A stretch of DNA of 61,996 nt from Promethearchaeota archaeon Loki_b31 (GTDB lineage: Archaea > Asgardarchaeota > Lokiarchaeia > Sigyniarchaeales > SOKP01), in the NCBI GenBank assembly GCA_005222975.1, contig NJBI01000013.1, positions 1 through 61,996 on the forward strand, written 5' to 3'. A program made the translations under genes and the position numbers. Under the pieces are notes generated by a model. It searched no databases, was not told the DNA's origin, and saw only the letters and a list, made by a program, of their open reading frames with translations. Shown here in pieces: positions 1 to 61,996 of this stretch; within the stretch, counting starts at the first letter, position 1; each line of letters opens with the position of its first letter.

Positions 1-864
1 TGTTTCGTGAGTGACTCTTTCCAGCATCATTTCTAAACTAGTCATGACTCCAGCAATTAAAGATTCGTTTGCACGAATATTTTCTGTTCTAAAAAACTTT
101 TTATATATTAAGCGACCAGATTTATGCATTATTAAAACGTTATCGATTCTTTTTTGCCAGTCAATTTCGGAAAAAGAAGGTACAGAAATAAAAAATAAGC
201 CGAAAAGAATTATCCCTATTATTTGAAATATATCGCCTAATAGACGAATACCTAAGCCAAATAAATTTATCATTAAAGTTGTTGTTAACCCAAATCCAAG
301 AACAAGCAAAAAAAATCCTAAAATAAATTTGAGAATGTCGGAATTGAAACTTTTCAAACCTTTTTGTTTATAAAAATCTGAATTCAATTTTTTTATGTAA
401 AATATAAAAAACAACGAAAAAACGGGCCAAAACGTAAAAGACATAACAATTGTATATTCTACCGCCAAAAAGCTAATAAAAACGAAGATAATTACCATAG
501 ACGTAAAAATAAAAGTAAATAATTTTTTTTGTATAAAAATTTTATATTTTTCAATATAAAAAATAAAAAATAGGGCACCAGTCATTTGTACTAAATACCC
601 TAAGTCAGACAACAGTAATCTTACATGCACGTTATCTACGTAAAACTCTCCAATAAGAATTAACATCCACATAAAAGAATTTCCTAAAAATAAAAAAATA
701 TAGGCTTTTTCTTGTAAATTTTTTAATGCCTTTTCTTTACGTATAACTCTTACCCAAAATATAATAGCTAATTCTAAATATAAAAAAAATATAATCCATT
801 CTATAATTAATAGTGGTTGCCCTAACGGTCCTGTTAATGGAAATTCAATTTCTTTAAAAATCAT
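1..864 (-). CDS. 7TM membrane protein with C-terminal longin-like domain (3'-partial; missing from ORF track)
   Basis: Manual translation from ATG 864: MIFKEIEFPLTGPLGQPLLIIEWIIFFLYLELAIIFWVR..., about 7 hydrophobic segments, then VPSFSEIDWQKRIDNVLIMHKSGRLIYKKFF..ESLIAGVMTSLEMMLERVTHET running off the window edge. Same architecture as the neighbouring gene. Confidence 0.75.
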   Translation of the reverse strand, partial: MIFKEIEFPLTGPLGQPLLIIEWIIFFLYLELAIIFWVRVIRKEKALKNLQEKAYIFLFLGNSFMWMLILIGEFYVDNVHVRLLLSDLGYLVQMTGALFFIFYIEKYKIFIQKKLFTFIFTSMVIIFVFISFLAVEYTIVMSFTFWPVFSLFFIFYIKKLNSDFYKQKGLKSFNSDILKFILGFFLLVLGFGLTTTLMINLFGLGIRLLGDIFQIIGIILFGLFFISVPSFSEIDWQKRIDNVLIMHKSGRLIYKKFFRTENIRANESLIAGVMTSLEMMLERVTHET

Positions 865-884
865 ATTTTTTACAACGTTTAAGT

Positions 885-2008
885 TCAACTTATGATATTT
901 TTTATGTGATTATCAAAACTTGAAAATATTTTATTTTCTAATCCTTGTAAATCTTCAAAACTAAGTATGATGTTTTTATACAACTCTTGAAATTCATTTT
1001 TTATAGTTTTTAAAAAATAATTAATACTATTCATTTCTTTTTTGACTGTTAAACAGTATAATACGAAAGATAATGGTGCGTCTCCATTTTTTAAAAGAAT
1101 TAATAATTCTCCCCGTCTAATTTTTTCAATTCCTTCTTCTTTTTTATTGGTTATACCAGAAATAATATCCTTTATCCCAATAATCCCTCTTGAAAAGAAA
1201 TAATCGCTTTCTATTATTTCTGAGGGCTTCTTTGTTGTGTTCTCTTTTCTCTCAATTTCTTCAGTAAAATTGAATGTATAAATTATTTCAAAATTTTGGG
1301 TATTTACAATAAATAATTTTATTAAATTTTTGTCCCAGTTGAATTCCAGAAAAATAGGAAATTTATATACACATAGTAAGATTGTCGTTAATGCGAAAAG
1401 AGTAACAAAATTAGATATTAACGTTATAAATGGCATATGCTGCAGAGAAATCAGAACTACTATTTCTTCACTGCCAATTAAAATATTACTGATTAGTAAT
1501 ACTTCTCCTATAAATATAAGAATAATTCTTTTCCTTATTTTTCCTTTGGAACGGTTAATTAACTCAAGGTGGAAGAATATTAAATAAAAATAACCAAGAA
1601 TAATACTTATTATAATAAAAATAAATTGAATCGACTTTATTTGAACTACAAATATTAAAATTGAAATAACAATAGTATAAATGCTAACTGCTCTTGTGAC
1701 ATGAATATTTATAATTTTTTGAAAAGATTTTGAAGAGATTATTAAGAGAAATGAACTTACAGCTACAGCTATTATAATATGTGTAATATAAAGAAAAAAA
1801 TTATTCAATAATACGTCATTAATATAATAGCTATTATAATTCCGAATGACAATTCCACTTACTCCCAGTCCAATTAAAAGACTAAAAGCTAAAAGAATTT
1901 TATTTAATCCTATTTTTTCTTCTTTAATTTTGTAGTATTGATATAAGAAATAAAATGATATTTGATATCCAATTAGAAGCTCTAAAATCATAAATGGTAA
2001 ACAAAAAT
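885..2008 (-). CDS. 7TM membrane protein with C-terminal longin-like domain; main body, separated from its probable 5' end by an insert
   Basis: Seven hydrophobic stretches, then FPIFLEFNWDKNLIKLFIVN..FFSRGIIGIKDIISGI..EKIRRGELLILLKNG..YCLTVKK..YFLKTIKNEFQELY (longin-like). The ORF-track N-terminus (to 2096) lies inside the foreign segment. Confidence 0.7.
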
Positions 2009-2313
2009 CTTCCCCTACCCCTACCACGACTAGCAACAACAAACAAACTACCATAACTACAAATAATACAACCAACAATAAGAAATTTACGATCAATGAG
2101 AAGAACAGTAACTGCCTTTAGCGAGCCATAAGATTAGGAGGCTACACTTGTACCCTCCCCACAAGACATTCTTATGTTTTTTTCCAAAAAACATTTCACG
2201 ACATAAAACCACCCAAATACGCACAGTTCTTGCTTTCTCGACCTCATCTCACTCAAACCGTTCGAAAACTATCGGTCGGAAACCTACGCCCTGTGCAAAC
2301 AGCAACCAGCACG

Positions 2314-2523
2314 TCATTTCTTAAACTTCATTTGCACTTTTGCTTTATATCCGCAAAACGGACAGTAATTAACCCTATTACCACATTCACCATTACTTAC
2401 GTACAACTTACCGCCCTCATACTCAATACACTCAGTCACAGCACACCCATAGAGAATACGATAATCTTCAAACTCTACTTCCACATCGTGAACACTACAA
2501 TCATGCAATCTCCTACTTCCCAC
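2314..2523 (-). CDS. Small Cys-rich protein (YCPFCG zinc-ribbon-like), virus-like
   Basis: 69 aa, GTG start preceded by GAGGTAGGAG; VNYCPFCG knuckle. Confidence 0.55.
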   Translation of the reverse strand: MGSRRLHDCSVHDVEVEFEDYRILYGCAVTECIEYEGGKLYVSNGECGNRVNYCPFCGYKAKVQMKFKK

Positions 2524-2536
2524 TCACTCCTACCTC

Positions 2537-2752
2537 TCACAACCCTTTTTGAACCAAATAACTATCGTCTTTTAGCAAACCTTCTTTATCAACCGGTTTA
2601 CCCATAATATCATCTATTACACGTTTATAAATATACGCACCCACTTTTCCAACGCTATTATAATAGTCAACCATCGCATCTTTTGAACTACTTACCATAT
2701 ACAATGCCTCATCCACACCAAACTCCCCCCCGTCTCTAACACTTTTTCCCAC
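2537..2752 (-). CDS. Small hypothetical protein within the insert
   Basis: 71 aa, GTG start preceded by AGGTG; 13 bp from the next ORF. Confidence 0.5.
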   Translation of the reverse strand: MGKSVRDGGEFGVDEALYMVSSSKDAMVDYYNSVGKVGAYIYKRVIDDIMGKPVDKEGLLKDDSYLVQKGL

Positions 2753-2768
2753 TCAGCCTGCACCTACT

Positions 2769-2808
2769 ATAGAGAATTTTCTCTTCTTAGGGTCATAGGT
2801 AATATCAT
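2769..2808 (-). pseudogene. Probable displaced 5' end of the 7TM-longin gene (MILPMTLRRENSL)
   Basis: ATG 2808 joins in frame to FCLPFMILELLIGYQ if 2009-2768 is deleted, giving 387 aa. Confidence 0.5.
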
Positions 2809-3340
2809 TTATAATTATTGATACATGATATTTTAAAAGATATGCAAAAAAATATAGATAGGTTGTTTAATGATAAAACGAAATATTTTGGAGTATCATT
2901 TTAAAGTTCAAATTTGATCAAATAAAAGAAATAACTAGAGTTATTAAATCTACTCAAGATATCGCGAAAGTAAAGCCCAAATAGAAATCAAATGTATCTT
3001 TGATGGCGATTTATGTTAAATCACGTGTAAGTTGGCAATTATTATTAGAAAAGCTTTTGCAACTATTGATATTCAAAAGAAATTTTACGAAAATTAAAAT
3101 TTCGATTTTATTCCAAATATATATTTAACTATGGATAGATTTGTTATATTTGAAAATAGTTTTATATAAATCAATCAATCATATCTATGTTTATTTAATA
3201 AAATATAATGTTATGAAATGTTTAATTTATAAGCTCATGTGTGCATAAAGTGTCAAAAATAGGTATTTATTCGTCCTTGTATTCCAATAAAGCAAGTCTT
3301 TATTGTTTAAAAGAAAAAACAGATTTAAAAAGCATTTACG

Positions 3341-3889
3341 GTGATCAAGATATTTAAAGAGGAAAAGACTTACAAAATATGCGTTTTCGGTGATACTGGT
3401 GTTGGAAAGACTACGTTAACCCAAAGGTACCTAACGAGTATTTTTCATCTTAATATAATAAATACAATGGGTGCACAATTATTTGTGAAATTTGTAGAGG
3501 TTAAAAATATACGAATAACTTTGCAGATATGGGATTTTGGTGGTGAAGATATCTTCAGATTTCTTTTACCTGCTTATTCGTACGGATCTTCAGGAGGAAT
3601 CTTTATGTTTGATCTTACAAATAATTCTACTTTAGAAAAAATAGAAGATTGGTTAGCAACTTTTAAAGAAGGTTTAACCAAGGATGAAAGTGAAATCCCT
3701 ATCATAATGGTTGGGGGAAAACTAGATCTTCAAGATAAAAGAACCATTTCAACTAAATATGCGAGAAAGTTCCTAAAATCACATAATTTAGATAGTTATA
3801 TTGAATGTTCAGCAAAAACTGGTCAAAATGTCGAACTCGTATTTGAAAAATTAATACAAAAAATATTGAAAAATTCTGGTTTAATTTAA
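3341..3889 (+). CDS. Rab-like small GTPase
   Basis: G1 GDTGVGKTT, LQIWDFGGE, G4 GKLD, G5 ECSAKTG; no C-terminal Cys. Confidence 0.93.
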   Translation: MIKIFKEEKTYKICVFGDTGVGKTTLTQRYLTSIFHLNIINTMGAQLFVKFVEVKNIRITLQIWDFGGEDIFRFLLPAYSYGSSGGIFMFDLTNNSTLEKIEDWLATFKEGLTKDESEIPIIMVGGKLDLQDKRTISTKYARKFLKSHNLDSYIECSAKTGQNVELVFEKLIQKILKNSGLI

Positions 3890-4004
3890 CTATTTTTGAT
3901 TTTTCAATAATATTTTATCTAAGAACTATCTTTAATTAATTAGATTGATTTTAAAGCTAAAAAAGAATTCACTAATTACCATATTATAATATAGGGGATA
4001 TAGG

Positions 4005-4541
4005 ATAGCTACTGATATTACGTTAAAGATAGTAATCTTTGGGGAAGTTGGAACAGGTAAAACTTCATTAGCTGGTAGATATCTAACTGAACAATTCGAT
4101 AAGGATATTAGAAAAACAATGGGAGTCGATATCAGTATTAAAAAAGTTGTGATTGAAAATATTAAAGTTACCCTTCAGATATGGGATTTGGCAGGCGATG
4201 AGCGTTTCAGATTTTTATTACCAATATATGGACGTGGAGCATCGGGGGGTATTTTTATGTATGATATTACTAGAGCATCTAGTTTAAATAATTTTGGCAA
4301 TTGGTTAAATTTATTTAAACAAGATGTATCTGGAAATGAGACAGACATCCCGATTATAATGGTTGGTAATAAGTTAGACCTCCTAAATATGAGAACTGTC
4401 TCTATTGAGGATGCAATCAAATCCTCAAGATATCGTAATATTCTTGGTTTTATAGAATGTTCCGCTAAGACTGGTGAAAATGTTAGTTTAATTTTTAACG
4501 CTTTAACGCTCGCAATAATGAAGAAGGCTAGTTTTATATAA
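4005..4541 (+). CDS. Rab-like small GTPase, tandem paralogue; extends upstream of the ORF-track ATG, probable ATA start
   Basis: Frame open from 3990; KIVIFGEVGTGKTS lies before ATG 4119; WDLAGDE, NKLD, ECSAKTG. Confidence 0.88.
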   Translation: MATDITLKIVIFGEVGTGKTSLAGRYLTEQFDKDIRKTMGVDISIKKVVIENIKVTLQIWDLAGDERFRFLLPIYGRGASGGIFMYDITRASSLNNFGNWLNLFKQDVSGNETDIPIIMVGNKLDLLNMRTVSIEDAIKSSRYRNILGFIECSAKTGENVSLIFNALTLAIMKKASFI

Positions 4542-4698
4542 ATCTAAATATTTTGGGATATTATTCCTTTTAGGTCACGTAAAAAAATAATTTTTACATT
4601 CGAACGCACACAAAACGGTTTGAATATATTTACGGTCGTTTTCAAGGCTCTTCGGCAATCGTTGATTTGCTAGAATGGGGCTATTTATCGAGCTTTGA

Positions 4699-7600
4699 TC
4701 AATTTCTATTGATTTTTGGACTGAACTTATTTAAATATGGACTAACTAAAATTTTTCTCTTAATCAAAGATCTTATTCCATCTAAAACTAAATCCTTATT
4801 TTCTTCATGTACGGAACCTACTAAAGTATTTAATTTAAAGAATTTTTCAGATTTAAATTCTGATAAGATAACATTAATTATTCTTGTTTCCATTGTAGTT
4901 AAATCTCCAGAATTCTTAATTTTGCTAAAATATGATTCATTATTTGTTAATGAAAACGGTTCATAGTAATATAAAAACAAGAATTGATTTAAGAGAACAT
5001 CTATTCCATCTTTGATTGCAGGTAATGAACCCATAAAATGTTCTAATTTCTCAGGAAACAGCGCATATATAGCAACTGCAAGAAGATAAAGTTGTTTTCT
5101 TAATCTATTAGAACTTCTTTCTTTAATAATTAATATTGCCCTAATTGCTTCATATTCACAAACAAGAAGATAAAAGTATTTAAAGTCTAATTCGAATACA
5201 TTTTTTGAATATTTATCTTGATGAGCGTCATTTATTTTAGTTACTAACGTATCTCCGTCAACCAACGCTTCACTAAAAATACTTATAGCTTGAATAAACC
5301 CTGAAATAATCGTTTCATTTTTGTTCTTTAAAATAGAGATTTTTTTATTGTATATTGGAAGACCACTTTTTTTATGGATAACAAGAAAAGCTTGGATATT
5401 CCAAACATCTTTAAATAATTGAATTCTTTGTTGTAATTCTAAATCTCTTTTCTTTTTCTTAGGTAAAAAAACATATGCTCTTAAACTTAGTATACCTAAA
5501 ACACTTATTATCGCAGCTAAGATTGCTAATATTATCCCAATCCAAATTATTGGGAATTCGGGTTCTTTTACGACTAATAGAAATGAATATTGTGTTGTTT
5601 TATAAACAGTTCCTTCTTTTAAGATTATCAATGTAATTTTATAATTTCCACGAATATTTTCTGGAATAACAAGTTCCAACTCATAAATTCCATCTCCAAT
5701 TTCCTCAAAGTTTCCTAGTCCAAAATCCCATGAATAAGAAATAATAGCATTTTCAATGAAATTCATTGTTCCAAATTCAGTTAAGTTAATTCTTATTTGA
5801 ATTTTTTCTCCAGTATTTACTTCGATCGAATCTTGAAAATCAATAGTTTGAACGTCAAATTCTATTTGATTAACTAAAATTTGGAAAGAAAAAGTTGTAG
5901 TAGTATAATTATCTTGCTGAAATCTAATATATACATAATTAATCCCTAATGAAAAGGTAGAAGTTGATATTAGTATTGAGGTGCTAAACCAAGAATTATC
6001 GTACTCTACTAAACTTTGCTCATATTGCTCATTAATAAAGGTTATTGTACCTCCAGATAAATATATTTGCTCAAGCGCAGCATATGCCCTACATGATAAT
6101 GTTATCACCTTATTATAAGAGGTTTCAACTAATGAATTCTCGCCAACTTCAAGAGAATTGATAACAACTTTGAGATTTACGTTCTGTTCGCTGATTATTA
6201 TAGTTACACTTTTGAAAGCATTCGCATATCCTATATGCTCTAATTTTATTAATGCTGTATAATGACTAGTGGAAAGGCCTTTTGTATCAAGACTTATAAT
6301 AAACCCATCAGCAACAGAAACGATATTAGATGCCCCCTCCCATTCTACGCTGCAATTAGCCCCGGAAATTAATTCATTTGAATCTTCAATCGTGTAGTTG
6401 ACTTTTAGATCGATAACCTCATTTAAATAAGCATTTACAATAGATTTATTTGCATCTGCAATTGTTTGAATTGGATTTACTATTAAAGTTATGAAACCAG
6501 TAGTAGCTCCGTAATCAGTTTTATTTGCAAAAACTGTAATTGTAAAAGATTCAAAAACACCCTGAGTTGGTATATCAATTGTAGAAAAGTTTAGAGTAAA
6601 AGTACCAAATGTATCATTTGTTACTTGATAGGGATTATCCCAATCTGTTGTAATATTAGCATCTCCTGGTATTAAAGCACCAGAAATCGCTCCTGTAACA
6701 TTTACTTGACAGATAGCATAGCTATTCGCCATAGCATTAATCGCCGCGGAGGGAACTTCTAATGCCAAAGGTTGTGCTATAATCTTTAGATGAATTATAT
6801 TCTCCTTAGTTTGGTTTTCATAGAAGGATTTGCTGGCATTAAAAGAAAAATAGTAATCTCCTAAACCTAAGGAACTCGTGTCTATATCTATAAAATAAAC
6901 ACCCGAACCAAGATATCCCATTACTCCAGATGCACCAAATGTAGAATTATATTTGACAGAAGCAAAATGTACTGACTCATTAATATCGTCATCTAAAAAT
7001 CTCACCTTTATCAGAAGAGGATCTCCAGCTACTTGCTCAAAATAGGGATCTACTGCTGTTAAATTTGTTTTGTGTATTACATTAAATTGTAACAATGAGA
7101 ATCCCACTTGCGACATGTTTATATCATGATCATGCCATATAATTTGAGCAGAGTATTTTCCAGTACTAGCATTACTTGTACCTAGTCTTATTTCCGAAAA
7201 TCCAACATTTCCGTTGATGTCAACAGAAATATTTCCCTCTTGATACCACAATGAACCATTAGGACTAAAGATTTTTAATGTAGCTTTTGTATTATCAATA
7301 CTCGGAATTAATTTTATTGATGCATTAATTCTTAATTTATCATCTATATGGAAAGTATCGTTTTCACACCATATAGATGCATCTTTCCTAAATAGATTTG
7401 CTAATTCAACATAATTAGGTGCCTCCGCTACGATTTTCCATACACCTCCGGTAATAATATTATTTGGGATAGTCAATGTCGAATTCCCCAATCCAGCACC
7501 TATAACTTCATTTATTCTATTATTGGAATATGGATCTATTACTTGAGTTACATTCCAATTTAATGGTTTTGAAACATTAAAATAATAGTTCATTGAATAA

Positions 7601-8859
7601 GAACCTGGGATTGATATTGGAATATTCATTGTCCAAATAGTATTTGTACCATTTTCCACGATAAATTCACTTCCAGTGCTGCCAATATTTGTAGTTGTAT
7701 AGCCAAGGGAAGATGCCATCACAAAAAAATTTGTATTTACCAAAACATTTCCAGTAGAATTTGAAGAAAATGAAAATTCATGTGTGGACCCTCCTACTTC
7801 TCCTGACCAATTACCTTCAAGAGAGATATTCCCTTTTCCAAATAGATTTGGGAAATCTTGTATAGGTTGATTTTTTAAACCACCACTTGCATTATCAGTT
7901 ATGTTAAGGTCAATTGTTGAGGGTTTTGGAATCGATTGAATTTCAAATGAAATATTATCATAATATATCGTCAAAGAACCAACAGGATTGTAAGCTGCAT
8001 TTTTTACTCCAAATGAAAAATAAATACTTACATTTGCTGGAGGATCATATTCATATAGTTCTGGGAAGGGAGATATGAGGTTAAGCATTGTAATAGGATA
8101 CCAAGTATCATTCACAATATCGGCAGGTTTTTTTAAATCAAATTCGTGGAGAGTGCTACTTCCATCGTTATAGGAAAATTCTAGACCCATTACATATTTA
8201 CTCCCAGGTGGGAGGAGTTCTCGCCATGAATTATCAGTCATAATCCACTTCACACTATATTTAATATACCAATCTTCATATGGTATATTTTCACGCAAGA
8301 GAGGAAAGGAATAATTAATTAATGAAGATGTATCTTGCCAATTACCACCATCCTCATCAAGTTTTAAATATATAGAATCGTTAGATCCTGTTGGATTGTT
8401 ATAATGCCCAACAGTGAACTTAGTTGGATTTCCTGTAGTGCGATTAGTCCATCTGTTTTGATCAATCCCATTATCAAATGTTTGATTCATAACCACTGCA
8501 CCATACTCATATAGATTAGTGACATCACACAAAATCGCGTTTCCTTCCCAATCATTTGGAATAATAACTGAAGCATTTTCATTATTAGTAACATTGATAT
8601 TGTTATTTAAAAAATACCCTTCCCCATATTCTGTTACATTTTGAGCTTTTCCAACTCCAGAATATTTAAATAATGAAGAAGCATCACTTAATTCTAATTC
8701 GAAATCATTATTAGGTTCATGATCTTGACTGAGATTTGTTCGATCAATAAAATTGATGTTTAAATCAGTCGTAAAGTTAAATAAACATATAAAACTTGAA
8801 ATAACTAATATAATCGATAAATCTCCTAATTTCCTTAAATTTTTAGAAATAATAATCAA
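4699..8859 (-). CDS. Large cell-surface single-pass protein: beta-rich (Ig-like) ectodomain, TM, cytoplasmic longin-like domain and possible winged helix
   Basis: N-terminal hydrophobic segment; many N-x-S/T sequons; TM IIWIGIILAILAAIISVLGILSL then KKKKR; IQAFLVIHKKSGLPIY..ETIISGFIQAISIFSE longin-like motif. Confidence 0.8.
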   Translation of the reverse strand: MIIISKNLRKLGDLSIILVISSFICLFNFTTDLNINFIDRTNLSQDHEPNNDFELELSDASSLFKYSGVGKAQNVTEYGEGYFLNNNINVTNNENASVIIPNDWEGNAILCDVTNLYEYGAVVMNQTFDNGIDQNRWTNRTTGNPTKFTVGHYNNPTGSNDSIYLKLDEDGGNWQDTSSLINYSFPLLRENIPYEDWYIKYSVKWIMTDNSWRELLPPGSKYVMGLEFSYNDGSSTLHEFDLKKPADIVNDTWYPITMLNLISPFPELYEYDPPANVSIYFSFGVKNAAYNPVGSLTIYYDNISFEIQSIPKPSTIDLNITDNASGGLKNQPIQDFPNLFGKGNISLEGNWSGEVGGSTHEFSFSSNSTGNVLVNTNFFVMASSLGYTTTNIGSTGSEFIVENGTNTIWTMNIPISIPGSYSMNYYFNVSKPLNWNVTQVIDPYSNNRINEVIGAGLGNSTLTIPNNIITGGVWKIVAEAPNYVELANLFRKDASIWCENDTFHIDDKLRINASIKLIPSIDNTKATLKIFSPNGSLWYQEGNISVDINGNVGFSEIRLGTSNASTGKYSAQIIWHDHDINMSQVGFSLLQFNVIHKTNLTAVDPYFEQVAGDPLLIKVRFLDDDINESVHFASVKYNSTFGASGVMGYLGSGVYFIDIDTSSLGLGDYYFSFNASKSFYENQTKENIIHLKIIAQPLALEVPSAAINAMANSYAICQVNVTGAISGALIPGDANITTDWDNPYQVTNDTFGTFTLNFSTIDIPTQGVFESFTITVFANKTDYGATTGFITLIVNPIQTIADANKSIVNAYLNEVIDLKVNYTIEDSNELISGANCSVEWEGASNIVSVADGFIISLDTKGLSTSHYTALIKLEHIGYANAFKSVTIIISEQNVNLKVVINSLEVGENSLVETSYNKVITLSCRAYAALEQIYLSGGTITFINEQYEQSLVEYDNSWFSTSILISTSTFSLGINYVYIRFQQDNYTTTTFSFQILVNQIEFDVQTIDFQDSIEVNTGEKIQIRINLTEFGTMNFIENAIISYSWDFGLGNFEEIGDGIYELELVIPENIRGNYKITLIILKEGTVYKTTQYSFLLVVKEPEFPIIWIGIILAILAAIISVLGILSLRAYVFLPKKKKRDLELQQRIQLFKDVWNIQAFLVIHKKSGLPIYNKKISILKNKNETIISGFIQAISIFSEALVDGDTLVTKINDAHQDKYSKNVFELDFKYFYLLVCEYEAIRAILIIKERSSNRLRKQLYLLAVAIYALFPEKLEHFMGSLPAIKDGIDVLLNQFLFLYYYEPFSLTNNESYFSKIKNSGDLTTMETRIINVILSEFKSEKFFKLNTLVGSVHEENKDLVLDGIRSLIKRKILVSPYLNKFSPKINRN

Positions 8860-9290
8860 CCCTTAAGTTTAATAACCCGAAAATTTGAATAATTACATAG
8901 AAGATTAATATGATTTAAAAAAATTATAGTGTTAAAACATTGCCTGCTAATAAAAATAATCATCCTTATTTTCTTTTGAAAATTAATCATTACCACTTTA
9001 AATAAACCGAAGATTTTTTTTGACAATCTAGTAAAATTTATATATTATAAAATTATCGTTTTTTAAATTAGAAGTTTTATTTTTATTCAAAATAAATATT
9101 CAATTTTATGAACTAAGAATCGGTTTAACTAAATCGTGTATGAAATTGTTAAGGAGAAAATATGGGTATATGCAAATGTCAGTGCTGACGAAACGATCAG
9201 ATCGAAATTTGCCTCTAATGATAGATTCTTGCTATTTCTCCAGTCGAAAAAGATAGGCACACCTTAATTTCCATCGATAAAAGACTTTAC

Positions 9291-9644
9291 GTGAGGGAAA
9301 AACTTAAAGGGAATCCTTTTCTTATTTTTAATATGCCAATACCAAAAGTAAGAAAATTAATGGCTCCCATTAATATAGAACAATCCACTCTTATTAAATT
9401 TTTTCCTAGTTTACCAGAGCCAAAAAAATCTGACCTCCTCGTTAAAAAAGATAAAATTGACTCGATGTCGTACGATAGCAGGTATAATCTCCGTTTAGAG
9501 TCAGGAAATACGATAGAGATTGAGGAGACTCATTGCTTAGATTGTGGCAAGCGTTTAAAGAAGAACGGGTTTAACGACAGAGTAGCGATCTTGGACGAAG
9601 GGCTTGGAAGGTACGAGTTTTTTTTCATCAAAAATTTGGTATAG
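9291..9644 (+). mobile_element. IS transposase N-terminal remnant (ISNCY-like zinc-ribbon region); no catalytic domain
   Basis: HCLDCGKRLKKNGFN..LGRYEF resembles the CxxC..NGxN..G N-termini of archaeal transposases; ends at a T8 run. Confidence 0.55.
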
Positions 9645-10447
9645 AAGCTAAATATGTAATAATTTTAATATCAAAAGAATACCCATTGAAAGATTGGACT
9701 AATTGGGAATTCTCTATTGCTAGAGATGAAGCAAAGAAAAGAAAAGAAGAATTTATTTTACCTATTCGTATAGATGATACAAAAATATTAGGAATTCACG
9801 ATGATATTGGCTTTATAGATTTGAGAGAAAAAAGTATTGAAGAAACAGTTAAGATATTATTAGAAAAATTAGATATTAAGAAATTAGCAGAAGGTATTAA
9901 GGGTAAAGCTGAGATTTTTAATGACAGAAATCTTAAAAATAAAGCTAAAGAGTTATTATTGAAGGTAAATAAAACTCATATAAATTTATCTAACATTCTT
10001 CCAGAATTCTATGATTTTCTAATAAAAATTGATGAAAAAGAAGAGATAATATGGGTTGAGGCGGAGTTGTCAGGAGATATTTATGAAGTTGGGAAAGACG
10101 ACCCTGAATATTTTAAATATAGGGGAATTAAGGGTTATTTAAGTCCAGTGAATATAACTTCGTTTGGCTTATCTACATTAGATATGGTAGTTGCAGATCC
10201 AAAATATCTTATGGAACCATTTAAGTTTATTCCTTTAAGATCTATATTTGAATTAGAAAGATACGCAAATGATCCAAATAATATTTGTGTATTTACTTTT
10301 AATCAAGAATTAGTGAAGCTATTGGGACTTGATACTATTAATATCACGAAAATTTATTTTTATTTTAAACCTTCTGATATTGTTCATATAATTTCTAACA
10401 TAAAACAAAAAATAAGCAGATTTCTCATCAAAATAATGAGAAATTGA
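9620..10447 (+). pseudogene. TIR domain plus AbiTii-like domain protein, N-terminally truncated
   Basis: AKYVIILISKEYPLKDWTNWEF..FILPIRIDDTKILGI..GFIDLR is the C-terminal part of a TIR_2 domain; LSNIL..WVEAELSG..PEYFKYRGIKG is AbiTii-like. First TIR strand and helix absent. Confidence 0.7.
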
Positions 10448-10834
10448 TTTTAATAAAACTGAGATTTAAGAGGAAAGGATTTACATTAAATATTTATTTT
10501 GATAGGCGAAACTCTTAAGTGTGGTATAAGAGTTAAGTAATTTAATGAAATTTATCAGTTTATAGAAGGTTTTGTTGCGGTTGTAAACTTAGAGATTAAA
10601 AGTTTGAGAAAACATCATATTTTTTAATAATAATTTTATAATTAGAGTTGCTTAATTCTTTTTTTATATTGGTAATATTTCTATAATAGAACAATAAATA
10701 TAAATTAAAAAGATAGTATTATAATTAAAAATATAGATTAAAATTATTAATTTCTCTATAAAATTAACAATTATATAAGTGGAAATAGAATTTAATAATA
10801 ACTATAAGCAAAATACATAATTTGTGTCAAACCA

Positions 10835-11239
10835 ATGAAAGAAGTTAAAATTCTTACAATAGACGAACGTGGTAGAATAGTTATTCCACAAATCGTAAGA
10901 AAGTCCTTAGGAATTACCACAAATTCGCAATTAATGATGGTTAGCGACTCTGAATCTAAAGAAATAAAAATATCTCCAATTGGTTTACGGGATGAGAGTA
11001 ATCTTATTAAATTAAGAATTTCAATGGGAGATACACCTGGAGCGTTAGCAAAATTAGCAACCACTTTCGGAGATTTAAACTTAAGTATGATGTATAGCGA
11101 AGCCGTTATCGTTGAAAAAGACAAAACTGCTGTGTGGACTGTAATATCAGAAAGTCCAAGTTTTAATTTAGAAGAACTCGAAAAAATATTAAAAGAAAAA
11201 GGACAAGCGCTTAAAGTAGAATTTCTATCTTTGGAATAA
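10835..11239 (+). CDS. AbrB/SpoVT DNA-binding domain plus ACT domain regulator
   Basis: TIDERGRIVIPQIVRKSLGI (AbrB); MGDTPGALAKLATTFGDLNLSM (ACT). Confidence 0.88.
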   Translation: MKEVKILTIDERGRIVIPQIVRKSLGITTNSQLMMVSDSESKEIKISPIGLRDESNLIKLRISMGDTPGALAKLATTFGDLNLSMMYSEAVIVEKDKTAVWTVISESPSFNLEELEKILKEKGQALKVEFLSLE

Positions 11240-11277
11240 GATATATCTCAGAATTATAAAGTTGATGTTTAAGTCTT

Positions 11278-12009
11278 ATGGCTAAGAAAAAGAAGAAAGA
11301 GAAGAAAAAAATAGAAGAGAAAGTTCCTAACTACACTTTAGATAACATTTTGAAATCGTCGAAAAAGACAGAATCAACCTTGCAAGGATTACTTAAAGCC
11401 TTCACTGAAGATAAAGGGTTTATTTCTCCAAAAGAAGAAGAAAAAATTTCGCCTCAGCTTTCTTATGAAACCAAAAAGAAAATAGCAGAAGATTACATGA
11501 TAGAAGAAGTTCCGCTTACCGAGAGAAAGCCTCTTCAAAAGAGAGAGCCTCTTCCAAAAGTTCCTGAAGAAAAAGAAATACCAACGGTGGAAGTTCCTAC
11601 ACCTGCCTCTAGCACCATTAAAACGCCCTCATTCTCTAAGAAAGATGATATTTACGTTAAATTATCTGATTTTTTTGAAGAAATATTTATAGGTTATGTA
11701 GATCGTTATAACCAATGGGAGAATTCTATATCTTCAATCCTTTCAATACTTAGAAAAATGAGGAAGATAACAAAGAAAAACACCGAAGACTTATCTACAA
11801 CGATAAATAACTTATACGATAAAATTCGATACAATTTGGAACAATTTAAGGTAAAACGTGAGGAAGTTGAAAAGGTTGCAGGTGTAGATATTGAATCTAT
11901 GTCCAGTGAATTTAAAATGGTTTTAGGGTTATTAGAATTGCAAGTGAAGGAATATCAATTAAAAAAATTATCGGATGAATACATCCATCAACAACAAACT
12001 TTCTCATAA
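11278..12009 (+). CDS. Hypothetical protein (Lys-rich N-terminus, Pro/Glu linker, helical C-terminus)
   Basis: 243-aa ORF co-oriented with the actin homologue. Confidence 0.75.
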   Translation: MAKKKKKEKKKIEEKVPNYTLDNILKSSKKTESTLQGLLKAFTEDKGFISPKEEEKISPQLSYETKKKIAEDYMIEEVPLTERKPLQKREPLPKVPEEKEIPTVEVPTPASSTIKTPSFSKKDDIYVKLSDFFEEIFIGYVDRYNQWENSISSILSILRKMRKITKKNTEDLSTTINNLYDKIRYNLEQFKVKREEVEKVAGVDIESMSSEFKMVLGLLELQVKEYQLKKLSDEYIHQQQTFS

Positions 12010-12057
12010 AGGTTTTACTTAAGAGCATTTTGATATTAAACAATTAAAAAAATAATT

Positions 12058-13251
12058 ATGTCAGATATCGATAACGATCAATTAATTCCATTAATTCTCG
12101 ATATAGGTAGCAACAATTTTAGGATGGGATGGGCTGGAGGCGATTTTCCGGACATTATTGCTCCGAGCGTATATGTCGATATTTCTGATTACTTATTCAA
12201 GTCAGATGTGATTAATGGATTAGAAGATATTTTTTTAGATACGAATAATCAAGCCCATTTAGTAGGACATGATGCCTTAAAATATAAGAGCATTTTAAAA
12301 ATACACGAATTTAGAAAAGAAAACAATTATAACATTCTTCTAAAGTTTTTTTATCATTACTACCAACAATTAAATATATCAGAAGAGTTGCGGTTTAAAC
12401 AACCAATAATAATTATTACTCCATTTTACAAATCAGAGTTAGAAAAAACAAAACTTCAAGAAATTTACTTCAACTTGTTGAACTTCCCTTCTCTTCTATT
12501 TTTATCGGAGAGCCAGGCAATTCTATCCACTTTACAGAAATCTAGTGGCGTAATCGTTAATATCGGAGAGTCTAATACGTATATCTCCACAATCTTTCAT
12601 GGATTTACGAACATAATGGCGCGCGATATGTTTCCGATTACCGGAAAAGATTTAACTAGCTATCTTCTTAATTTAATTTTAAGTAAAATCGGCGCTAGCA
12701 AAAACATTTATCTTGATATAGCAATCGCAAAAGAGATTAAAAACCGATTGTCTTTATGTATATTAGATCCTACGAGAGAAGAGAAAAGAGTAAAAGAAGG
12801 ATTAAGCAAATACGATCGGATAGTAGATTTACCAGATGGTACTAAGCTAAAATTAAACTCAGAACGGTTTTTACTATCAGAACCGTTATTTAATCCGAAA
12901 ATTATTCATGTTGATTATATTGGTTTAGCTGAAGCTATTTCTAAAGTAATAAAGACATGGGATAGAGAAAATTGGGAAGAGCTTCTTTCAAATATTATCC
13001 TCTCGGGAGGAAGTAGCTTGATACCTGGTTTGAGTGAAAGGTTAAAAGTAGAATTGCAGAAATACTTCTCGGAAAAGCTAAAAAATAAAATTAAAGTGGT
13101 GGCAGCCTCAGGAAGGGAAAATATGGGCTGGCTAGGGGCTTCAGTTCTTTATTCGAAAAATCAATTAAAAAAAGGATGGTTAAATAACCCTAATCTTCAA
13201 GATTCTAATCAAATACAAAAAGATCAAACGAACTCTCAAAATATTTATTAA
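12058..13251 (+). CDS. Actin-family (actin-related) protein
   Basis: Phosphate-1 ILDIGSNNFRMGWAG, phosphate-2 VNIGESNT, LPDG..ERFLLSEPLFNP, NIILSGGSSLIPGLSERL, WLGASVL. Confidence 0.93.
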   Translation: MSDIDNDQLIPLILDIGSNNFRMGWAGGDFPDIIAPSVYVDISDYLFKSDVINGLEDIFLDTNNQAHLVGHDALKYKSILKIHEFRKENNYNILLKFFYHYYQQLNISEELRFKQPIIIITPFYKSELEKTKLQEIYFNLLNFPSLLFLSESQAILSTLQKSSGVIVNIGESNTYISTIFHGFTNIMARDMFPITGKDLTSYLLNLILSKIGASKNIYLDIAIAKEIKNRLSLCILDPTREEKRVKEGLSKYDRIVDLPDGTKLKLNSERFLLSEPLFNPKIIHVDYIGLAEAISKVIKTWDRENWEELLSNIILSGGSSLIPGLSERLKVELQKYFSEKLKNKIKVVAASGRENMGWLGASVLYSKNQLKKGWLNNPNLQDSNQIQKDQTNSQNIY

Positions 13252-13265
13252 AATAATTAGCGTAA

Positions 13266-15863
13266 ATGGTTTCAATGTCTATTAACTTAAAATTAAAAAC
13301 AAATTTCTTAAAAAATTTTCAACTAAGAATAATACAAGGTAGAAGATTATTGCAATCAGCTAATCATTTATGGGCTGATCGCTTATTAACTGATTTGTAT
13401 TTTGAGATAGAAAAAACTGATTGGCTCGATATCCAGAAAAAACACCAATTAACCATGATAATATCAAATTCTTGGTGGATATACATCAATTCCTTGACGC
13501 GCAAAACTGACGAGGGGACCGAAGTAGATGTTATTAGATATATAGACGCTTATAAAAGATTTTTCTCGTTTTTATCAAAATTAGACGATTTCTCTCTTTT
13601 CAATAATTTTGTCACCAACTTGTTGAAATCGTTTATTACAAAGGACGAGTTATCTCAATTGGGTATAACTAAATTCATAAACTCTTTCTGTGTTAAAGTG
13701 ACTGAAAGGAAGGAATATATTAAACTGATTGAATTACAAATAGTTTTAATGTATTTAAGAAAATCCGTTATCCCACAAGAATTTTTTCATTTAAGTATGG
13801 AAGTTTTAGGCAGAACAATATTTAAACTAGAACCTGGGAAAAGGGCTTTGTTTCTTTATATTTTTATAGAAAATGTTAATATGCATTATCACCTCACAGA
13901 TAATTCCGAAGATTTCGTGAAATATATGAAAAGTATATTAGTAAATCGGATTCCAGAATATTTAAAAAATGAATTTAGTAATTTAAGCAAAATTTCAATA
14001 AATAAAAGAAATTTTAATACTGTTTTAGTAGAGTTAGAGGAATTAATCTATTATTTAAACGATATTGGAGAATACACCTGGATAATCATTATCATTAAAA
14101 ATCTATTTTCAAAAATTCGCGAATTTCAATCCTATGGTGACGCAGTTACGTATATTAGGAAATTCATAAGTTTCGCAATTTCAAGGAATAGATTTGAAAT
14201 AGCTTTTGATATCTATGATTTCTTGGAAGATCTGTTTATGTACCAAACAGATCTTGGATACGATAATATTTTAATTGAATTATGGGTTGAGGCTTCCAAA
14301 AAATTCGTAGAAATGAAAGAGAAAAAATATCTATTGCAATCTCTTGAAAAATTAAACACTCATCTGAAAATACCTCAAAATAATGCTCAATTATATCATT
14401 ATTTTTACACTTGTAATTTCTTATGGCAATTTAAGTCAATTTTTTTCTCGTTAGAGCAGAGAGATTTCTGGAGAATGATGTTCTATCGTGCTTTATATGA
14501 GGAAAATGATTTCAATCTCGCTCAAAAAATATTACCTTACTTGGAAAAGAATTTGAGAGCGTTGATTACCGATCCGCTTCTACTGTATAACGAAACAGAA
14601 TCATTTAAGAGAGATATCTATTCGTTTGGAGAAGACGACCTTTTTTTTAGGGGATTTGAAGAAGGCTTTATAATAAGGCAAATGATATTTAGGATAAATA
14701 CTGAAGGGTCAATATCTATTCGAATGATTTCTCAAGAAAATAAAATAGTTGAAGGAAAAATAATTGACGAATATTGGAATGATGCTCATATTCTTGACAT
14801 TTACAACGATATCTTCTCTGATAACCTAGAAAAAAAGTACAAATTTACATTAAATGAATTTGGTCGATTGTTATATGTTTTTCTTCCTAATAAAATAAGA
14901 ACTTTTTTTAAACAATTTGAGATAAAGGCTTTAAATTTTACTCCGGAAATCTATTTTATTTTAGACGATATGACCATCCCTTTCGATTTAATTTACGATA
15001 AAAGTTTTTTCTTATTAAAATATTCCATTGGTTACATAATTGGAGAGCCTCCATTAGGGGGTATAACTTTTGGTCGTGAAACTGAAGAAAATAAAGAAAA
15101 TTTAAAAGTCCAGAATAAATTTAATGTACTTATAATAGAAAGCATTAATAATTCAGGTCCCGTTAGATGGAATGAAGAGCATAAATCTAAAGAGATAATA
15201 TTTCCATTTGAAGCTGGTATAAATGAATTTAATTACATTACAGAATTCTTTAATAATCGAGAAGAAATAAACCAAATTACGGTTTTAGCAGGACCTAACT
15301 CTACTCAAGAAAATATTTTGTCACATATAGCTGACGGAGCGAACCATATAATCCATTTTGTAGGAAATATCTTTTACTCCAAATGGAATCCCCGTGATAG
15401 TTTTTTTCTGACTAACGACAACGAAATCGTTACGTTTAACGATATCAACAGTTCAATACAAGGGAGTAAATCTAATATGAATCCTTTCTTGTTTTTCAAC
15501 TCTCAAATATATGATGTTGAAGGAAAGAAGTTAAAAAATGCTTTAAGAACTTTCGGAGAGATTGTAGAACATTTTGATTACGATAAAATCATAGGCATTA
15601 TATCGAGAAATTATCCTATTTTTGACGATGAAACCAAAGAAATAATCGCAAATTTTTACGTTAATTTGTTCAGTTATCGGAGCCAAGGAGTTTCGCTCTT
15701 GAAAGCTCGCCAAGCATGTATGGCAAATAAAATGACTAAACTCGTAGAACAAAATTTTAAAGATTTATCCGCTGAGGATGGTACTAAAAGCATCGATTTA
15801 AAAGGTTCTTTAGCAATATCAAGTTATATGCTTTTTGGAAAGCCGTGGAAAAAATTAAGTTAA
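13266..15863 (+). CDS. Helical N-terminal region plus C-terminal CHAT (caspase-like) domain, catalytic residues apparently lost
   Basis: LNEFGRLLY..IPFDLIYD..FFLLKYSIG, IIHFVGN (cf. HFAGHG), FLFFNSQ (cf. LNAC), FYVNL..GVSLLKAR..SYMLFGKP. Confidence 0.75.
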   Translation: MVSMSINLKLKTNFLKNFQLRIIQGRRLLQSANHLWADRLLTDLYFEIEKTDWLDIQKKHQLTMIISNSWWIYINSLTRKTDEGTEVDVIRYIDAYKRFFSFLSKLDDFSLFNNFVTNLLKSFITKDELSQLGITKFINSFCVKVTERKEYIKLIELQIVLMYLRKSVIPQEFFHLSMEVLGRTIFKLEPGKRALFLYIFIENVNMHYHLTDNSEDFVKYMKSILVNRIPEYLKNEFSNLSKISINKRNFNTVLVELEELIYYLNDIGEYTWIIIIIKNLFSKIREFQSYGDAVTYIRKFISFAISRNRFEIAFDIYDFLEDLFMYQTDLGYDNILIELWVEASKKFVEMKEKKYLLQSLEKLNTHLKIPQNNAQLYHYFYTCNFLWQFKSIFFSLEQRDFWRMMFYRALYEENDFNLAQKILPYLEKNLRALITDPLLLYNETESFKRDIYSFGEDDLFFRGFEEGFIIRQMIFRINTEGSISIRMISQENKIVEGKIIDEYWNDAHILDIYNDIFSDNLEKKYKFTLNEFGRLLYVFLPNKIRTFFKQFEIKALNFTPEIYFILDDMTIPFDLIYDKSFFLLKYSIGYIIGEPPLGGITFGRETEENKENLKVQNKFNVLIIESINNSGPVRWNEEHKSKEIIFPFEAGINEFNYITEFFNNREEINQITVLAGPNSTQENILSHIADGANHIIHFVGNIFYSKWNPRDSFFLTNDNEIVTFNDINSSIQGSKSNMNPFLFFNSQIYDVEGKKLKNALRTFGEIVEHFDYDKIIGIISRNYPIFDDETKEIIANFYVNLFSYRSQGVSLLKARQACMANKMTKLVEQNFKDLSAEDGTKSIDLKGSLAISSYMLFGKPWKKLS

Positions 15864-15913
15864 AGTATCATATTTAATTATTCAAATTAAAAATTAAAAT
15901 TATAAAAGATTAG

Positions 15914-16462
15914 TTGATAAATTTGTCTGATAGAATTATCGAACTCCGGGTTGAAAACGACCGTCTTAAAAGAGAAGTTCAAAACTTAGAGAGTAAGATT
16001 TTATTACTAGTAGGAATGATAAATTTGGAATCTTCAGGGGGTCCTGAAGGCAAGAATATACTTAACGAGCGATTGATTAATCTAATTACCTCGACAAAAC
16101 AACAGTTAAATATTGTCTCGCCTAAGATCGATAGGTTCTACGCTAATGAAGTAAAGAAGTTAACACAGAAAGGAATTCCAATTTTAATAATTACTAACGA
16201 TAGAGGTGGCATTCCAAAAGCTTTTCAAGAAGTATACGACGACCTAAAAGTAACCCCCGGAGTAAGTATTATAAACAATCCTAACGTTAGATATTTGTTA
16301 GTTTTCAATTCTGAAGAAGCTATTTATTCGGGTGGTTCATTAGTTAAGGAAGAACTTGAAAAATCGGTTTTAATTATTACTATAATTAAGGAAACTGCTA
16401 AGTTGAGAAAAATTGCAGAAATTTTTAGCTTGATGCTCCCGTCGTTTATGCGTGGCAAGTAA
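15914..16462 (+). CDS. Coiled coil plus PLD-fold domain lacking the HKD motif
   Basis: LNIVSPKID..KGIPILIITN..NVRYLLVFNSEEAIYSGGSL resembles the PLD HxKxxxxD..GSxN region without H/K/D. Confidence 0.65.
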   Translation: MINLSDRIIELRVENDRLKREVQNLESKILLLVGMINLESSGGPEGKNILNERLINLITSTKQQLNIVSPKIDRFYANEVKKLTQKGIPILIITNDRGGIPKAFQEVYDDLKVTPGVSIINNPNVRYLLVFNSEEAIYSGGSLVKEELEKSVLIITIIKETAKLRKIAEIFSLMLPSFMRGK

Positions 16463-16683
16463 GTAAATAAACTTTTATTTTATTATTTATTATTAACTTA
16501 TTAGTATTTTTCGGAGATATTAATCTTTAAGTCAGAAATGTGTAAAAATTTAGTTAGAGATGACAGAAAACACAGTAGGCAAAAAAATACCAAAGAAGGA
16601 AAAAATTGAAGCTCTAGTTTTAGAGCAAAAGATAGATAACAAGTCTAATTCTGAAGATATATTTGTATAAATTAATAATCTAA

Positions 16684-19600
16684 TTATTTTTTTAAGATAT
16701 CTTTGGACTTTTTTATCCATCTGTATATAGTATTTTCACTTACTTTTGGAAATTTTTCAAAATACATTTTTGAAGATTTATTAGGGTTTATTTTATAGAA
16801 ATTAAAAAAATGTTGAAAATTTATTTCCCAATTAAGAACTTCTTGATTTTTAAAATAAGTTTCCTTAACAAAATTGAGCAATTCTTCCCATGACGAAAAT
16901 CCAATAAATTTACGAATATATCTATCACGATTGTTTATTAAAGAGTCAATAGATAAAAATCTGTCTAAATTTAAATCAATAAGAAGATTTAAACCTGTAT
17001 AACCCGTAAACCCACTTGTCACAGTTATATCATTAATATTATCACAAACTAACTTAATAGCTTTATCCCGTAAGTCTAATGCTTGGATAATTAAATCATT
17101 AAAAGATGTACCAGTAAATTTTTCTAATAACACTTTGCCCTTTTGAAGAAATGCATTATTTGAATATCCAAATCTTACAAAATTAAGATCTATGCACAAC
17201 TGCCTAGCAGAATATTCAGTGTTTAATTTCTCCCAAATGTTTTTTTTTTATTAACTTAAGTGCGTCCTCAAGCAATTCTTCTTTATTAAACAAATCTAAA
17301 TATTTATTAAATTTGTAAATCTTGTTCTTTATTTTATCAGGTTTTATAGAATTAAAACCCACTTGATCGTATTTATCTACTACGAAATCTGTGAGATTCG
17401 ATCCAAAAATTTCTCTAAAAAAATCTTGAATTCGTTTAAATTCAATCTTATCGTTTGGAAGATTTTTCAGTCCATCAAACCTATCTAATAAAGTTACATA
17501 ATTTACAATACCGTTATCTACACATTCAGAAATCTTATCTTTAAAGAGATTTTTAAGAAGTCTTTTTCTTAATTGCTCAAAGGAACTACAGTCATTATAG
17601 ATAGGAGAGTATTTTTTAATAACAATACGCCTAACAATTTCAGGGGAATTCAAGAATATCTTACTTAGACCACTCAACGTAGAGATTTGAATAGAACTGT
17701 AACCCCGTTCAAAATAATCAAAAGTTTCATCTAAATAGTGTTTAAACATATCTAAAGCAAAAAACCGATCTATTACGGGATTTAAAAATCTCTCTCTTGC
17801 GTTCTGTATACCATCGAAAAAGTCGGTCAATAATGTATTTATTAATACTAAATCAACATTATAACCTATTTCGTTTAAAAAATTAGTGATTTGTGGTTTA
17901 GTGAAACCTATAGCAACAAGTCGGAAAATAGTATTATTGAGAATGTTATAAGCAGAAGATGATCCTAAAGATTTTTTATCTCTATTAAGAGCTATTCCGA
18001 TTCTCCGTTGATAAAGGATTCTCTCAATTTCACATTGCGAAAGAGCATTATTACTAAAAGTTAATTTTAAGAATTTAAAAAGAAATCTGTTATTTATAGA
18101 CTTTTTAACTGAAGAAAAATCAATAGAATCAAAATCTATTTCTCCTGTAATAGTATGTGTTAAGACATTCTCTAAAATTAAATGATGAAAAATCAATCCG
18201 TTAACTTTTATCTGTTTAAGAATGTCTTTAGTTAAATCTGTTTTTAATTCATCTTTAATATTTAAAATATCATATTTTAAATGTTTATTTATAGATTTAT
18301 AGAAATGATTCCTAATTTTGATATTTAAAGAAACTACATTATTACCAGAATAAATAGATTTTAAAACGTACTCCCAATACCGTGAGGGATGTGGGCGAGT
18401 TGTTTTACCCGTCATAGCGACACCCGTCCACAAATCCTCCCATTCATAAGTAAATCCCCACCATTGATATCTTATTTTTCCTTTCCTACTAATTATATCT
18501 CTAACTAGTGTTGAATCTAAACTTGACAAATCGACAACAAATTTTGATATAGGTATACTAGGATCATATTCAGGCAATAATCGTCTATTCTCGTTAACCC
18601 GTTGCATATAATCAGAGATTACCTGATCAACGATAGGGACAAGATATTTCTGAGCTTCTGGTGGAAGATATTTGTCTAAAGTGGATTGAGGAGAATCTAA
18701 AGTGCTAGAAATCTTTATTGGAAAAGATTTTTTAAAATTGAAATCAATATTAGATTGATTTTCAACAAACTCTAAATTCTCAGATTCTAAGAATGATTTT
18801 TTCATACTACAATTATTTTTATTAATTAAATATTTAATTTTCTTGTTTTCTTGTTCTTTCCTTAACTCTTTATATTTCTGCGAGATGTGTTTAAAAAATT
18901 TGCTACACACTCGATTAACAAAAAACCTGTTCAAAAGTTCCCACAAATGATTATAAAAATAATCTTTAAAAGCCCGAATATTTGCTAATAATTCTAGTTG
19001 GATCGGACCTAAACCCTGTAGTCTTTCTGTTAAGAATTTTAATCTCTTCTTTTCTATTTCAGTAAGTTTTTCGTATTGAGACTTTTTATATAATTCCAAA
19101 AACTTTCGAGTCAAATCCTCGAACTCGTTATAACTCTCAAGGGCTTTTTTTAGCTCGGATTTAAGCTCAGCGTTGCACTCTTCCTCAGAAGCCTCTTTTA
19201 TCCATTGTTTAAGGGTTGTTTTCCAACCCTCTTCTTCAATTTCTTTTTTTTTCTCGCTTTCACTTTTAGAATTTTTAATCTTTTCCGATCTTAATTCTCG
19301 TTGCTCTAACCATTGGCTATAACCTTTTGATTTTTGTCTAGCATATATAGGTCTCCTGCCCGTCTCTCGGCGATATAACTCTTGAAGACGTTCGTTTTCC
19401 TCTTCGTCAGATTCTTCCTTCTTTTCACTGCTTAAGGCAGAGGTTAGTTCAATTTGATCGCATTGTTCCGCACTTGAATTTTTTTCGTTAGTCTCTAAAT
19501 CGTGTTTTTCAAGTTCTTCACTCACATTCAGATCTTCTTCTTCTTTTTCTTGTTTTTTATTTATTTCGTTTTGATAATTGCTTGCTATTTCTTCCATCTG

Positions 19601-21061
19601 CTCATCGATTTCTTCTTGAGACATTCCTTGCCGATGCAACTCCACTTCTACTTCCATATAATCTTCTGCTTCAGCCGGTCGATCGATTTCTTCTCTTGCA
19701 TCATCGATATCTTCTTCGTCTTCGTGATTAACTAGCTTTAATTTCTTCAGTTCCTGCTTTTCAATTATTTCTTCTAATCTTTCCTCAAACTTGGTCGTTT
19801 CTATGGCTTCCTCTACTCTCGTATCCTTCTCTTCTTGCGATTCCCCTTGTTGAACCAATTTCTCTTCTAATTCAACAGCCTGCTCTACTAAATCTACCCT
19901 ATCCAGATCTTCTTTTAGATCCTCTTCGCTCGCTTCGTCTTCGTGATCGACTAGCTTTAATTTCTCCAGTTCTTGCTCTTCGTATAATTTTTCTGCGTTT
20001 TTAAGCGTTTCGTACATCTCTTCCGCTTCGTGCATTACTTCTTCTATCTCTTCAGGGGGCTTTCCTTCTCGATCTAATTTATCGCGAATTTCCCATAGAT
20101 ATTCAAATTCCTCGGTATTAGTAATTTCCTTAGATGCCTTAGTAATATCCTCCTGTTCGAGTTCATCGCTCTTGTTACCACTTTCTTGGTCACCCTTTAA
20201 TTCCTCTGCTACTTCTTGCCTAAGTTCTTCTGTTTCTTGCTCCTCTTTACTATTTTGATCGTTTAGTGTTTCTTTTTCCTTTAAGGATTCATAATATTGC
20301 TCAGCATAATACGCTGCATTTTCTTTTTCAGCTTGTGGTTCGATGCTCTCATCTTCTCCTTTTGTTTCTCTGGCATATTCGGCCAATTCTTCGACATCCT
20401 TTATGAATTCACTTTCGTCGGTATTTACTATCGGTTCCGTATCTTCTTGATATTCTTCTGGGCGAATCTCGATTTCTTCTTCCTGCTCCTGGTGTTCCAT
20501 ATGCTCTTCTATTTCTTCTATATCACTAGTTAAAACTGTAGAAGTTGATTGAGAACCAATATTTTCGTTTTCAATAACATTTCCTACATCTCCAGAGTCT
20601 TGATCTTCGTCAGCTCGTTCACTATCTTCCTTGTCATGTATAGCATCATCTAAGATGTCATCGTCGAACTCATCTGTCTCGCTAAATCTCTCAGGAATGA
20701 TATCATCGAACTCATATGGCTCGCTAAATACCTCAGGAATAAGGTCGTCGAACTCATCCGGTTCACTAAATACCTCAGGAATAAGGTCGTCAAACTCATC
20801 CGGTTCACTAAATACCTCAGGAATAAGGTCGTCAAACTCATCCAGCTCGCTAAATACCTCAGGAATAAGGTCGTCAAACTCATCCGGTTCACTAAATACC
20901 TCAGGAATAAGGTCGTCAAACTCATCCAGCTCGCTAAATACCTCAGGGATGTCGTCGTTAATCCCATTTAATTCATCAGACTCGTTTGTAAGCTCCGGTA
21001 GCTCTTCTACAGCGTTATCATCCTCAGATATTTCATTAAACTCGTCCCCTATCTCATCCAT
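16684..21061 (-). CDS. Giant acidic-repeat protein with GIY-YIG-like domain, frameshifted at an A10 run (17240-17249); joins ORFs 17216-21061 and 16684-17199
   Basis: Deleting one A gives LIKKNIWEKLNTEYSARQLCIDLNF and a continuous 1458-aa ORF; GFTYEWEDLWTGVAMTGKTTRPHPSRYWEY is GIY-YIG-like. Confidence 0.7.
20660..20957 (-). repeat. Coding 42-bp tandem repeat, about 7 copies (DEFDDLIPEVFSE[P/L])
   Basis: Unit aactcatccggttcactaaatacctcaggaataaggtcgtca repeated head to tail without spacers. Confidence 0.95.
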
Positions 21062-21067
21062 AAAGAT

Positions 21068-21202
21068 TTACCATCTTATTTTGGTTTTTAATAACACCAT
21101 CGTACTCTTTTTTATAGAATGTTCAAATCCAAGATCTCTAAATTTATGAAAACTATCTATCGCATCTAATTCTTCTGAATTTAACCTTAATTCTTCGTTC
21201 AT
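21068..21202 (-). CDS. 44-aa protein, possibly ribbon-helix-helix-like
   Basis: MNEELRLNSEELDAIDSFHKFRDLGFEHSIKKSTMVLLKTKIRW; stops 6 bp before the giant gene. Confidence 0.4.
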   Translation of the reverse strand: MNEELRLNSEELDAIDSFHKFRDLGFEHSIKKSTMVLLKTKIRW

Positions 21203-21298
21203 TTTTTATCATCATAACATGTCACTCCTCCGTTCTATTTAAATAACAAAAAAATTTAGGTCAAATTAAAACTACCCCCCATTTCCTTTTGATTTAAA

Positions 21299-21331
21299 TC
21301 AAATCTAATCCTAGTTCAAATCTAATCCTAG
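21299..21331. promoter_or_regulatory. Direct repeat TCAAATCTAATCCTAG x2 (17-bp period); candidate operator
   Basis: Exact 16-mers at 21299-21314 and 21316-21331 between divergent ORFs. Confidence 0.55.
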
Positions 21332-21356
21332 CGAATCTAAAGATGTAAAAAATAAG

Positions 21357-21539
21357 ATGTTTGATGCAAAATATAATAAAATGATACAAAGAGCGAATCA
21401 TGACCCTAATATAACTCTAAAAATTAGGAAAAGCGTATCTTTTAGATTAAGAAATGATGAACGTGACGCAATAATATTTTTGGAAGAAATCCGAACAAAA
21501 ACATACTTACTTATACAAGAGTTATTTAAACTTATTTAA
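21357..21539 (+). CDS. Small RHH/CopG-like protein, possibly a remnant
   Basis: KSVSFRLRNDERDAI strand-helix pattern. Confidence 0.45.
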   Translation: MFDAKYNKMIQRANHDPNITLKIRKSVSFRLRNDERDAIIFLEEIRTKTYLLIQELFKLI

Positions 21540-21668
21540 GAACATAAGAATTTAAAAACATTACAGTGTGTAGCATTGATACAGTATAGTAAATAAGAAA
21601 TAAGATATTAGCAATAATTATTTTAAATGTTTTGCAAAAGTTTATTAACTTTTTTATAAGAAAGACTA

Positions 21669-23879
21669 ATGAGATTTAAGATGAATAATTATTATAAAAA
21701 AAAAACTAAAGAGAACGAAAAAGTAATTGATTCAAAAAAAATTTCTGAACTATTTGGAATAGGCTCAGATAGTTATAACGAGATCACTAATTTTCTGGAA
21801 AAACAAGCGAAATTAGACGAATTAGAGTTCCAAAAGAAATATCGGCTTTGGAAATCGATTTTTAAGCGCATTTATGGCAATAATATTGATCATTCTCTTT
21901 TTCTAAAACATTCCTACTTCGCACTGATTCTAAAACTTTTAGTAGTGAGAAAATTAAACGCTCAAGGAAAAGAAAGTCTTAAAAAATTTTATCAGGATCA
22001 TAACTTGAGTGAATTAGAATATTTTTTTTGTCCAGATCTCAAAAAAGATGTTATTAACCAGATATACATATTATTAAAAGATTCTCGTTTTGCTTATCAT
22101 GATCTCTTCCAAAAATTGTATCAGCAAGTTTTCTTTATTATAACAAGGCACAAATTAGGAGAATTCTATACTCCACCTGAACTTGCTAAAAAAATGATTG
22201 ACGATTTTTACGAAATGGGAGTAAAAACTTTAGATCCTTCGTGCGGTTCTGGTGGTTTTTTAATTGAGATCATTATCAAAATCCTCAATTCTAACGTTAA
22301 AAAAAATGTAAAATTTGACGCGATTGAAAACATTTACGGCTTCGATATTAACTTATTAGCAACTTTGACAGCTAAGGTAAATATATTATTGTTACTTTTC
22401 GATTATTACAATGTAGAAAATGATAAACTCCCCAAAATAAATATTTTTCTAATAGACGCTCTTTTTCCCGACCAGAATAAAAAAAATCTAAAGATAAGTT
22501 TATCGGAGCTTTATCATTCGTTTGACTTAGTTATTGGGAACCCTCCGTGGTTAACATATAAAGATATTATCAATAAAGCGTACCAAATAAAGATTAGAAC
22601 GCTATCTGAAACATTAGGAATTAAGCCCCAAAGTCAATACATCACCCACATTGAACTAGCAGCAATTTTTTTTTACGCGATCCCTCTAACATTCTTAAAA
22701 ATTGGAGGAAGTATATTTTTTGTTCTTACTAAGAGCATTTTAAACGGAGATCACTGCTATGAGTTCCGCGCGTTTTCAGTTTTTAATAAGATTGAAATAT
22801 GGGATTTTCCAAATAATTATTTCTTTAACGTAGAGCATATCTGTCTAAAAGCGAAATATATTGGAAAAAATTCGGAAATTCCAATTTCCGAAAAATACCC
22901 AATTAAAACTAAAATTTACGATAACTCTCTTGAACTTCAACGGGTAACAAATTACTCTAGTTTAGCTTATGACGAGAAGGGAGCAAAAATTATTTTACCC
23001 GAACAAGATCTAAATTTCTTAAATACGCTTTCAGAAAGTCAATACAGGCGAAAATTCTTTCAAGGGGCGACTTTGGTGCCTCGAGCACTTGTTTTTTTTA
23101 AAATAGACGAGGAAAATGAAAAATATCTACAGATTTCTTCCGATCCTGACGTTAAATTACGCGCTAAGAAAAATTGGAGGTATTCTTTTCAAAATAAAAA
23201 AATTGAAAGCAAATTCAATTTTAAGGCTTTTTTAAACAAAGATTTAATACCATTCTGTATAAAACGATTTAAACGTGTTTTTTTGCCAATTAACGAAAAT
23301 TTTGAATTCGATGAGACCTTCCTTAGGAATAATCCAAGAGCTTTAGAATTTTACGATGAACTTAATAAATTTTACCGAGAAAACAAAGCAGAAACGAGTG
23401 AAATCGATAATCTTTTTTCAAACTTGAATTATTGGAATAAATTAACGAAACAAATTAATAACAAACAATATATTGTCGTATACAACGCAAGTGGTTCCCG
23501 TCTGAAATCGGCAGTTATCGATAACGAAGAAAAGGAAATAATAATTTGTTCAGAAAATTACTACTATTCCACCGATTCACAGAACGAAGCGCATTATATA
23601 TCGGCAATTTTCAATTCTCCAATACTTTCAAAAAATATTAAGCTCATAAAATCGAGTAGACACATTCATAAAAGACCTTTCTCTTTTCCAATACCATTAT
23701 ACGACGATCATAATGACCTCCATAGAAAATTGGCAAAAAAAAGCCAGAAATATCATACCGTAGTACAAGATTTGGTATTTAACAACCCAAAAATAACTCC
23801 TGAGAAGGTTAGAATTTTTATCAATCAAAAGCTAGTTAAACTGGATAATTTGACCAAAGAAGTTGTTTTTAAGATTTAA
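21669..23879 (+). CDS. N6-adenine DNA methyltransferase (Eco57I/type IIG-like MTase with specificity region)
   Basis: GEFYTPPELA, LDPSCGSGGF, GFDIN, VIGNPPW; no clear N-terminal nuclease domain. Confidence 0.88.
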   Translation: MRFKMNNYYKKKTKENEKVIDSKKISELFGIGSDSYNEITNFLEKQAKLDELEFQKKYRLWKSIFKRIYGNNIDHSLFLKHSYFALILKLLVVRKLNAQGKESLKKFYQDHNLSELEYFFCPDLKKDVINQIYILLKDSRFAYHDLFQKLYQQVFFIITRHKLGEFYTPPELAKKMIDDFYEMGVKTLDPSCGSGGFLIEIIIKILNSNVKKNVKFDAIENIYGFDINLLATLTAKVNILLLLFDYYNVENDKLPKINIFLIDALFPDQNKKNLKISLSELYHSFDLVIGNPPWLTYKDIINKAYQIKIRTLSETLGIKPQSQYITHIELAAIFFYAIPLTFLKIGGSIFFVLTKSILNGDHCYEFRAFSVFNKIEIWDFPNNYFFNVEHICLKAKYIGKNSEIPISEKYPIKTKIYDNSLELQRVTNYSSLAYDEKGAKIILPEQDLNFLNTLSESQYRRKFFQGATLVPRALVFFKIDEENEKYLQISSDPDVKLRAKKNWRYSFQNKKIESKFNFKAFLNKDLIPFCIKRFKRVFLPINENFEFDETFLRNNPRALEFYDELNKFYRENKAETSEIDNLFSNLNYWNKLTKQINNKQYIVVYNASGSRLKSAVIDNEEKEIIICSENYYYSTDSQNEAHYISAIFNSPILSKNIKLIKSSRHIHKRPFSFPIPLYDDHNDLHRKLAKKSQKYHTVVQDLVFNNPKITPEKVRIFINQKLVKLDNLTKEVVFKI

Positions 23880-24010
23880 TGGTAAATTAAATTAATTCGA
23901 AATACTATTTTTATCAAAAATTAGAATTTTAGAAAAGTTTATCTTTCACAAATAATTTAAATACTTGAAATAGAGTGAGAAAAGAAAGATTTTTTTAGTG
24001 AACAAATAAA

Positions 24011-25159
24011 TTGAACTTTACAGAATTAGGAATTAACGAACATAACGCTAACGCGTTAAAAAAAGTTAACATAAATAAACCCACGCCTGTCCAACTAAAA
24101 GCTATTCCTCTAATCTTAAAGGGCCAAAACATAATGGCTCAAGCGAGAACGGGTAGTGGAAAAACTTTAGCTTTTATACTTCCAATAATAGAAAACCTTA
24201 AATTTACGCGTAATGAAGCTTTAATCTTGGTCCCAACGAGAGAGTTAGCAAATCAAATATACGAAGTAGTTAGAGATTTGGGAGATTCAAGAGTAAAAGC
24301 ATTTCCGATTTATGGTGGAGTTTCTATAAATAATCAAATAAATAAACTAGAAAACGGCATAAATATTATCATTGGAACTCCTGGAAGAATAATCGATTTG
24401 TACAAAAGAAGAAAGTTAAGATTAAATGAAATCAAGTTTGTTGTCGTTGATGAAGCTGATAGAATGTTTGATATGGGTTTCACTCCAGATGTGAAATACA
24501 TTTTAAATCAAATTCATTCGGATTACCAATTCATGCTCTTCTCTGCAACTTTTGACAACAGAATCAGAGAATTAGTGAAAAAATATTCGAAAAATAGTTT
24601 CGAATTTTTAAATTTAAGCAGAGATCATTTGACTGTTGGAAATACAAAACAGTTCTATTATCTGATTGACAGATATGGAGATAAACTAAAAACTTTCCTT
24701 AAAATATTGAGGAGAGAAAAACCAGATCACCTTCTAGTCTTCGTGAACACGAAAAGAACTGCGTCTTGGTTGAGCAAGAGGTTAAAGTCGTTAGATAATT
24801 TCATATATAATGTGGATCTCATTTCTGGAGACTTGTCTCAATATCAAAGAGAAAAAATTTTAAAAGCTTTTAAAGCGCATAAGATTAACCTACTCATTGC
24901 CACAGATGTTGCAGCTAGAGGTCTGGATATCAATAATATTTCGCATGTTTTTAATTACGACATTCCAAAATTCCCAGAGAATTATGTTCATCGAATAGGG
25001 AGAACTTCTCGTATGAATAAACGCGGAGTTGCAATTACACTCTGTTTAAAAGACGAATACGAATATCTTTGTCACATCGAAGGATTGATCGATAAGGAAA
25101 TTAAGGAAAAAACCATATATTCTCCAGTAAATACTCAATATCATAACCCCTTTTACTAA
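24011..25159 (+). CDS. DEAD-box RNA helicase
   Basis: PTPVQ, ARTGSGKT, PTRELA, TPGR, DEAD, SAT, ARGLD, HRIGRTSR. Confidence 0.97.
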   Translation: MNFTELGINEHNANALKKVNINKPTPVQLKAIPLILKGQNIMAQARTGSGKTLAFILPIIENLKFTRNEALILVPTRELANQIYEVVRDLGDSRVKAFPIYGGVSINNQINKLENGINIIIGTPGRIIDLYKRRKLRLNEIKFVVVDEADRMFDMGFTPDVKYILNQIHSDYQFMLFSATFDNRIRELVKKYSKNSFEFLNLSRDHLTVGNTKQFYYLIDRYGDKLKTFLKILRREKPDHLLVFVNTKRTASWLSKRLKSLDNFIYNVDLISGDLSQYQREKILKAFKAHKINLLIATDVAARGLDINNISHVFNYDIPKFPENYVHRIGRTSRMNKRGVAITLCLKDEYEYLCHIEGLIDKEIKEKTIYSPVNTQYHNPFY

Positions 25160-25230
25160 AGCTAAATTTGAACATAATACCTATTTCTTAAAAAAAAGAA
25201 CTTCAAATTTTATTCGTGATATATGGATAC

Positions 25231-25262
25231 TAGAATTAATTGCATTCAGTTAGAATTAATTG
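25231..25262. promoter_or_regulatory. Direct repeat TAGAATTAATTG x2 (20-bp period) upstream of the MglA-like gene
   Basis: Copies at 25231-25242 and 25251-25262. Confidence 0.35.
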
Positions 25263-25372
25263 AATTATTAATAATAGCAAAGTTTTTGATTTGCAAAATT
25301 TAATATATATTAAATATTATTAGTTCTATAAAATCAAACTTGACTTTTTAATTATAATCGAGGTTTTAATCA

Positions 25373-25987
25373 ATGCCAAGTAGACGAGGAGACGGAACGC
25401 TAGTCTTTAAAATTTGTTTTTACGGTCCTTCGCTCGGTGGAAAAACTACCGCACTAGAATGGGTTTACCATCGCGAAGGATTAGCTTCAGGGGATATGCA
25501 ACAGATTCAGGACCCTACTGGACGAACTCTGTTTTTTGATCGGGTAGTTGCAAGAGTATCTAATGTAGTCTTTCAGGTTTACACTGTAGCAGGACAAAGG
25601 CGCCACAAATTCCAACGCCAGACCGTTTTGAAGGGCACCGATGCCGTGATCTTCACTTTTGATTCTCTAATTGACCAATGGGGCGAAAATATATGGTCAT
25701 TAAAAGAACTATTGAAGTTTTACGGGGATAAATTAATTCCAGCAGCCCCATTTGACCCACCAGAAGTACCTATGGTAGTGTTAGCCAATAAGAGAGATCT
25801 TGAAGACATTGTTGAGATATCAAAAATTAGACAGGTTTTAGATACCGCCAAGATGGATCACACCTTGATTTACGAAACCATCGCTATTACGGGAGTTAAT
25901 GTAAAAAGAGCATTTGTATATGCAGCCAGACAAGCTGTGCTTAACCACTATAAAAAATTGAGTGGCAAAGCTATGGAAAGCCCATAA
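25373..25987 (+). CDS. MglA-family small GTPase
   Basis: KICFYGPSLGGKTT, RTLFFD, YTVAGQ (cf. TVPGQ), NKRD. Confidence 0.9.
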   Translation: MPSRRGDGTLVFKICFYGPSLGGKTTALEWVYHREGLASGDMQQIQDPTGRTLFFDRVVARVSNVVFQVYTVAGQRRHKFQRQTVLKGTDAVIFTFDSLIDQWGENIWSLKELLKFYGDKLIPAAPFDPPEVPMVVLANKRDLEDIVEISKIRQVLDTAKMDHTLIYETIAITGVNVKRAFVYAARQAVLNHYKKLSGKAMESP

Positions 25988-25999
25988 TAAGACCTTAAT

Positions 26000-26548
26000 T
26001 TAGACCTTAATTTTAATAATTTGTGGTTCTATTTTATTCTTTGATATTCTTAAATAACCGTATGAACTAACTACTGTAAATTTATTATCGATAGGAGTTG
26101 TTGTTCCTGGGTTTAAAAATAAGATATCGTGGTGTATCTCATTAACTGGCCTATGAGTATGGCCAAAAATTACAATGTTATAATCAGAATTAAGCAAGTC
26201 TAATTTTTTAATTAACCGTTTAACGATTATATTTGGACCGCCCATCCCATGTAGCATTAATATTTTATGACCGAATAATTCAAATTCCAGCTTTTTAGGA
26301 AGCGTTTCTTTTAGTTTTGAGTCAAAATCCATGTTGCCAAGAACTGCAATTACTTTTTTTTCGCCAAAAGTATCGATAAGAGCTTCGTATACTTTATACG
26401 AAACGAAATCCCCCATATGAAAAACATAATCCACATTCTTTTTCTTAAAATCATCAATAATTACCTGTGGAATTTCATTGGTTCTTTGGGGAATGTGCGT
26501 GTCAGACAATAGACCTATCAACAATTCTTCTTTATCAGTTTCTAACAT
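26000..26548 (-). CDS. YfcE/Vps29-family metallophosphoesterase
   Basis: SDTH, HMGD, GNMD, HG, GHTH, NPG. Confidence 0.93.
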   Translation of the reverse strand: MLETDKEELLIGLLSDTHIPQRTNEIPQVIIDDFKKKNVDYVFHMGDFVSYKVYEALIDTFGEKKVIAVLGNMDFDSKLKETLPKKLEFELFGHKILMLHGMGGPNIIVKRLIKKLDLLNSDYNIVIFGHTHRPVNEIHHDILFLNPGTTTPIDNKFTVVSSYGYLRISKNKIEPQIIKIKV

Positions 26549-26605
26549 ATTTTAAACCTATTATTTAATATAGCTAAAATTGATCTTTTTTCTATTCTTC
26601 TTGAA

Positions 26606-27532
26606 TTATTCTTCTTGAGGCTCTTGCTTTCTCATTCTAAATTTAACGACTTTAAGCGTAAAGTTAACGATTTCTTCTATGGTGTTCCATCGTCCTTCGT
26701 CAAGTTTTTCTTTCATCCAATAATATAGATCTTGTTTAATGGGAATAGCCGTGTATATGGGTTGCGATAACTGCGCTTCTTGAGAATGAGCTTTATTCAT
26801 AAGCCAAGAGATTACATTAGAAATTAATTTAAAGTTGTCAGCAGCGTGAATGCCGTATGAATCGTGAAAGCCAGAAAAAAGAGACAAGTTCCCTATGGCT
26901 ACAATTTTTCCCATGCCATAATGTCCGATTGCGATTATAGGAGCACTTTCTACGGGTTCGTCAACCCATTCTTCTCCATCAAGATATTTGTGCCAAGCAG
27001 ATTCTTCAGAGGAGAATGCGACTGCGCTAACGTCAATATCTTCATTTTCAACTGATTTATCAATTTCTAAAGTACAGCCTACAGAATGAATAATTTGAGT
27101 GATATCTCGAGTTATAAAGTGTTTTTTGAATTCTTTAATTATCGGACGCGAATTATCTTTCGAGAAATTTTCGTTATCAAATAGCTGATCGTGATTGAAT
27201 TTAATTCCAAAATGTTTTGTTAACTCGGATAAATTATTGTTGTTCTCGTGGTCTCCTCCTTTATCGTTTACAATTAGAAGAGACCCTCCATCTTTAACAT
27301 ACTTTAATAAATCCTCAATCTCTTCAGGAGTTAAATATGATTCAGCAATTGGAACACCTATGATAAACACATTATAAGCAGATAATTTTTTATAAGTAAT
27401 TCCCGCTTCAATTTTTCCCAATTTTAAATCCGAATTAAATAGGAACTCAATAAAATCGGTGAATCCGGGGTCTTCTATTATTAACTTGTTTTTGTGGGAA
27501 TAATCAAACCCAATATTATATTCAGTACTCAT
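26606..27532 (-). CDS. GldG/IFT52 (GIFT)/DUF4350-like domain with C-terminal RHH-like domain
   Basis: IGFDYSH, EIEDLLKYVKDGGSLL, NLSELTKHFGIKFN, GMGKIVAIGN..DNFKLISNVISWL; tail AIPIKQDLYYWMKEKLDEGRWNTIEEIVNF. Confidence 0.7.
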   Translation of the reverse strand: MSTEYNIGFDYSHKNKLIIEDPGFTDFIEFLFNSDLKLGKIEAGITYKKLSAYNVFIIGVPIAESYLTPEEIEDLLKYVKDGGSLLIVNDKGGDHENNNNLSELTKHFGIKFNHDQLFDNENFSKDNSRPIIKEFKKHFITRDITQIIHSVGCTLEIDKSVENEDIDVSAVAFSSEESAWHKYLDGEEWVDEPVESAPIIAIGHYGMGKIVAIGNLSLFSGFHDSYGIHAADNFKLISNVISWLMNKAHSQEAQLSQPIYTAIPIKQDLYYWMKEKLDEGRWNTIEEIVNFTLKVVKFRMRKQEPQEE

Positions 27533-27609
27533 GAAGTTGCAATTTTTGAATTAGATATGAAATTAATACATGATAATATTTTATTTAGATTAAAAATTTA
27601 TTTCTATCT

Positions 27610-27969
27610 ATGATAAAAAAAAATTATAGGGAAGTAGAAAACAAAGAAGCGACGTTAATCGATGGCACTCCAGTTAAAAACGTTTACGTTAGGTGGGTAA
27701 TTAACAAAGAAGATGATGGAGCTCAAAACTTCGCTATGAGGCGATTTGAAATTAGACCAGATACCAAAGTACCACTTCACAATCACCCCCAAGACCACGA
27801 AATTTACATTTTAAGCGGAAAAGGAAGATTTTACGACGATTCTGGTAAGGAAGAAGTAGTTGGGAGCGGAGATGTGTTGTATATCCCTCCATTTGAGAAA
27901 CATGGAATAGATAATCTTAGTAAAGACGATCTAGTCTTCATATGCCTTATTCCATATCTCAAAAAATAG
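27610..27969 (+). CDS. Cupin-domain protein
   Basis: PLHNHPQDHEIYILSGKG..GDVLYIPPFEKHG. Confidence 0.92.
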   Translation: MIKKNYREVENKEATLIDGTPVKNVYVRWVINKEDDGAQNFAMRRFEIRPDTKVPLHNHPQDHEIYILSGKGRFYDDSGKEEVVGSGDVLYIPPFEKHGIDNLSKDDLVFICLIPYLKK

Positions 27970-27992
27970 ATAAAAAAAGAAAGTAAACCTTT

Positions 27993-30461
27993 TCATTCTT
28001 CTTCCTTATCGTCAATGTATGTTGCGCATTTACCTATTGCAACAACAGAGTCGTCTTTATATAGTTTTATTGCTCTAACTCCTTTTGCTTTTCTATGAGT
28101 TATTCTAATTGAATCCAATGGAAGTCTGATTACTTGTCCTTGTTCTGTGCCTATTAAGATATCCACCAATTTTCCCATTTTTATTGCAATAACTTTGTCA
28201 TTTTTTTCAAGATTTAATGAAATATTTTTTACTCCTTTAGCATTTCTCCCTGTTTTTCGATATTCTTTAAGAAAGGTTCTTTGTCCGTAGCCTTTTTCAG
28301 TTAGGGTTAGAATAATATTATCGTCAGTTACTAACAAACTATCGATTACTTCGTCCCCCACCCTTAACGCGGCTCCTTTCACGCCCATTGAGGTTCTTCC
28401 TAATTGTCTTAGCTCTGATTCGTCAAATCTTACGGCATAACCGAGTTTTGTTGCAATAAAAATATCTTGTAGCTCGTTTGAGAGTCTTTTTACGCTAATT
28501 AATTCGTCATCTGGTCTTATTCGATGAGCCCGCACACCTGTCTTTTTAAATTTCGAGAATAACCTTAAAGGGCACTTCTTTATAATGCCCTTTTTGGTGG
28601 TCATAATGAGCATTTCATTAGTGTCAAAGTTATTAATTGGAATCATCGCTGATATGTTTTCCCCCGGTTGCAGGGCGACCAAATTTATGATGGGTTTCCC
28701 TCTAGCCGTACGCGTTTGTAACGGAAGTTCAAAACATTTCATGGAATATACTCTACCTTTGGAAGTAAAAATTAAGATCGTGTCGTGAGTGGAACAAACA
28801 AATAAATCGGTTATGAAATCTTCTTCACGAACAGTCATACCTTTTTTTCCGCGTCCGCCTCGCCTTTGAGCGTGGTAATCTTCTACAGAAATTCTTTTTA
28901 TGTATTGGTTTTTAGTGAAGATTACAATTGTTGGCTCTTTTTTAATTAAATCTTTCCTTTTAAGTTCTCTAATATTTTGGTCTTCAATAATCTCAATTCT
29001 TGTTTTTCTTTTATCGCCATACTTTTTGTTTAGTTCGGTTAATTCTTGCTTAATTATACTTAAACGAATTTTTTTACTTTCTAATATCTTTTCTAATTCT
29101 GTGATACTTTTTTTCAAAGATTTTTCTTCGTCAACTAGTTTTTGTTGTTCTAAATTTGTTAATCTCGATAATGGCATACTCAATATCGCTTGAACTTGAA
29201 TATCACTTAATTTATATGCCATTTTCAATTTAATCTTTGCGTCGTTGGTATCACTAGCGCTTTTAATAATGTTTACAACATCATCTATATTATTTAAAGC
29301 GATTAAAAGACCCTCAACTTTATGAAGCCTACCTTTAGCTTTTTTGAGATGAAATTCGGTTCTTTTATAAATAATTTTAAGGCGGTGCTCGATATATTCT
29401 TCTATTAACTCTTTCAAATTAAGAATCTTAGGTTGTCTTCCTTCGTTTATTAATACTAAATTACTAATGTTAAATGTCGTTTGAAGCCTAGTTCTTTTAA
29501 ATATGATATTTTTCAGTATAACTGGTTGAGCATTTTTAGATAATTCTATAACAATTCGCATTCCTTTTCTGTCAGATTCGTCTCTTAAATCTCGAACATC
29601 TTTAAGTACTCCATCTTTTATGAGTTTGGCAATCGCTTCGATTAGGGTAGTTTTATTCACTAAATAAGGAATTTCAGAAATAATTAATCGATTTTTATTT
29701 CCTTTTGTTTCGACGTCAACTGTTCCTCTTAAAGTTATATTGCCCATTCCAGTTGTATAAGCATTGTAAATACCATTCGTATCAATAATGCTTCCTCCTG
29801 TTGGAAAGTCTGGTCCTTTTATAATTTCCATAAGTTCCTCAGTAGATATCACAGGATCGTCAACTGTTGCAATAATTCCTTGACAAATTTCCGTTAGGTT
29901 ATGAGGAGGCATAGACGTAGCCATCCCAACTGCTATTCCTTTTGTTCCGTTGATTAGCATATTTGGTAACTTAGCAGGTAAAAAAGCAGGTTCTTTTAAA
30001 CTATCATCAAAATTTGGGACAAAGTCCACTGTTTCATTATCTAGATCTTCGATTAGTTCATTAGATATTTGTGCTAATCTTGCTTCAGTATAACGCATAG
30101 CAGCAGGGGGGTCTCCATCGATCGATCCGAAATTCCCCTGTGGATCGATTAACGGATATCTTAACGAAAAGTCTTGTGCCATACGAACTAACGTATTATA
30201 CAACGCAGCGTCTCCATGAGGATGATACTTCCCCATAGTCTCGCCCACAATCCTCGCGGATTTCACGTGTGCGTGATTGAAATAATAATTGTTATCGGCC
30301 ATAGCGTAAATTATTCTACGATGTACGGGTTTTAAACCATCTCTCACATCGGGAATCGCACGCCCAACGACAACGGACATGGCATAATCTATATAACTAC
30401 TTTTCATTTCCTCTTTTAATTCGATCTCTATAATATTCTCTGAAGTCATTTTTAATACCAA
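27993..30461 (-). CDS. gyrA: DNA gyrase subunit A
   Basis: RAIPDVRDGLKPVHRR, YHPHGD, AAMRYTE, GyrA-box QRRGGRG. Confidence 0.97.
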   Translation of the reverse strand: MVLKMTSENIIEIELKEEMKSSYIDYAMSVVVGRAIPDVRDGLKPVHRRIIYAMADNNYYFNHAHVKSARIVGETMGKYHPHGDAALYNTLVRMAQDFSLRYPLIDPQGNFGSIDGDPPAAMRYTEARLAQISNELIEDLDNETVDFVPNFDDSLKEPAFLPAKLPNMLINGTKGIAVGMATSMPPHNLTEICQGIIATVDDPVISTEELMEIIKGPDFPTGGSIIDTNGIYNAYTTGMGNITLRGTVDVETKGNKNRLIISEIPYLVNKTTLIEAIAKLIKDGVLKDVRDLRDESDRKGMRIVIELSKNAQPVILKNIIFKRTRLQTTFNISNLVLINEGRQPKILNLKELIEEYIEHRLKIIYKRTEFHLKKAKGRLHKVEGLLIALNNIDDVVNIIKSASDTNDAKIKLKMAYKLSDIQVQAILSMPLSRLTNLEQQKLVDEEKSLKKSITELEKILESKKIRLSIIKQELTELNKKYGDKRKTRIEIIEDQNIRELKRKDLIKKEPTIVIFTKNQYIKRISVEDYHAQRRGGRGKKGMTVREEDFITDLFVCSTHDTILIFTSKGRVYSMKCFELPLQTRTARGKPIINLVALQPGENISAMIPINNFDTNEMLIMTTKKGIIKKCPLRLFSKFKKTGVRAHRIRPDDELISVKRLSNELQDIFIATKLGYAVRFDESELRQLGRTSMGVKGAALRVGDEVIDSLLVTDDNIILTLTEKGYGQRTFLKEYRKTGRNAKGVKNISLNLEKNDKVIAIKMGKLVDILIGTEQGQVIRLPLDSIRITHRKAKGVRAIKLYKDDSVVAIGKCATYIDDKEEE

Positions 30462-30516
30462 ATCTATTTAATCTTTAATAATATTTAATAAAAAGATAAA
30501 TTACACACATCAAATA

Positions 30517-33500
30517 TCATACATTTAAAACATTTGCTTGATCAAAATTGGCTATAATAAATTTCTTACGTGATTTTACTTCTTTACCCATCAGTTTCGT
30601 AAAGATCAAATCATTCTCAATGTAATCTTCGTACATTACCTTCTTTAACATTCGAGTCTCCTTATTCATCGTCGTATTGTAAAGTTCTTCGGGGTTCATC
30701 TCCCCTAATCCCTTATACCTCTGAATTTTTACTGTATCTGCATTTTTCAGCTTGTATTTTAATTTAATACTTTTTAGTACTTCTTCTTTTTCTTTATCCG
30801 TAAAAACATAATGCTTTGATTTTTTATAAGATACTTTGTAGAGAGGAGGCATAGCCATATATAGGTATCCACCGTCTATTAATGGTCGCATGTATCTGAA
30901 AAAAAATGTGAGCAGTAATGTCTCTATATGTTTTCCATCAATATCAGAATCGCACATTATGATGGTTTTATGGTATCTTAACTTATTTAGGTCAATTGCG
31001 TGCTCAGATTCCTCGGTCTCCCCGTTCTCCCTTGTCTCTTCAGTCTCCCCATTCTCGCTTTCAGACCCATTAATTTCATTAAATTCCTGTATTCCAACAC
31101 CTAACGCTTTAATAATCGCCCGAATTTCGTTATTTTGTAATATTTTGTCCATTCGAGCTTTTTCTACATTCAATATTTTTCCTCTAAGAGGTAGTATTGC
31201 TTGATAACCCCTATCTCTTCCTTGCTTGGCACTATTATGCACAAATACACCCGAAGATAGGGCAAAGTTATGAGTATTGGGAACCTCAATATCAAAAACT
31301 TCAATTGGATGTTCTAGAACTTCAACTGATTTTATCTTGTGGTTAAAGTTTTTAATTGCTTCTATTGCATTACTATAATTCCCTTCGAAAAATCTATTAA
31401 CAAAAGTCTCTAATAATAAGATATTTCTATTTTTAGGTACAGATTTGCGAATTTCATTGAATCTATCCAGATTTCCTTCCTTGTCAAATATCTCCTTCAT
31501 AAGAGTAATTGTTGATTTAAAATATGTTTTATTATACGCAACTCTTCTTTTTTCTCTAAATTCAGGTGTCCATTGAGCTTCTGTTTTTTCGCTCCTCCAT
31601 TGAAGTAAGTTTTCATCTTGCCATTGTTCCTTTGCTTTCATTGATAAGTGTGTTTTCATCTCAGGGTTATCTTTAAAGTACTTTTTTACTTTTTTACTCT
31701 GTTTTTTCCGATTTTCCTTGGAAGCCCAATATTTCTTACTCTCTTCTTTAAGTCGCCTATTGTTTTCAAGTCTGTATTCTCTATTTGAATTATAAAATGC
31801 TTTCCAAGATTTGATCATATTCTGTTTGTATTCATCATTTTCCCATTGTTTTTTAGCCCTTTGACTCAATAAATCATGCATCTCTTTCATTATTTCGCTC
31901 ATCATTTTCCTATAATCTGCTGAGCGTTTAATCTTTATGCATTTCTCAATAACATCTGGTCGCTGAATCGTTTTTAAAACATTTTCTCTATGAATCTTCA
32001 AATGCTCCTCCTTTGAAACTCTTATAATATTTGTTGGATTATTATTTAACTTATTAAAATCAAAGTGATGTCTTATTTCTCCATCTTCCAATAAATATTT
32101 GTCAATTTTTAAATTATAATCGTCAGCTAAAACATGTGTGAATTCCCATTTGTGTGTGGAAGGATTTAAAATCATTTCATAACCTTCAATAGTAATTCTA
32201 TGTTCTTTTTTTGATAATTTCTTGACAAGTGGCATTAGAGAATCGGTCTTTTGCAAATACTGTGCCTGTTTATATATACCATCTCTTAATAGAAAAAGAT
32301 GTTCTGGTGTGCAGATAATCTCGTCACCACTATCTAAAGTGATCTTTATAACTTTAGCATTTGTTTTTGTGCTTCTTGGATTCAGAATTTTCTCAATTCC
32401 AATACCCCCATTGCTTAAAATGGTATAACAGAAATTTTCTTTACCTTTTTTTTCTTCTTCGACTAGTTCAAGAAAACTTAAATTTCTACCATCTGTAAGA
32501 GCAACTTTAGTTTCCCCAGAAAAACAACCACCAGCAGAGTCTCCCTCAACAATAAATATTTCGCATTCTTTTGGATTATTAGAAGAACAATCAGCTAGTT
32601 TTCCGGGCATTCTTGCGCCATCCAATATAGATTTTCTACGGATTAGCAATCTAGCTTTTTGGGCGGCTTCCCGTGCCATTTTTGCGTTTATTGTTTTTAA
32701 CACGAGTTTTTTAGCTATTTGGGGGTGTTCTTCTAAGTATTGAGTTAATTTCTCTGTAACTATCTGGCTTACAATTTGTCTAACATCGGGGTTGCCTAAT
32801 TTAATTTTCGTCTGACTCTCAAATTGAGGATCTGGTAATTTAACAGAAACTACAGCGGATAAACCCTCTCTAGTATCAGTCCCACTAAGAACGTGTTCTT
32901 TGTACTTTTTCTCCATAAAATTTTCAATATATGAATTAAAAGTCCTAGTGAGTGCGGATTTAAAACCCGTAAGATGGACCCCTCCTTCCACAGTATTAAT
33001 AGTATTCGCATATGTAAGAATATTTGTTTGATATGTAGTGTTGTATTGCATAGCTAAATCGAGGTAAATTAATGCGCCATTTTCGTTTTCAGCCGAATCA
33101 CTTATAAAAATAATGTCATTATGGAGAGGTTGCTTATCTTTATTCAAATAAGAAATAAATTCTTTAATTCCACCTTCATAAAAAAATTCTTCTTTCTCGT
33201 CTTTAATTTTATTATGAAGCTCAAATCGCGCTTGAGGCGTAAGAAAAGCGAGTTCGCGCATCCTGTTAGCAATTGTGGAAGCATTATAAATTACTTCATT
33301 TTTATCGAAATCAAATATCTCGTCATCGGGGTAAAAAGAGATTTTTGTGTAAGAAGCTGTTTCTGTGGTTTTTGTAATGGTTGGCTCCGAAACTTTAACA
33401 CCCCGCGAAAATTTTTGTTTATAGATAAGACCATCTCTACAAATTTCTACTTCTAACCATTCTGCTAAGGCATTAACGACTGAAAGACCAACACCGTGTA

Positions 33501-33882
33501 ACCCCCCTGATATTTTGTAGCTCTTATTATCAAATTTTCCTCCGGAGTGTAGATGTTCCATAATAACTTCTAAGGCAGGTTTATTATATTCGGGATGATT
33601 ATCAATAGGAATACCGCGTCCGTTATCAAAAACTAGAACAGAATTATCTTTGAAAAGAGTTATTTTAATCTCGTTAGCATATCCCCCAATTGCCTCATCT
33701 ACAGAATTATCCAAAACCTCAAAAACAAGATGGTGAAGACCTTTCTTTCCTTGATCGCCAATGTACATCGCAGGGCGCTTTCTAACTCCCTCTAAGCCTT
33801 TAAGAACTTGAATATCATCCGCGTCGTAAGAGTTTCTTTTAGAAAGGTTATTAGATAAAGAAATATTTTCTTTTTCAGGCAT
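30517..33882 (-). CDS. gyrB: DNA gyrase subunit B with intein
   Basis: VRKRPAMYIG, DNGRGIP, GGLHGVG, EGDSAGG/SAKQGR, PLRGKILNV, DSDIDG, QRYKGLGEM. Confidence 0.97.
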   Translation of the reverse strand: MPEKENISLSNNLSKRNSYDADDIQVLKGLEGVRKRPAMYIGDQGKKGLHHLVFEVLDNSVDEAIGGYANEIKITLFKDNSVLVFDNGRGIPIDNHPEYNKPALEVIMEHLHSGGKFDNKSYKISGGLHGVGLSVVNALAEWLEVEICRDGLIYKQKFSRGVKVSEPTITKTTETASYTKISFYPDDEIFDFDKNEVIYNASTIANRMRELAFLTPQARFELHNKIKDEKEEFFYEGGIKEFISYLNKDKQPLHNDIIFISDSAENENGALIYLDLAMQYNTTYQTNILTYANTINTVEGGVHLTGFKSALTRTFNSYIENFMEKKYKEHVLSGTDTREGLSAVVSVKLPDPQFESQTKIKLGNPDVRQIVSQIVTEKLTQYLEEHPQIAKKLVLKTINAKMAREAAQKARLLIRRKSILDGARMPGKLADCSSNNPKECEIFIVEGDSAGGCFSGETKVALTDGRNLSFLELVEEEKKGKENFCYTILSNGGIGIEKILNPRSTKTNAKVIKITLDSGDEIICTPEHLFLLRDGIYKQAQYLQKTDSLMPLVKKLSKKEHRITIEGYEMILNPSTHKWEFTHVLADDYNLKIDKYLLEDGEIRHHFDFNKLNNNPTNIIRVSKEEHLKIHRENVLKTIQRPDVIEKCIKIKRSADYRKMMSEIMKEMHDLLSQRAKKQWENDEYKQNMIKSWKAFYNSNREYRLENNRRLKEESKKYWASKENRKKQSKKVKKYFKDNPEMKTHLSMKAKEQWQDENLLQWRSEKTEAQWTPEFREKRRVAYNKTYFKSTITLMKEIFDKEGNLDRFNEIRKSVPKNRNILLLETFVNRFFEGNYSNAIEAIKNFNHKIKSVEVLEHPIEVFDIEVPNTHNFALSSGVFVHNSAKQGRDRGYQAILPLRGKILNVEKARMDKILQNNEIRAIIKALGVGIQEFNEINGSESENGETEETRENGETEESEHAIDLNKLRYHKTIIMCDSDIDGKHIETLLLTFFFRYMRPLIDGGYLYMAMPPLYKVSYKKSKHYVFTDKEKEEVLKSIKLKYKLKNADTVKIQRYKGLGEMNPEELYNTTMNKETRMLKKVMYEDYIENDLIFTKLMGKEVKSRKKFIIANFDQANVLNV
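31234..32526 (-). mobile_element. Intein (431 aa) with HNH homing endonuclease in the GyrB TOPRIM domain
   Basis: Starts CFSGETKVAL after EGDSAGG, block B CTPEHLF, HNH HHFDFNKLNNNPTNI, ends VFVHN before Ser. Confidence 0.95.
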
Positions 33883-34169
33883 AAGAATTTCATTCTTATA
33901 TTTAATTTATTGTAAAGGTAAAATCATCTGTTCTTAATTGAACTTAAGTGATAATTTAACAATTTACATATAATATATGGAATTAAAATGTTATAAATGT
34001 TAGCACATTTTATCGTCGCTTGAAACCGAAGAATAAAAGAATTGGTTAGCTAAAAGCATGAAATGAATTTAGAGATCGTTGTTTTACAAAAAATAAGGCT
34101 AATTTTTACGGAGTTTAAAAAAATGGGCTTGATTTTATAACTTTTCCGTTTGTCTAAAAGGAGGGAGAT

Positions 34170-35033
34170 TTATTGGTTTTTTCTGATTTCTTCTGCCATT
34201 TTTATGATTTCCATTAGTTGATTAGTTATATCATGCGTTCGGACAATATGAGCCCCATTATATATTGCAACAGCAGTTGCGGCAAGAGTTCCGTTTAGTC
34301 TATTTTCAGGGTCAGGTATGTCTAAAGTTGTCCCTATAAAAGATTTTCGAGATATTGCCACTAAAATCGGTTTTTCTAGAACGTTGAGTTTATTTAAATT
34401 ACCAATTATTTTTAAATCATATTTATGAGTTTTTCTTTCGATCCAATGACCAATACCCGGATCTAAAATAACTTTCTTAATATCATAACCCTTATTTTTT
34501 AAGATTTTAATAGTAGATTTAAATTCTTCTATAATTTCTTCAATTGTACATAAATCACCAGGAACAGCTTTAGAAGCCATTAAAATAATAGGTAAGTCGT
34601 GCTCTACTATAAAATCTATTATCGTAGGATCGGTTTTTAAGCAACTCACATCGTTAATAATAATTCTTTTTTTGTGTTTTATAGCAATGTCGTATGTTTG
34701 TTGAGCAACTTCCCGATATTGCGTGTCGATCGAAATAACAATTTCATTTGGGATAATCTTACATACGAGTTCCATTGAAGGCGTTAAACGGTCGAGTTCT
34801 TCTTTTATAGTAATTTTTTTTGACCATGGTGCTGTAGAACGGGCACCTAAATCCAATATTTTCGCCCCTCCCTCGACCATTTCTAAAGTTGCTTTTTCTA
34901 ATAGCGTTAGATCGTTGTATACAGAGCCTTTATAGAACGATTCTGGGCTTAAATTCAATACACCCATTATTACCGTTGGAAAATTATCTCCTATTTCTAA
35001 AAAATCAAAAAGTCTCGCATAAATTTCATTCAT
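34170..35033 (-). CDS. folP: Dihydropteroate synthase
   Basis: IMGVLNLSPESF, ISIDT, INDVS, LDPGIG, SRKSF, VRTHD. Confidence 0.93.
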   Translation of the reverse strand: MNEIYARLFDFLEIGDNFPTVIMGVLNLSPESFYKGSVYNDLTLLEKATLEMVEGGAKILDLGARSTAPWSKKITIKEELDRLTPSMELVCKIIPNEIVISIDTQYREVAQQTYDIAIKHKKRIIINDVSCLKTDPTIIDFIVEHDLPIILMASKAVPGDLCTIEEIIEEFKSTIKILKNKGYDIKKVILDPGIGHWIERKTHKYDLKIIGNLNKLNVLEKPILVAISRKSFIGTTLDIPDPENRLNGTLAATAVAIYNGAHIVRTHDITNQLMEIIKMAEEIRKNQ

Positions 35034-35138
35034 AGTCGTTATCTATATTATTTTTTTCAAACATTCCAATGATAAATTAGATCGTATTCCTATAATTGTA
35101 AAAAAATATTTCAAATAAGTTTAATTCTTTTAATCACC

Positions 35139-35936
35139 ATGAAATTATTTTCAATAAGGCTCCCTCTAGTAAAAGAGAATGATCCATTATTTAGAATTTT
35201 AATAGAGCAGATTAAAAGAGAAGGAGAATCGTTAAAAGAAGGAGATGTCATTGTTATCGCAGAAAAAGTAATTGCTACTTCCCAGGGGAGAGTTAGAATT
35301 TTATCTGATGTGAGAAACATCTCAGATAAGGCTAAAGATTTGGCTAACAAGTACGATATGGACGAAAAATATGTAGAGCTAATTCTAGAAGAATCTTCTA
35401 TGATATTAGGGGGTTTAACACACGTTATTTTGGCAAAAGTTAACGATTTTTTAATCGCAAATGCCGGGATCGATCAATCCAACGCCGGTCCAAATAAGGT
35501 TATTCTATTACCAGAAAATCTTAATCAAGTTGTTTGGGAATATTGGAGAGATTTAAGAAAAGAATTCAAAATAAAAAACCTTGGAGTAATTATTGCCGAT
35601 TCGAGAGTTCAGCCCCTCAGAAAAGGAACTATTGGTATAGCAATAGCTACAGCCGGTTTTGAGCCTATTGAAGATTTACGTGGGCATCCAGATTTATTTA
35701 ACCGTCCATTAGAAATTACGATGAGAGCTATCGCAGATGACCTTACAAGCGCAGCTCAATTTCTTTTAGGTGAAGCGGATCAACAGACGCCTGTAGTTAT
35801 CATACGTGGAAGTAATATAGAATTCACAGAAAATCCACAATTAACCACCGAAATGCCTCCCGAAGAATGTCTTTATATGAATATTTTTTCCAAATACCTC
35901 CTGAAAAAGAAAGAAGATTCAATAGATAAAATTTAA
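35139..35936 (+). CDS. cofE: CofE-family gamma-glutamyl ligase (F420-0:L-glutamate ligase-like)
   Basis: GDVIVIAEKVIATSQGR, NAGIDQSN, VIIADS, DLRGHPDLFNRPL, GEADQQTPVVIIRG. Confidence 0.85.
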   Translation: MKLFSIRLPLVKENDPLFRILIEQIKREGESLKEGDVIVIAEKVIATSQGRVRILSDVRNISDKAKDLANKYDMDEKYVELILEESSMILGGLTHVILAKVNDFLIANAGIDQSNAGPNKVILLPENLNQVVWEYWRDLRKEFKIKNLGVIIADSRVQPLRKGTIGIAIATAGFEPIEDLRGHPDLFNRPLEITMRAIADDLTSAAQFLLGEADQQTPVVIIRGSNIEFTENPQLTTEMPPEECLYMNIFSKYLLKKKEDSIDKI

Positions 35937-36046
35937 AGATATATCAGAACCTAAATAAAATCATGTCATTTGTCCCTAAGAAAGTCTTTTTTGTAAAAGG
36001 AATAGGTTATCATAAATCTAAGCTAGGAGCCTTTGAGCAAGCGCTT
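35903..36046 (+). repeat. Left direct repeat (attL-like) with truncated pdaD 5' fragment from ATG 35963
   Basis: Matches 42783-42926; 35917-35976 identical to 42797-42856; encodes MSFVPKKVFFVKGIGYHKSKLGAFEQAL then loses similarity. Confidence 0.92.
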
Positions 36047-36234
36047 TTTTTCTATAAATCTAAAATGCCATATCAATTTTAAATAACCTATTTAAAAGTT
36101 TTGATTACATTGAATTAATCTAAACAAACTTTATATAGGAGTATTGTTAGATCGATCATATTATTAAAGTTTAACTTCCAATCTAATAGAATTAGCAATC
36201 ATCCAATTAAATCCTTTAGAGTTGATTATAACCG

Positions 36235-37911
36235 ATGAAAAAAAGATCGATATTATTTTTATTAATGCTGATAATTTCAGTGTTTATTCAATTATTTGGA
36301 ATTCCGTATCTTGGTATAAAATTTACAGATCATGACCTTGAATTTGATTATGTTTACAATTGGGACATTACTGGGACTGGAGGATGGTATCTAGGTTATA
36401 CGGAGAACTTTAGGGCAAATGGACATTATGAAGTTGATTATAGTGGATCAGTTGCCAGTGTTTCATGTGTAATTACTTGGACATTTCAGAGTTGGCTTGA
36501 AGGATATCTCGAAGAGGATTACGGGGGAAAAGATTATTATAGTTTTACTTATTCATTAATAGATGGACAATATCTTTCTTTTGGTGATCAAGAGTATAAT
36601 GCTACTGGCTTAAACGTCTGGTTTCACATACCAGGGGGAATTCAAACTGATACTTATTCCATGCTTAGTGAGACTTATGAATTTGTTGGTGATGGTTTGA
36701 TTTGGTTAGGACATCTCATGCCATTTACAGGAAAACGATTAACCTCTGCGGGGCAATATTCAAGAGATGATGTATATGGACAATTTGAAGCTACTTACAC
36801 AATTGATGAATACTTTACTCCTGAAGGGTATTTAATTGGAGAGGTATTACACGAAGAAAATATTGGTTATAGTAGTGGTTATTATTCAGAATTTGTATTG
36901 AATTCATATGTATTTATAACATCTTCAAGTTATTTACGCCCATTTTGCATTTGGATGTATCTCCTTACCTATTGGGCTCCATTATTATTTTTGGCTATAA
37001 TTTTTTATGTAGTCTATGAACATTATAGATGGAGACCAAGAGTTATAAGAGCGCGAGGTAAAAAGCAAGAAGTGGTCGTAGAAAGAAAAATGCTAGGAGG
37101 ATTAGAATTTTCTATTGATTCTCCTTATTCAGAAATGATCCTTGCATATCTTTCCAGAGCTAATATTCAAGGAAAAACAATCGTTTCTGCTCATAATCAA
37201 GAAAAGCTTAAAGGAATCGGATTTATTGAACCGAATGGAAAGGTTGGGACATTTTTTGGAAAATATTCTGAGGACTTAATATTATATACTAAAGTAAAAT
37301 ATGCCCACGCTGAACTTTCTAGACTCTTTGGTTTTAAAACTATCGAGAAATATGATGTGTTTAAGATTGAATACTTGCAGGGAATGGAAGTTCATTATGA
37401 TGCTAATCTAATTGAGCCTGCAACAGCTCAAGATTTAGATGCAATCATGAGATTGATTGCTAATGAAGATAGCGGTACTACAAAAAAAAAGGATGCAAAA
37501 TGGGTTATTGAAGCGGCGAAGAGTGATATTATAGTTATCGCAACAGCTTCTCCTAAAGAAGAATGGGTTAAAGAGATCTTAAAAGAGATCCTCAGAAGAA
37601 ATTATAAAAAACCAGAAATATATTTAGACCGAGTATTATTAGGCGTTGGATTTTCTACGCCAGGAAAAGAAACTGGATGGTTATATGGTCTGTATGTTCA
37701 TCCTGCTTTCAGAAATAAAGGAATTGGTAGAGCACTAGTAAATGCTCGATTATCAATTTTACAAGAATTAGGATGTAATTCTGCTATAACAGAAATTGCT
37801 GAATGGAATAGCCCTGCAAAAAATATTTATGATGATTTTAATGCTCCAAAATTGGGAACGGTTGCTTTATTTGGAACTAAAATGCCTAAAGTAAAGGTGA
37901 GACGCTTTTGA
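36235..37911 (+). CDS. Membrane-anchored protein: extracellular beta-rich domain, TM, cytoplasmic GNAT acetyltransferase
   Basis: N-terminal signal/TM; TM YWAPLLFLAIIFYVVY; GWLYGLYVHPAFRNKGIGRAL..NSPAKNIY. Confidence 0.8.
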   Translation: MKKRSILFLLMLIISVFIQLFGIPYLGIKFTDHDLEFDYVYNWDITGTGGWYLGYTENFRANGHYEVDYSGSVASVSCVITWTFQSWLEGYLEEDYGGKDYYSFTYSLIDGQYLSFGDQEYNATGLNVWFHIPGGIQTDTYSMLSETYEFVGDGLIWLGHLMPFTGKRLTSAGQYSRDDVYGQFEATYTIDEYFTPEGYLIGEVLHEENIGYSSGYYSEFVLNSYVFITSSSYLRPFCIWMYLLTYWAPLLFLAIIFYVVYEHYRWRPRVIRARGKKQEVVVERKMLGGLEFSIDSPYSEMILAYLSRANIQGKTIVSAHNQEKLKGIGFIEPNGKVGTFFGKYSEDLILYTKVKYAHAELSRLFGFKTIEKYDVFKIEYLQGMEVHYDANLIEPATAQDLDAIMRLIANEDSGTTKKKDAKWVIEAAKSDIIVIATASPKEEWVKEILKEILRRNYKKPEIYLDRVLLGVGFSTPGKETGWLYGLYVHPAFRNKGIGRALVNARLSILQELGCNSAITEIAEWNSPAKNIYDDFNAPKLGTVALFGTKMPKVKVRRF

Positions 37912-39083
37912 ATACTTTTGAACAATTTCTTCATGATTCAATTGATCTAAAATTATATTCTGTAAATGCAGAAATTTCAGCAATAAATCCGCAATTCAAC
38001 TCATATAAGAAATGGATAAAAGGATACATAGGTCCCGCTACAGCGGAATTACATGATATCAAAGGACCAAAACTAAATGCTATAAAAGATGAAAATCGCA
38101 ACGCAATATTTCCAGAATTTTCAGTCAATTTAAATGGCAAAACCTTTTTTTTAGCTATTAAAGGTTGTGGAGCATATGAAGATATGTACCAAGGAAATTC
38201 ATTATCACCCCTTCATATACGAAACGCTTGTCGCGATTCTACATGCCTTCATCTTGTAGATAAATTAACAACAGGAACAGGTTTTATTATGGGCGAATCA
38301 TGGATGGGAGAAAGCCCATATGGTTGTCAAGGTTTTATCAACGCCTTTGATGAGTTAGCTTTCTCCAAGTTAGCAAAATTAGATTCTATCAATGGTGCTC
38401 ACATTTGCCCTGTCATAGGAGTCGTACAATTACCTCCTAAAATTGAAGAAATGGCTCGTAAGTTCTTTTGGTTTAGTACCTATAAAGATCATTTTTATCA
38501 AGAAATTAGACTAATGCCTTCGAACATACGATTGTATTTTGAATCTTCTCGTTTAGTTGCTAATCCTAGTTCTTTCTTTTCGTTATTTGACTTAGATACC
38601 GAAAAACTTATTGAAAAATTTGAAATTAATTTTATCAAAAGCGGGATAGCATTATTGTCTTTATTTTTGAGATCAGCAAAAAAAGAAGGAGATAACATAA
38701 CAGGGATTATATATCAGGATGTATGGCTAGATAAAGATTGCGTGGTAGCTCCTGATGGTACAATTCACTTTGCTGACTTAGAAGGATTGATATGGAAAAC
38801 TGTACCTCAAAACAAATTCGCAGAAACTCAAACTAACGAGTGGGAGAAATTAGTTTTTGAATTTCTTTTTGCCTTAGTTAAAATAGATTCATATCGTCAC
38901 CAATTAGAAGGTTCAAAGATGTCTTGGAATAGACAGAGAGAAGAATTAGCACTTCTCGTCCAACTTGCTATAAATCGAGACAGTTTCGCATATTCAAAAA
39001 ATCATAATAAAGATTTATTAATAGTATTAGAGGGAACTGAAGTTCCCTCAGTAGAAATTCCATTACTTGAAATGGTGAATTAA
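37908..39083 (+). CDS. Kinase-fold protein with SelO/YdiU-like motifs
   Basis: LAIKGCG, ESPYG, EIRLMPSNIRL (cf. SelO LKGxG, TPYS, RxAPSxxR); DKDCVV..IHFADLE metal-binding-like region; 4-bp overlap with the upstream gene. Confidence 0.55.
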   Translation: MNTFEQFLHDSIDLKLYSVNAEISAINPQFNSYKKWIKGYIGPATAELHDIKGPKLNAIKDENRNAIFPEFSVNLNGKTFFLAIKGCGAYEDMYQGNSLSPLHIRNACRDSTCLHLVDKLTTGTGFIMGESWMGESPYGCQGFINAFDELAFSKLAKLDSINGAHICPVIGVVQLPPKIEEMARKFFWFSTYKDHFYQEIRLMPSNIRLYFESSRLVANPSSFFSLFDLDTEKLIEKFEINFIKSGIALLSLFLRSAKKEGDNITGIIYQDVWLDKDCVVAPDGTIHFADLEGLIWKTVPQNKFAETQTNEWEKLVFEFLFALVKIDSYRHQLEGSKMSWNRQREELALLVQLAINRDSFAYSKNHNKDLLIVLEGTEVPSVEIPLLEMVN

Positions 39084-39084
39084 A

Positions 39085-40548
39085 ATGGATTGTAAAAGAG
39101 CCTTAGAAATATTAACATCGATTAAAAAAAGGAATGATATTCCTTGTTCTTCTGATGAGATTTCAGATTTATTGAAATTCTCCTTTATTAGCGAATACGG
39201 AAAAGAAAGTGCCGATCTACCAACGGAAAGTGAGATAAATACTCTTAAAATGAATTATGATCGACTAAATAGCAAGATTCATGGACTAAATAAGGAGTTA
39301 TTATCTATAGAAAGGGAATATGAATATGTATCTATAGGTAGTAAGTTAGTTAGTTATCTACAAATTGGAAAAGGAAAAAAGTTGAAGTCTCAAATTTCTA
39401 AATTAAAGAATGAGATAAAAAAGATGGATACTCAAGTTAGTATTATTAAGGATCAAATTTTGAAATTAAATGATCAAAAGCAATCCATTAATCAAGCTGT
39501 ACGACTCAATGGAAAAAACGTAGTCTTAACACCTATAGGAGATAATATGATTGATGAGATTGAAGCTCGAGAACGGTTTTTATCAAGGGATTTAAACGAC
39601 TTGATTAATATTATCGATCAACTTGATGAAGAATTTTCATCCTTAATTGATAGAGTGGGCGATATAATGAAAACGGGAGTGTTTTCTCCAATTTGGGCAG
39701 TTTATTTGTTAAATACTAATTTAGGCGGATTAGAGAAAGCTTTTAACTCGATATCAAAAAGAGAATATACCTATATACAAGCAGAGAAGAGAATGATGAC
39801 ACTTTCTATTAATTTTATGAGAAATCCTCAATTAAGCATATCTGACACAAATAGAGATATCCTAAAAATTGAAAGAAAGATGCAATATGAATATCGAAAA
39901 GATAATCCCGCTCATGACATAAAAGAATCTTTATACGCTTATGCTCTAAGTCAAAAAATTAAAAAAGCCATTACAATGATAGGAAGATTATTCTCAAACT
40001 GGTCTCTTCATCATGGAAGTAAAGCGTTGGGTGATGAATATGTAAAAAATTTAATTAAAATCTTTAAGGATCAACCAATAGGTTCTTTAAGTAATGACAA
40101 AGTCGTATATGCTTCATTTGTTATCCCCTTTATAGGAGATCTATCAAAATTAAACTTTTTTAATGATTTATTGCGTGATATTCCTGAAGGTTCTAAATTC
40201 TTTGCATCGGTTTCAGCTTTATTTCCATGGGATGTTAAGGAAACTTGGATGATTTTATTAAGGGCAGAAATGAACATCTTACGAGCTCAAAGTGCCAAGT
40301 TTGTACCTGAATTAATTGAATATGCTCTCTTATTAGCAATGAATCCTAAAATCATCACAATTGAAAATAGCTTCTCACAAAGCCAATATGATGAATGGAC
40401 ACAATTAATAATCCCAATTATTCATCTTTTAGCATATACTTTCTTAGAAAAAGATTTAGAAAAATATGTGAGAAAAAGACCTTTAGCTTATATTATATCT
40501 CCAAGATATTACCATCATTCTTCCTTACATTATCATGTAATTGGATGA
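39085..40548 (+). CDS. Hypothetical protein: N-terminal coiled coil, helical C-terminus, His-rich tail
   Basis: 487 aa; starts 1 bp after the preceding stop. Confidence 0.75.
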   Translation: MDCKRALEILTSIKKRNDIPCSSDEISDLLKFSFISEYGKESADLPTESEINTLKMNYDRLNSKIHGLNKELLSIEREYEYVSIGSKLVSYLQIGKGKKLKSQISKLKNEIKKMDTQVSIIKDQILKLNDQKQSINQAVRLNGKNVVLTPIGDNMIDEIEARERFLSRDLNDLINIIDQLDEEFSSLIDRVGDIMKTGVFSPIWAVYLLNTNLGGLEKAFNSISKREYTYIQAEKRMMTLSINFMRNPQLSISDTNRDILKIERKMQYEYRKDNPAHDIKESLYAYALSQKIKKAITMIGRLFSNWSLHHGSKALGDEYVKNLIKIFKDQPIGSLSNDKVVYASFVIPFIGDLSKLNFFNDLLRDIPEGSKFFASVSALFPWDVKETWMILLRAEMNILRAQSAKFVPELIEYALLLAMNPKIITIENSFSQSQYDEWTQLIIPIIHLLAYTFLEKDLEKYVRKRPLAYIISPRYYHHSSLHYHVIG

Positions 40549-40585
40549 GACCATAATATTAGGGAAATATTAAATTTTTCTTCCA

Positions 40586-40723
40586 TTATTTCACCTGATC
40601 TTCAAATGCTGGAAGTATATCTGAATTAAAATCATATTCTGTCAAGCCCTTTCTTATCCAAAATATCCCTACAAGAAATCCAATAACCATAATCAAGAAT
40701 ATCATTACTAAATAAGATCCCAC
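40586..40723 (-). pseudogene. Short TM-coding fragment, possibly a decayed membrane gene
   Basis: VGSYLVMIFLIMVIGFLVGIFWIRKGLTEYDFNSDILPAFEDQVK then stop. Confidence 0.3.
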
Positions 40724-41301
40724 ATCAATTATATCTCAAAAATGGATTTTTCTTTAACTCAGCAAGAAATTGCTTAAACAAATCAACTATTAGAAATTTA
40801 AAAATAAACCACCACGAGAATAGAATAAGTACTTTAATAGTCTATGCAAATTTTTTAATTTAAATGCTTTCCAACCATGTTATATTCGTAGTATAAATGC
40901 AAATATTTCTGAGATTTATATACAATTATATCTTTTATCTTTAATTTATTTTTTCGAAATTATCGAGATTTTGAGAGAATACATGAACTTATCTATACTG
41001 AATTTTCGAAATTTATTAATTTTCCAAATTTTTTTAAGCTTCTAGTAGAGTAAATTTTTGATAAGAATAATCCACTGTATTGAATATATCTTTATACGAA
41101 ATTATTTCCAAATACTAATTTTTAACTAAAAAGAATAGAAAGACTAACTCCCTAATAATTTATCCTAATTTAATCTTTACAATTCTAACATTGAATAAAT
41201 AGATCAGAATCACTATCAGCTGATATAGAAATATATAAATTTGTTATAGGTTTTCCTTATAATTGATATTATATAATATTTTTAATCTCAATAAAAATAA
41301 A

Positions 41302-41478
41302 ATGAAATTGGAGGAATTTAAATTGAATATTGAAATTAAAAAAAAAGAAAAAAACGATGATTGGGAAGATTTCGACGAAGAAGAAGATAATTGGGAAGAT
41401 TATGACGAAGAAGACGATGAAAAAGACGATGATTGGGAAGATAGCGATTATAATGATGGTGATTTTGAAGACTATTAA
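41302..41478 (+). CDS. 58-aa very acidic protein with three D(D/N)WED repeats
   Basis: MKLEEFKLNIEIKKKEKNDDWEDFDEEEDNWEDYDEEDDEKDDDWEDSDY... Confidence 0.5.
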   Translation: MKLEEFKLNIEIKKKEKNDDWEDFDEEEDNWEDYDEEDDEKDDDWEDSDYNDGDFEDY

Positions 41479-41656
41479 ACTTAAATAGATATTATAATCT
41501 AATGACATCCCAAATTTAATATAAATGCATCTAAAAAATTTTTTAAAAAATTATCTTACCTAAAAATCCTTATTATAAAAAAAATAAATCCTATTTAAAA
41601 CAGAATTTCACACTTTGAACTTAAATGAAATTGAAAAATTTCTAAAGAAGATAAGA

Positions 41657-42646
41657 TTAGATGATTTCCAATCTCTGTAATAATCCAGTAATTAAAATTG
41701 GTAATGCTATGGTTGCATCGCACCATACACTTACATATTTTGATTCTAAAGAATATTTTCCCCAACTTTTTGATTCAGAAATTGTACACCCTGAAAGACC
41801 CCCATCATATTCAGTAGCAGTATGTATTCTAACTGAATAATTATACCCCATCCTCTCAACTTTTTCAATTTGATCAAGTAAGGGAAAGATTTGTTGAGCC
41901 CAATTTCTAGGAACACCCCCTCCAACTATTAGAGTACCAAATTCTCTGGATTTTTTTATAATATCTGCAAATTTTAATACATCTCCAAGAATATCAAAAT
42001 TGAACTTATAATCTTCTTTTATAGAATATTTGATTAAGTTCAATGCAAATTCAGAATCAGAAAATGCAGGGACAAAAATAGGAATGTTGTTTTTAGCAGC
42101 CACAGCTAAAAGACTTCTTTTATTTAATTTTTCACCAACTTTTCTTAAAAGATCTGAAGGTAAAATGTTAATTTCTTTGAATTCAAATATTTCATGAATT
42201 ATCTCTAATAAAACTTCTTCAACTATCTTATAATTTTCTTCAGGTAGTAAAGTATCATATATTCTATTAATTCTCAATTTAAACAATTCATTATCATCTA
42301 TGGTAGCACTTCCAATATAATGTCCTACATCAGTTAATGCATCTACTAAATCATGTACGATATTCGCTCCTGTAGTAATTAAAACATCAATTAATTTATG
42401 GTCCATTAATGTGTAAATTAAATCTCCCATACCTGCCGGAATCATAGCACCACTTAAAGTTAATACAGTTAAAATATCAGCATTGTTAACCATTTCATAA
42501 AGAATATCTAAAGCCTTCCCTAAGTTTCTTCCTTGAAATCCACAATATTTAAGGGCTCTTAAAAGATCGTCAACATTTTTCACTTCATTAACATTAAACG
42601 GAGTTATTTTTTGAATTAAGTAATCTTCTTTATGTATTTTATTCAT
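41657..42646 (-). CDS. dys: Deoxyhypusine synthase family protein
   Basis: GFQGRNLG, TGANIVHD, PAFSDS, GGGVPRN, DGGLSG..ESKSWGK, CDATIALP; likely ATG at 42646. Confidence 0.92.
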   Translation of the reverse strand: MNKIHKEDYLIQKITPFNVNEVKNVDDLLRALKYCGFQGRNLGKALDILYEMVNNADILTVLTLSGAMIPAGMGDLIYTLMDHKLIDVLITTGANIVHDLVDALTDVGHYIGSATIDDNELFKLRINRIYDTLLPEENYKIVEEVLLEIIHEIFEFKEINILPSDLLRKVGEKLNKRSLLAVAAKNNIPIFVPAFSDSEFALNLIKYSIKEDYKFNFDILGDVLKFADIIKKSREFGTLIVGGGVPRNWAQQIFPLLDQIEKVERMGYNYSVRIHTATEYDGGLSGCTISESKSWGKYSLESKYVSVWCDATIALPILITGLLQRLEII

Positions 42647-42782
42647 AATTAAAATTATACATTCTAGATTTATTAAATACATCTATACAATTTTTTTAAA
42701 AAAATTCAATCAAATTTTTTAGAAATCCCCAATTTACATGAATATAATTTTTTTTTAAATTATCTACTATTCTCTTATAATC

Positions 42783-42926
42783 GAAAATGAAGGAAAATTC
42801 AATAGATAAAATTTAAAGATATATCAGAACCTAAATAAAATCATGTCATTTGTCCCAAAAAAGGTATTCTTTGTAAAAGGAAAAGGATTTCATAAGTCTA
42901 AGTTAGGAGCTTTTGAACAAGCGCTT
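42783..42926 (+). repeat. Right direct repeat (attR-like): diverged copy of the cofE 3' end, identical core, intact pdaD start
   Basis: Encodes KMKENSIDKI* versus cofE KKKEDSIDKI*. Confidence 0.92.
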
Positions 42927-43391
42927 AGAAATGCGGGAATTGAAAAGTTTAATTTAGTTAATGTTTCTTCGATCTTACCCCCCCATTGTGTTGAAATAAG
43001 TAAGGAAGATGGTTTAGAACAACTCCGTCCAGGACAGATCCTTTATATTGTTATGTCTAGAGCAGAGTCTAAAGAATTAGAGCGCGTGGTTTGCGCATCA
43101 ATAGGTGTCGCAATGCCCGCTGATAAAGATCAATACGGATATTTAAGTGAACATCATACATATGGGGAAAAACCAGAAATAACAGGGGATTACGCTGAAG
43201 ATTTAGCAGCAGAGATGTTAGCGACAACTTTGGGATTATCATTTGATCCCAACGCTAATTACGATGAAAAACGCGAAGTCTTTAAAATGGGAGGAAAAAT
43301 TGTTGAAACTAAAAATATAACAGAATATGCTACTGTTAGAAATAAAGATGAGTGGGCTTCTGTTTTAGCAGCAGCAGTATTTATTATATAA
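42843..43391 (+). CDS. pdaD: Pyruvoyl-dependent arginine decarboxylase
   Basis: FEQALRNAGIEKFNLVNVSSILPP (Ser-Ser cleavage site), YGYLSEHH, AEDLAAEMLA. Confidence 0.93.
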   Translation: MSFVPKKVFFVKGKGFHKSKLGAFEQALRNAGIEKFNLVNVSSILPPHCVEISKEDGLEQLRPGQILYIVMSRAESKELERVVCASIGVAMPADKDQYGYLSEHHTYGEKPEITGDYAEDLAAEMLATTLGLSFDPNANYDEKREVFKMGGKIVETKNITEYATVRNKDEWASVLAAAVFII

Positions 43392-43449
43392 TGGAATTTT
43401 TAGATATCTCTGAAAAATTAAAATTTGATGATACATTTCTTTTAGAAAA

Positions 43450-44751
43450 ATGAAGGAATCAAAATATACAACCATTGATGAAGCTCTGAAAAAGGATTTG
43501 ACCAATGTATATTTGAGAGGTTGGGTGTACCGGCAAAGAGCGTCAAACAAATTCGTTTTTATTGTTTTAAGGGACGAATCTGACATAATACAGTGTGTTA
43601 TCTCTAAAAGCAAAAATGCAGAACTCTTTGAAAAAGCTGAAAAGCTCACAATTGAATCTTCAATTAAAATTTCAGGTGAATTAAAGGAGGATGAAAGGGC
43701 TCCCACCGGATTTGAAGTTTCTGTATCGGATATGGAAGTTATCCAAATTGCTGAACCATTCCCTATTACTGAACACCAGTCACCCGAACTCCTTTATGAT
43801 AATCGACATCTATGGTTAAGATCTAGAAAACTGAACGCAGTTTTAAAAATTCGACACACAGTTGTAGGCGCAATCCACGATTTCTTTAGAGGTCGCGGTT
43901 ATTACGAATTTGACGCACCAATCTTTCAACCTAGCCAATCTGAAGGGGGTTCAACACTATTCGAAGTTAAATATTTTGAAGATATAATGTATCTAAGTCA
44001 AACATGGCAATTGTACGCTGAAGCCGGGATTTTTTCGCTAGGAAAGATATATAATATGGGGCCAACATTCAGGGCTGAAAAATCAAAAACATCAAGACAT
44101 TTAGCAGAATTTTGGATGGCAGAAATGGAGGCTGCTTGGATGACGCTTGAAGAGGCTACAGAAGTTGCAAAAGACGAAATTAGGTTTATTGTAAAAGAAG
44201 TTTTAAAACATAACAAGAAAGAACTTGAAATGTTGAAGAGAGACATTAAATTGTTAGAACATTATGCAAAAGCGGAATATCCTACAATTAAATATGCAGA
44301 AGCTTTAGATATCCTTAATAATAAATACCAAATGGACGTTCCTTGGGGTAAGGATTTAAGAACCTTGGAAGAGGCAAAAATAGCTGAACATTTTAAGGTT
44401 CCTGTAGTTGTCACCCATTATCCTACGGAAATTATGGGTTTTTATAAACCACCCAGTGAAGATAATCCCAAAGAAGCACTATGCTTTGACATGTTAGCTC
44501 CAGAAGGATATTGTGAAATTATTGGTGGGTCGGAAAGAAGTTTATTAGTTGACGACATGAAAAAGAGATTAAAAGCAGACGGCGAAAATCCAGAGATTTA
44601 TGACTGGTATTTTGCTTTAAGGCGTTATGGCAGTGTTCCTCATTCAGGTTATGGATTAGGCGTGGAGCGGGTCGTTCAATGGATGTGTGGGTTAGATAAC
44701 ATTAAAGACGCCATTCCTTTCCCTCGAACTATGCTTAGAAAATCTCCATAA
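43450..44751 (+). CDS. asnS: Asparaginyl-tRNA synthetase
   Basis: NRHLWLRS, PTFRAEKSKTSRHLAEFWM, RRYGSVPHSGYGLGVER. Confidence 0.9.
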   Translation: MKESKYTTIDEALKKDLTNVYLRGWVYRQRASNKFVFIVLRDESDIIQCVISKSKNAELFEKAEKLTIESSIKISGELKEDERAPTGFEVSVSDMEVIQIAEPFPITEHQSPELLYDNRHLWLRSRKLNAVLKIRHTVVGAIHDFFRGRGYYEFDAPIFQPSQSEGGSTLFEVKYFEDIMYLSQTWQLYAEAGIFSLGKIYNMGPTFRAEKSKTSRHLAEFWMAEMEAAWMTLEEATEVAKDEIRFIVKEVLKHNKKELEMLKRDIKLLEHYAKAEYPTIKYAEALDILNNKYQMDVPWGKDLRTLEEAKIAEHFKVPVVVTHYPTEIMGFYKPPSEDNPKEALCFDMLAPEGYCEIIGGSERSLLVDDMKKRLKADGENPEIYDWYFALRRYGSVPHSGYGLGVERVVQWMCGLDNIKDAIPFPRTMLRKSP

Positions 44752-44839
44752 TAAATTTTTTTTAGAAAGCAACAATTATTTTCGATGAATTATTTAAGAA
44801 ACACTGATTTTAAATTATTTAAAAGGATGGTTTGTTGAA

Positions 44840-46321
44840 TTGGAACTCTATAATTACATGGGATATGAATTAATTGAAAAAGTAATAAATAGAGAAATCA
44901 CCATTCAAGATGTAATTCAAACATCATTTGACAGAATTGAGATAACTGATAATCTTATTCATTCTTTTGTTAAGCTATCCAAAGATAAAGCACTTAAAAA
45001 AGCAAAAGAATACGATATAAAAATACAAAAAGGTCAAAAATTTGGAAGGCTTTATGGATTACCTTTTGCAAATAAAGATTTAATCTGCTTAAAGGGTTTT
45101 CCTACAACTTGTTGTTCAAAAATACTAAGGGGTTATCGTCCTCCATATAATGCTTTCGTCATTGAACGTTTAGTGGAACAAGAGGGAGCAATTCATATTG
45201 GAAATACAAATATGGATGAATTTGCAATGGGAAGTTCTACAGAATCGAGCTGTTATGGGCCCACCTATAACCCTTGGGATATATCTAGAGTACCGGGAGG
45301 GTCGAGCGGAGGGAGTGCTACAGCTATCGCATCGGGACAGACTATTTTTGCGATAGGGAGCGATACAGGAGGTAGTATTAGGTGTCCAGCATCTTTCTGC
45401 GGAGTTGTGGGATTGAAACCTACTTATGGTAGAGTATCACGATATGGATTAGTTGCCTTTGCAAATTCATTGGATCAAATTGGTCCCATTACTAAGTGTG
45501 TTTACGATTCAGCGTTAATGCTTGAAATAATATCAGGTAAAGATCCACTCGATTCTACCTCAGTAGATGTTAAAGTTGATAAATATACAGAAGAAATCAA
45601 AAATCCCATTGAAAAAAAAGTAATTGGAATTCCAAAAGAGTTTTTCGGTGAAGGGATTGAAACAGAAGTTGAAAGTTCTGTAAAGAAATCAATCGAAAAA
45701 TTGGAAAGTTTAGGAGCATCTACCGTTGAAGTAACTATTCCACATCTTGAATATACCATTGCAACATATTATTTACTTTGTATGTGCGAAGCAAGCTCGA
45801 ATTTGGCGAGATTTGACGGTTTAAGATATGGAAACATGAGCGAGGACCTTTCTGGCGACACTTTCGAAGTATTTAGCAGAACAAGAGGGGAATATTTTGG
45901 TCCAGAAGTAAGACGGAGAATTTTCTTAGGAACCTATGCATTATCTGCGGGGTACTACGATAAGTTCTATATTAAAGCGCTTAAAGTTAGATCTTTGATA
46001 AAAAACGATTTTATCGAAGCCTTTAAAAAGTGTGACTCTATCGTTTGCCCAACAATGCCTTCAACAGCATTTAAAGCTGGAGCGCTAATTGATGACCCGC
46101 TGCAAATGTATATAATAGATATATTAACATGCTCTGTTAATCTTGCGGGTATACCAGCGTTAACAATCCCATGTGGTTTTGATAGTAATAATTTACCTAT
46201 AGGTTTTCAAATAATCGGGGATTATTTTGACGAAAAAGGTGTTCTCAACATTGGTTATCAACTTGAACAAGAACTTAATGTTTATCGAAAAATTGCGCCT
46301 GTTGTAAGTGGAGGTAAATAA
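44840..46321 (+). CDS. gatA: Asp/Glu-tRNA amidotransferase subunit A
   Basis: NMDEFAMGSSTE, PGGSSGGS, GSDTGGSIRCPA, SSNLARFDG, EVRRRIFLGT. Confidence 0.95.
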   Translation: MELYNYMGYELIEKVINREITIQDVIQTSFDRIEITDNLIHSFVKLSKDKALKKAKEYDIKIQKGQKFGRLYGLPFANKDLICLKGFPTTCCSKILRGYRPPYNAFVIERLVEQEGAIHIGNTNMDEFAMGSSTESSCYGPTYNPWDISRVPGGSSGGSATAIASGQTIFAIGSDTGGSIRCPASFCGVVGLKPTYGRVSRYGLVAFANSLDQIGPITKCVYDSALMLEIISGKDPLDSTSVDVKVDKYTEEIKNPIEKKVIGIPKEFFGEGIETEVESSVKKSIEKLESLGASTVEVTIPHLEYTIATYYLLCMCEASSNLARFDGLRYGNMSEDLSGDTFEVFSRTRGEYFGPEVRRRIFLGTYALSAGYYDKFYIKALKVRSLIKNDFIEAFKKCDSIVCPTMPSTAFKAGALIDDPLQMYIIDILTCSVNLAGIPALTIPCGFDSNNLPIGFQIIGDYFDEKGVLNIGYQLEQELNVYRKIAPVVSGGK

Positions 46322-46322
46322 T

Positions 46323-47795
46323 TTGAGTAGTCAAAATAATGATGTGATTATAGGTTTAGAAGTTCACATTCAATTGACTAATCTCAAAACAAAGCTATTT
46401 TGTAGTTGTAGTACTAATTATCGTGGAACAGAGCCTAATACATTTGTATGCCCTATATGTATTGGTTTGCCAGGTTCGCTTCCAGTAGTTAACAAAAAAG
46501 TGGTTGAATTTGCAACCAGATTAGCTCTAGCCCTAGATTGTAAAATCAATCATAAATTTTGGTTCTTTAGAAAAAACTACCATTATCCAGACCTCCCAAA
46601 AGGGTTTCAGATTACGCAATATAACAAAGCGGGAGGCAAAGCTTTTGCAGATGGCGGAAAAATCACCGTTAGAGTAAATAACCACAAAAAAGAAGTCATG
46701 CTAAATAGAATTCATCTAGAAGAGGATCCTGCTAGGTTAGTACATAAAGGAAATATAGCAATATCACCATTCACTTTAGTAGATTATAATCGCTCTGGTG
46801 TTTGCTTGATCGAAATTGTGTCCAAACCTGTTATTGACTCCCCAGAAGAGGCAAGAGAATTTCTAAAACAATTAAAATCGATCGTTCAATATACGGGTAT
46901 ATCAGATTTAGACCTTCAGGGCTCCGTAAGAGTTGACGCAAATATTTCTATAAAAGGAAATGAACGTAGTGAAGTTAAAAATATCAATAGCTTTAAAGAA
47001 GTTGAACGCGCATTAAGTTATGAAATTGTAAGGCAAAAAAACGCACTTAAAAGAGGAAAAGTATTAATACAAGAAACTAGACACTGGGACGATAAAAGGA
47101 AAATCACGATATCATTACGATCAAAAGAATTTGAAGCAGATTATCGTTATTTCCCCGAACAAGATTTAGTTCCATTGGAAATTGATAATATTTTTATTCA
47201 GAAAGTTAAAGAAAAACTACCAGAAATGCCAAATGAAAGAGCCTTAAGGCTTCGTAGAGAATATATGCTATCTGAATTTGATTCTGAAAACTTAGTTTTA
47301 GATAAAGAGATCGCAGATTTTTATGAAAACGGTGCGAACTCAGATCCCTCATTTGGTTATGAGGAGTACAAACAGTATTGCAACTGGTTAATGAACAATA
47401 TTTCCGGATGGTTAAACGAGAATAATACAACGATTAACAATACAAAACTTACTCCTAAACACGTAGTAGATTTAATCAAAAACATCAGAAACGGTAAAAT
47501 TACAACAAAAATAGCAAAGACTTACATTGATGAAATGATGAAAGGGACATCAGTTTCTCAAATCATTAAAAAAAAGGGGAAAAAGAGAATTTATGATGAA
47601 AAAATCATTGAAAAGTTATGTAGAGATGTTATCGAAGAAAATCCAAATATCGTTAAAGATTTCCGTAAGAACCTTAAAGCTTTAGAAGCTTTAATTGGTA
47701 GGGTTATGGCAAAAACCAAAGGACAAGCAGATGCTAAAATAACAAGAGAAGTAATGTTAGAATTACTAGAGAAATCTAAAAAAGTAGAAAAATAA
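46323..47795 (+). CDS. gatB: Asp/Glu-tRNA amidotransferase subunit B
   Basis: IGLEVHIQL, RKNYHYPDLPKGFQITQ, HLEED, DYNRSG, DYRYFPE; start TTG 46323 or GTG 46308. Confidence 0.95.
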   Translation: MSSQNNDVIIGLEVHIQLTNLKTKLFCSCSTNYRGTEPNTFVCPICIGLPGSLPVVNKKVVEFATRLALALDCKINHKFWFFRKNYHYPDLPKGFQITQYNKAGGKAFADGGKITVRVNNHKKEVMLNRIHLEEDPARLVHKGNIAISPFTLVDYNRSGVCLIEIVSKPVIDSPEEAREFLKQLKSIVQYTGISDLDLQGSVRVDANISIKGNERSEVKNINSFKEVERALSYEIVRQKNALKRGKVLIQETRHWDDKRKITISLRSKEFEADYRYFPEQDLVPLEIDNIFIQKVKEKLPEMPNERALRLRREYMLSEFDSENLVLDKEIADFYENGANSDPSFGYEEYKQYCNWLMNNISGWLNENNTTINNTKLTPKHVVDLIKNIRNGKITTKIAKTYIDEMMKGTSVSQIIKKKGKKRIYDEKIIEKLCRDVIEENPNIVKDFRKNLKALEALIGRVMAKTKGQADAKITREVMLELLEKSKKVEK

Positions 47796-47803
47796 ATAAG
47801 ATG

Positions 47804-48160
47804 TTAAATAAGACTCTGAAGAGCGTCTGCTGCTGCTGCTAACTTTAAATTAATGATACCTAGTTTTGCATCTGTAGTTGTAATTAATGTTAATATATTT
47901 CCTCCAACTTCCGAAAATAGTATTTTTCCTTTAGCACTTTCAATTATAGCGTTATAAAATTGGCCTTGTTCAAGTTCTTTCGTTGCTCTTTGAGAGGCTT
48001 TAAGAATAAGAGTGACCATTGCTGCGACTGATTCTGGGTCGACCCAACCAGGTAATGCGCTACCTTTTATTAAGCCAAACTTTTCGATTATTGCAGCACC
48101 ATATACCCCCTTTATCCCCTTAAGACTTTCTAGGATTTCCTTAATCCTTTCTTCACTCAT
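47804..48160 (-). CDS. Roadblock/LC7 (MglB-like) protein
   Basis: GVYGAAIIEKFGLIKGS..ESVAAM..ELEQG..IIESAKGKI..AKLGII. Confidence 0.9.
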   Translation of the reverse strand: MSEERIKEILESLKGIKGVYGAAIIEKFGLIKGSALPGWVDPESVAAMVTLILKASQRATKELEQGQFYNAIIESAKGKILFSEVGGNILTLITTTDAKLGIINLKLAAAADALQSLI

Positions 48161-48292
48161 TTAGTTCACTTTAGTTTATAAATTCAGAATTATTAGAATA
48201 ATCTTGTTATTGATATTTAAGATTTAATGTTATTTAAGTATAAAAATTTTGGAATTATGAAAAAAAAAGTTAAGAGGAATAAGATTTAGAAA

Positions 48293-49324
48293 TTATAATT
48301 TTATTATTTTTCCCCACTTATCAAGTAATAATGCAATGAGTGTCATAACAATAACCATTATTGTGAAAATTAGAAAATCCATATCTAAACCAATTATATC
48401 ACTTATTATGAATTCCAGTACAACTGCAATAATATAAATTATAAATGGAGATTTTCCGTAACTATCAATAATGATTATTGGTTTCTGGACTTTCTTGTCA
48501 ATACCAATAAAAAGAAACGATATTAAGATTGAGCCCCCTAAACTAATTAAAATATATGTTAAAGTTACTTGGCGTTTATTTGGATACCATCCAGGTAATA
48601 ACCAAAGTAATAGACCGCCTACAAAAGCAGTAATCCCTACAATTAAGTATATTTGATATTTCTTCTTATCAGAATATTCTTCACTTATAAACAATACTTC
48701 GCCTAAACAGGTTGCGTAAATCATAATAGCAGAAAACCCAAATATCGTACCAAAAATGCCACCATGAATAGATGCAATAGCGTACTCTCGCCATCCACCA
48801 TAAAGAAGCATAATTTGATAGAATATTAATAAAGCCGTAGCAACGATAGCACGTCCCTTTGGTTTTAACCACAGAAATGGTATTGTTATTAATCCTACCA
48901 GCCCTAGCGTTGGTAAAACATCCCAAATAATAATACCCTCAGATGTTATAAATTCACCGTGGTCGATTAGAATTACAAGTAATCCCAGAGCCAAGATTAT
49001 CCCATAACGAATAATCATGTGTTTGACTGCCTTACTTACGCCATCTCTTTCTTTTCTGTGTAAAAAGGACAATGGCATGAGTATCCCCATTATAAAAATA
49101 AAAGCAGGAGCGCCAACATCATAAAAATTCATAAACTCAATTGTTTTTTCATTCAGGGGATGAGCTAAAAAAAATCGAGCAATTTCACTTCCAGTTCGAA
49201 TCGCATAAGGTAGAAATTCAGTGATCACAAGTAAGATCATGATAAATCCTCGTGCATGATCGATCCAATAATATCTTTTTCTTTGCAGCTGATCTCCTTC
49301 AGTAATTATTTTCTCATCACTCAT
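48293..49324 (-). CDS. HGSNAT/DUF1624-like membrane acyltransferase
   Basis: RYYWIDHARGFIM, DVGAPAFIFIMG, WDVLPTLG, PNKRQVT. Confidence 0.75.
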   Translation of the reverse strand: MSDEKIITEGDQLQRKRYYWIDHARGFIMILLVITEFLPYAIRTGSEIARFFLAHPLNEKTIEFMNFYDVGAPAFIFIMGILMPLSFLHRKERDGVSKAVKHMIIRYGIILALGLLVILIDHGEFITSEGIIIWDVLPTLGLVGLITIPFLWLKPKGRAIVATALLIFYQIMLLYGGWREYAIASIHGGIFGTIFGFSAIMIYATCLGEVLFISEEYSDKKKYQIYLIVGITAFVGGLLLWLLPGWYPNKRQVTLTYILISLGGSILISFLFIGIDKKVQKPIIIIDSYGKSPFIIYIIAVVLEFIISDIIGLDMDFLIFTIMVIVMTLIALLLDKWGKIIKL

Positions 49325-49457
49325 GTTTGATCATGGTTTTTTTATTTTGTATAAAAATTAATTAAGTAAATTATTTTAATAGATATTTACGGTTTCATTA
49401 TATTTAAGTATAAAATTTTATCTTTACTTTGAAGTTGACTTTTAAGTGTTTTAAATA

Positions 49458-50600
49458 ATGGAAAATATTATTTATCGTCATTACAAAAAAGGCGATGACG
49501 GACAGCTAGCAGATCTATTCAATCGAGCTTTTCAAATGAATGGGGTGGGCATTGTTCGAACTTCTGAAGAATGGAATTGGAGATATGTCAAGTCTCCCTA
49601 TTTTGAACCAGAGATGATTCAAATTGCTGAAGATGTTGAAAAAAATAAGATAGTGGGGGCAATTCACGTAAATTTAGTTGAAGACATCATTTTCAATTCT
49701 AAAAATTATTTAATTGGAGATATCAACGATGTTTCATGCCATCCCGATTATACTCGTAAAGGAATTGCTACTAATCTAATGGAAATGGCGATGAAATATA
49801 TGAAAAAAAGAAATTGTGATCTTTCAATTTTAACAGCAGATTATAAGGGATTTGCTAGATCAAAGATTTACTTGAAATTCGGCTACATTGATGTTGATAG
49901 AGAACTTATGCTGATTAATTTTCCAAATTTATTTAAATTGTTTAAAGATCTTAAAAAATTTGCTTCATTATTTCCAATTTTTTTTGTTATTTCGTATTTT
50001 CCACGCTTTATTTATAGAATCCTTCTGAAACTGAGCAAAAATTTTAACAATATATCTTACGAGATTGTTAATAATAAGCATTTTGAGTACATGAACGCTG
50101 CGAACAAAATTATTAAAAAGTTTTACACTGGTGTTACGCCATATGATAAAAATAAATTTACTTGGGCACGAATTAATGTACCAGCAGAAAGACTCAAACC
50201 CACCTATATAATCATACGAAAAAGGAAAGAAATAATAGGTGGTGCCGTAATAACTCATAGAAATCTACATTCGTTTAAATATGGTCTTAAAATTAGAATT
50301 GGGATTATTCACGAAGTATTTTTAGATAAAAGTCAATTTAAGAATAAGCGTGATTTGCATTTTGGATATATTTTTCTAATCGATAAGTTATTAAAAGCCG
50401 CTACTAGAAGGTATATCGGAGTCTTACTTTATAATTCTTGTTATAGTGACATTGATTTAATTAAAGCATTAAAATCAATGGCGTTTTTAAAATTTGGATC
50501 AGGAACGATTATGATGAAGAAACTAAACGAAGAAATAAAGAGTTTAAAGCCAAAAAAACCAATACATTTACCCACATACATAACCTTCTCAACTCCTTAA
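49458..50600 (+). CDS. GNAT acetyltransferase
   Basis: DVSCHPDYTRKGIATNLM..IYLKFGY. Confidence 0.85.
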   Translation: MENIIYRHYKKGDDGQLADLFNRAFQMNGVGIVRTSEEWNWRYVKSPYFEPEMIQIAEDVEKNKIVGAIHVNLVEDIIFNSKNYLIGDINDVSCHPDYTRKGIATNLMEMAMKYMKKRNCDLSILTADYKGFARSKIYLKFGYIDVDRELMLINFPNLFKLFKDLKKFASLFPIFFVISYFPRFIYRILLKLSKNFNNISYEIVNNKHFEYMNAANKIIKKFYTGVTPYDKNKFTWARINVPAERLKPTYIIIRKRKEIIGGAVITHRNLHSFKYGLKIRIGIIHEVFLDKSQFKNKRDLHFGYIFLIDKLLKAATRRYIGVLLYNSCYSDIDLIKALKSMAFLKFGSGTIMMKKLNEEIKSLKPKKPIHLPTYITFSTP

Positions 50601-50691
50601 AGAATCCTTAAATGGAATGAAGACAAAAGCCTAATTCCTTTTTTAAAAAATAAAAATAAAAATTATTAATAAATAAACATTTTGGTAATTT

Positions 50692-52119
50692 ATGTTTAGA
50701 CAAGCTATTAAATGGGTAAAAGCTAACCAAGATTTATTGATTGATGTCAGCGATCAGATTTGGGGGTTCGCAGAGTTAGGTTTAAAAGAATTTAAATCTT
50801 CAAAATTACTAGCAAAAACACTTGACGAAGCAGGTTTTGCTTTAAAAATGGGAGTTGCAGACATGCCAACTGCTTTTTACGCTGATTATGGAGAAGGGAA
50901 ACCTGTTATTGGGATTTTAGGAGAATACGATGCGCTCCCTGGTCTTAGTCAAAAAGCACAACCGTTTCGGGAAGTTTTATTAGAAGATGCACCAGGTCAT
51001 GGCTGCGGTCATAACCTATTAGGAGTAGGATCGTTAGGAGCAGTATTAGCAGTTAAAGAAGCAATTGATTTGGGTAATGTAAAGGGAACTATCCGTTATT
51101 ATGGTTGTCCTGCAGAGGAAACTTTCAACGCAAAAGGTTATATGATACGAGAAGGATTGTTCGACGATGTGGATATAGCAATGACTTGGCATCCAGGAAA
51201 TTTCAACATGCTAAATCTGATGACTTCTTTAGCGATAAACTCGGTAGTTTTTAAATTTCACGGACGTACAGCTCATGCCGCGGGAGACCCTCAAAATGGG
51301 AGGAGTGCTTTAGACGCTGTTGAGTTAATGAATATAGGAGCTAATTTTATGCGAGAACATATGATTTCTGATGCAAGATTACATTATGTTATAACTCATG
51401 GGGGAGATGTTCCAAATGTGGTGCCTGCTGAAGCAGAAGTGCATTATTTTGTACGCGCTCCAGAACGCCATCAAGTTGAAGAATTATACGCTAGGCTTAT
51501 TAACATAGGAAAAGGTGCGACTTTAATGTCGGAGACAACGATGGAGATCGATTTTTTAAGTGGCATGTATAACACAATGTATACGAAAGTAGTCGACGAT
51601 GTCATTTCAAACTCCATGAAAAAAGTTGGTACCCCTAGATTTAATAAAGATGATACAGCTTTTGCTAATGAGCTAAAAAAGTCTATTCCAAAAAATTCAC
51701 TTGAGGGATACTACAGGCTCATACCCCCCGATATGATGGAATTTGCTAAAGCTATTTTAAGTCAACCTTTGAATAAAATCATAATTCCTCCAATGGGAAA
51801 AGGTAAGGTTATGCCAGGATCTACCGATGTAGCAGATGTTTCTTGGAAAGTACCTCTTGGAGAATTTGGGACTGCTTGTGAGATCATGGGATCTCCCGGG
51901 CATTCTTGGCAAAATGTAGCCACTTCGGGGATGAGTATCGGTCACAAAGGGATGTTAACGGCAGCTAAAATATTAGCTGTATCCACCCTTGAATTCATGC
52001 AAAATCCAAATTTAGTTGAAAATGCGCTTAAGGAACACAATATAGCACATAAGGATAAACCATACAAAACACCTCTTCCTGACGGATTAAAGCCGCCTTT
52101 CCGCAGATTAAGTAATTAA
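50692..52119 (+). CDS. abgB: M20 amidohydrolase, AbgB-like
   Basis: GEYDALPGLSQ, GHGCGHN, GCPAEE, WHP, GRSALDAVELMN, GSTDVADVSW, HSWQ. Confidence 0.85.
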   Translation: MFRQAIKWVKANQDLLIDVSDQIWGFAELGLKEFKSSKLLAKTLDEAGFALKMGVADMPTAFYADYGEGKPVIGILGEYDALPGLSQKAQPFREVLLEDAPGHGCGHNLLGVGSLGAVLAVKEAIDLGNVKGTIRYYGCPAEETFNAKGYMIREGLFDDVDIAMTWHPGNFNMLNLMTSLAINSVVFKFHGRTAHAAGDPQNGRSALDAVELMNIGANFMREHMISDARLHYVITHGGDVPNVVPAEAEVHYFVRAPERHQVEELYARLINIGKGATLMSETTMEIDFLSGMYNTMYTKVVDDVISNSMKKVGTPRFNKDDTAFANELKKSIPKNSLEGYYRLIPPDMMEFAKAILSQPLNKIIIPPMGKGKVMPGSTDVADVSWKVPLGEFGTACEIMGSPGHSWQNVATSGMSIGHKGMLTAAKILAVSTLEFMQNPNLVENALKEHNIAHKDKPYKTPLPDGLKPPFRRLSN

Positions 52120-52233
52120 GCTTTTTTTTTGAACTAATTATTTATTTTTTTTCTTTTTTATCTTATAAGTTGAATCAAAAACTGGTCTCTCTAAGAGATT
52201 AATATAATACTCTATTTTCTAAATTAAGAATAA

Positions 52234-52533
52234 ATGAAATGTGTAAAAGATATGAGTAAAATAATAAAATGGCAATATTCCGATTTTTTTGAACCAAGAA
52301 GAGAAAAGCTTGTAAGTATTCTTCTTAGCGAGATAATTTTTTTGAAAAGTCATATAAAAAAATCTAATATTAGCAAAAAAAACCAATACCTTGAAATCGC
52401 GTTGGACAAGTTAGAATATCTTCTAAATACTCTAAAAAAAAGCGATATCGATTTATCCGACAAAGATTTTGATAAAGTAGTACTGATAATCTATCATATC
52501 TTTGAAGAGATTACTAATAAATTGAATTGCTAA
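52234..52533 (+). CDS. Hypothetical protein
   Basis: 99-aa ORF filling an intergenic gap. Confidence 0.55.
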   Translation: MKCVKDMSKIIKWQYSDFFEPRREKLVSILLSEIIFLKSHIKKSNISKKNQYLEIALDKLEYLLNTLKKSDIDLSDKDFDKVVLIIYHIFEEITNKLNC

Positions 52534-52598
52534 TTAAAAGTTAAGTTAAAAAAAGAAAAAGAAAGAAAAATGATATAACTTATCCAAATTTATTCTCG

Positions 52599-53543
52599 TT
52601 ATAAATCTAAGAGTTCACTTGCAACTCCAGTTATTGCTTGTTTTTGAGGTAATCCTTTCATTAAGTCTGGTCTGAATCTTTCAGCAAGTATTTGAGGTGT
52701 AAAAGGAGCTCCATTATTATCAATACGTTTGACTGTATGCCATCCACGATAAACCCAAACCTTATCTCCAGCAGCTCTAATTACTTCACCACTGATTCTT
52801 CTAGCGGCATCAGAAGCTAAAAACACGATTAATGGAGCAAAATGCGATGGGTTAAACACATCCATTCCTCCTTTTGATTTAGAACTCATAACGCCTACCA
52901 TTTTAGGCGTGGCATCAGTTGTAAGCCTAGTTCTAGCCATTGGTACAACGCAGTTAACCGTAGCGTATTTTTTTAATTCATCAGCCACAATTAACGTGAA
53001 CGCCGCAATTCCTGCTTTAGCAGCACCATAATTAGATTGTCCTATATTACCTAATAATCCTGCATCTGATGCTGTATTGATAATTCTTCCAAAGGTTTTT
53101 AACTTAGGATCTGCTTTTCCTCTTTTCCTAAAGTATTCTGCCGCATGTCTAACCATATTAAATGTGCCTTTAAGATGAACTGCGATGACGCCGTCAAATT
53201 CTTCCTCTGTCATGTTAAAAATCATTCTGTCACGTAGGATACCCGCATTATTAACAACGATATCTAATTTTCCAAATTCCGAAACTGCTTGATCTATCAT
53301 CCCTTTTGCTTTATTAAAATCTGTTACGGAATCGTAATTGCCTACCGCTTTAACGTCAAGTTTTTTACATTCCTCGGCAACTAAATCAGCTACCTGGGCT
53401 TTATTGCCCGTTCCGTCAAATGCCGCACCTAAATCATTTATCACTAAGTTACAACCTTCTTTTGCCATAGCTAGCGCTTCTTCACGTCCTAAACCGCGAC
53501 CAGCGCCAGTAATAATGGCAACTTTTCCATCTAACATACCCAT
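52599..53543 (-). CDS. Short-chain dehydrogenase/reductase (MFE-2/FabG-like)
   Basis: TGAGRGLG, NNAGILRD, YGAAK. Confidence 0.93.
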   Translation of the reverse strand: MGMLDGKVAIITGAGRGLGREEALAMAKEGCNLVINDLGAAFDGTGNKAQVADLVAEECKKLDVKAVGNYDSVTDFNKAKGMIDQAVSEFGKLDIVVNNAGILRDRMIFNMTEEEFDGVIAVHLKGTFNMVRHAAEYFRKRGKADPKLKTFGRIINTASDAGLLGNIGQSNYGAAKAGIAAFTLIVADELKKYATVNCVVPMARTRLTTDATPKMVGVMSSKSKGGMDVFNPSHFAPLIVFLASDAARRISGEVIRAAGDKVWVYRGWHTVKRIDNNGAPFTPQILAERFRPDLMKGLPQKQAITGVASELLDL

Positions 53544-53667
53544 TTTTTATCACTTATAAAATTTTAAGATTGATTTCTAATATGTAAAATTCAATTACAA
53601 AGTTAAAAAATTTTAAGAATTTTATTTCATTTTGAAAAATATCTGAATTGAATTTTAAGGGAATATA

Positions 53668-54186
53668 TTGGAATTAATAACCCACAACCTAATTGGAATC
53701 ATAATACAAATTTTATGTTTTACATTTTTACTTTTTCCGTTAAATATTGTTTGTACCATCCTTTTTGCCCACCTATCTCATATATTTTGTGATGCTCTTT
53801 CGATAATTACTTATCATACGCCTGATAGACAAAAAGGAGACAAATTTTGGATCATTTGGCACTATATTATTTATTTACTATCTGCTATATCTTTCTTCAT
53901 TTTCATTATTCCTTATTGGTTAGGGATGTTATTTGCTAATATAATTGATATTTGGGATTGGCTAATTTTACGACCGATTCAAAATAAGAAAAGAGAAAAA
54001 AATCCGGAATCCAAATGGGGTGACAAATATTACTTACATCGGACTGTTGATTGGGTAAGAAATAAACTATTTTTTTGGCTTCCAGTAAGGAACTATAAGA
54101 AGTCTGGTATAATGATCGAAATCTTTATAATTATCACTTTATCCATTATTTTAGGATTTCTAGGACCATCTCTTTTTATTACATAA
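53668..54186 (+). CDS. Membrane protein, possibly metal-binding
   Basis: Hydrophobic segments with THNL, SHIFCD, WH and DIWDW. Confidence 0.65.
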   Translation: MELITHNLIGIIIQILCFTFLLFPLNIVCTILFAHLSHIFCDALSIITYHTPDRQKGDKFWIIWHYIIYLLSAISFFIFIIPYWLGMLFANIIDIWDWLILRPIQNKKREKNPESKWGDKYYLHRTVDWVRNKLFFWLPVRNYKKSGIMIEIFIIITLSIILGFLGPSLFIT

Positions 54187-54571
54187 ATTTTCTTAATTCA
54201 TTAAAGTAAAACAAATGACTCTTACAGGAACAATCGGTAGAGCCGAAATTTTTAATATACGAATCTGAAACCTCCTTTATTGCTCGAGCAATAACACATT
54301 CTAGTCTCATTAATGAAGGAACAATATATAACTTAGTTATTAAGAAATATTCATCGTTTAGTAGATAATCAATATGCCAGTGAATTTTTTTATTAGCAGA
54401 ATCAGTAAGGTGTCTTTTAATACGATTTTCTAAGGTTGTTGACCCAATATTTCCCATTGCAGAACCCACATAGAGGTAATAACCTTTGGAGAATGATAAA
54501 ACCCCTAATGCGCCAATTTCAATTTTAACTCTCTTAGATAGAAATAATACAAGAATGTAACTTCCTTTCAT
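54179..54571 (-). CDS. DUF123 / Uri-superfamily (GIY-YIG) endonuclease
   Basis: KGSYIL, YLYVGSA, RIKRH, HWHIDYL, FGSTDCSCKSHL. Confidence 0.9.
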   Translation of the reverse strand: MKGSYILVLFLSKRVKIEIGALGVLSFSKGYYLYVGSAMGNIGSTTLENRIKRHLTDSANKKIHWHIDYLLNDEYFLITKLYIVPSLMRLECVIARAIKEVSDSYIKNFGSTDCSCKSHLFYFNELRKFM

Positions 54572-54754
54572 TTATTTACAAGCTTTTTTATGATCGTGAT
54601 AACATCCATCACAGAAACTTTCGTTGCAATGTTTACAAATATTTGCGCAATTATCGCATATTTGATTGTAGCATTCATAACACTCATAAATACGATCATT
54701 GGGATTTTCTCCACAATTTTCACAAATAATTTCTTTATTAGACATTAAAATCAC
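54572..54754 (-). CDS. Small Cys-rich zinc-binding protein
   Basis: Five CxxC pairs plus HxxxC in 60 aa. Confidence 0.7.
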   Translation of the reverse strand: MILMSNKEIICENCGENPNDRIYECYECYNQICDNCANICKHCNESFCDGCYHDHKKACK

Positions 54755-54883
54755 TTAAATAAAATTTGATTACAGTAAAAATGATAAGAAAATAAAATAA
54801 AAAAAACTCTTTATTACTACTTAAATAATTAAAAAATAATTTTATAGTATTCACATTAGAAAAACCAAATTAGAGAAACTAAA

Positions 54884-56026
54884 ATGAATGATTTATTTTT
54901 TTCTGAAAAACACTATAATTTGCGAGAAGATGTAAGAAAATTATTAAGGAAAGAATTGGAACCAATAAAAAACCAAATCAATAAAAATAACAAAATTCCT
55001 ATCGCTTTAATCAAAAAATTAGGAAAGAATGGGTTAATTGGACCTTTAATTCCAGAAAAATATAGTGGTTCAGATTTAGGCTTGATTGCACATTGTATGA
55101 TAACCGAAGAAATTTCAAAAATCAATGTAGCTATATCAGTAACTCGTACACCTTGTATATTAAATGGATATCTTCTTAATAGATATGGAAACGATTTTCA
55201 AAAAGAAAAGTTTTTGAAAAAAGTAGCAACTGGAGAAAAATTGTGTAGTATCTGTGTTACTGAAGAAGAGGCAGGCTCAAATGTGGCAGGAATTAAGACA
55301 AGTGCGTCAAAAGTGGGACAGAATTATGTTTTAAATGGTTCTAAGAAATTTATTACAAACGCAGGGATAGCGGATTATTATTTCGTTTGGTGCATTACAA
55401 GTAAGAAAGTTAACTCTCGTAATGGAATGAGTGTTTTCTTAGTAGAAAAAGACACACCGGGTTTACAGATAGAGAATCCATATGAATTAATGGGAATAAA
55501 TGGCTTATATAATGGAACGATTCGACTTGAAAATATAGAAGTTCCAGAACATAATCTTATTGGTGAAAAAGGAATGGGTTTTCAAAGCCTAATGAATACT
55601 TTTAATATTGAAAGATTAACTTTAAGTTGCGAATGTAATGGTTTATCTATGGCTGCTTTAGAGGATTCTAAACGCTATGCAAAGAGTAGAATTCAATTTG
55701 ATAAACCGATCTCTACCTTTCAAATAATTAAGTTAAAATTAGCTGAAATGGCAACAAAATTACAAGCTGCTCGATTATTGACTTATAGTGCGGCAAAGTT
55801 AGCAGAAATGAATAAAAATATAATAAAAGAAGCTTCAATGGCAAAAGCTTTCTCAAGCAAAGCTGCGGTTGAAATCACATCGGAAGCAGTTCAAATTCAT
55901 GGAGGAATCGGATACACAGATGTATACTCTGTTGAAAGGTATATGAGAGATGCTAAATTCTTTATGATTGGGGGCGGTACTTCTGAAATTCAGAACTTAG
56001 TAATCGCACGAGAAGAGTTAAAATAA
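54884..56026 (+). CDS. Acyl-CoA dehydrogenase
   Basis: TEEEAGSN, LNGSKKFITN, RIQFDKPI, QIHGGIGY, GGTSEIQ. Confidence 0.95.
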   Translation: MNDLFFSEKHYNLREDVRKLLRKELEPIKNQINKNNKIPIALIKKLGKNGLIGPLIPEKYSGSDLGLIAHCMITEEISKINVAISVTRTPCILNGYLLNRYGNDFQKEKFLKKVATGEKLCSICVTEEEAGSNVAGIKTSASKVGQNYVLNGSKKFITNAGIADYYFVWCITSKKVNSRNGMSVFLVEKDTPGLQIENPYELMGINGLYNGTIRLENIEVPEHNLIGEKGMGFQSLMNTFNIERLTLSCECNGLSMAALEDSKRYAKSRIQFDKPISTFQIIKLKLAEMATKLQAARLLTYSAAKLAEMNKNIIKEASMAKAFSSKAAVEITSEAVQIHGGIGYTDVYSVERYMRDAKFFMIGGGTSEIQNLVIAREELK

Positions 56027-56056
56027 AATAAAATTAGAAATTTAATAAAAAAAAAA

Positions 56057-56920
56057 TTAATAATTGTAGAATCCTTTCCTTGTTTTTCTTCCTAATAAAC
56101 TATCTTTTACCATTTCTTTTAAAAGCGGGCTAGGTTTATACCTTTCTCCAAATTCATTGGCTAAATAATTGCCAATATGATCGTAAATATCTAACCCAAC
56201 CAGATCGCTAAGCTCCAATGGGCCCATAGGGAAATTAAAAGCTAACTTACAAGCAGTATCAATATCTTCTGTGCTTGCAATTCCCTCGAGTTTCATATTA
56301 ATAGCTTCGTTACACATTACGTATATTAATCTTGAAGTAACAAAACCAGGAGAATCGTTTACTATTACTACAGTTTTTTTTAATCCTTCGGAAAAATCCT
56401 TTGCGATTTTTAAGGTTTTTTCTGATGTATTTTTGCCTTTAATTAATTCAATTAATTTCATGACGGTTGCTGGATTAAAAAAGTGGATTCCTACTATTCT
56501 ATCTTGGTGTATTGATTCAGAAGCTATTTCTGTTATGCTTAAGGACGATGTATTCGAAGCAAGAATCACTTCCCTATCACAAATTGAATCTAATTCAGTA
56601 AAAATTTTCTTTTTCAAATTCATATCTTCAAAAACCGCTTCTATTACTAATTGTACACCCTTAACAGCTTCATCTTTATTTACAAATAAATGAATTCTGT
56701 TAAGGTATTTCTCTGCTTCTTCTTTACTGATTTTGTTTTTAGAGACAAAAAACCTCTCTAAATTCTTTTCAATCGCATTTTTTGCTTTTTTTAAGATTTC
56801 CTCATTTTCATCAACTAAGATCACATTATATCCATAAGTAGCCAGTAACTGTACGATTCCTGAACCCATTACGCCAGCACCAATTACGCACACATCTTTA
56901 ACATCCATTTTTAGCCTCAT
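56057..56920 (-). CDS. 3-hydroxyacyl-CoA dehydrogenase
   Basis: GAGVMGSG, EAVFE, SNTSS, HFFNP, PMGPLELSDLVGLD. Confidence 0.95.
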   Translation of the reverse strand: MRLKMDVKDVCVIGAGVMGSGIVQLLATYGYNVILVDENEEILKKAKNAIEKNLERFFVSKNKISKEEAEKYLNRIHLFVNKDEAVKGVQLVIEAVFEDMNLKKKIFTELDSICDREVILASNTSSLSITEIASESIHQDRIVGIHFFNPATVMKLIELIKGKNTSEKTLKIAKDFSEGLKKTVVIVNDSPGFVTSRLIYVMCNEAINMKLEGIASTEDIDTACKLAFNFPMGPLELSDLVGLDIYDHIGNYLANEFGERYKPSPLLKEMVKDSLLGRKTRKGFYNY

Positions 56921-57708
56921 CTCTTCCTAAATTGCATATAATCGGCTTTACGCTTTTCTAAAAATGCGTCTTTTCCTTCTACGGCTTCATTGGTGTTATA
57001 ATAGAGAGACAGTCCCCCAACGCCTAATTGCGTGATGCCAGTCGTTCCATCGGTCTCTGCTAAAAACGCATATTTCAGCATTTTCAAAGCTGTCGGACTC
57101 TTTTCCAATATTTCCTGACACCAGATATTTACCTCTTCATCTAATTTTTCTATGGGTACAACTCTATTAACAAGTCCCATTTCTAAGGCTTGTTGAGCGG
57201 TGTATCGACGACAAAGATACCAAATCTCTTTAGCACGTTTCACGCCAACAGCACGAATTAAATCACCGGTCCCATATCCAGGATCAAAGGAACCTACGCG
57301 CGGTCCAGCTTGCCCAAGTTGCGCATGTTCTGCCGCAATGCTGAGATCGCAAACGACATGCCATACATGTCCTCCTCCGATCGCATAACCATTTACACGA
57401 GCTATAACTGGTTTGGGTAATGTGCGAATCTGGTGAGTTACATGTTGCCAACCAACTTCCAAAGGCAACAAATATGTTCCCTTGTAGCCTCCTTTCTCGC
57501 GAGTCGTCTGATCTCCACCAGTGCAAAACGCTTTCTCTCCAGCGCCAGTGAATACCACAACACCTATTTCCTTATCCATACATCTATTAAAAGCGTCAAT
57601 CAATTCATGGACAGTGTGCTGTGTACACGCGTTGTAGCGCTGAGGTCGATTGATTGTTATGCGCGCTATCCCATCTTTTTTTTCAAAAATGATATCTTCA
57701 TAATCCAT
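56917..57708 (-). CDS. MenB/BadI-family crotonase, probably BadI-like
   Basis: INRPQRYNA, FCTGGDQ, GYAIGGGH, GPRVGSFDPGYGT, AKEIWYLCRRY. Confidence 0.8.
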   Translation of the reverse strand: MDYEDIIFEKKDGIARITINRPQRYNACTQHTVHELIDAFNRCMDKEIGVVVFTGAGEKAFCTGGDQTTREKGGYKGTYLLPLEVGWQHVTHQIRTLPKPVIARVNGYAIGGGHVWHVVCDLSIAAEHAQLGQAGPRVGSFDPGYGTGDLIRAVGVKRAKEIWYLCRRYTAQQALEMGLVNRVVPIEKLDEEVNIWCQEILEKSPTALKMLKYAFLAETDGTTGITQLGVGGLSLYYNTNEAVEGKDAFLEKRKADYMQFRKR

Positions 57709-57865
57709 TATTTCTCATCTTATCAAAATTTAGTTTTCAATTTTATAATTGATCAATAAGAATGATCTTGAAATATTTAATAATTCCTCATTGAAATCGA
57801 ATTTATAGAAATGTCTTAGAGGATATAAAAATCTAATATTTATGCTAACATTAGATACTTTCACT

Positions 57866-57903
57866 TCGTGAAACTTATGTTTCACGATTTTCTAGAGAAA
57901 ATC
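57866..57903. terminator. Two adjacent inverted repeats (terminator or operator)
   Basis: TCGTGAAAC-ttat-GTTTCACGA and GATTTTCT-ag-AGAAAATC just past the stop of 57922-58443. Confidence 0.4.
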
Positions 57904-57921
57904 CCTAGATAATTGTGCTCG

Positions 57922-58443
57922 CTAAAGTAGCATGTTTTGCTTTACTTCACGTACCATGCTTTGCCCTTCTTTATTGATCTGAGAAATTATTTCTCTTAAT
58001 ATCTCGGTAATTTCAATACCTTTTAACTCACTTGAGATATAAAGCATCGATAGTACTTCTCTTGCTAAAGTTGTAAGGTTCTTCATATCATCAATAGGAA
58101 TTCTAATTCCTAGTGCTTTAATATCCATGTGCGTTTCTTTTTCTTGTTGTCTAATAGCAATGAGAAAGTCATTCTTTCGTCCTTTCCATAATTCTGATAC
58201 AGTTCTAATAGACAAGATGTATCTTTTAGTGGGACTCTTTAGCCCATGAATCTCACTTGCGAACCCTAAAGGTTTAGAGTTTTTAATTGCTTCTAACCCA
58301 AAACTTCTGTTGAACTTATTAGTTTTATCGAGCTTTTCTTTCATTTTAGAAATTTCAGATGTTAATTGTTCAATTTTTAACGACAATTTTTCAAATTTTT
58401 CGAGGAATAGTTCCCTATCTATAAGATTCTCACTATCGCTCAT
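57922..58443 (-). CDS. Coiled coil plus possible PC4-like ssDNA-binding domain
   Basis: TVSELWKGRKNDFLIAIRQ..ALGIRIPIDDMKNL resembles PC4 motifs. Confidence 0.55.
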   Translation of the reverse strand: MSDSENLIDRELFLEKFEKLSLKIEQLTSEISKMKEKLDKTNKFNRSFGLEAIKNSKPLGFASEIHGLKSPTKRYILSIRTVSELWKGRKNDFLIAIRQQEKETHMDIKALGIRIPIDDMKNLTTLAREVLSMLYISSELKGIEITEILREIISQINKEGQSMVREVKQNMLL

Positions 58444-58592
58444 TTAAGAAGCCACCCAAATATTATGTATTATATGTTTTGATTTACTGTTTAATAAAAT
58501 TAGTTATTAAAGGATTAATCTCTCTTGCTTTTGTAATTTATAACAATATAAATTTGAATAAGAAAAAAGAGAAAAATTAATTTTAACTATTT

Positions 58593-59906
58593 TTAAAAAG
58601 CGTCGAAATCTTGGCCATCCGGTTCTTTTTGTTCTGAAATTTCTTTTGAAAAAGGTTCAGTTTGTTCTTCTTCAATTGACTTTAAATCGTCATAGGCTTG
58701 TTCTTTTTCCGGTTCTGGAGTAGTCATAGGTTCTTTCAATTTTTCTACAAAATCGATAGGACTTAAAAGATCTTTAACCTCTTTATCTACTTTTTCTTTG
58801 AACTCTCTTTCGTTTAGGATGTATTTCTTAATTTCAACAAATCCTAAACTTATTAGTATGAAAAGAAAGAACAATAAAACGCCCAAATTCTTAACCAGGT
58901 TTACAATTGAATCGTTTAATACATTAATTGTAGTAGCAAAACCTAAACCACTAAATAAGTTATAAGGAAAGTTGTGAATAAACTCGTATGCTACTTTTGA
59001 AAACACTAGCCAAATTAATATTGAATCAACGCCAATTCGTTTAATTTTTAATCTTTTTCTTAACATTTCGACTTGAGAACCCATTAAAGTGCTAATCGCA
59101 TATAATAATATGAATAAATCCAGAAATAACAAGATAAATTGAGTCTCTATTGATGTACTTTCTCCACCTGTGCTTTTAATCGCAAAAAAGATTTTTACAA
59201 GTAGAAAAAAAGTATAAATGACAACAAAAAGCGAAAACATCCCTAACCAAGCATTAAATATTTTTTTAAATATGTATATAACCCCGACTAGGATAAACAT
59301 TATAATTATAAACCCAACCAAAATTACTACAAAATTTAAAGTGTCATAAACGGTTTGAGTAAATGTGAAACCAATAATAGCTCCAATACCTTGTGATTCA
59401 GATAAATATAGACCTAACAAAAGTATAGAAAATATAGAACCACCAACAAATTCAATGCTTCTGAAAAATGAGCTATGTACGCGCCTTTTAAGACTATCGT
59501 CTAATCTTTTACTTGTAAGATAAGCACCGTATAAGATAAACCACGATGTAAAGAAAATGTAAGATATTATTGAAAATAAGAAGATTCCCACCATAATTGG
59601 TATCAAAAAAAACATTAAAGGAAGAGTTAAGAATAATGTCAAAAATATTTTCCATGCGGCAACTTCCTTCACATCTTTCTTAGCAAATAGTGAATACAAA
59701 AAAATAAACACTAAGAACGCCAAAAATGGTATGTAAATTACTACACCTATTAAATCTAATAAATCTATTTGATTATCAAGAATTTGAATTGAAAATTGAA
59801 AAGGTAGTTGAATAATTGTAATATTCACAAGAAGCCAAATTACCAGAATCAAATATTTCCGGTTTTCTTTTAATCCTAATTTCTTTAAATTTTCAATCGT
59901 ATCCAT
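58593..59906 (-). CDS. Polytopic membrane protein with acidic tail
   Basis: About 10 hydrophobic segments. Confidence 0.75.
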   Translation of the reverse strand: MDTIENLKKLGLKENRKYLILVIWLLVNITIIQLPFQFSIQILDNQIDLLDLIGVVIYIPFLAFLVFIFLYSLFAKKDVKEVAAWKIFLTLFLTLPLMFFLIPIMVGIFLFSIISYIFFTSWFILYGAYLTSKRLDDSLKRRVHSSFFRSIEFVGGSIFSILLLGLYLSESQGIGAIIGFTFTQTVYDTLNFVVILVGFIIIMFILVGVIYIFKKIFNAWLGMFSLFVVIYTFFLLVKIFFAIKSTGGESTSIETQFILLFLDLFILLYAISTLMGSQVEMLRKRLKIKRIGVDSILIWLVFSKVAYEFIHNFPYNLFSGLGFATTINVLNDSIVNLVKNLGVLLFFLFILISLGFVEIKKYILNEREFKEKVDKEVKDLLSPIDFVEKLKEPMTTPEPEKEQAYDDLKSIEEEQTEPFSKEISEQKEPDGQDFDAF

Positions 59907-60078
59907 AAAATAAAAATAGAGTTTGATTATTTAAAATTTTTTAATACCATATCTCCCAGAGAGTTTTAAATATTCAAAAATTTTTGTCCAAGGAATTCTA
60001 CTCTGGGGATTTGGTTTAAGTATTTTCATGAATTTACTTTAAATTTTTTTTTTTATTTTATTCGTTTTTACATACACT

Positions 60079-60882
60079 TTAAAAGTAATCTAATAATCTT
60101 TTTTGTTGATTAAATTGATAAAAAGGGAGATTAAATCTCTTTTTCAACAAGTTCACGGATTCAGGGGCGAACCCCATAAAGTGATTATTGACTATTATGA
60201 GGATTTCACGAACATCAGGGGATTTCTCAAGATTGTTAACCTTTTGAATAAGATCGCTTAAATTTTTCTCTTGGTTTCTCTGAATGTGGCTAAACACAGT
60301 TAATTCGCGGTCACCTATGAGGCGAATATAGTATCTATCCTGGTTAGGTGAATAGTAGGCTTTTAACCCTGGTTTGTATGTTGTTCCTAAGATAAATTTA
60401 GTACCGTCTATAAACTCTGAAATTAAGTCTTTTTTAAACCACGAATTATCGCGAAATTCAAAGATATACATATTTCCCGAAGGAAGCTCGTTGGTTAAAT
60501 TATTTAGTTGTTTGAAGTGTTTTTCCGTAAATTTAAACCAAGGTGGAAATTGTAATAAATAAGCAACGGTTTTTTCTTGTATCGGTGATAAATGATAAAA
60601 AAATTGAGAAATTAAAGAAGCAAGATTTGGAACTTTTAAATCGTGAGTAATTTTCTGCCATACTTTTATTACATACTTAAATTTTTCTGGTACTCGACCG
60701 TTCCACTTCTTTACTATCGAATATTTAGGAACATTGTAAAAAGTTGTATTTATTTCGATTAAATCGAAAAATCTTGAGTAAAATTTCAAGCGGTTATATT
60801 TCTCAAGCGATTTAGGATAAAAAGAGGCCATCCAGTCCTTATAATCCCAACCAGCACAGCCAATGTTAATTTTTGCCATCAA
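60079..60882 (-). CDS. DUF72 (YecE) family protein
   Basis: IGCAGWDYKDW, EINTTFY, QKITH, LLQFPP, EFRDNSW, YIRLIG, NNH. Confidence 0.93.
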   Translation of the reverse strand: MMAKINIGCAGWDYKDWMASFYPKSLEKYNRLKFYSRFFDLIEINTTFYNVPKYSIVKKWNGRVPEKFKYVIKVWQKITHDLKVPNLASLISQFFYHLSPIQEKTVAYLLQFPPWFKFTEKHFKQLNNLTNELPSGNMYIFEFRDNSWFKKDLISEFIDGTKFILGTTYKPGLKAYYSPNQDRYYIRLIGDRELTVFSHIQRNQEKNLSDLIQKVNNLEKSPDVREILIIVNNHFMGFAPESVNLLKKRFNLPFYQFNQQKRLLDYF

Positions 60883-61132
60883 TATTCACAAGTATACTTA
60901 CATAATAACTTCTATACCTTATTAATTCAAATAGATCGTAGTAACAATTGATAAAATAAATTGCCTTTATATATAATTAAAATTTATAGTAAAGTTTTAT
61001 AATAGAAAAAGAGAGTTACAATATATAAGGTCGTAGTAATTAAGAAAAAATCTTATCAAAAACTTGAGATCCGAATAAGTAAACTTAAAAAAATTTACAT
61101 TTTAAATTTAAATATAAAAAAGGTGGGCGGAA

Positions 61133-61795
61133 GTTAGCATAGATTGGGAGCGTGCTGAACTAGCACCGAATAAAAGTCAGAAGGTAGAGGGTAGAATCTT
61201 ATTAGATCTACGCGCTAAAATCAATGAATTGGAAAGAGACTTAGTTAAGTACAAAGAAGATCTAAGAAATACAAAAGAGATTTTAAAAGAAACTCAAAAT
61301 AAATTAATTGGTAGAGAAAGAAGCCTTGTCAAAATTAGTGAAAAGTTTTCATCAGCTAAAAAGAGTTTAGATATTGTTTCTGAGGATAAATTAAATGTTG
61401 ATATAGAATTAACACGATTAAAGCCAAACCTTGAAGAACTTAAAGAAGAAGTGTTAAGAGCAAATGAAAATATTGAAAGATTAGAAAGTGAGTGGAGGTT
61501 TTCGTCAGAAAAAGCAGCTGATATGGAACATAAATTAAAGTTTAAAGATAAAGAGATAGAAAACCATAAAAACGATATGGAAAAGAGAAAAATCGAAATT
61601 AATATCCTAAACGGAAAAATTAAGGAGAATCGAGAAGAAACAGAGGAATTGATTAAAAAAATAAAATCGCTCGAAACTCAGCTTTCAGAAGTTAAAGCAT
61701 CACCTATAATTTTGGAGCGAATAAGAGATGTAATGATGCACAAGGGCTTTCTTACAGATAAGGAGCTCGATCTGATATTTAAGGAATTTGAGTAA
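61133..61795 (+). CDS. Coiled-coil protein; probable start upstream of the ORF-track TTG (GTT 61133)
   Basis: Frame open from 61118: VSIDWERAELAPNKSQKVEGRILLDLRAKINELE; AGGTG ends 7 nt before GTT. Confidence 0.7.
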   Translation, partial: VSIDWERAELAPNKSQKVEGRILLDLRAKINELERDLVKYKEDLRNTKEILKETQNKLIGRERSLVKISEKFSSAKKSLDIVSEDKLNVDIELTRLKPNLEELKEEVLRANENIERLESEWRFSSEKAADMEHKLKFKDKEIENHKNDMEKRKIEINILNGKIKENREETEELIKKIKSLETQLSEVKASPIILERIRDVMMHKGFLTDKELDLIFKEFE

Positions 61796-61950
61796 TACAC
61801 TGATATTTTATAAATTTTTTATCTTGAAATCTATTTTAAAGTTGTATATATACGATTAAAATATTAACTTGAAAAGATTAAATATCTTGTAGTATAAAAA
61901 TATTAATATAAAATAATACAATAAAAAAAATTATTAATGGTGTGAGAAGT

Positions 61951-61996
61951 ATTTCGGTAGATTGGTCTAAAGCAAAAGAAAAACCTGATAAAAAGC
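61951..61996 (+). CDS. 5' end of a probable tandem paralogue (partial)
   Basis: ISVDWSKAKEKPDKK aligns with VSIDWERAELAPNKS. Confidence 0.55.
   Translation, partial: MSVDWSKAKEKPDKK

Follow-up and report, generated by a model that had tools for sequence, protein, structure and literature searches.

Gene organization of the cluster

The window, a 61,996-nucleotide stretch of the Promethearchaeota archaeon Loki_b31 genome, contains gyrase and housekeeping genes, as ordinary chromosome does. It carries five genes on the + strand that encode, in order, an AbrB-ACT protein (g1), g2, an actin-related protein (ARP, g3), g4, and g5 (Table 1). The intergenic gaps of 38, 48, 14, and 50 bp agree with the five co-oriented genes and 14–50 bp gaps given in the initial annotation. 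Purifying selection acts on each of the five genes, with dN/dS values of 0.18 (g1), 0.39 (g2), 0.22 (ARP), 0.16 (g4), and 0.36 (g5).

Table 1. Features of the ARP cluster, in positions of the window.
Feature	Position	Strand	Basis
g1, AbrB/SpoVT-type DNA-binding and ACT-like domain, 134 aa	10835..11239	+	profile matches
g2, adaptor-like protein, 243 aa	11278..12009	+	alignments; no Pfam family
g2 motif A, amphipathic helix of residues 21–39 (LDNILKSSKKTESTLQGLL) to PQLSY 59–63	11338..11466	+	read by eye
g3, ARP, 397 aa	12058..13251	+	Pfam Actin PF00022, E 3.9e-50
ARP-specific insert in the D-loop region, residues 42–61 (ISDYLFKSDVINGLEDIFLD)	12181..12240	+	length comparison; predicted g4 contact
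Degenerate phosphate-2 region, VNIGES	12556..12588	+	alignment to lokiactin IDIGDGVSH
g4, helical-repeat and CHAT protein, 865 aa	13266..15863	+	
g4 N-terminal helical-repeat (TPR-like) region, residues 1–465	13266..14660	+	structure model
g4 predicted ARP-binding surface, residues 21–144	13326..13697	+	interface list of complex prediction
g4 pseudo-protease, separase/Csx29-type double domain, residues 470–865	14674..15863	+	structure comparison, hhalign
HFVGN, g4 residues 697–701, former His site	15354..15368	+	profile alignment
FNSQI, g4 residues 744–748, former Cys site	15495..15509	+	profile alignment
g5, coiled-coil helix (residues 4–32) and HKD-less PLD-fold (~49–173), 182 aa	15914..16462	+	model, Foldseek, profiles

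The order g2-ARP-g4-g5 is a conserved unit that is present at 19 of 21 long loci holding g4, in three families (f1, f2, f3) of one Lokiarchaeia-type order and down to protein identities of 23–30%. The two deviating loci are a 3.2-kb contig and a rearranged locus that lies at the end of its contig. In all 31 additional genomes the ARP gene lies immediately 5′ of g4; the two overlap by 4 nt at three loci, and they carry consecutive locus tags in 8/8 public pairs with a common tag prefix. Because it recurs in related genomes at such low identities, the arrangement is far beyond chance. Full-length g4 is found in 117/134 f1, 7/14 f2, 1/1 f3, and 0/4 f4 genomes, and outside this order the g4 matches are partial and C-terminal only. 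Metatranscriptome contigs (94–96% identical), for which contaminating DNA is a possible source, span the g2/ARP and g4/g5 junctions. A literature search found no published description of the gene combination, in line with the initial annotation, which knew of none.

g1 is a single-copy gene in the source genome and matches TIGR01439 (AbrB/SpoVT, 31.2 bits, cut-off 28.3), PRK08577 (E 2e-25), and Pfam MazE_antitoxin (2.3e-5). Its Pfam ACT score of 22 bits is below the cut-off of 27, and an orthologue in another genome reaches 31.6 bits. The reported position of the cluster behind this gene holds for f1 (14/14 long loci), f3 (1/1), and one f2 genus. It does not hold for 3/3 closed f2 genomes, one of them without ARP and g4, in which the g1 orthologue is located 0.2–0.5 Mb from the cluster. 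The linkage is therefore limited to some lineages; in f1, the upstream protein could serve as transcription regulator of the cluster.

The actin-related protein

The ARP evolves fast and shares 26% identity with the lokiactin of the same genome, in line with the earlier description of a divergent actin-related protein. A quick tree unites the 16 cluster ARPs in one clade (SH-aLRT 98) that branches along the family divisions f3, f2, and f1. The clade occurs only within this cluster, and its profile scores 638 bits on g3 versus 203 bits on lokiactin. The searched genomes contain one lokiactin and 2–6 further actin-family matches. The excerpted text of Rodrigues-Oliveira et al. 2022 (PMC9834061) likewise describes Lokiarchaeia genomes with one lokiactin and several ARPs of unknown function, transcribed below the lokiactin level. 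In that excerpt the ARPs appear without named partners or gene context, whereas here one ARP clade comes with a fixed gene set and a predicted binding partner.

As proposed earlier, Asn (N168) takes the place of the phosphate-2 Asp of lokiactin (IDIGDG); in addition, E171 replaces an Asp and Y175 occupies the position of the catalytic His. The first phosphate-2 position is N/S in f1 and f3 orthologues and D in f2, and Q153, which f2 has lost, is still found in the majority of f1 members. In the ARP, the glycine and Asp framework for binding a nucleotide is preserved, but the hydrolysis residues are not conserved as a set. Many eukaryotic ARPs are nucleotide-bound structural subunits, and this ARP is probably one as well. 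The D-loop region spans 46–56 residues in the 16 cluster ARPs versus 39–43 in 13 other actin-family paralogues.

The pseudo-protease g4

g4 has the architecture of separase and Csx29, with a helical-repeat N-terminus that is followed by a double caspase-like domain in the structure model (pLDDT 84.1, pTM 0.75). The double domain superimposes on the separase protease domain 5fc2_B with Z 18.7 (rmsd 3.6 Å, 283 residues), on human separase 7nj1_A with Z 17.7, and on Csx29 7xss_C with Z 17.2. For the overall architecture, Csx29 7y9x_B gives Z 20.4; Foldseek E-values for Csx29 and separase range from 6.9e-11 to 1.8e-7. The similarity in sequence is marginal (CHAT PF12770, 24.4 bits, cut-off 24), and a sequence search of the PDB gave no match. 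Alignment by hhalign with a bona fide Ras-CHAT fusion (probability 98.4%, E 4.8e-15) pairs HFAGH of the fusion with HFVGN of g4. The catalytic His is thus replaced by Asn701. The catalytic Cys aligns with I748, two residues past Ser746, the residue that had been named for this site. The His-Cys dyad is absent from all 11 orthologues examined, and no Cys is conserved among them.

Ser746 lies close to the former Cys site in the source genome, and the stretch that surrounds the former His belongs to the most conserved parts of g4. Both points would suit catalysis by g4 and/or g5 through unconventional residues, for instance with the Ser of FNSQ as nucleophile. Such activity is highly improbable, however, since the Ser746 position varies across the 11 orthologues (S/T/C/V/A/G, followed by Q/K/H/V/R and then I/V/L), the His site holds N or I, and the g5 family has neither a conserved His nor a Lys pair at its HKD site. 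The two pseudoenzymes suspected in the initial annotation accordingly lack their catalytic residues family-wide, while their genes remain under purifying selection.

Probable pairing of the ARP with g4

Genomes have either both the ARP and g4 or neither of them. A cluster-type ARP is missing in 5/5 f2 genomes without g4, where the top match (~200 bits) is lokiactin, and g4-bearing genomes give ARP-profile scores of 335–638 bits. Prediction of the complex, run with residues 1–465 of g4, 16-row alignments, and three chains, yields ipSAE values of 0.72, 0.70, and 0.70 (median 0.70) versus 0.00 for the best of three controls. Between the three runs at least 89% of contacts coincide, with a partner pLDDT of at least 83. 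The mark for such scores is passed by 116/157 solved complexes and 2/215 mismatched pairs, counts that are only roughly valid for this job with its own alignments and three chains. The non-partner chains have a pLDDT of 64–66. The interface list holds no residues of the g2 C-domain, which speaks neither for nor against a contact.

On the ARP, the predicted interface comprises residues 42, 45–47, and 49–61 and so draws on the clade-specific insert. On g4, it draws on conserved residues, including the invariant L28, L29, and W36 and the most conserved N-terminal segment (90–104). In the model, the N-terminal helices of g4 probably sit on the pointed-end face of the ARP by way of this insert. The interface residues presumably belong to that face, as judged from the F-actin structure transferred through the lokiactin alignment. 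The ARP-g4 pairing is supported.

A covered pointed end could also mean that g4 acts as a holdase or inhibitor that keeps the ARP as a monomer or in an inactive state before a releasing signal arrives, as securin holds separase, with g2 and g5 as functionally separate neighbors. The predicted interface does cover the face required for longitudinal polymer contacts, and g2 and g5 are also found without ARP and g4. Nevertheless, ARP-g4 always lies exactly between g2 and g5 and never elsewhere, their strict co-loss suits an obligate pair, and neither a release signal nor an active protease site is evident, which leaves this explanation unlikely.

g2 and g5

g2 takes on a three-part build of a basic MAKKKKK N-terminus, a Pro-rich disordered linker with short conserved motifs, and a conserved helical C-terminal domain (residues ~120–243). 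The profile of the C-domain finds 81 cluster representatives among 1.84 billion, each at the C-terminus of short proteins. Motif A has the family consensus (D/E)LxxLLxxL...(I/V)P(Q/K)LK, read by eye in 56 full-length representatives without per-sequence counting, and it is also present in g2 of genomes without ARP and g4. Its resemblance to WH2 is a lead only, as 0/18 members match WH2 at E≤1.

Within the 400 genomes searched, members of the g5 family occur in this class of Asgard archaea only. Its PLDc_2 score (19.2 bits) stays under the cut-off of 27, and the fold is backed by the model (pLDDT 82.6), for which Foldseek returns NucT (6ehi, E 8.6e-8), Zucchini (4.2e-7), FAM83 DUF1669 (5.9e-6), and TrmBL2 (1.4e-5); the profile matches NucT at E 0.0026. 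Nuc has this fold too, and so do the HKD-less FAM83 DUF1669 scaffolds and C-terminal domain of TrmB/TrmBL2. As in TrmBL2, a coiled-coil helix precedes the PLD-like domain, but no HTH domain is found in g5. The small PLD nucleases Nuc, NucT, and Zucchini differ by their HKD motif; g5 instead has NPNV(K/R)YLL...SGGSL and no conserved His, in keeping with the claimed HKD-less PLD-fold.

In the three of these five f2 genomes without ARP and g4 for which the locus was read, g2 and g5 are directly adjacent. ARP-g4 thus resembles a module that a g2-g5 core has gained or lost, and the earlier picture of a scaffold built around the ARP does not hold. One genome with an estimated completeness of 100% has g2-ARP-g4 with g5 not found.

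Five f2 loci are arranged as Hef(ERCC4)-PHP-g2-[ARP-g4]-g5, and the gaps that were measured there span 24–54 bp. Hef is of the helicase-nuclease type. This context suits a DNA- or chromatin-associated module equally well, as do the relatives of the g5 fold, which include nucleases and an archaeal chromatin protein. ARP-g4 would then resemble the nuclear ARP modules of eukaryotic remodelers, g5 and the Lys-rich g2 would be the DNA-binding parts of the module, and Hef would be its co-worker in some lineages. A 2026 preprint lists Asgard proteins that cluster structurally with ARPs of the INO80 complex. Such a role nonetheless appears rather unlikely: the Hef-PHP neighborhood is absent at f1 and f3 loci, g5 lacks HKD and HTH, and no DNA-binding domain was detected in g2, ARP, or g4. 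The basic N-terminus of g2 suits membrane binding equally, and in f2 a membrane protein of 404–413 aa follows g5.

Defence systems often use CHAT proteases and PLD nucleases as effectors, which raises the option of an anti-virus or conflict system with g4 and g5 as decoys or sensors. The gene just upstream (9686–10447) matches AbiTii (PADLOC 6.6e-7; Pfam 7.4e-5) and weakly TIR_2, and Csx29 of type III-E CRISPR is among the best structural relatives of g4. This option is very unlikely. The flanking genes, including the AbiTii-like one, are not conserved, 0/5 cluster proteins match a related PADLOC family at E≤0.01 (the sole g2 match is a weak ZorA, E 0.0072), and both would-be effector sites are dead family-wide. 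The family-wise branching of the quick ARP tree and the chromosomal setting with housekeeping genes also argue against it.

Comparison with known assemblies

The dynactin Arp11 pointed-end complex and Arp2/3 hold an ARP by its pointed end. The cluster resembles these assemblies (Arp11-p62-p25-p27 in dynactin) in its divergent actin-fold subunit with degenerate ATPase residues, which would be a structural part of the complex, and, in the model, in an accessory protein that covers the pointed-end face and leaves the barbed end free. In contrast, relatives of ARPC1-5, p62, p25, or p27 are missing from the cluster, where a separase/Csx29-like pseudo-protease takes the role of partner, and there is one ARP instead of two, whose effect on filaments would be putative. 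Unlike Csx29 of Craspase, g4 has no CRISPR context and is partnered with an ARP, and unlike Csx29 and eukaryotic separase it has lost the dyad.

Proposed function

In the preferred reading, to which we give slightly less than an even chance as a whole, ARP and g4 would form a non-catalytic pair and cooperate with g2 and g5 as adaptor, most likely at lokiactin pointed ends. The cluster would encode proteins that act as a module without catalysis and are conserved in one Lokiarchaeia-type order. Its tightly coupled genes would give rise to a stable ARP-g4 pair, in which the g4 helices clamp subdomains 2 and 4 of the ARP through the insert that stands in place of the D-loop; this step is probable because of the co-inheritance and the controlled prediction. 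The pair would work with the older adaptor pair g2 and g5, whose physical cooperation, suggested by gene order, is about as likely as not. The barbed-end face of the ARP is left free in the model. The most likely, though speculative, job of ARP-g4 would therefore be to bind lokiactin at the pointed end and to cap, anchor, or seed filaments where g2 and g5 direct it, in parallel to the use of ARPs in Arp2/3 and the Arp11 pointed-end complex.

New here are the co-occurrence of ARP and g4, with adjacency of g2 and g5 when both are missing, and the controlled prediction of the ARP-g4 complex. With g4, g2, and g5, an actin-related protein of archaea gains its first set of candidate partners.

Organization and conservation of the gene cluster

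The five genes form a conserved gene set under selection that contains two pseudoenzymes and a clade-specific actin-related protein (ARP). They encode an AbrB-ACT protein (g1), a linker-rich, adaptor-like protein (g2), the ARP (g3), a helical-repeat protein with a CHAT domain (g4), and a coiled-coil protein with a PLD fold (g5). Five co-oriented and closely spaced genes had been described in the initial annotation, and the gaps of 38, 48, 14, and 50 bp (from g1/g2 to g4/g5) agree with this. The sequence details it named were all found as well: HFVGN at residues 697-701 and FNSQI at 744-748 of g4, the missing HKD motif of g5, and N168 within the VNIGES segment of the ARP. Compared to the closest relative, all five genes are under purifying selection (dN/dS 0.16-0.39).

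Genes of the ARP cluster and their positions in the window
Gene	Position	Strand	Type	Length
g1	10835-11239	+	ORF	134 aa
g2	11278-12009	+	ORF	243 aa
g3 (ARP)	12058-13251	+	ORF	397 aa
g4	13266-15863	+	ORF	865 aa
g5	15914-16462	+	ORF	182 aa

Of 400 genomes of the phylum, 135 contain full-length g4. They belong to one order, in which families f1 to f4 contribute 117/134, 7/14, 1/1, and 0/4 genomes, respectively. Beyond this order, the g4 search in the 400 genomes matches the CHAT domain only. The f1 genomes without a g4 match were rejected as true losses; g5 lies at a contig end in all three that were examined, which points to assembly gaps. Synteny had been proposed as a check of the cluster, and the order g2-ARP-g4-g5 is indeed kept at 19 of the 21 long loci holding g4, even where identity falls to 23-30%. 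Of the two exceptions, a 3.2-kb contig carries just g4-g5, and a locus at the end of a contig is rearranged (L068 3035-9224, genome G170), with g4 cut by the contig end and followed by g2 and an 834-aa helical protein without a family; the g5 of this genome is located on a different contig. In 31 further genomes, the ARP is found immediately 5′ of g4 in every case, the tail of g2 is visible upstream in 30, and g5 is present in 26, with four of the five misses explained by contig ends. A methyltransferase-like ORF follows g4 in the place of g5 in the f1 genome G271 (L055 4315-5574), and g5 was not found anywhere in this assembly, which is estimated to be 100% complete. At three loci the ARP and g4 overlap by 4 nt, and consecutive locus tags are seen in 8/8 public ARP/g4 pairs that share a locus-tag prefix. 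The public records are named "hypothetical," "actin-related protein," and once "CHAT domain-containing protein."

Metatranscriptome contigs from one marine sediment (run X18), which are 94-96% identical to the window and to which DNA carry-over may contribute, cover 11353-16538 and span the g2/ARP (11723-12260) and g4/g5 (14888-16538) junctions. The X18 coverage excludes g1, and runs X20, X17, and X19 cover parts only; the uncovered parts carry no weight.

The window is ordinary chromosome, and the genes flanking the cluster are not conserved among relatives. Just upstream, a 253-aa ORF (9686-10447, +) matches AbiTii (PADLOC 6.6e-7; Pfam 7.4e-5) and weakly TIR_2; by these matches it looks like a defence gene, and it is not kept beside the cluster in relatives. 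The region is flanked by two very large ORFs at 17216-21061 (-) and 4699-8859 (-), neither of which has a Pfam family. One encodes an acidic protein of 1281 aa that contains tandem DEFDDLIPEVFSEP-type repeats and the other an Asn/Thr-rich protein of 1386 aa with a hydrophobic segment late in its sequence. Elsewhere in the window, the gyrase B gene (30517-33882, -) harbors an intein (Intein_splicing E 2.4e-20) between Toprim-proximal parts. Two Ras/Arf-like small GTPase genes and a match to the IFT52 GIFT domain (E 9.4e-11), located at 3341-3889 (+), 25373-25987 (+), and 26606-27532 (-), are eukaryote-like signature genes.

The pseudoenzymes g4 and g5

In g4, the Pfam CHAT family is matched at residues 570-728 with 24.4 bits (cut-off 24). 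In the predicted model (pLDDT 84.1, pTM 0.75), residues 1-465 form helical repeats and residues 470-865 an alpha/beta region. The top Foldseek matches are Csx29/TPR-CHAT (E 6.9e-11), the anti-sigma factor DdvA, and separases (E 1.8e-7). In VIA alignments, the alpha/beta region superimposes on the separase protease double domain (5fc2_B) with Z 18.7 and an rmsd of 3.6 Å over 283 residues, on human separase (7nj1_A) with Z 17.7, and on the equivalent part of Csx29 (7xss_C) with Z 17.2. Overall, Csx29, separase, gingipain, metacaspase, and caspase-7 are matched at Z 12-20, which identifies a caspase-like fold. Based on the Foldseek and VIA matches, the model takes on the separase/Csx29 architecture of helical repeats followed by a caspase-like double domain. 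When the g4 profile was compared to PDB sequences, only designed helical repeats were returned (E 0.053). Conservation is even between the domains (2.26-2.55 bits), and no domain is singled out.

The catalytic sites were mapped with a Ras-CHAT fusion from a sister family as the reference (Pfam CHAT E 6.7e-29, HFAGH and NAC motifs), to which g4 aligns in hhalign with a probability of 98.4% and E 4.8e-15. The HFAGH of the reference pairs with HFVGN of g4 and its catalytic cysteine with I748. Among 11 orthologues, the position of the catalytic histidine is taken by N or I, the three positions around the cysteine site by S/T/C/V/A/G, Q/K/H/V/R, and I/V/L, and no conserved cysteine is found within 3 residues of that site. 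The candidacy of g4 as a dyad-bearing CHAT or clan CD peptidase is thus rejected. Its initial description as a dead CHAT protease, which intact catalytic residues in a structural alignment would have contradicted, holds.

Ras-family GTPase-CHAT fusions of ~550 aa (CHAT E 6.7e-29) occur in sister families of the class at L069 5708-7372 (+) and L070 6609-8267 (-). Since the L069 fusion keeps the HFAGH and NAC catalytic motifs, it appears, from its motifs, to be a GTPase-controlled caspase-like protease.

By sequence, g5 stays below threshold for PLDc_2 (19.2 bits versus 27) and for a NucT-type match. Its model (pLDDT 82.6) has an N-terminal helix (residues 4-32) that is followed by a PLD fold, with NucT (6ehi, E 8.6e-8, TM 0.62-0.70) as the best Foldseek match ahead of Zucchini, the DUF1669 domain of FAM83, and TrmBL2. 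The FAM83 DUF1669 domains among these best matches are pseudo-PLD domains. A g5 profile finds NucT by sequence with E 0.0026. In 17 orthologues, the HKD site is replaced by NPNV(K/R)YLLVFN, in the pattern NPNV(K/R)YLL..SGGSL, without a conserved histidine, and g5 was therefore discarded as an HxK(x)4D-bearing PLD enzyme; the dead PLD of the initial annotation is confirmed. Both g4 and g5 are conserved pseudoenzymes and not decaying genes.

In other families of the class, a g5-like coiled-coil/PLD-fold gene lies beside three genes (L076 3410-7653, L077 8475-10733, L079 9192-14649). The first encodes a protein of 127-137 aa that belongs to no family, another a coiled-coil protein of 366-411 aa with a winged HTH at its C-terminus, and the third a protein of 573-575 aa with an Arf/Ras-like GTPase domain. 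Together they may constitute a GTPase-linked module.

The actin-related protein

The ARP belongs to the actin family (PF00022, 171.1 bits versus a cut-off of 27, E 3.9e-50, residues 10-376). Its best PDB matches are actins (E 4.9e-38), and the best 60 of 160 matches are conventional actins throughout. The nucleotide-binding framework of actins is retained: the phosphate-1 Asp and the phosphate- and adenosine-loop glycines (D15, G17, G24, G170, and G317) do not vary among 16 orthologues. The hydrolysis residues of competent actins are not kept at the positions that we take to be equivalent to Q137, D154, and H161 of actin, and the window protein carries N168 and Y175. Among the orthologues, the position of the phosphate-2 Asp holds N or S in f1 and f3 and D in f2, the second acidic position is E, D, Y, or H, and the catalytic-His equivalent is Y/S/F/N/R/V; the Gln of the set is lost in f2.

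The genome of the window contains three actin-family matches, and the ARP shares 26% identity with lokiactin, the conserved Asgard actin, of the same genome. A phylogeny had been called for to place the protein relative to lokiactin. In a quick maximum-likelihood tree of 36 actin-family proteins of the order, which has an arbitrary root and includes no eukaryotic sequences, the 16 ARPs linked to the cluster group in a single long-branched clade (SH-aLRT 98) apart from lokiactin (branch lengths ~0.02) and two other ARP clades. The profile of the ARP clade scores 638 bits on the ARP versus 203 bits on lokiactin. Taken together, identity, tree, and profile scores rule out that the ARP is a lokiactin orthologue. 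The segment of the D-loop region is conserved within the clade and comprises 46-56 residues versus 39-43 in 13 other paralogues. Fused forms of the ARP above 695 aa were not found at E<=1e-20, which counts as weak evidence.

Across genomes, the co-inheritance of the ARP and g4 is strict. The ARP-clade profile reaches 335-638 bits in five genomes with g4 and at most ~200 bits, which corresponds to lokiactin, in five f2 genomes without it, and this split indicates that both genes are gained or lost together. Since the branching of the ARP tree agrees with the families, loss is the simplest explanation where the pair is absent. The distribution of g5 is wider than that of g4 (12/14 genomes in f2, with weaker relatives of full length in further families of the class), and g2 and g5 directly abut in three g4-less f2 genomes (G025, G030, and the closed genome G032). 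G025 and G032 share the flanks of the ARP-g4-bearing f2 loci, with the Hef helicase-nuclease and PHP genes upstream and a membrane protein downstream, and in G030 the order is AbrB-ACT, g2, g5.

In f2, a gene for a Hef-type helicase-ERCC4 nuclease and a PHP-domain gene lie immediately upstream of the cluster, or of the bare g2-g5 pair, and are co-oriented with it at gaps of 24-54 bp (L026 3092-6412, L074 10635-14088, also L025, L027, and L060). A gene for a 404-413-aa membrane protein comes next downstream. A DNA-linked role of the module, the main rival to a cytoskeletal one, is suggested by this Hef-PHP context and by the nuclease-like fold of g5.

Predicted binding of the ARP by g4

The complex prediction combined g4 1-465 and g2 120-243 with the full ARP, which was the partner scored. 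A predicted interface had been proposed as a check of the cluster, and one was obtained between the ARP and g4. Three runs gave an ipSAE of 0.72, 0.70, and 0.70 for the ARP (median 0.70), versus 0.00 for the best of 3 controls, with at least 89% of contacts in agreement and an ARP pLDDT of at least 83. The score mark is passed by 116/157 solved complexes versus 2/215 mismatched pairs, counts that are a rough guide here because own alignments and three chains were used. To our knowledge, no complex of actin with a TPR-CHAT protein has been solved, which makes it unlikely that the prediction reproduces a known structure.

The predicted interface is formed by g4 21-144 and ARP residues 42, 45-47, 49-61, 75-76, 78-80, 216, 218, and 259-261. 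Following the F-actin structure via the lokiactin alignment, we take these ARP residues to be the D-loop region, the 60s segment, and the 200-203 and LPDG loops, which together presumably make up the pointed-end face of actin. On the ARP side, the clade-specific insert of the D-loop region is used; the g4 side includes the invariant L28, L29, and W36 and the most conserved N-terminal segment 90-104. The g2 C-domain contributes no residue to the interface in the predicted complex, which speaks neither for nor against g2-ARP binding. The models support a clamp of g4 on the pointed-end face of the ARP. Such a clamp through an ARP-specific insert suggests that the ARP may be used as a filament-end module.

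The accompanying proteins g2 and g1

No Pfam family is assigned to g2, searches against the PDB give no significant match (best E 0.03, I-BAR 0.038), and the protein atlas returns its own cluster alone. Its C-domain family is narrow, with 81 representatives among 1.84 billion clusters, always C-terminal in short proteins. Recurring features are a basic N-terminus, a (D/E)LxxLLxxL...(I/V)P(Q/K)LK motif, and a helical C-domain of ~120 aa, often accompanied by a (T/E)PSF motif and Pro-rich stretches. The helix and (I/V)PxLK of the first motif are conserved and loosely resemble WH2 with longer spacing; a WH2 profile matches 0/18 g2 proteins at E<=1. A PSF docking motif common to g2 and g5 was considered and dropped, since the LPSFMR end of g5 is shared by its whole family, distant g5-like proteins included; the PSF of g2 does not track the presence of ARP-g4. 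A weak ZorA match of g2 (E 0.0072) is all that PADLOC models return for the cluster, and as none of the five proteins has a relevant match, a role in defence is unlikely.

The AbrB domain of g1 scores above the cut-off (TIGR01439, 31.2 bits versus 28.3), and the AbrB-ACT family PRK08577 is matched with E 2e-25. ACT is below the cut-off in the window protein (22 bits versus 27), and an orthologue reaches 31.6. The identity of g1 as an AbrB/SpoVT-ACT regulator therefore stands, while its linkage to the cluster stands in part. It adjoins the cluster at 14/14 long loci of f1 (once 4.3 kb away), in f3, and in G030, but in 3/3 closed f2 genomes the orthologue (44-48% identity) lies 0.2-0.5 Mb away. 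In the genome of the window, g1 is a single-copy gene, and it may regulate the operon in f1.

Possible mechanism and significance

The ARP-g4 pair would work together with g2-g5. Its free barbed-end face could engage the pointed ends of lokiactin and thereby cap, anchor, or seed filaments. A more elaborate and rather improbable version is an archaeal pointed-end filament machine with an origin separate from Arp2/3 and dynactin. Here, the dead separase-like g4 scaffold would present the ARP with its barbed-end face exposed, and the presented ARP would seed or anchor lokiactin filaments. As a nucleation-promoting adaptor, g2 would deliver lokiactin monomers by means of a basic membrane- or DNA-binding tip, the WH2-like helix-PxLK motif, and a Pro-rich linker, and g5 would dimerize the assembly.

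Full-text searches, with subscription-only papers and supplements outside their scope, found no published description of the cluster and no literature that joins Asgard, separase, and actin. In PMC9834061, ARPs of Lokiarchaeia are reported without functions, and structural clustering is the subject of a 2026 preprint. The literature covered also includes PMC13716822 and PMC12050087.

For one ARP clade, the cluster provides a concrete, testable set of partners and a predicted binding mode. Two enzyme folds, a separase/Csx29-like CHAT and a PLD, have been retained through hundreds of species as noncatalytic parts. If the link to lokiactin is true, the cluster bears directly on the pre-eukaryotic rise of regulated actin nucleation or anchoring; if the link to DNA is true instead, it is relevant to how nuclear ARP modules originated. 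Should the pointed-end machine exist, it would represent the first nucleator or anchor of filaments outside eukaryotes that is based on an ARP, and a TPR-CHAT/separase architecture would have been recruited for the cytoskeleton of the archaea most closely related to eukaryotes.
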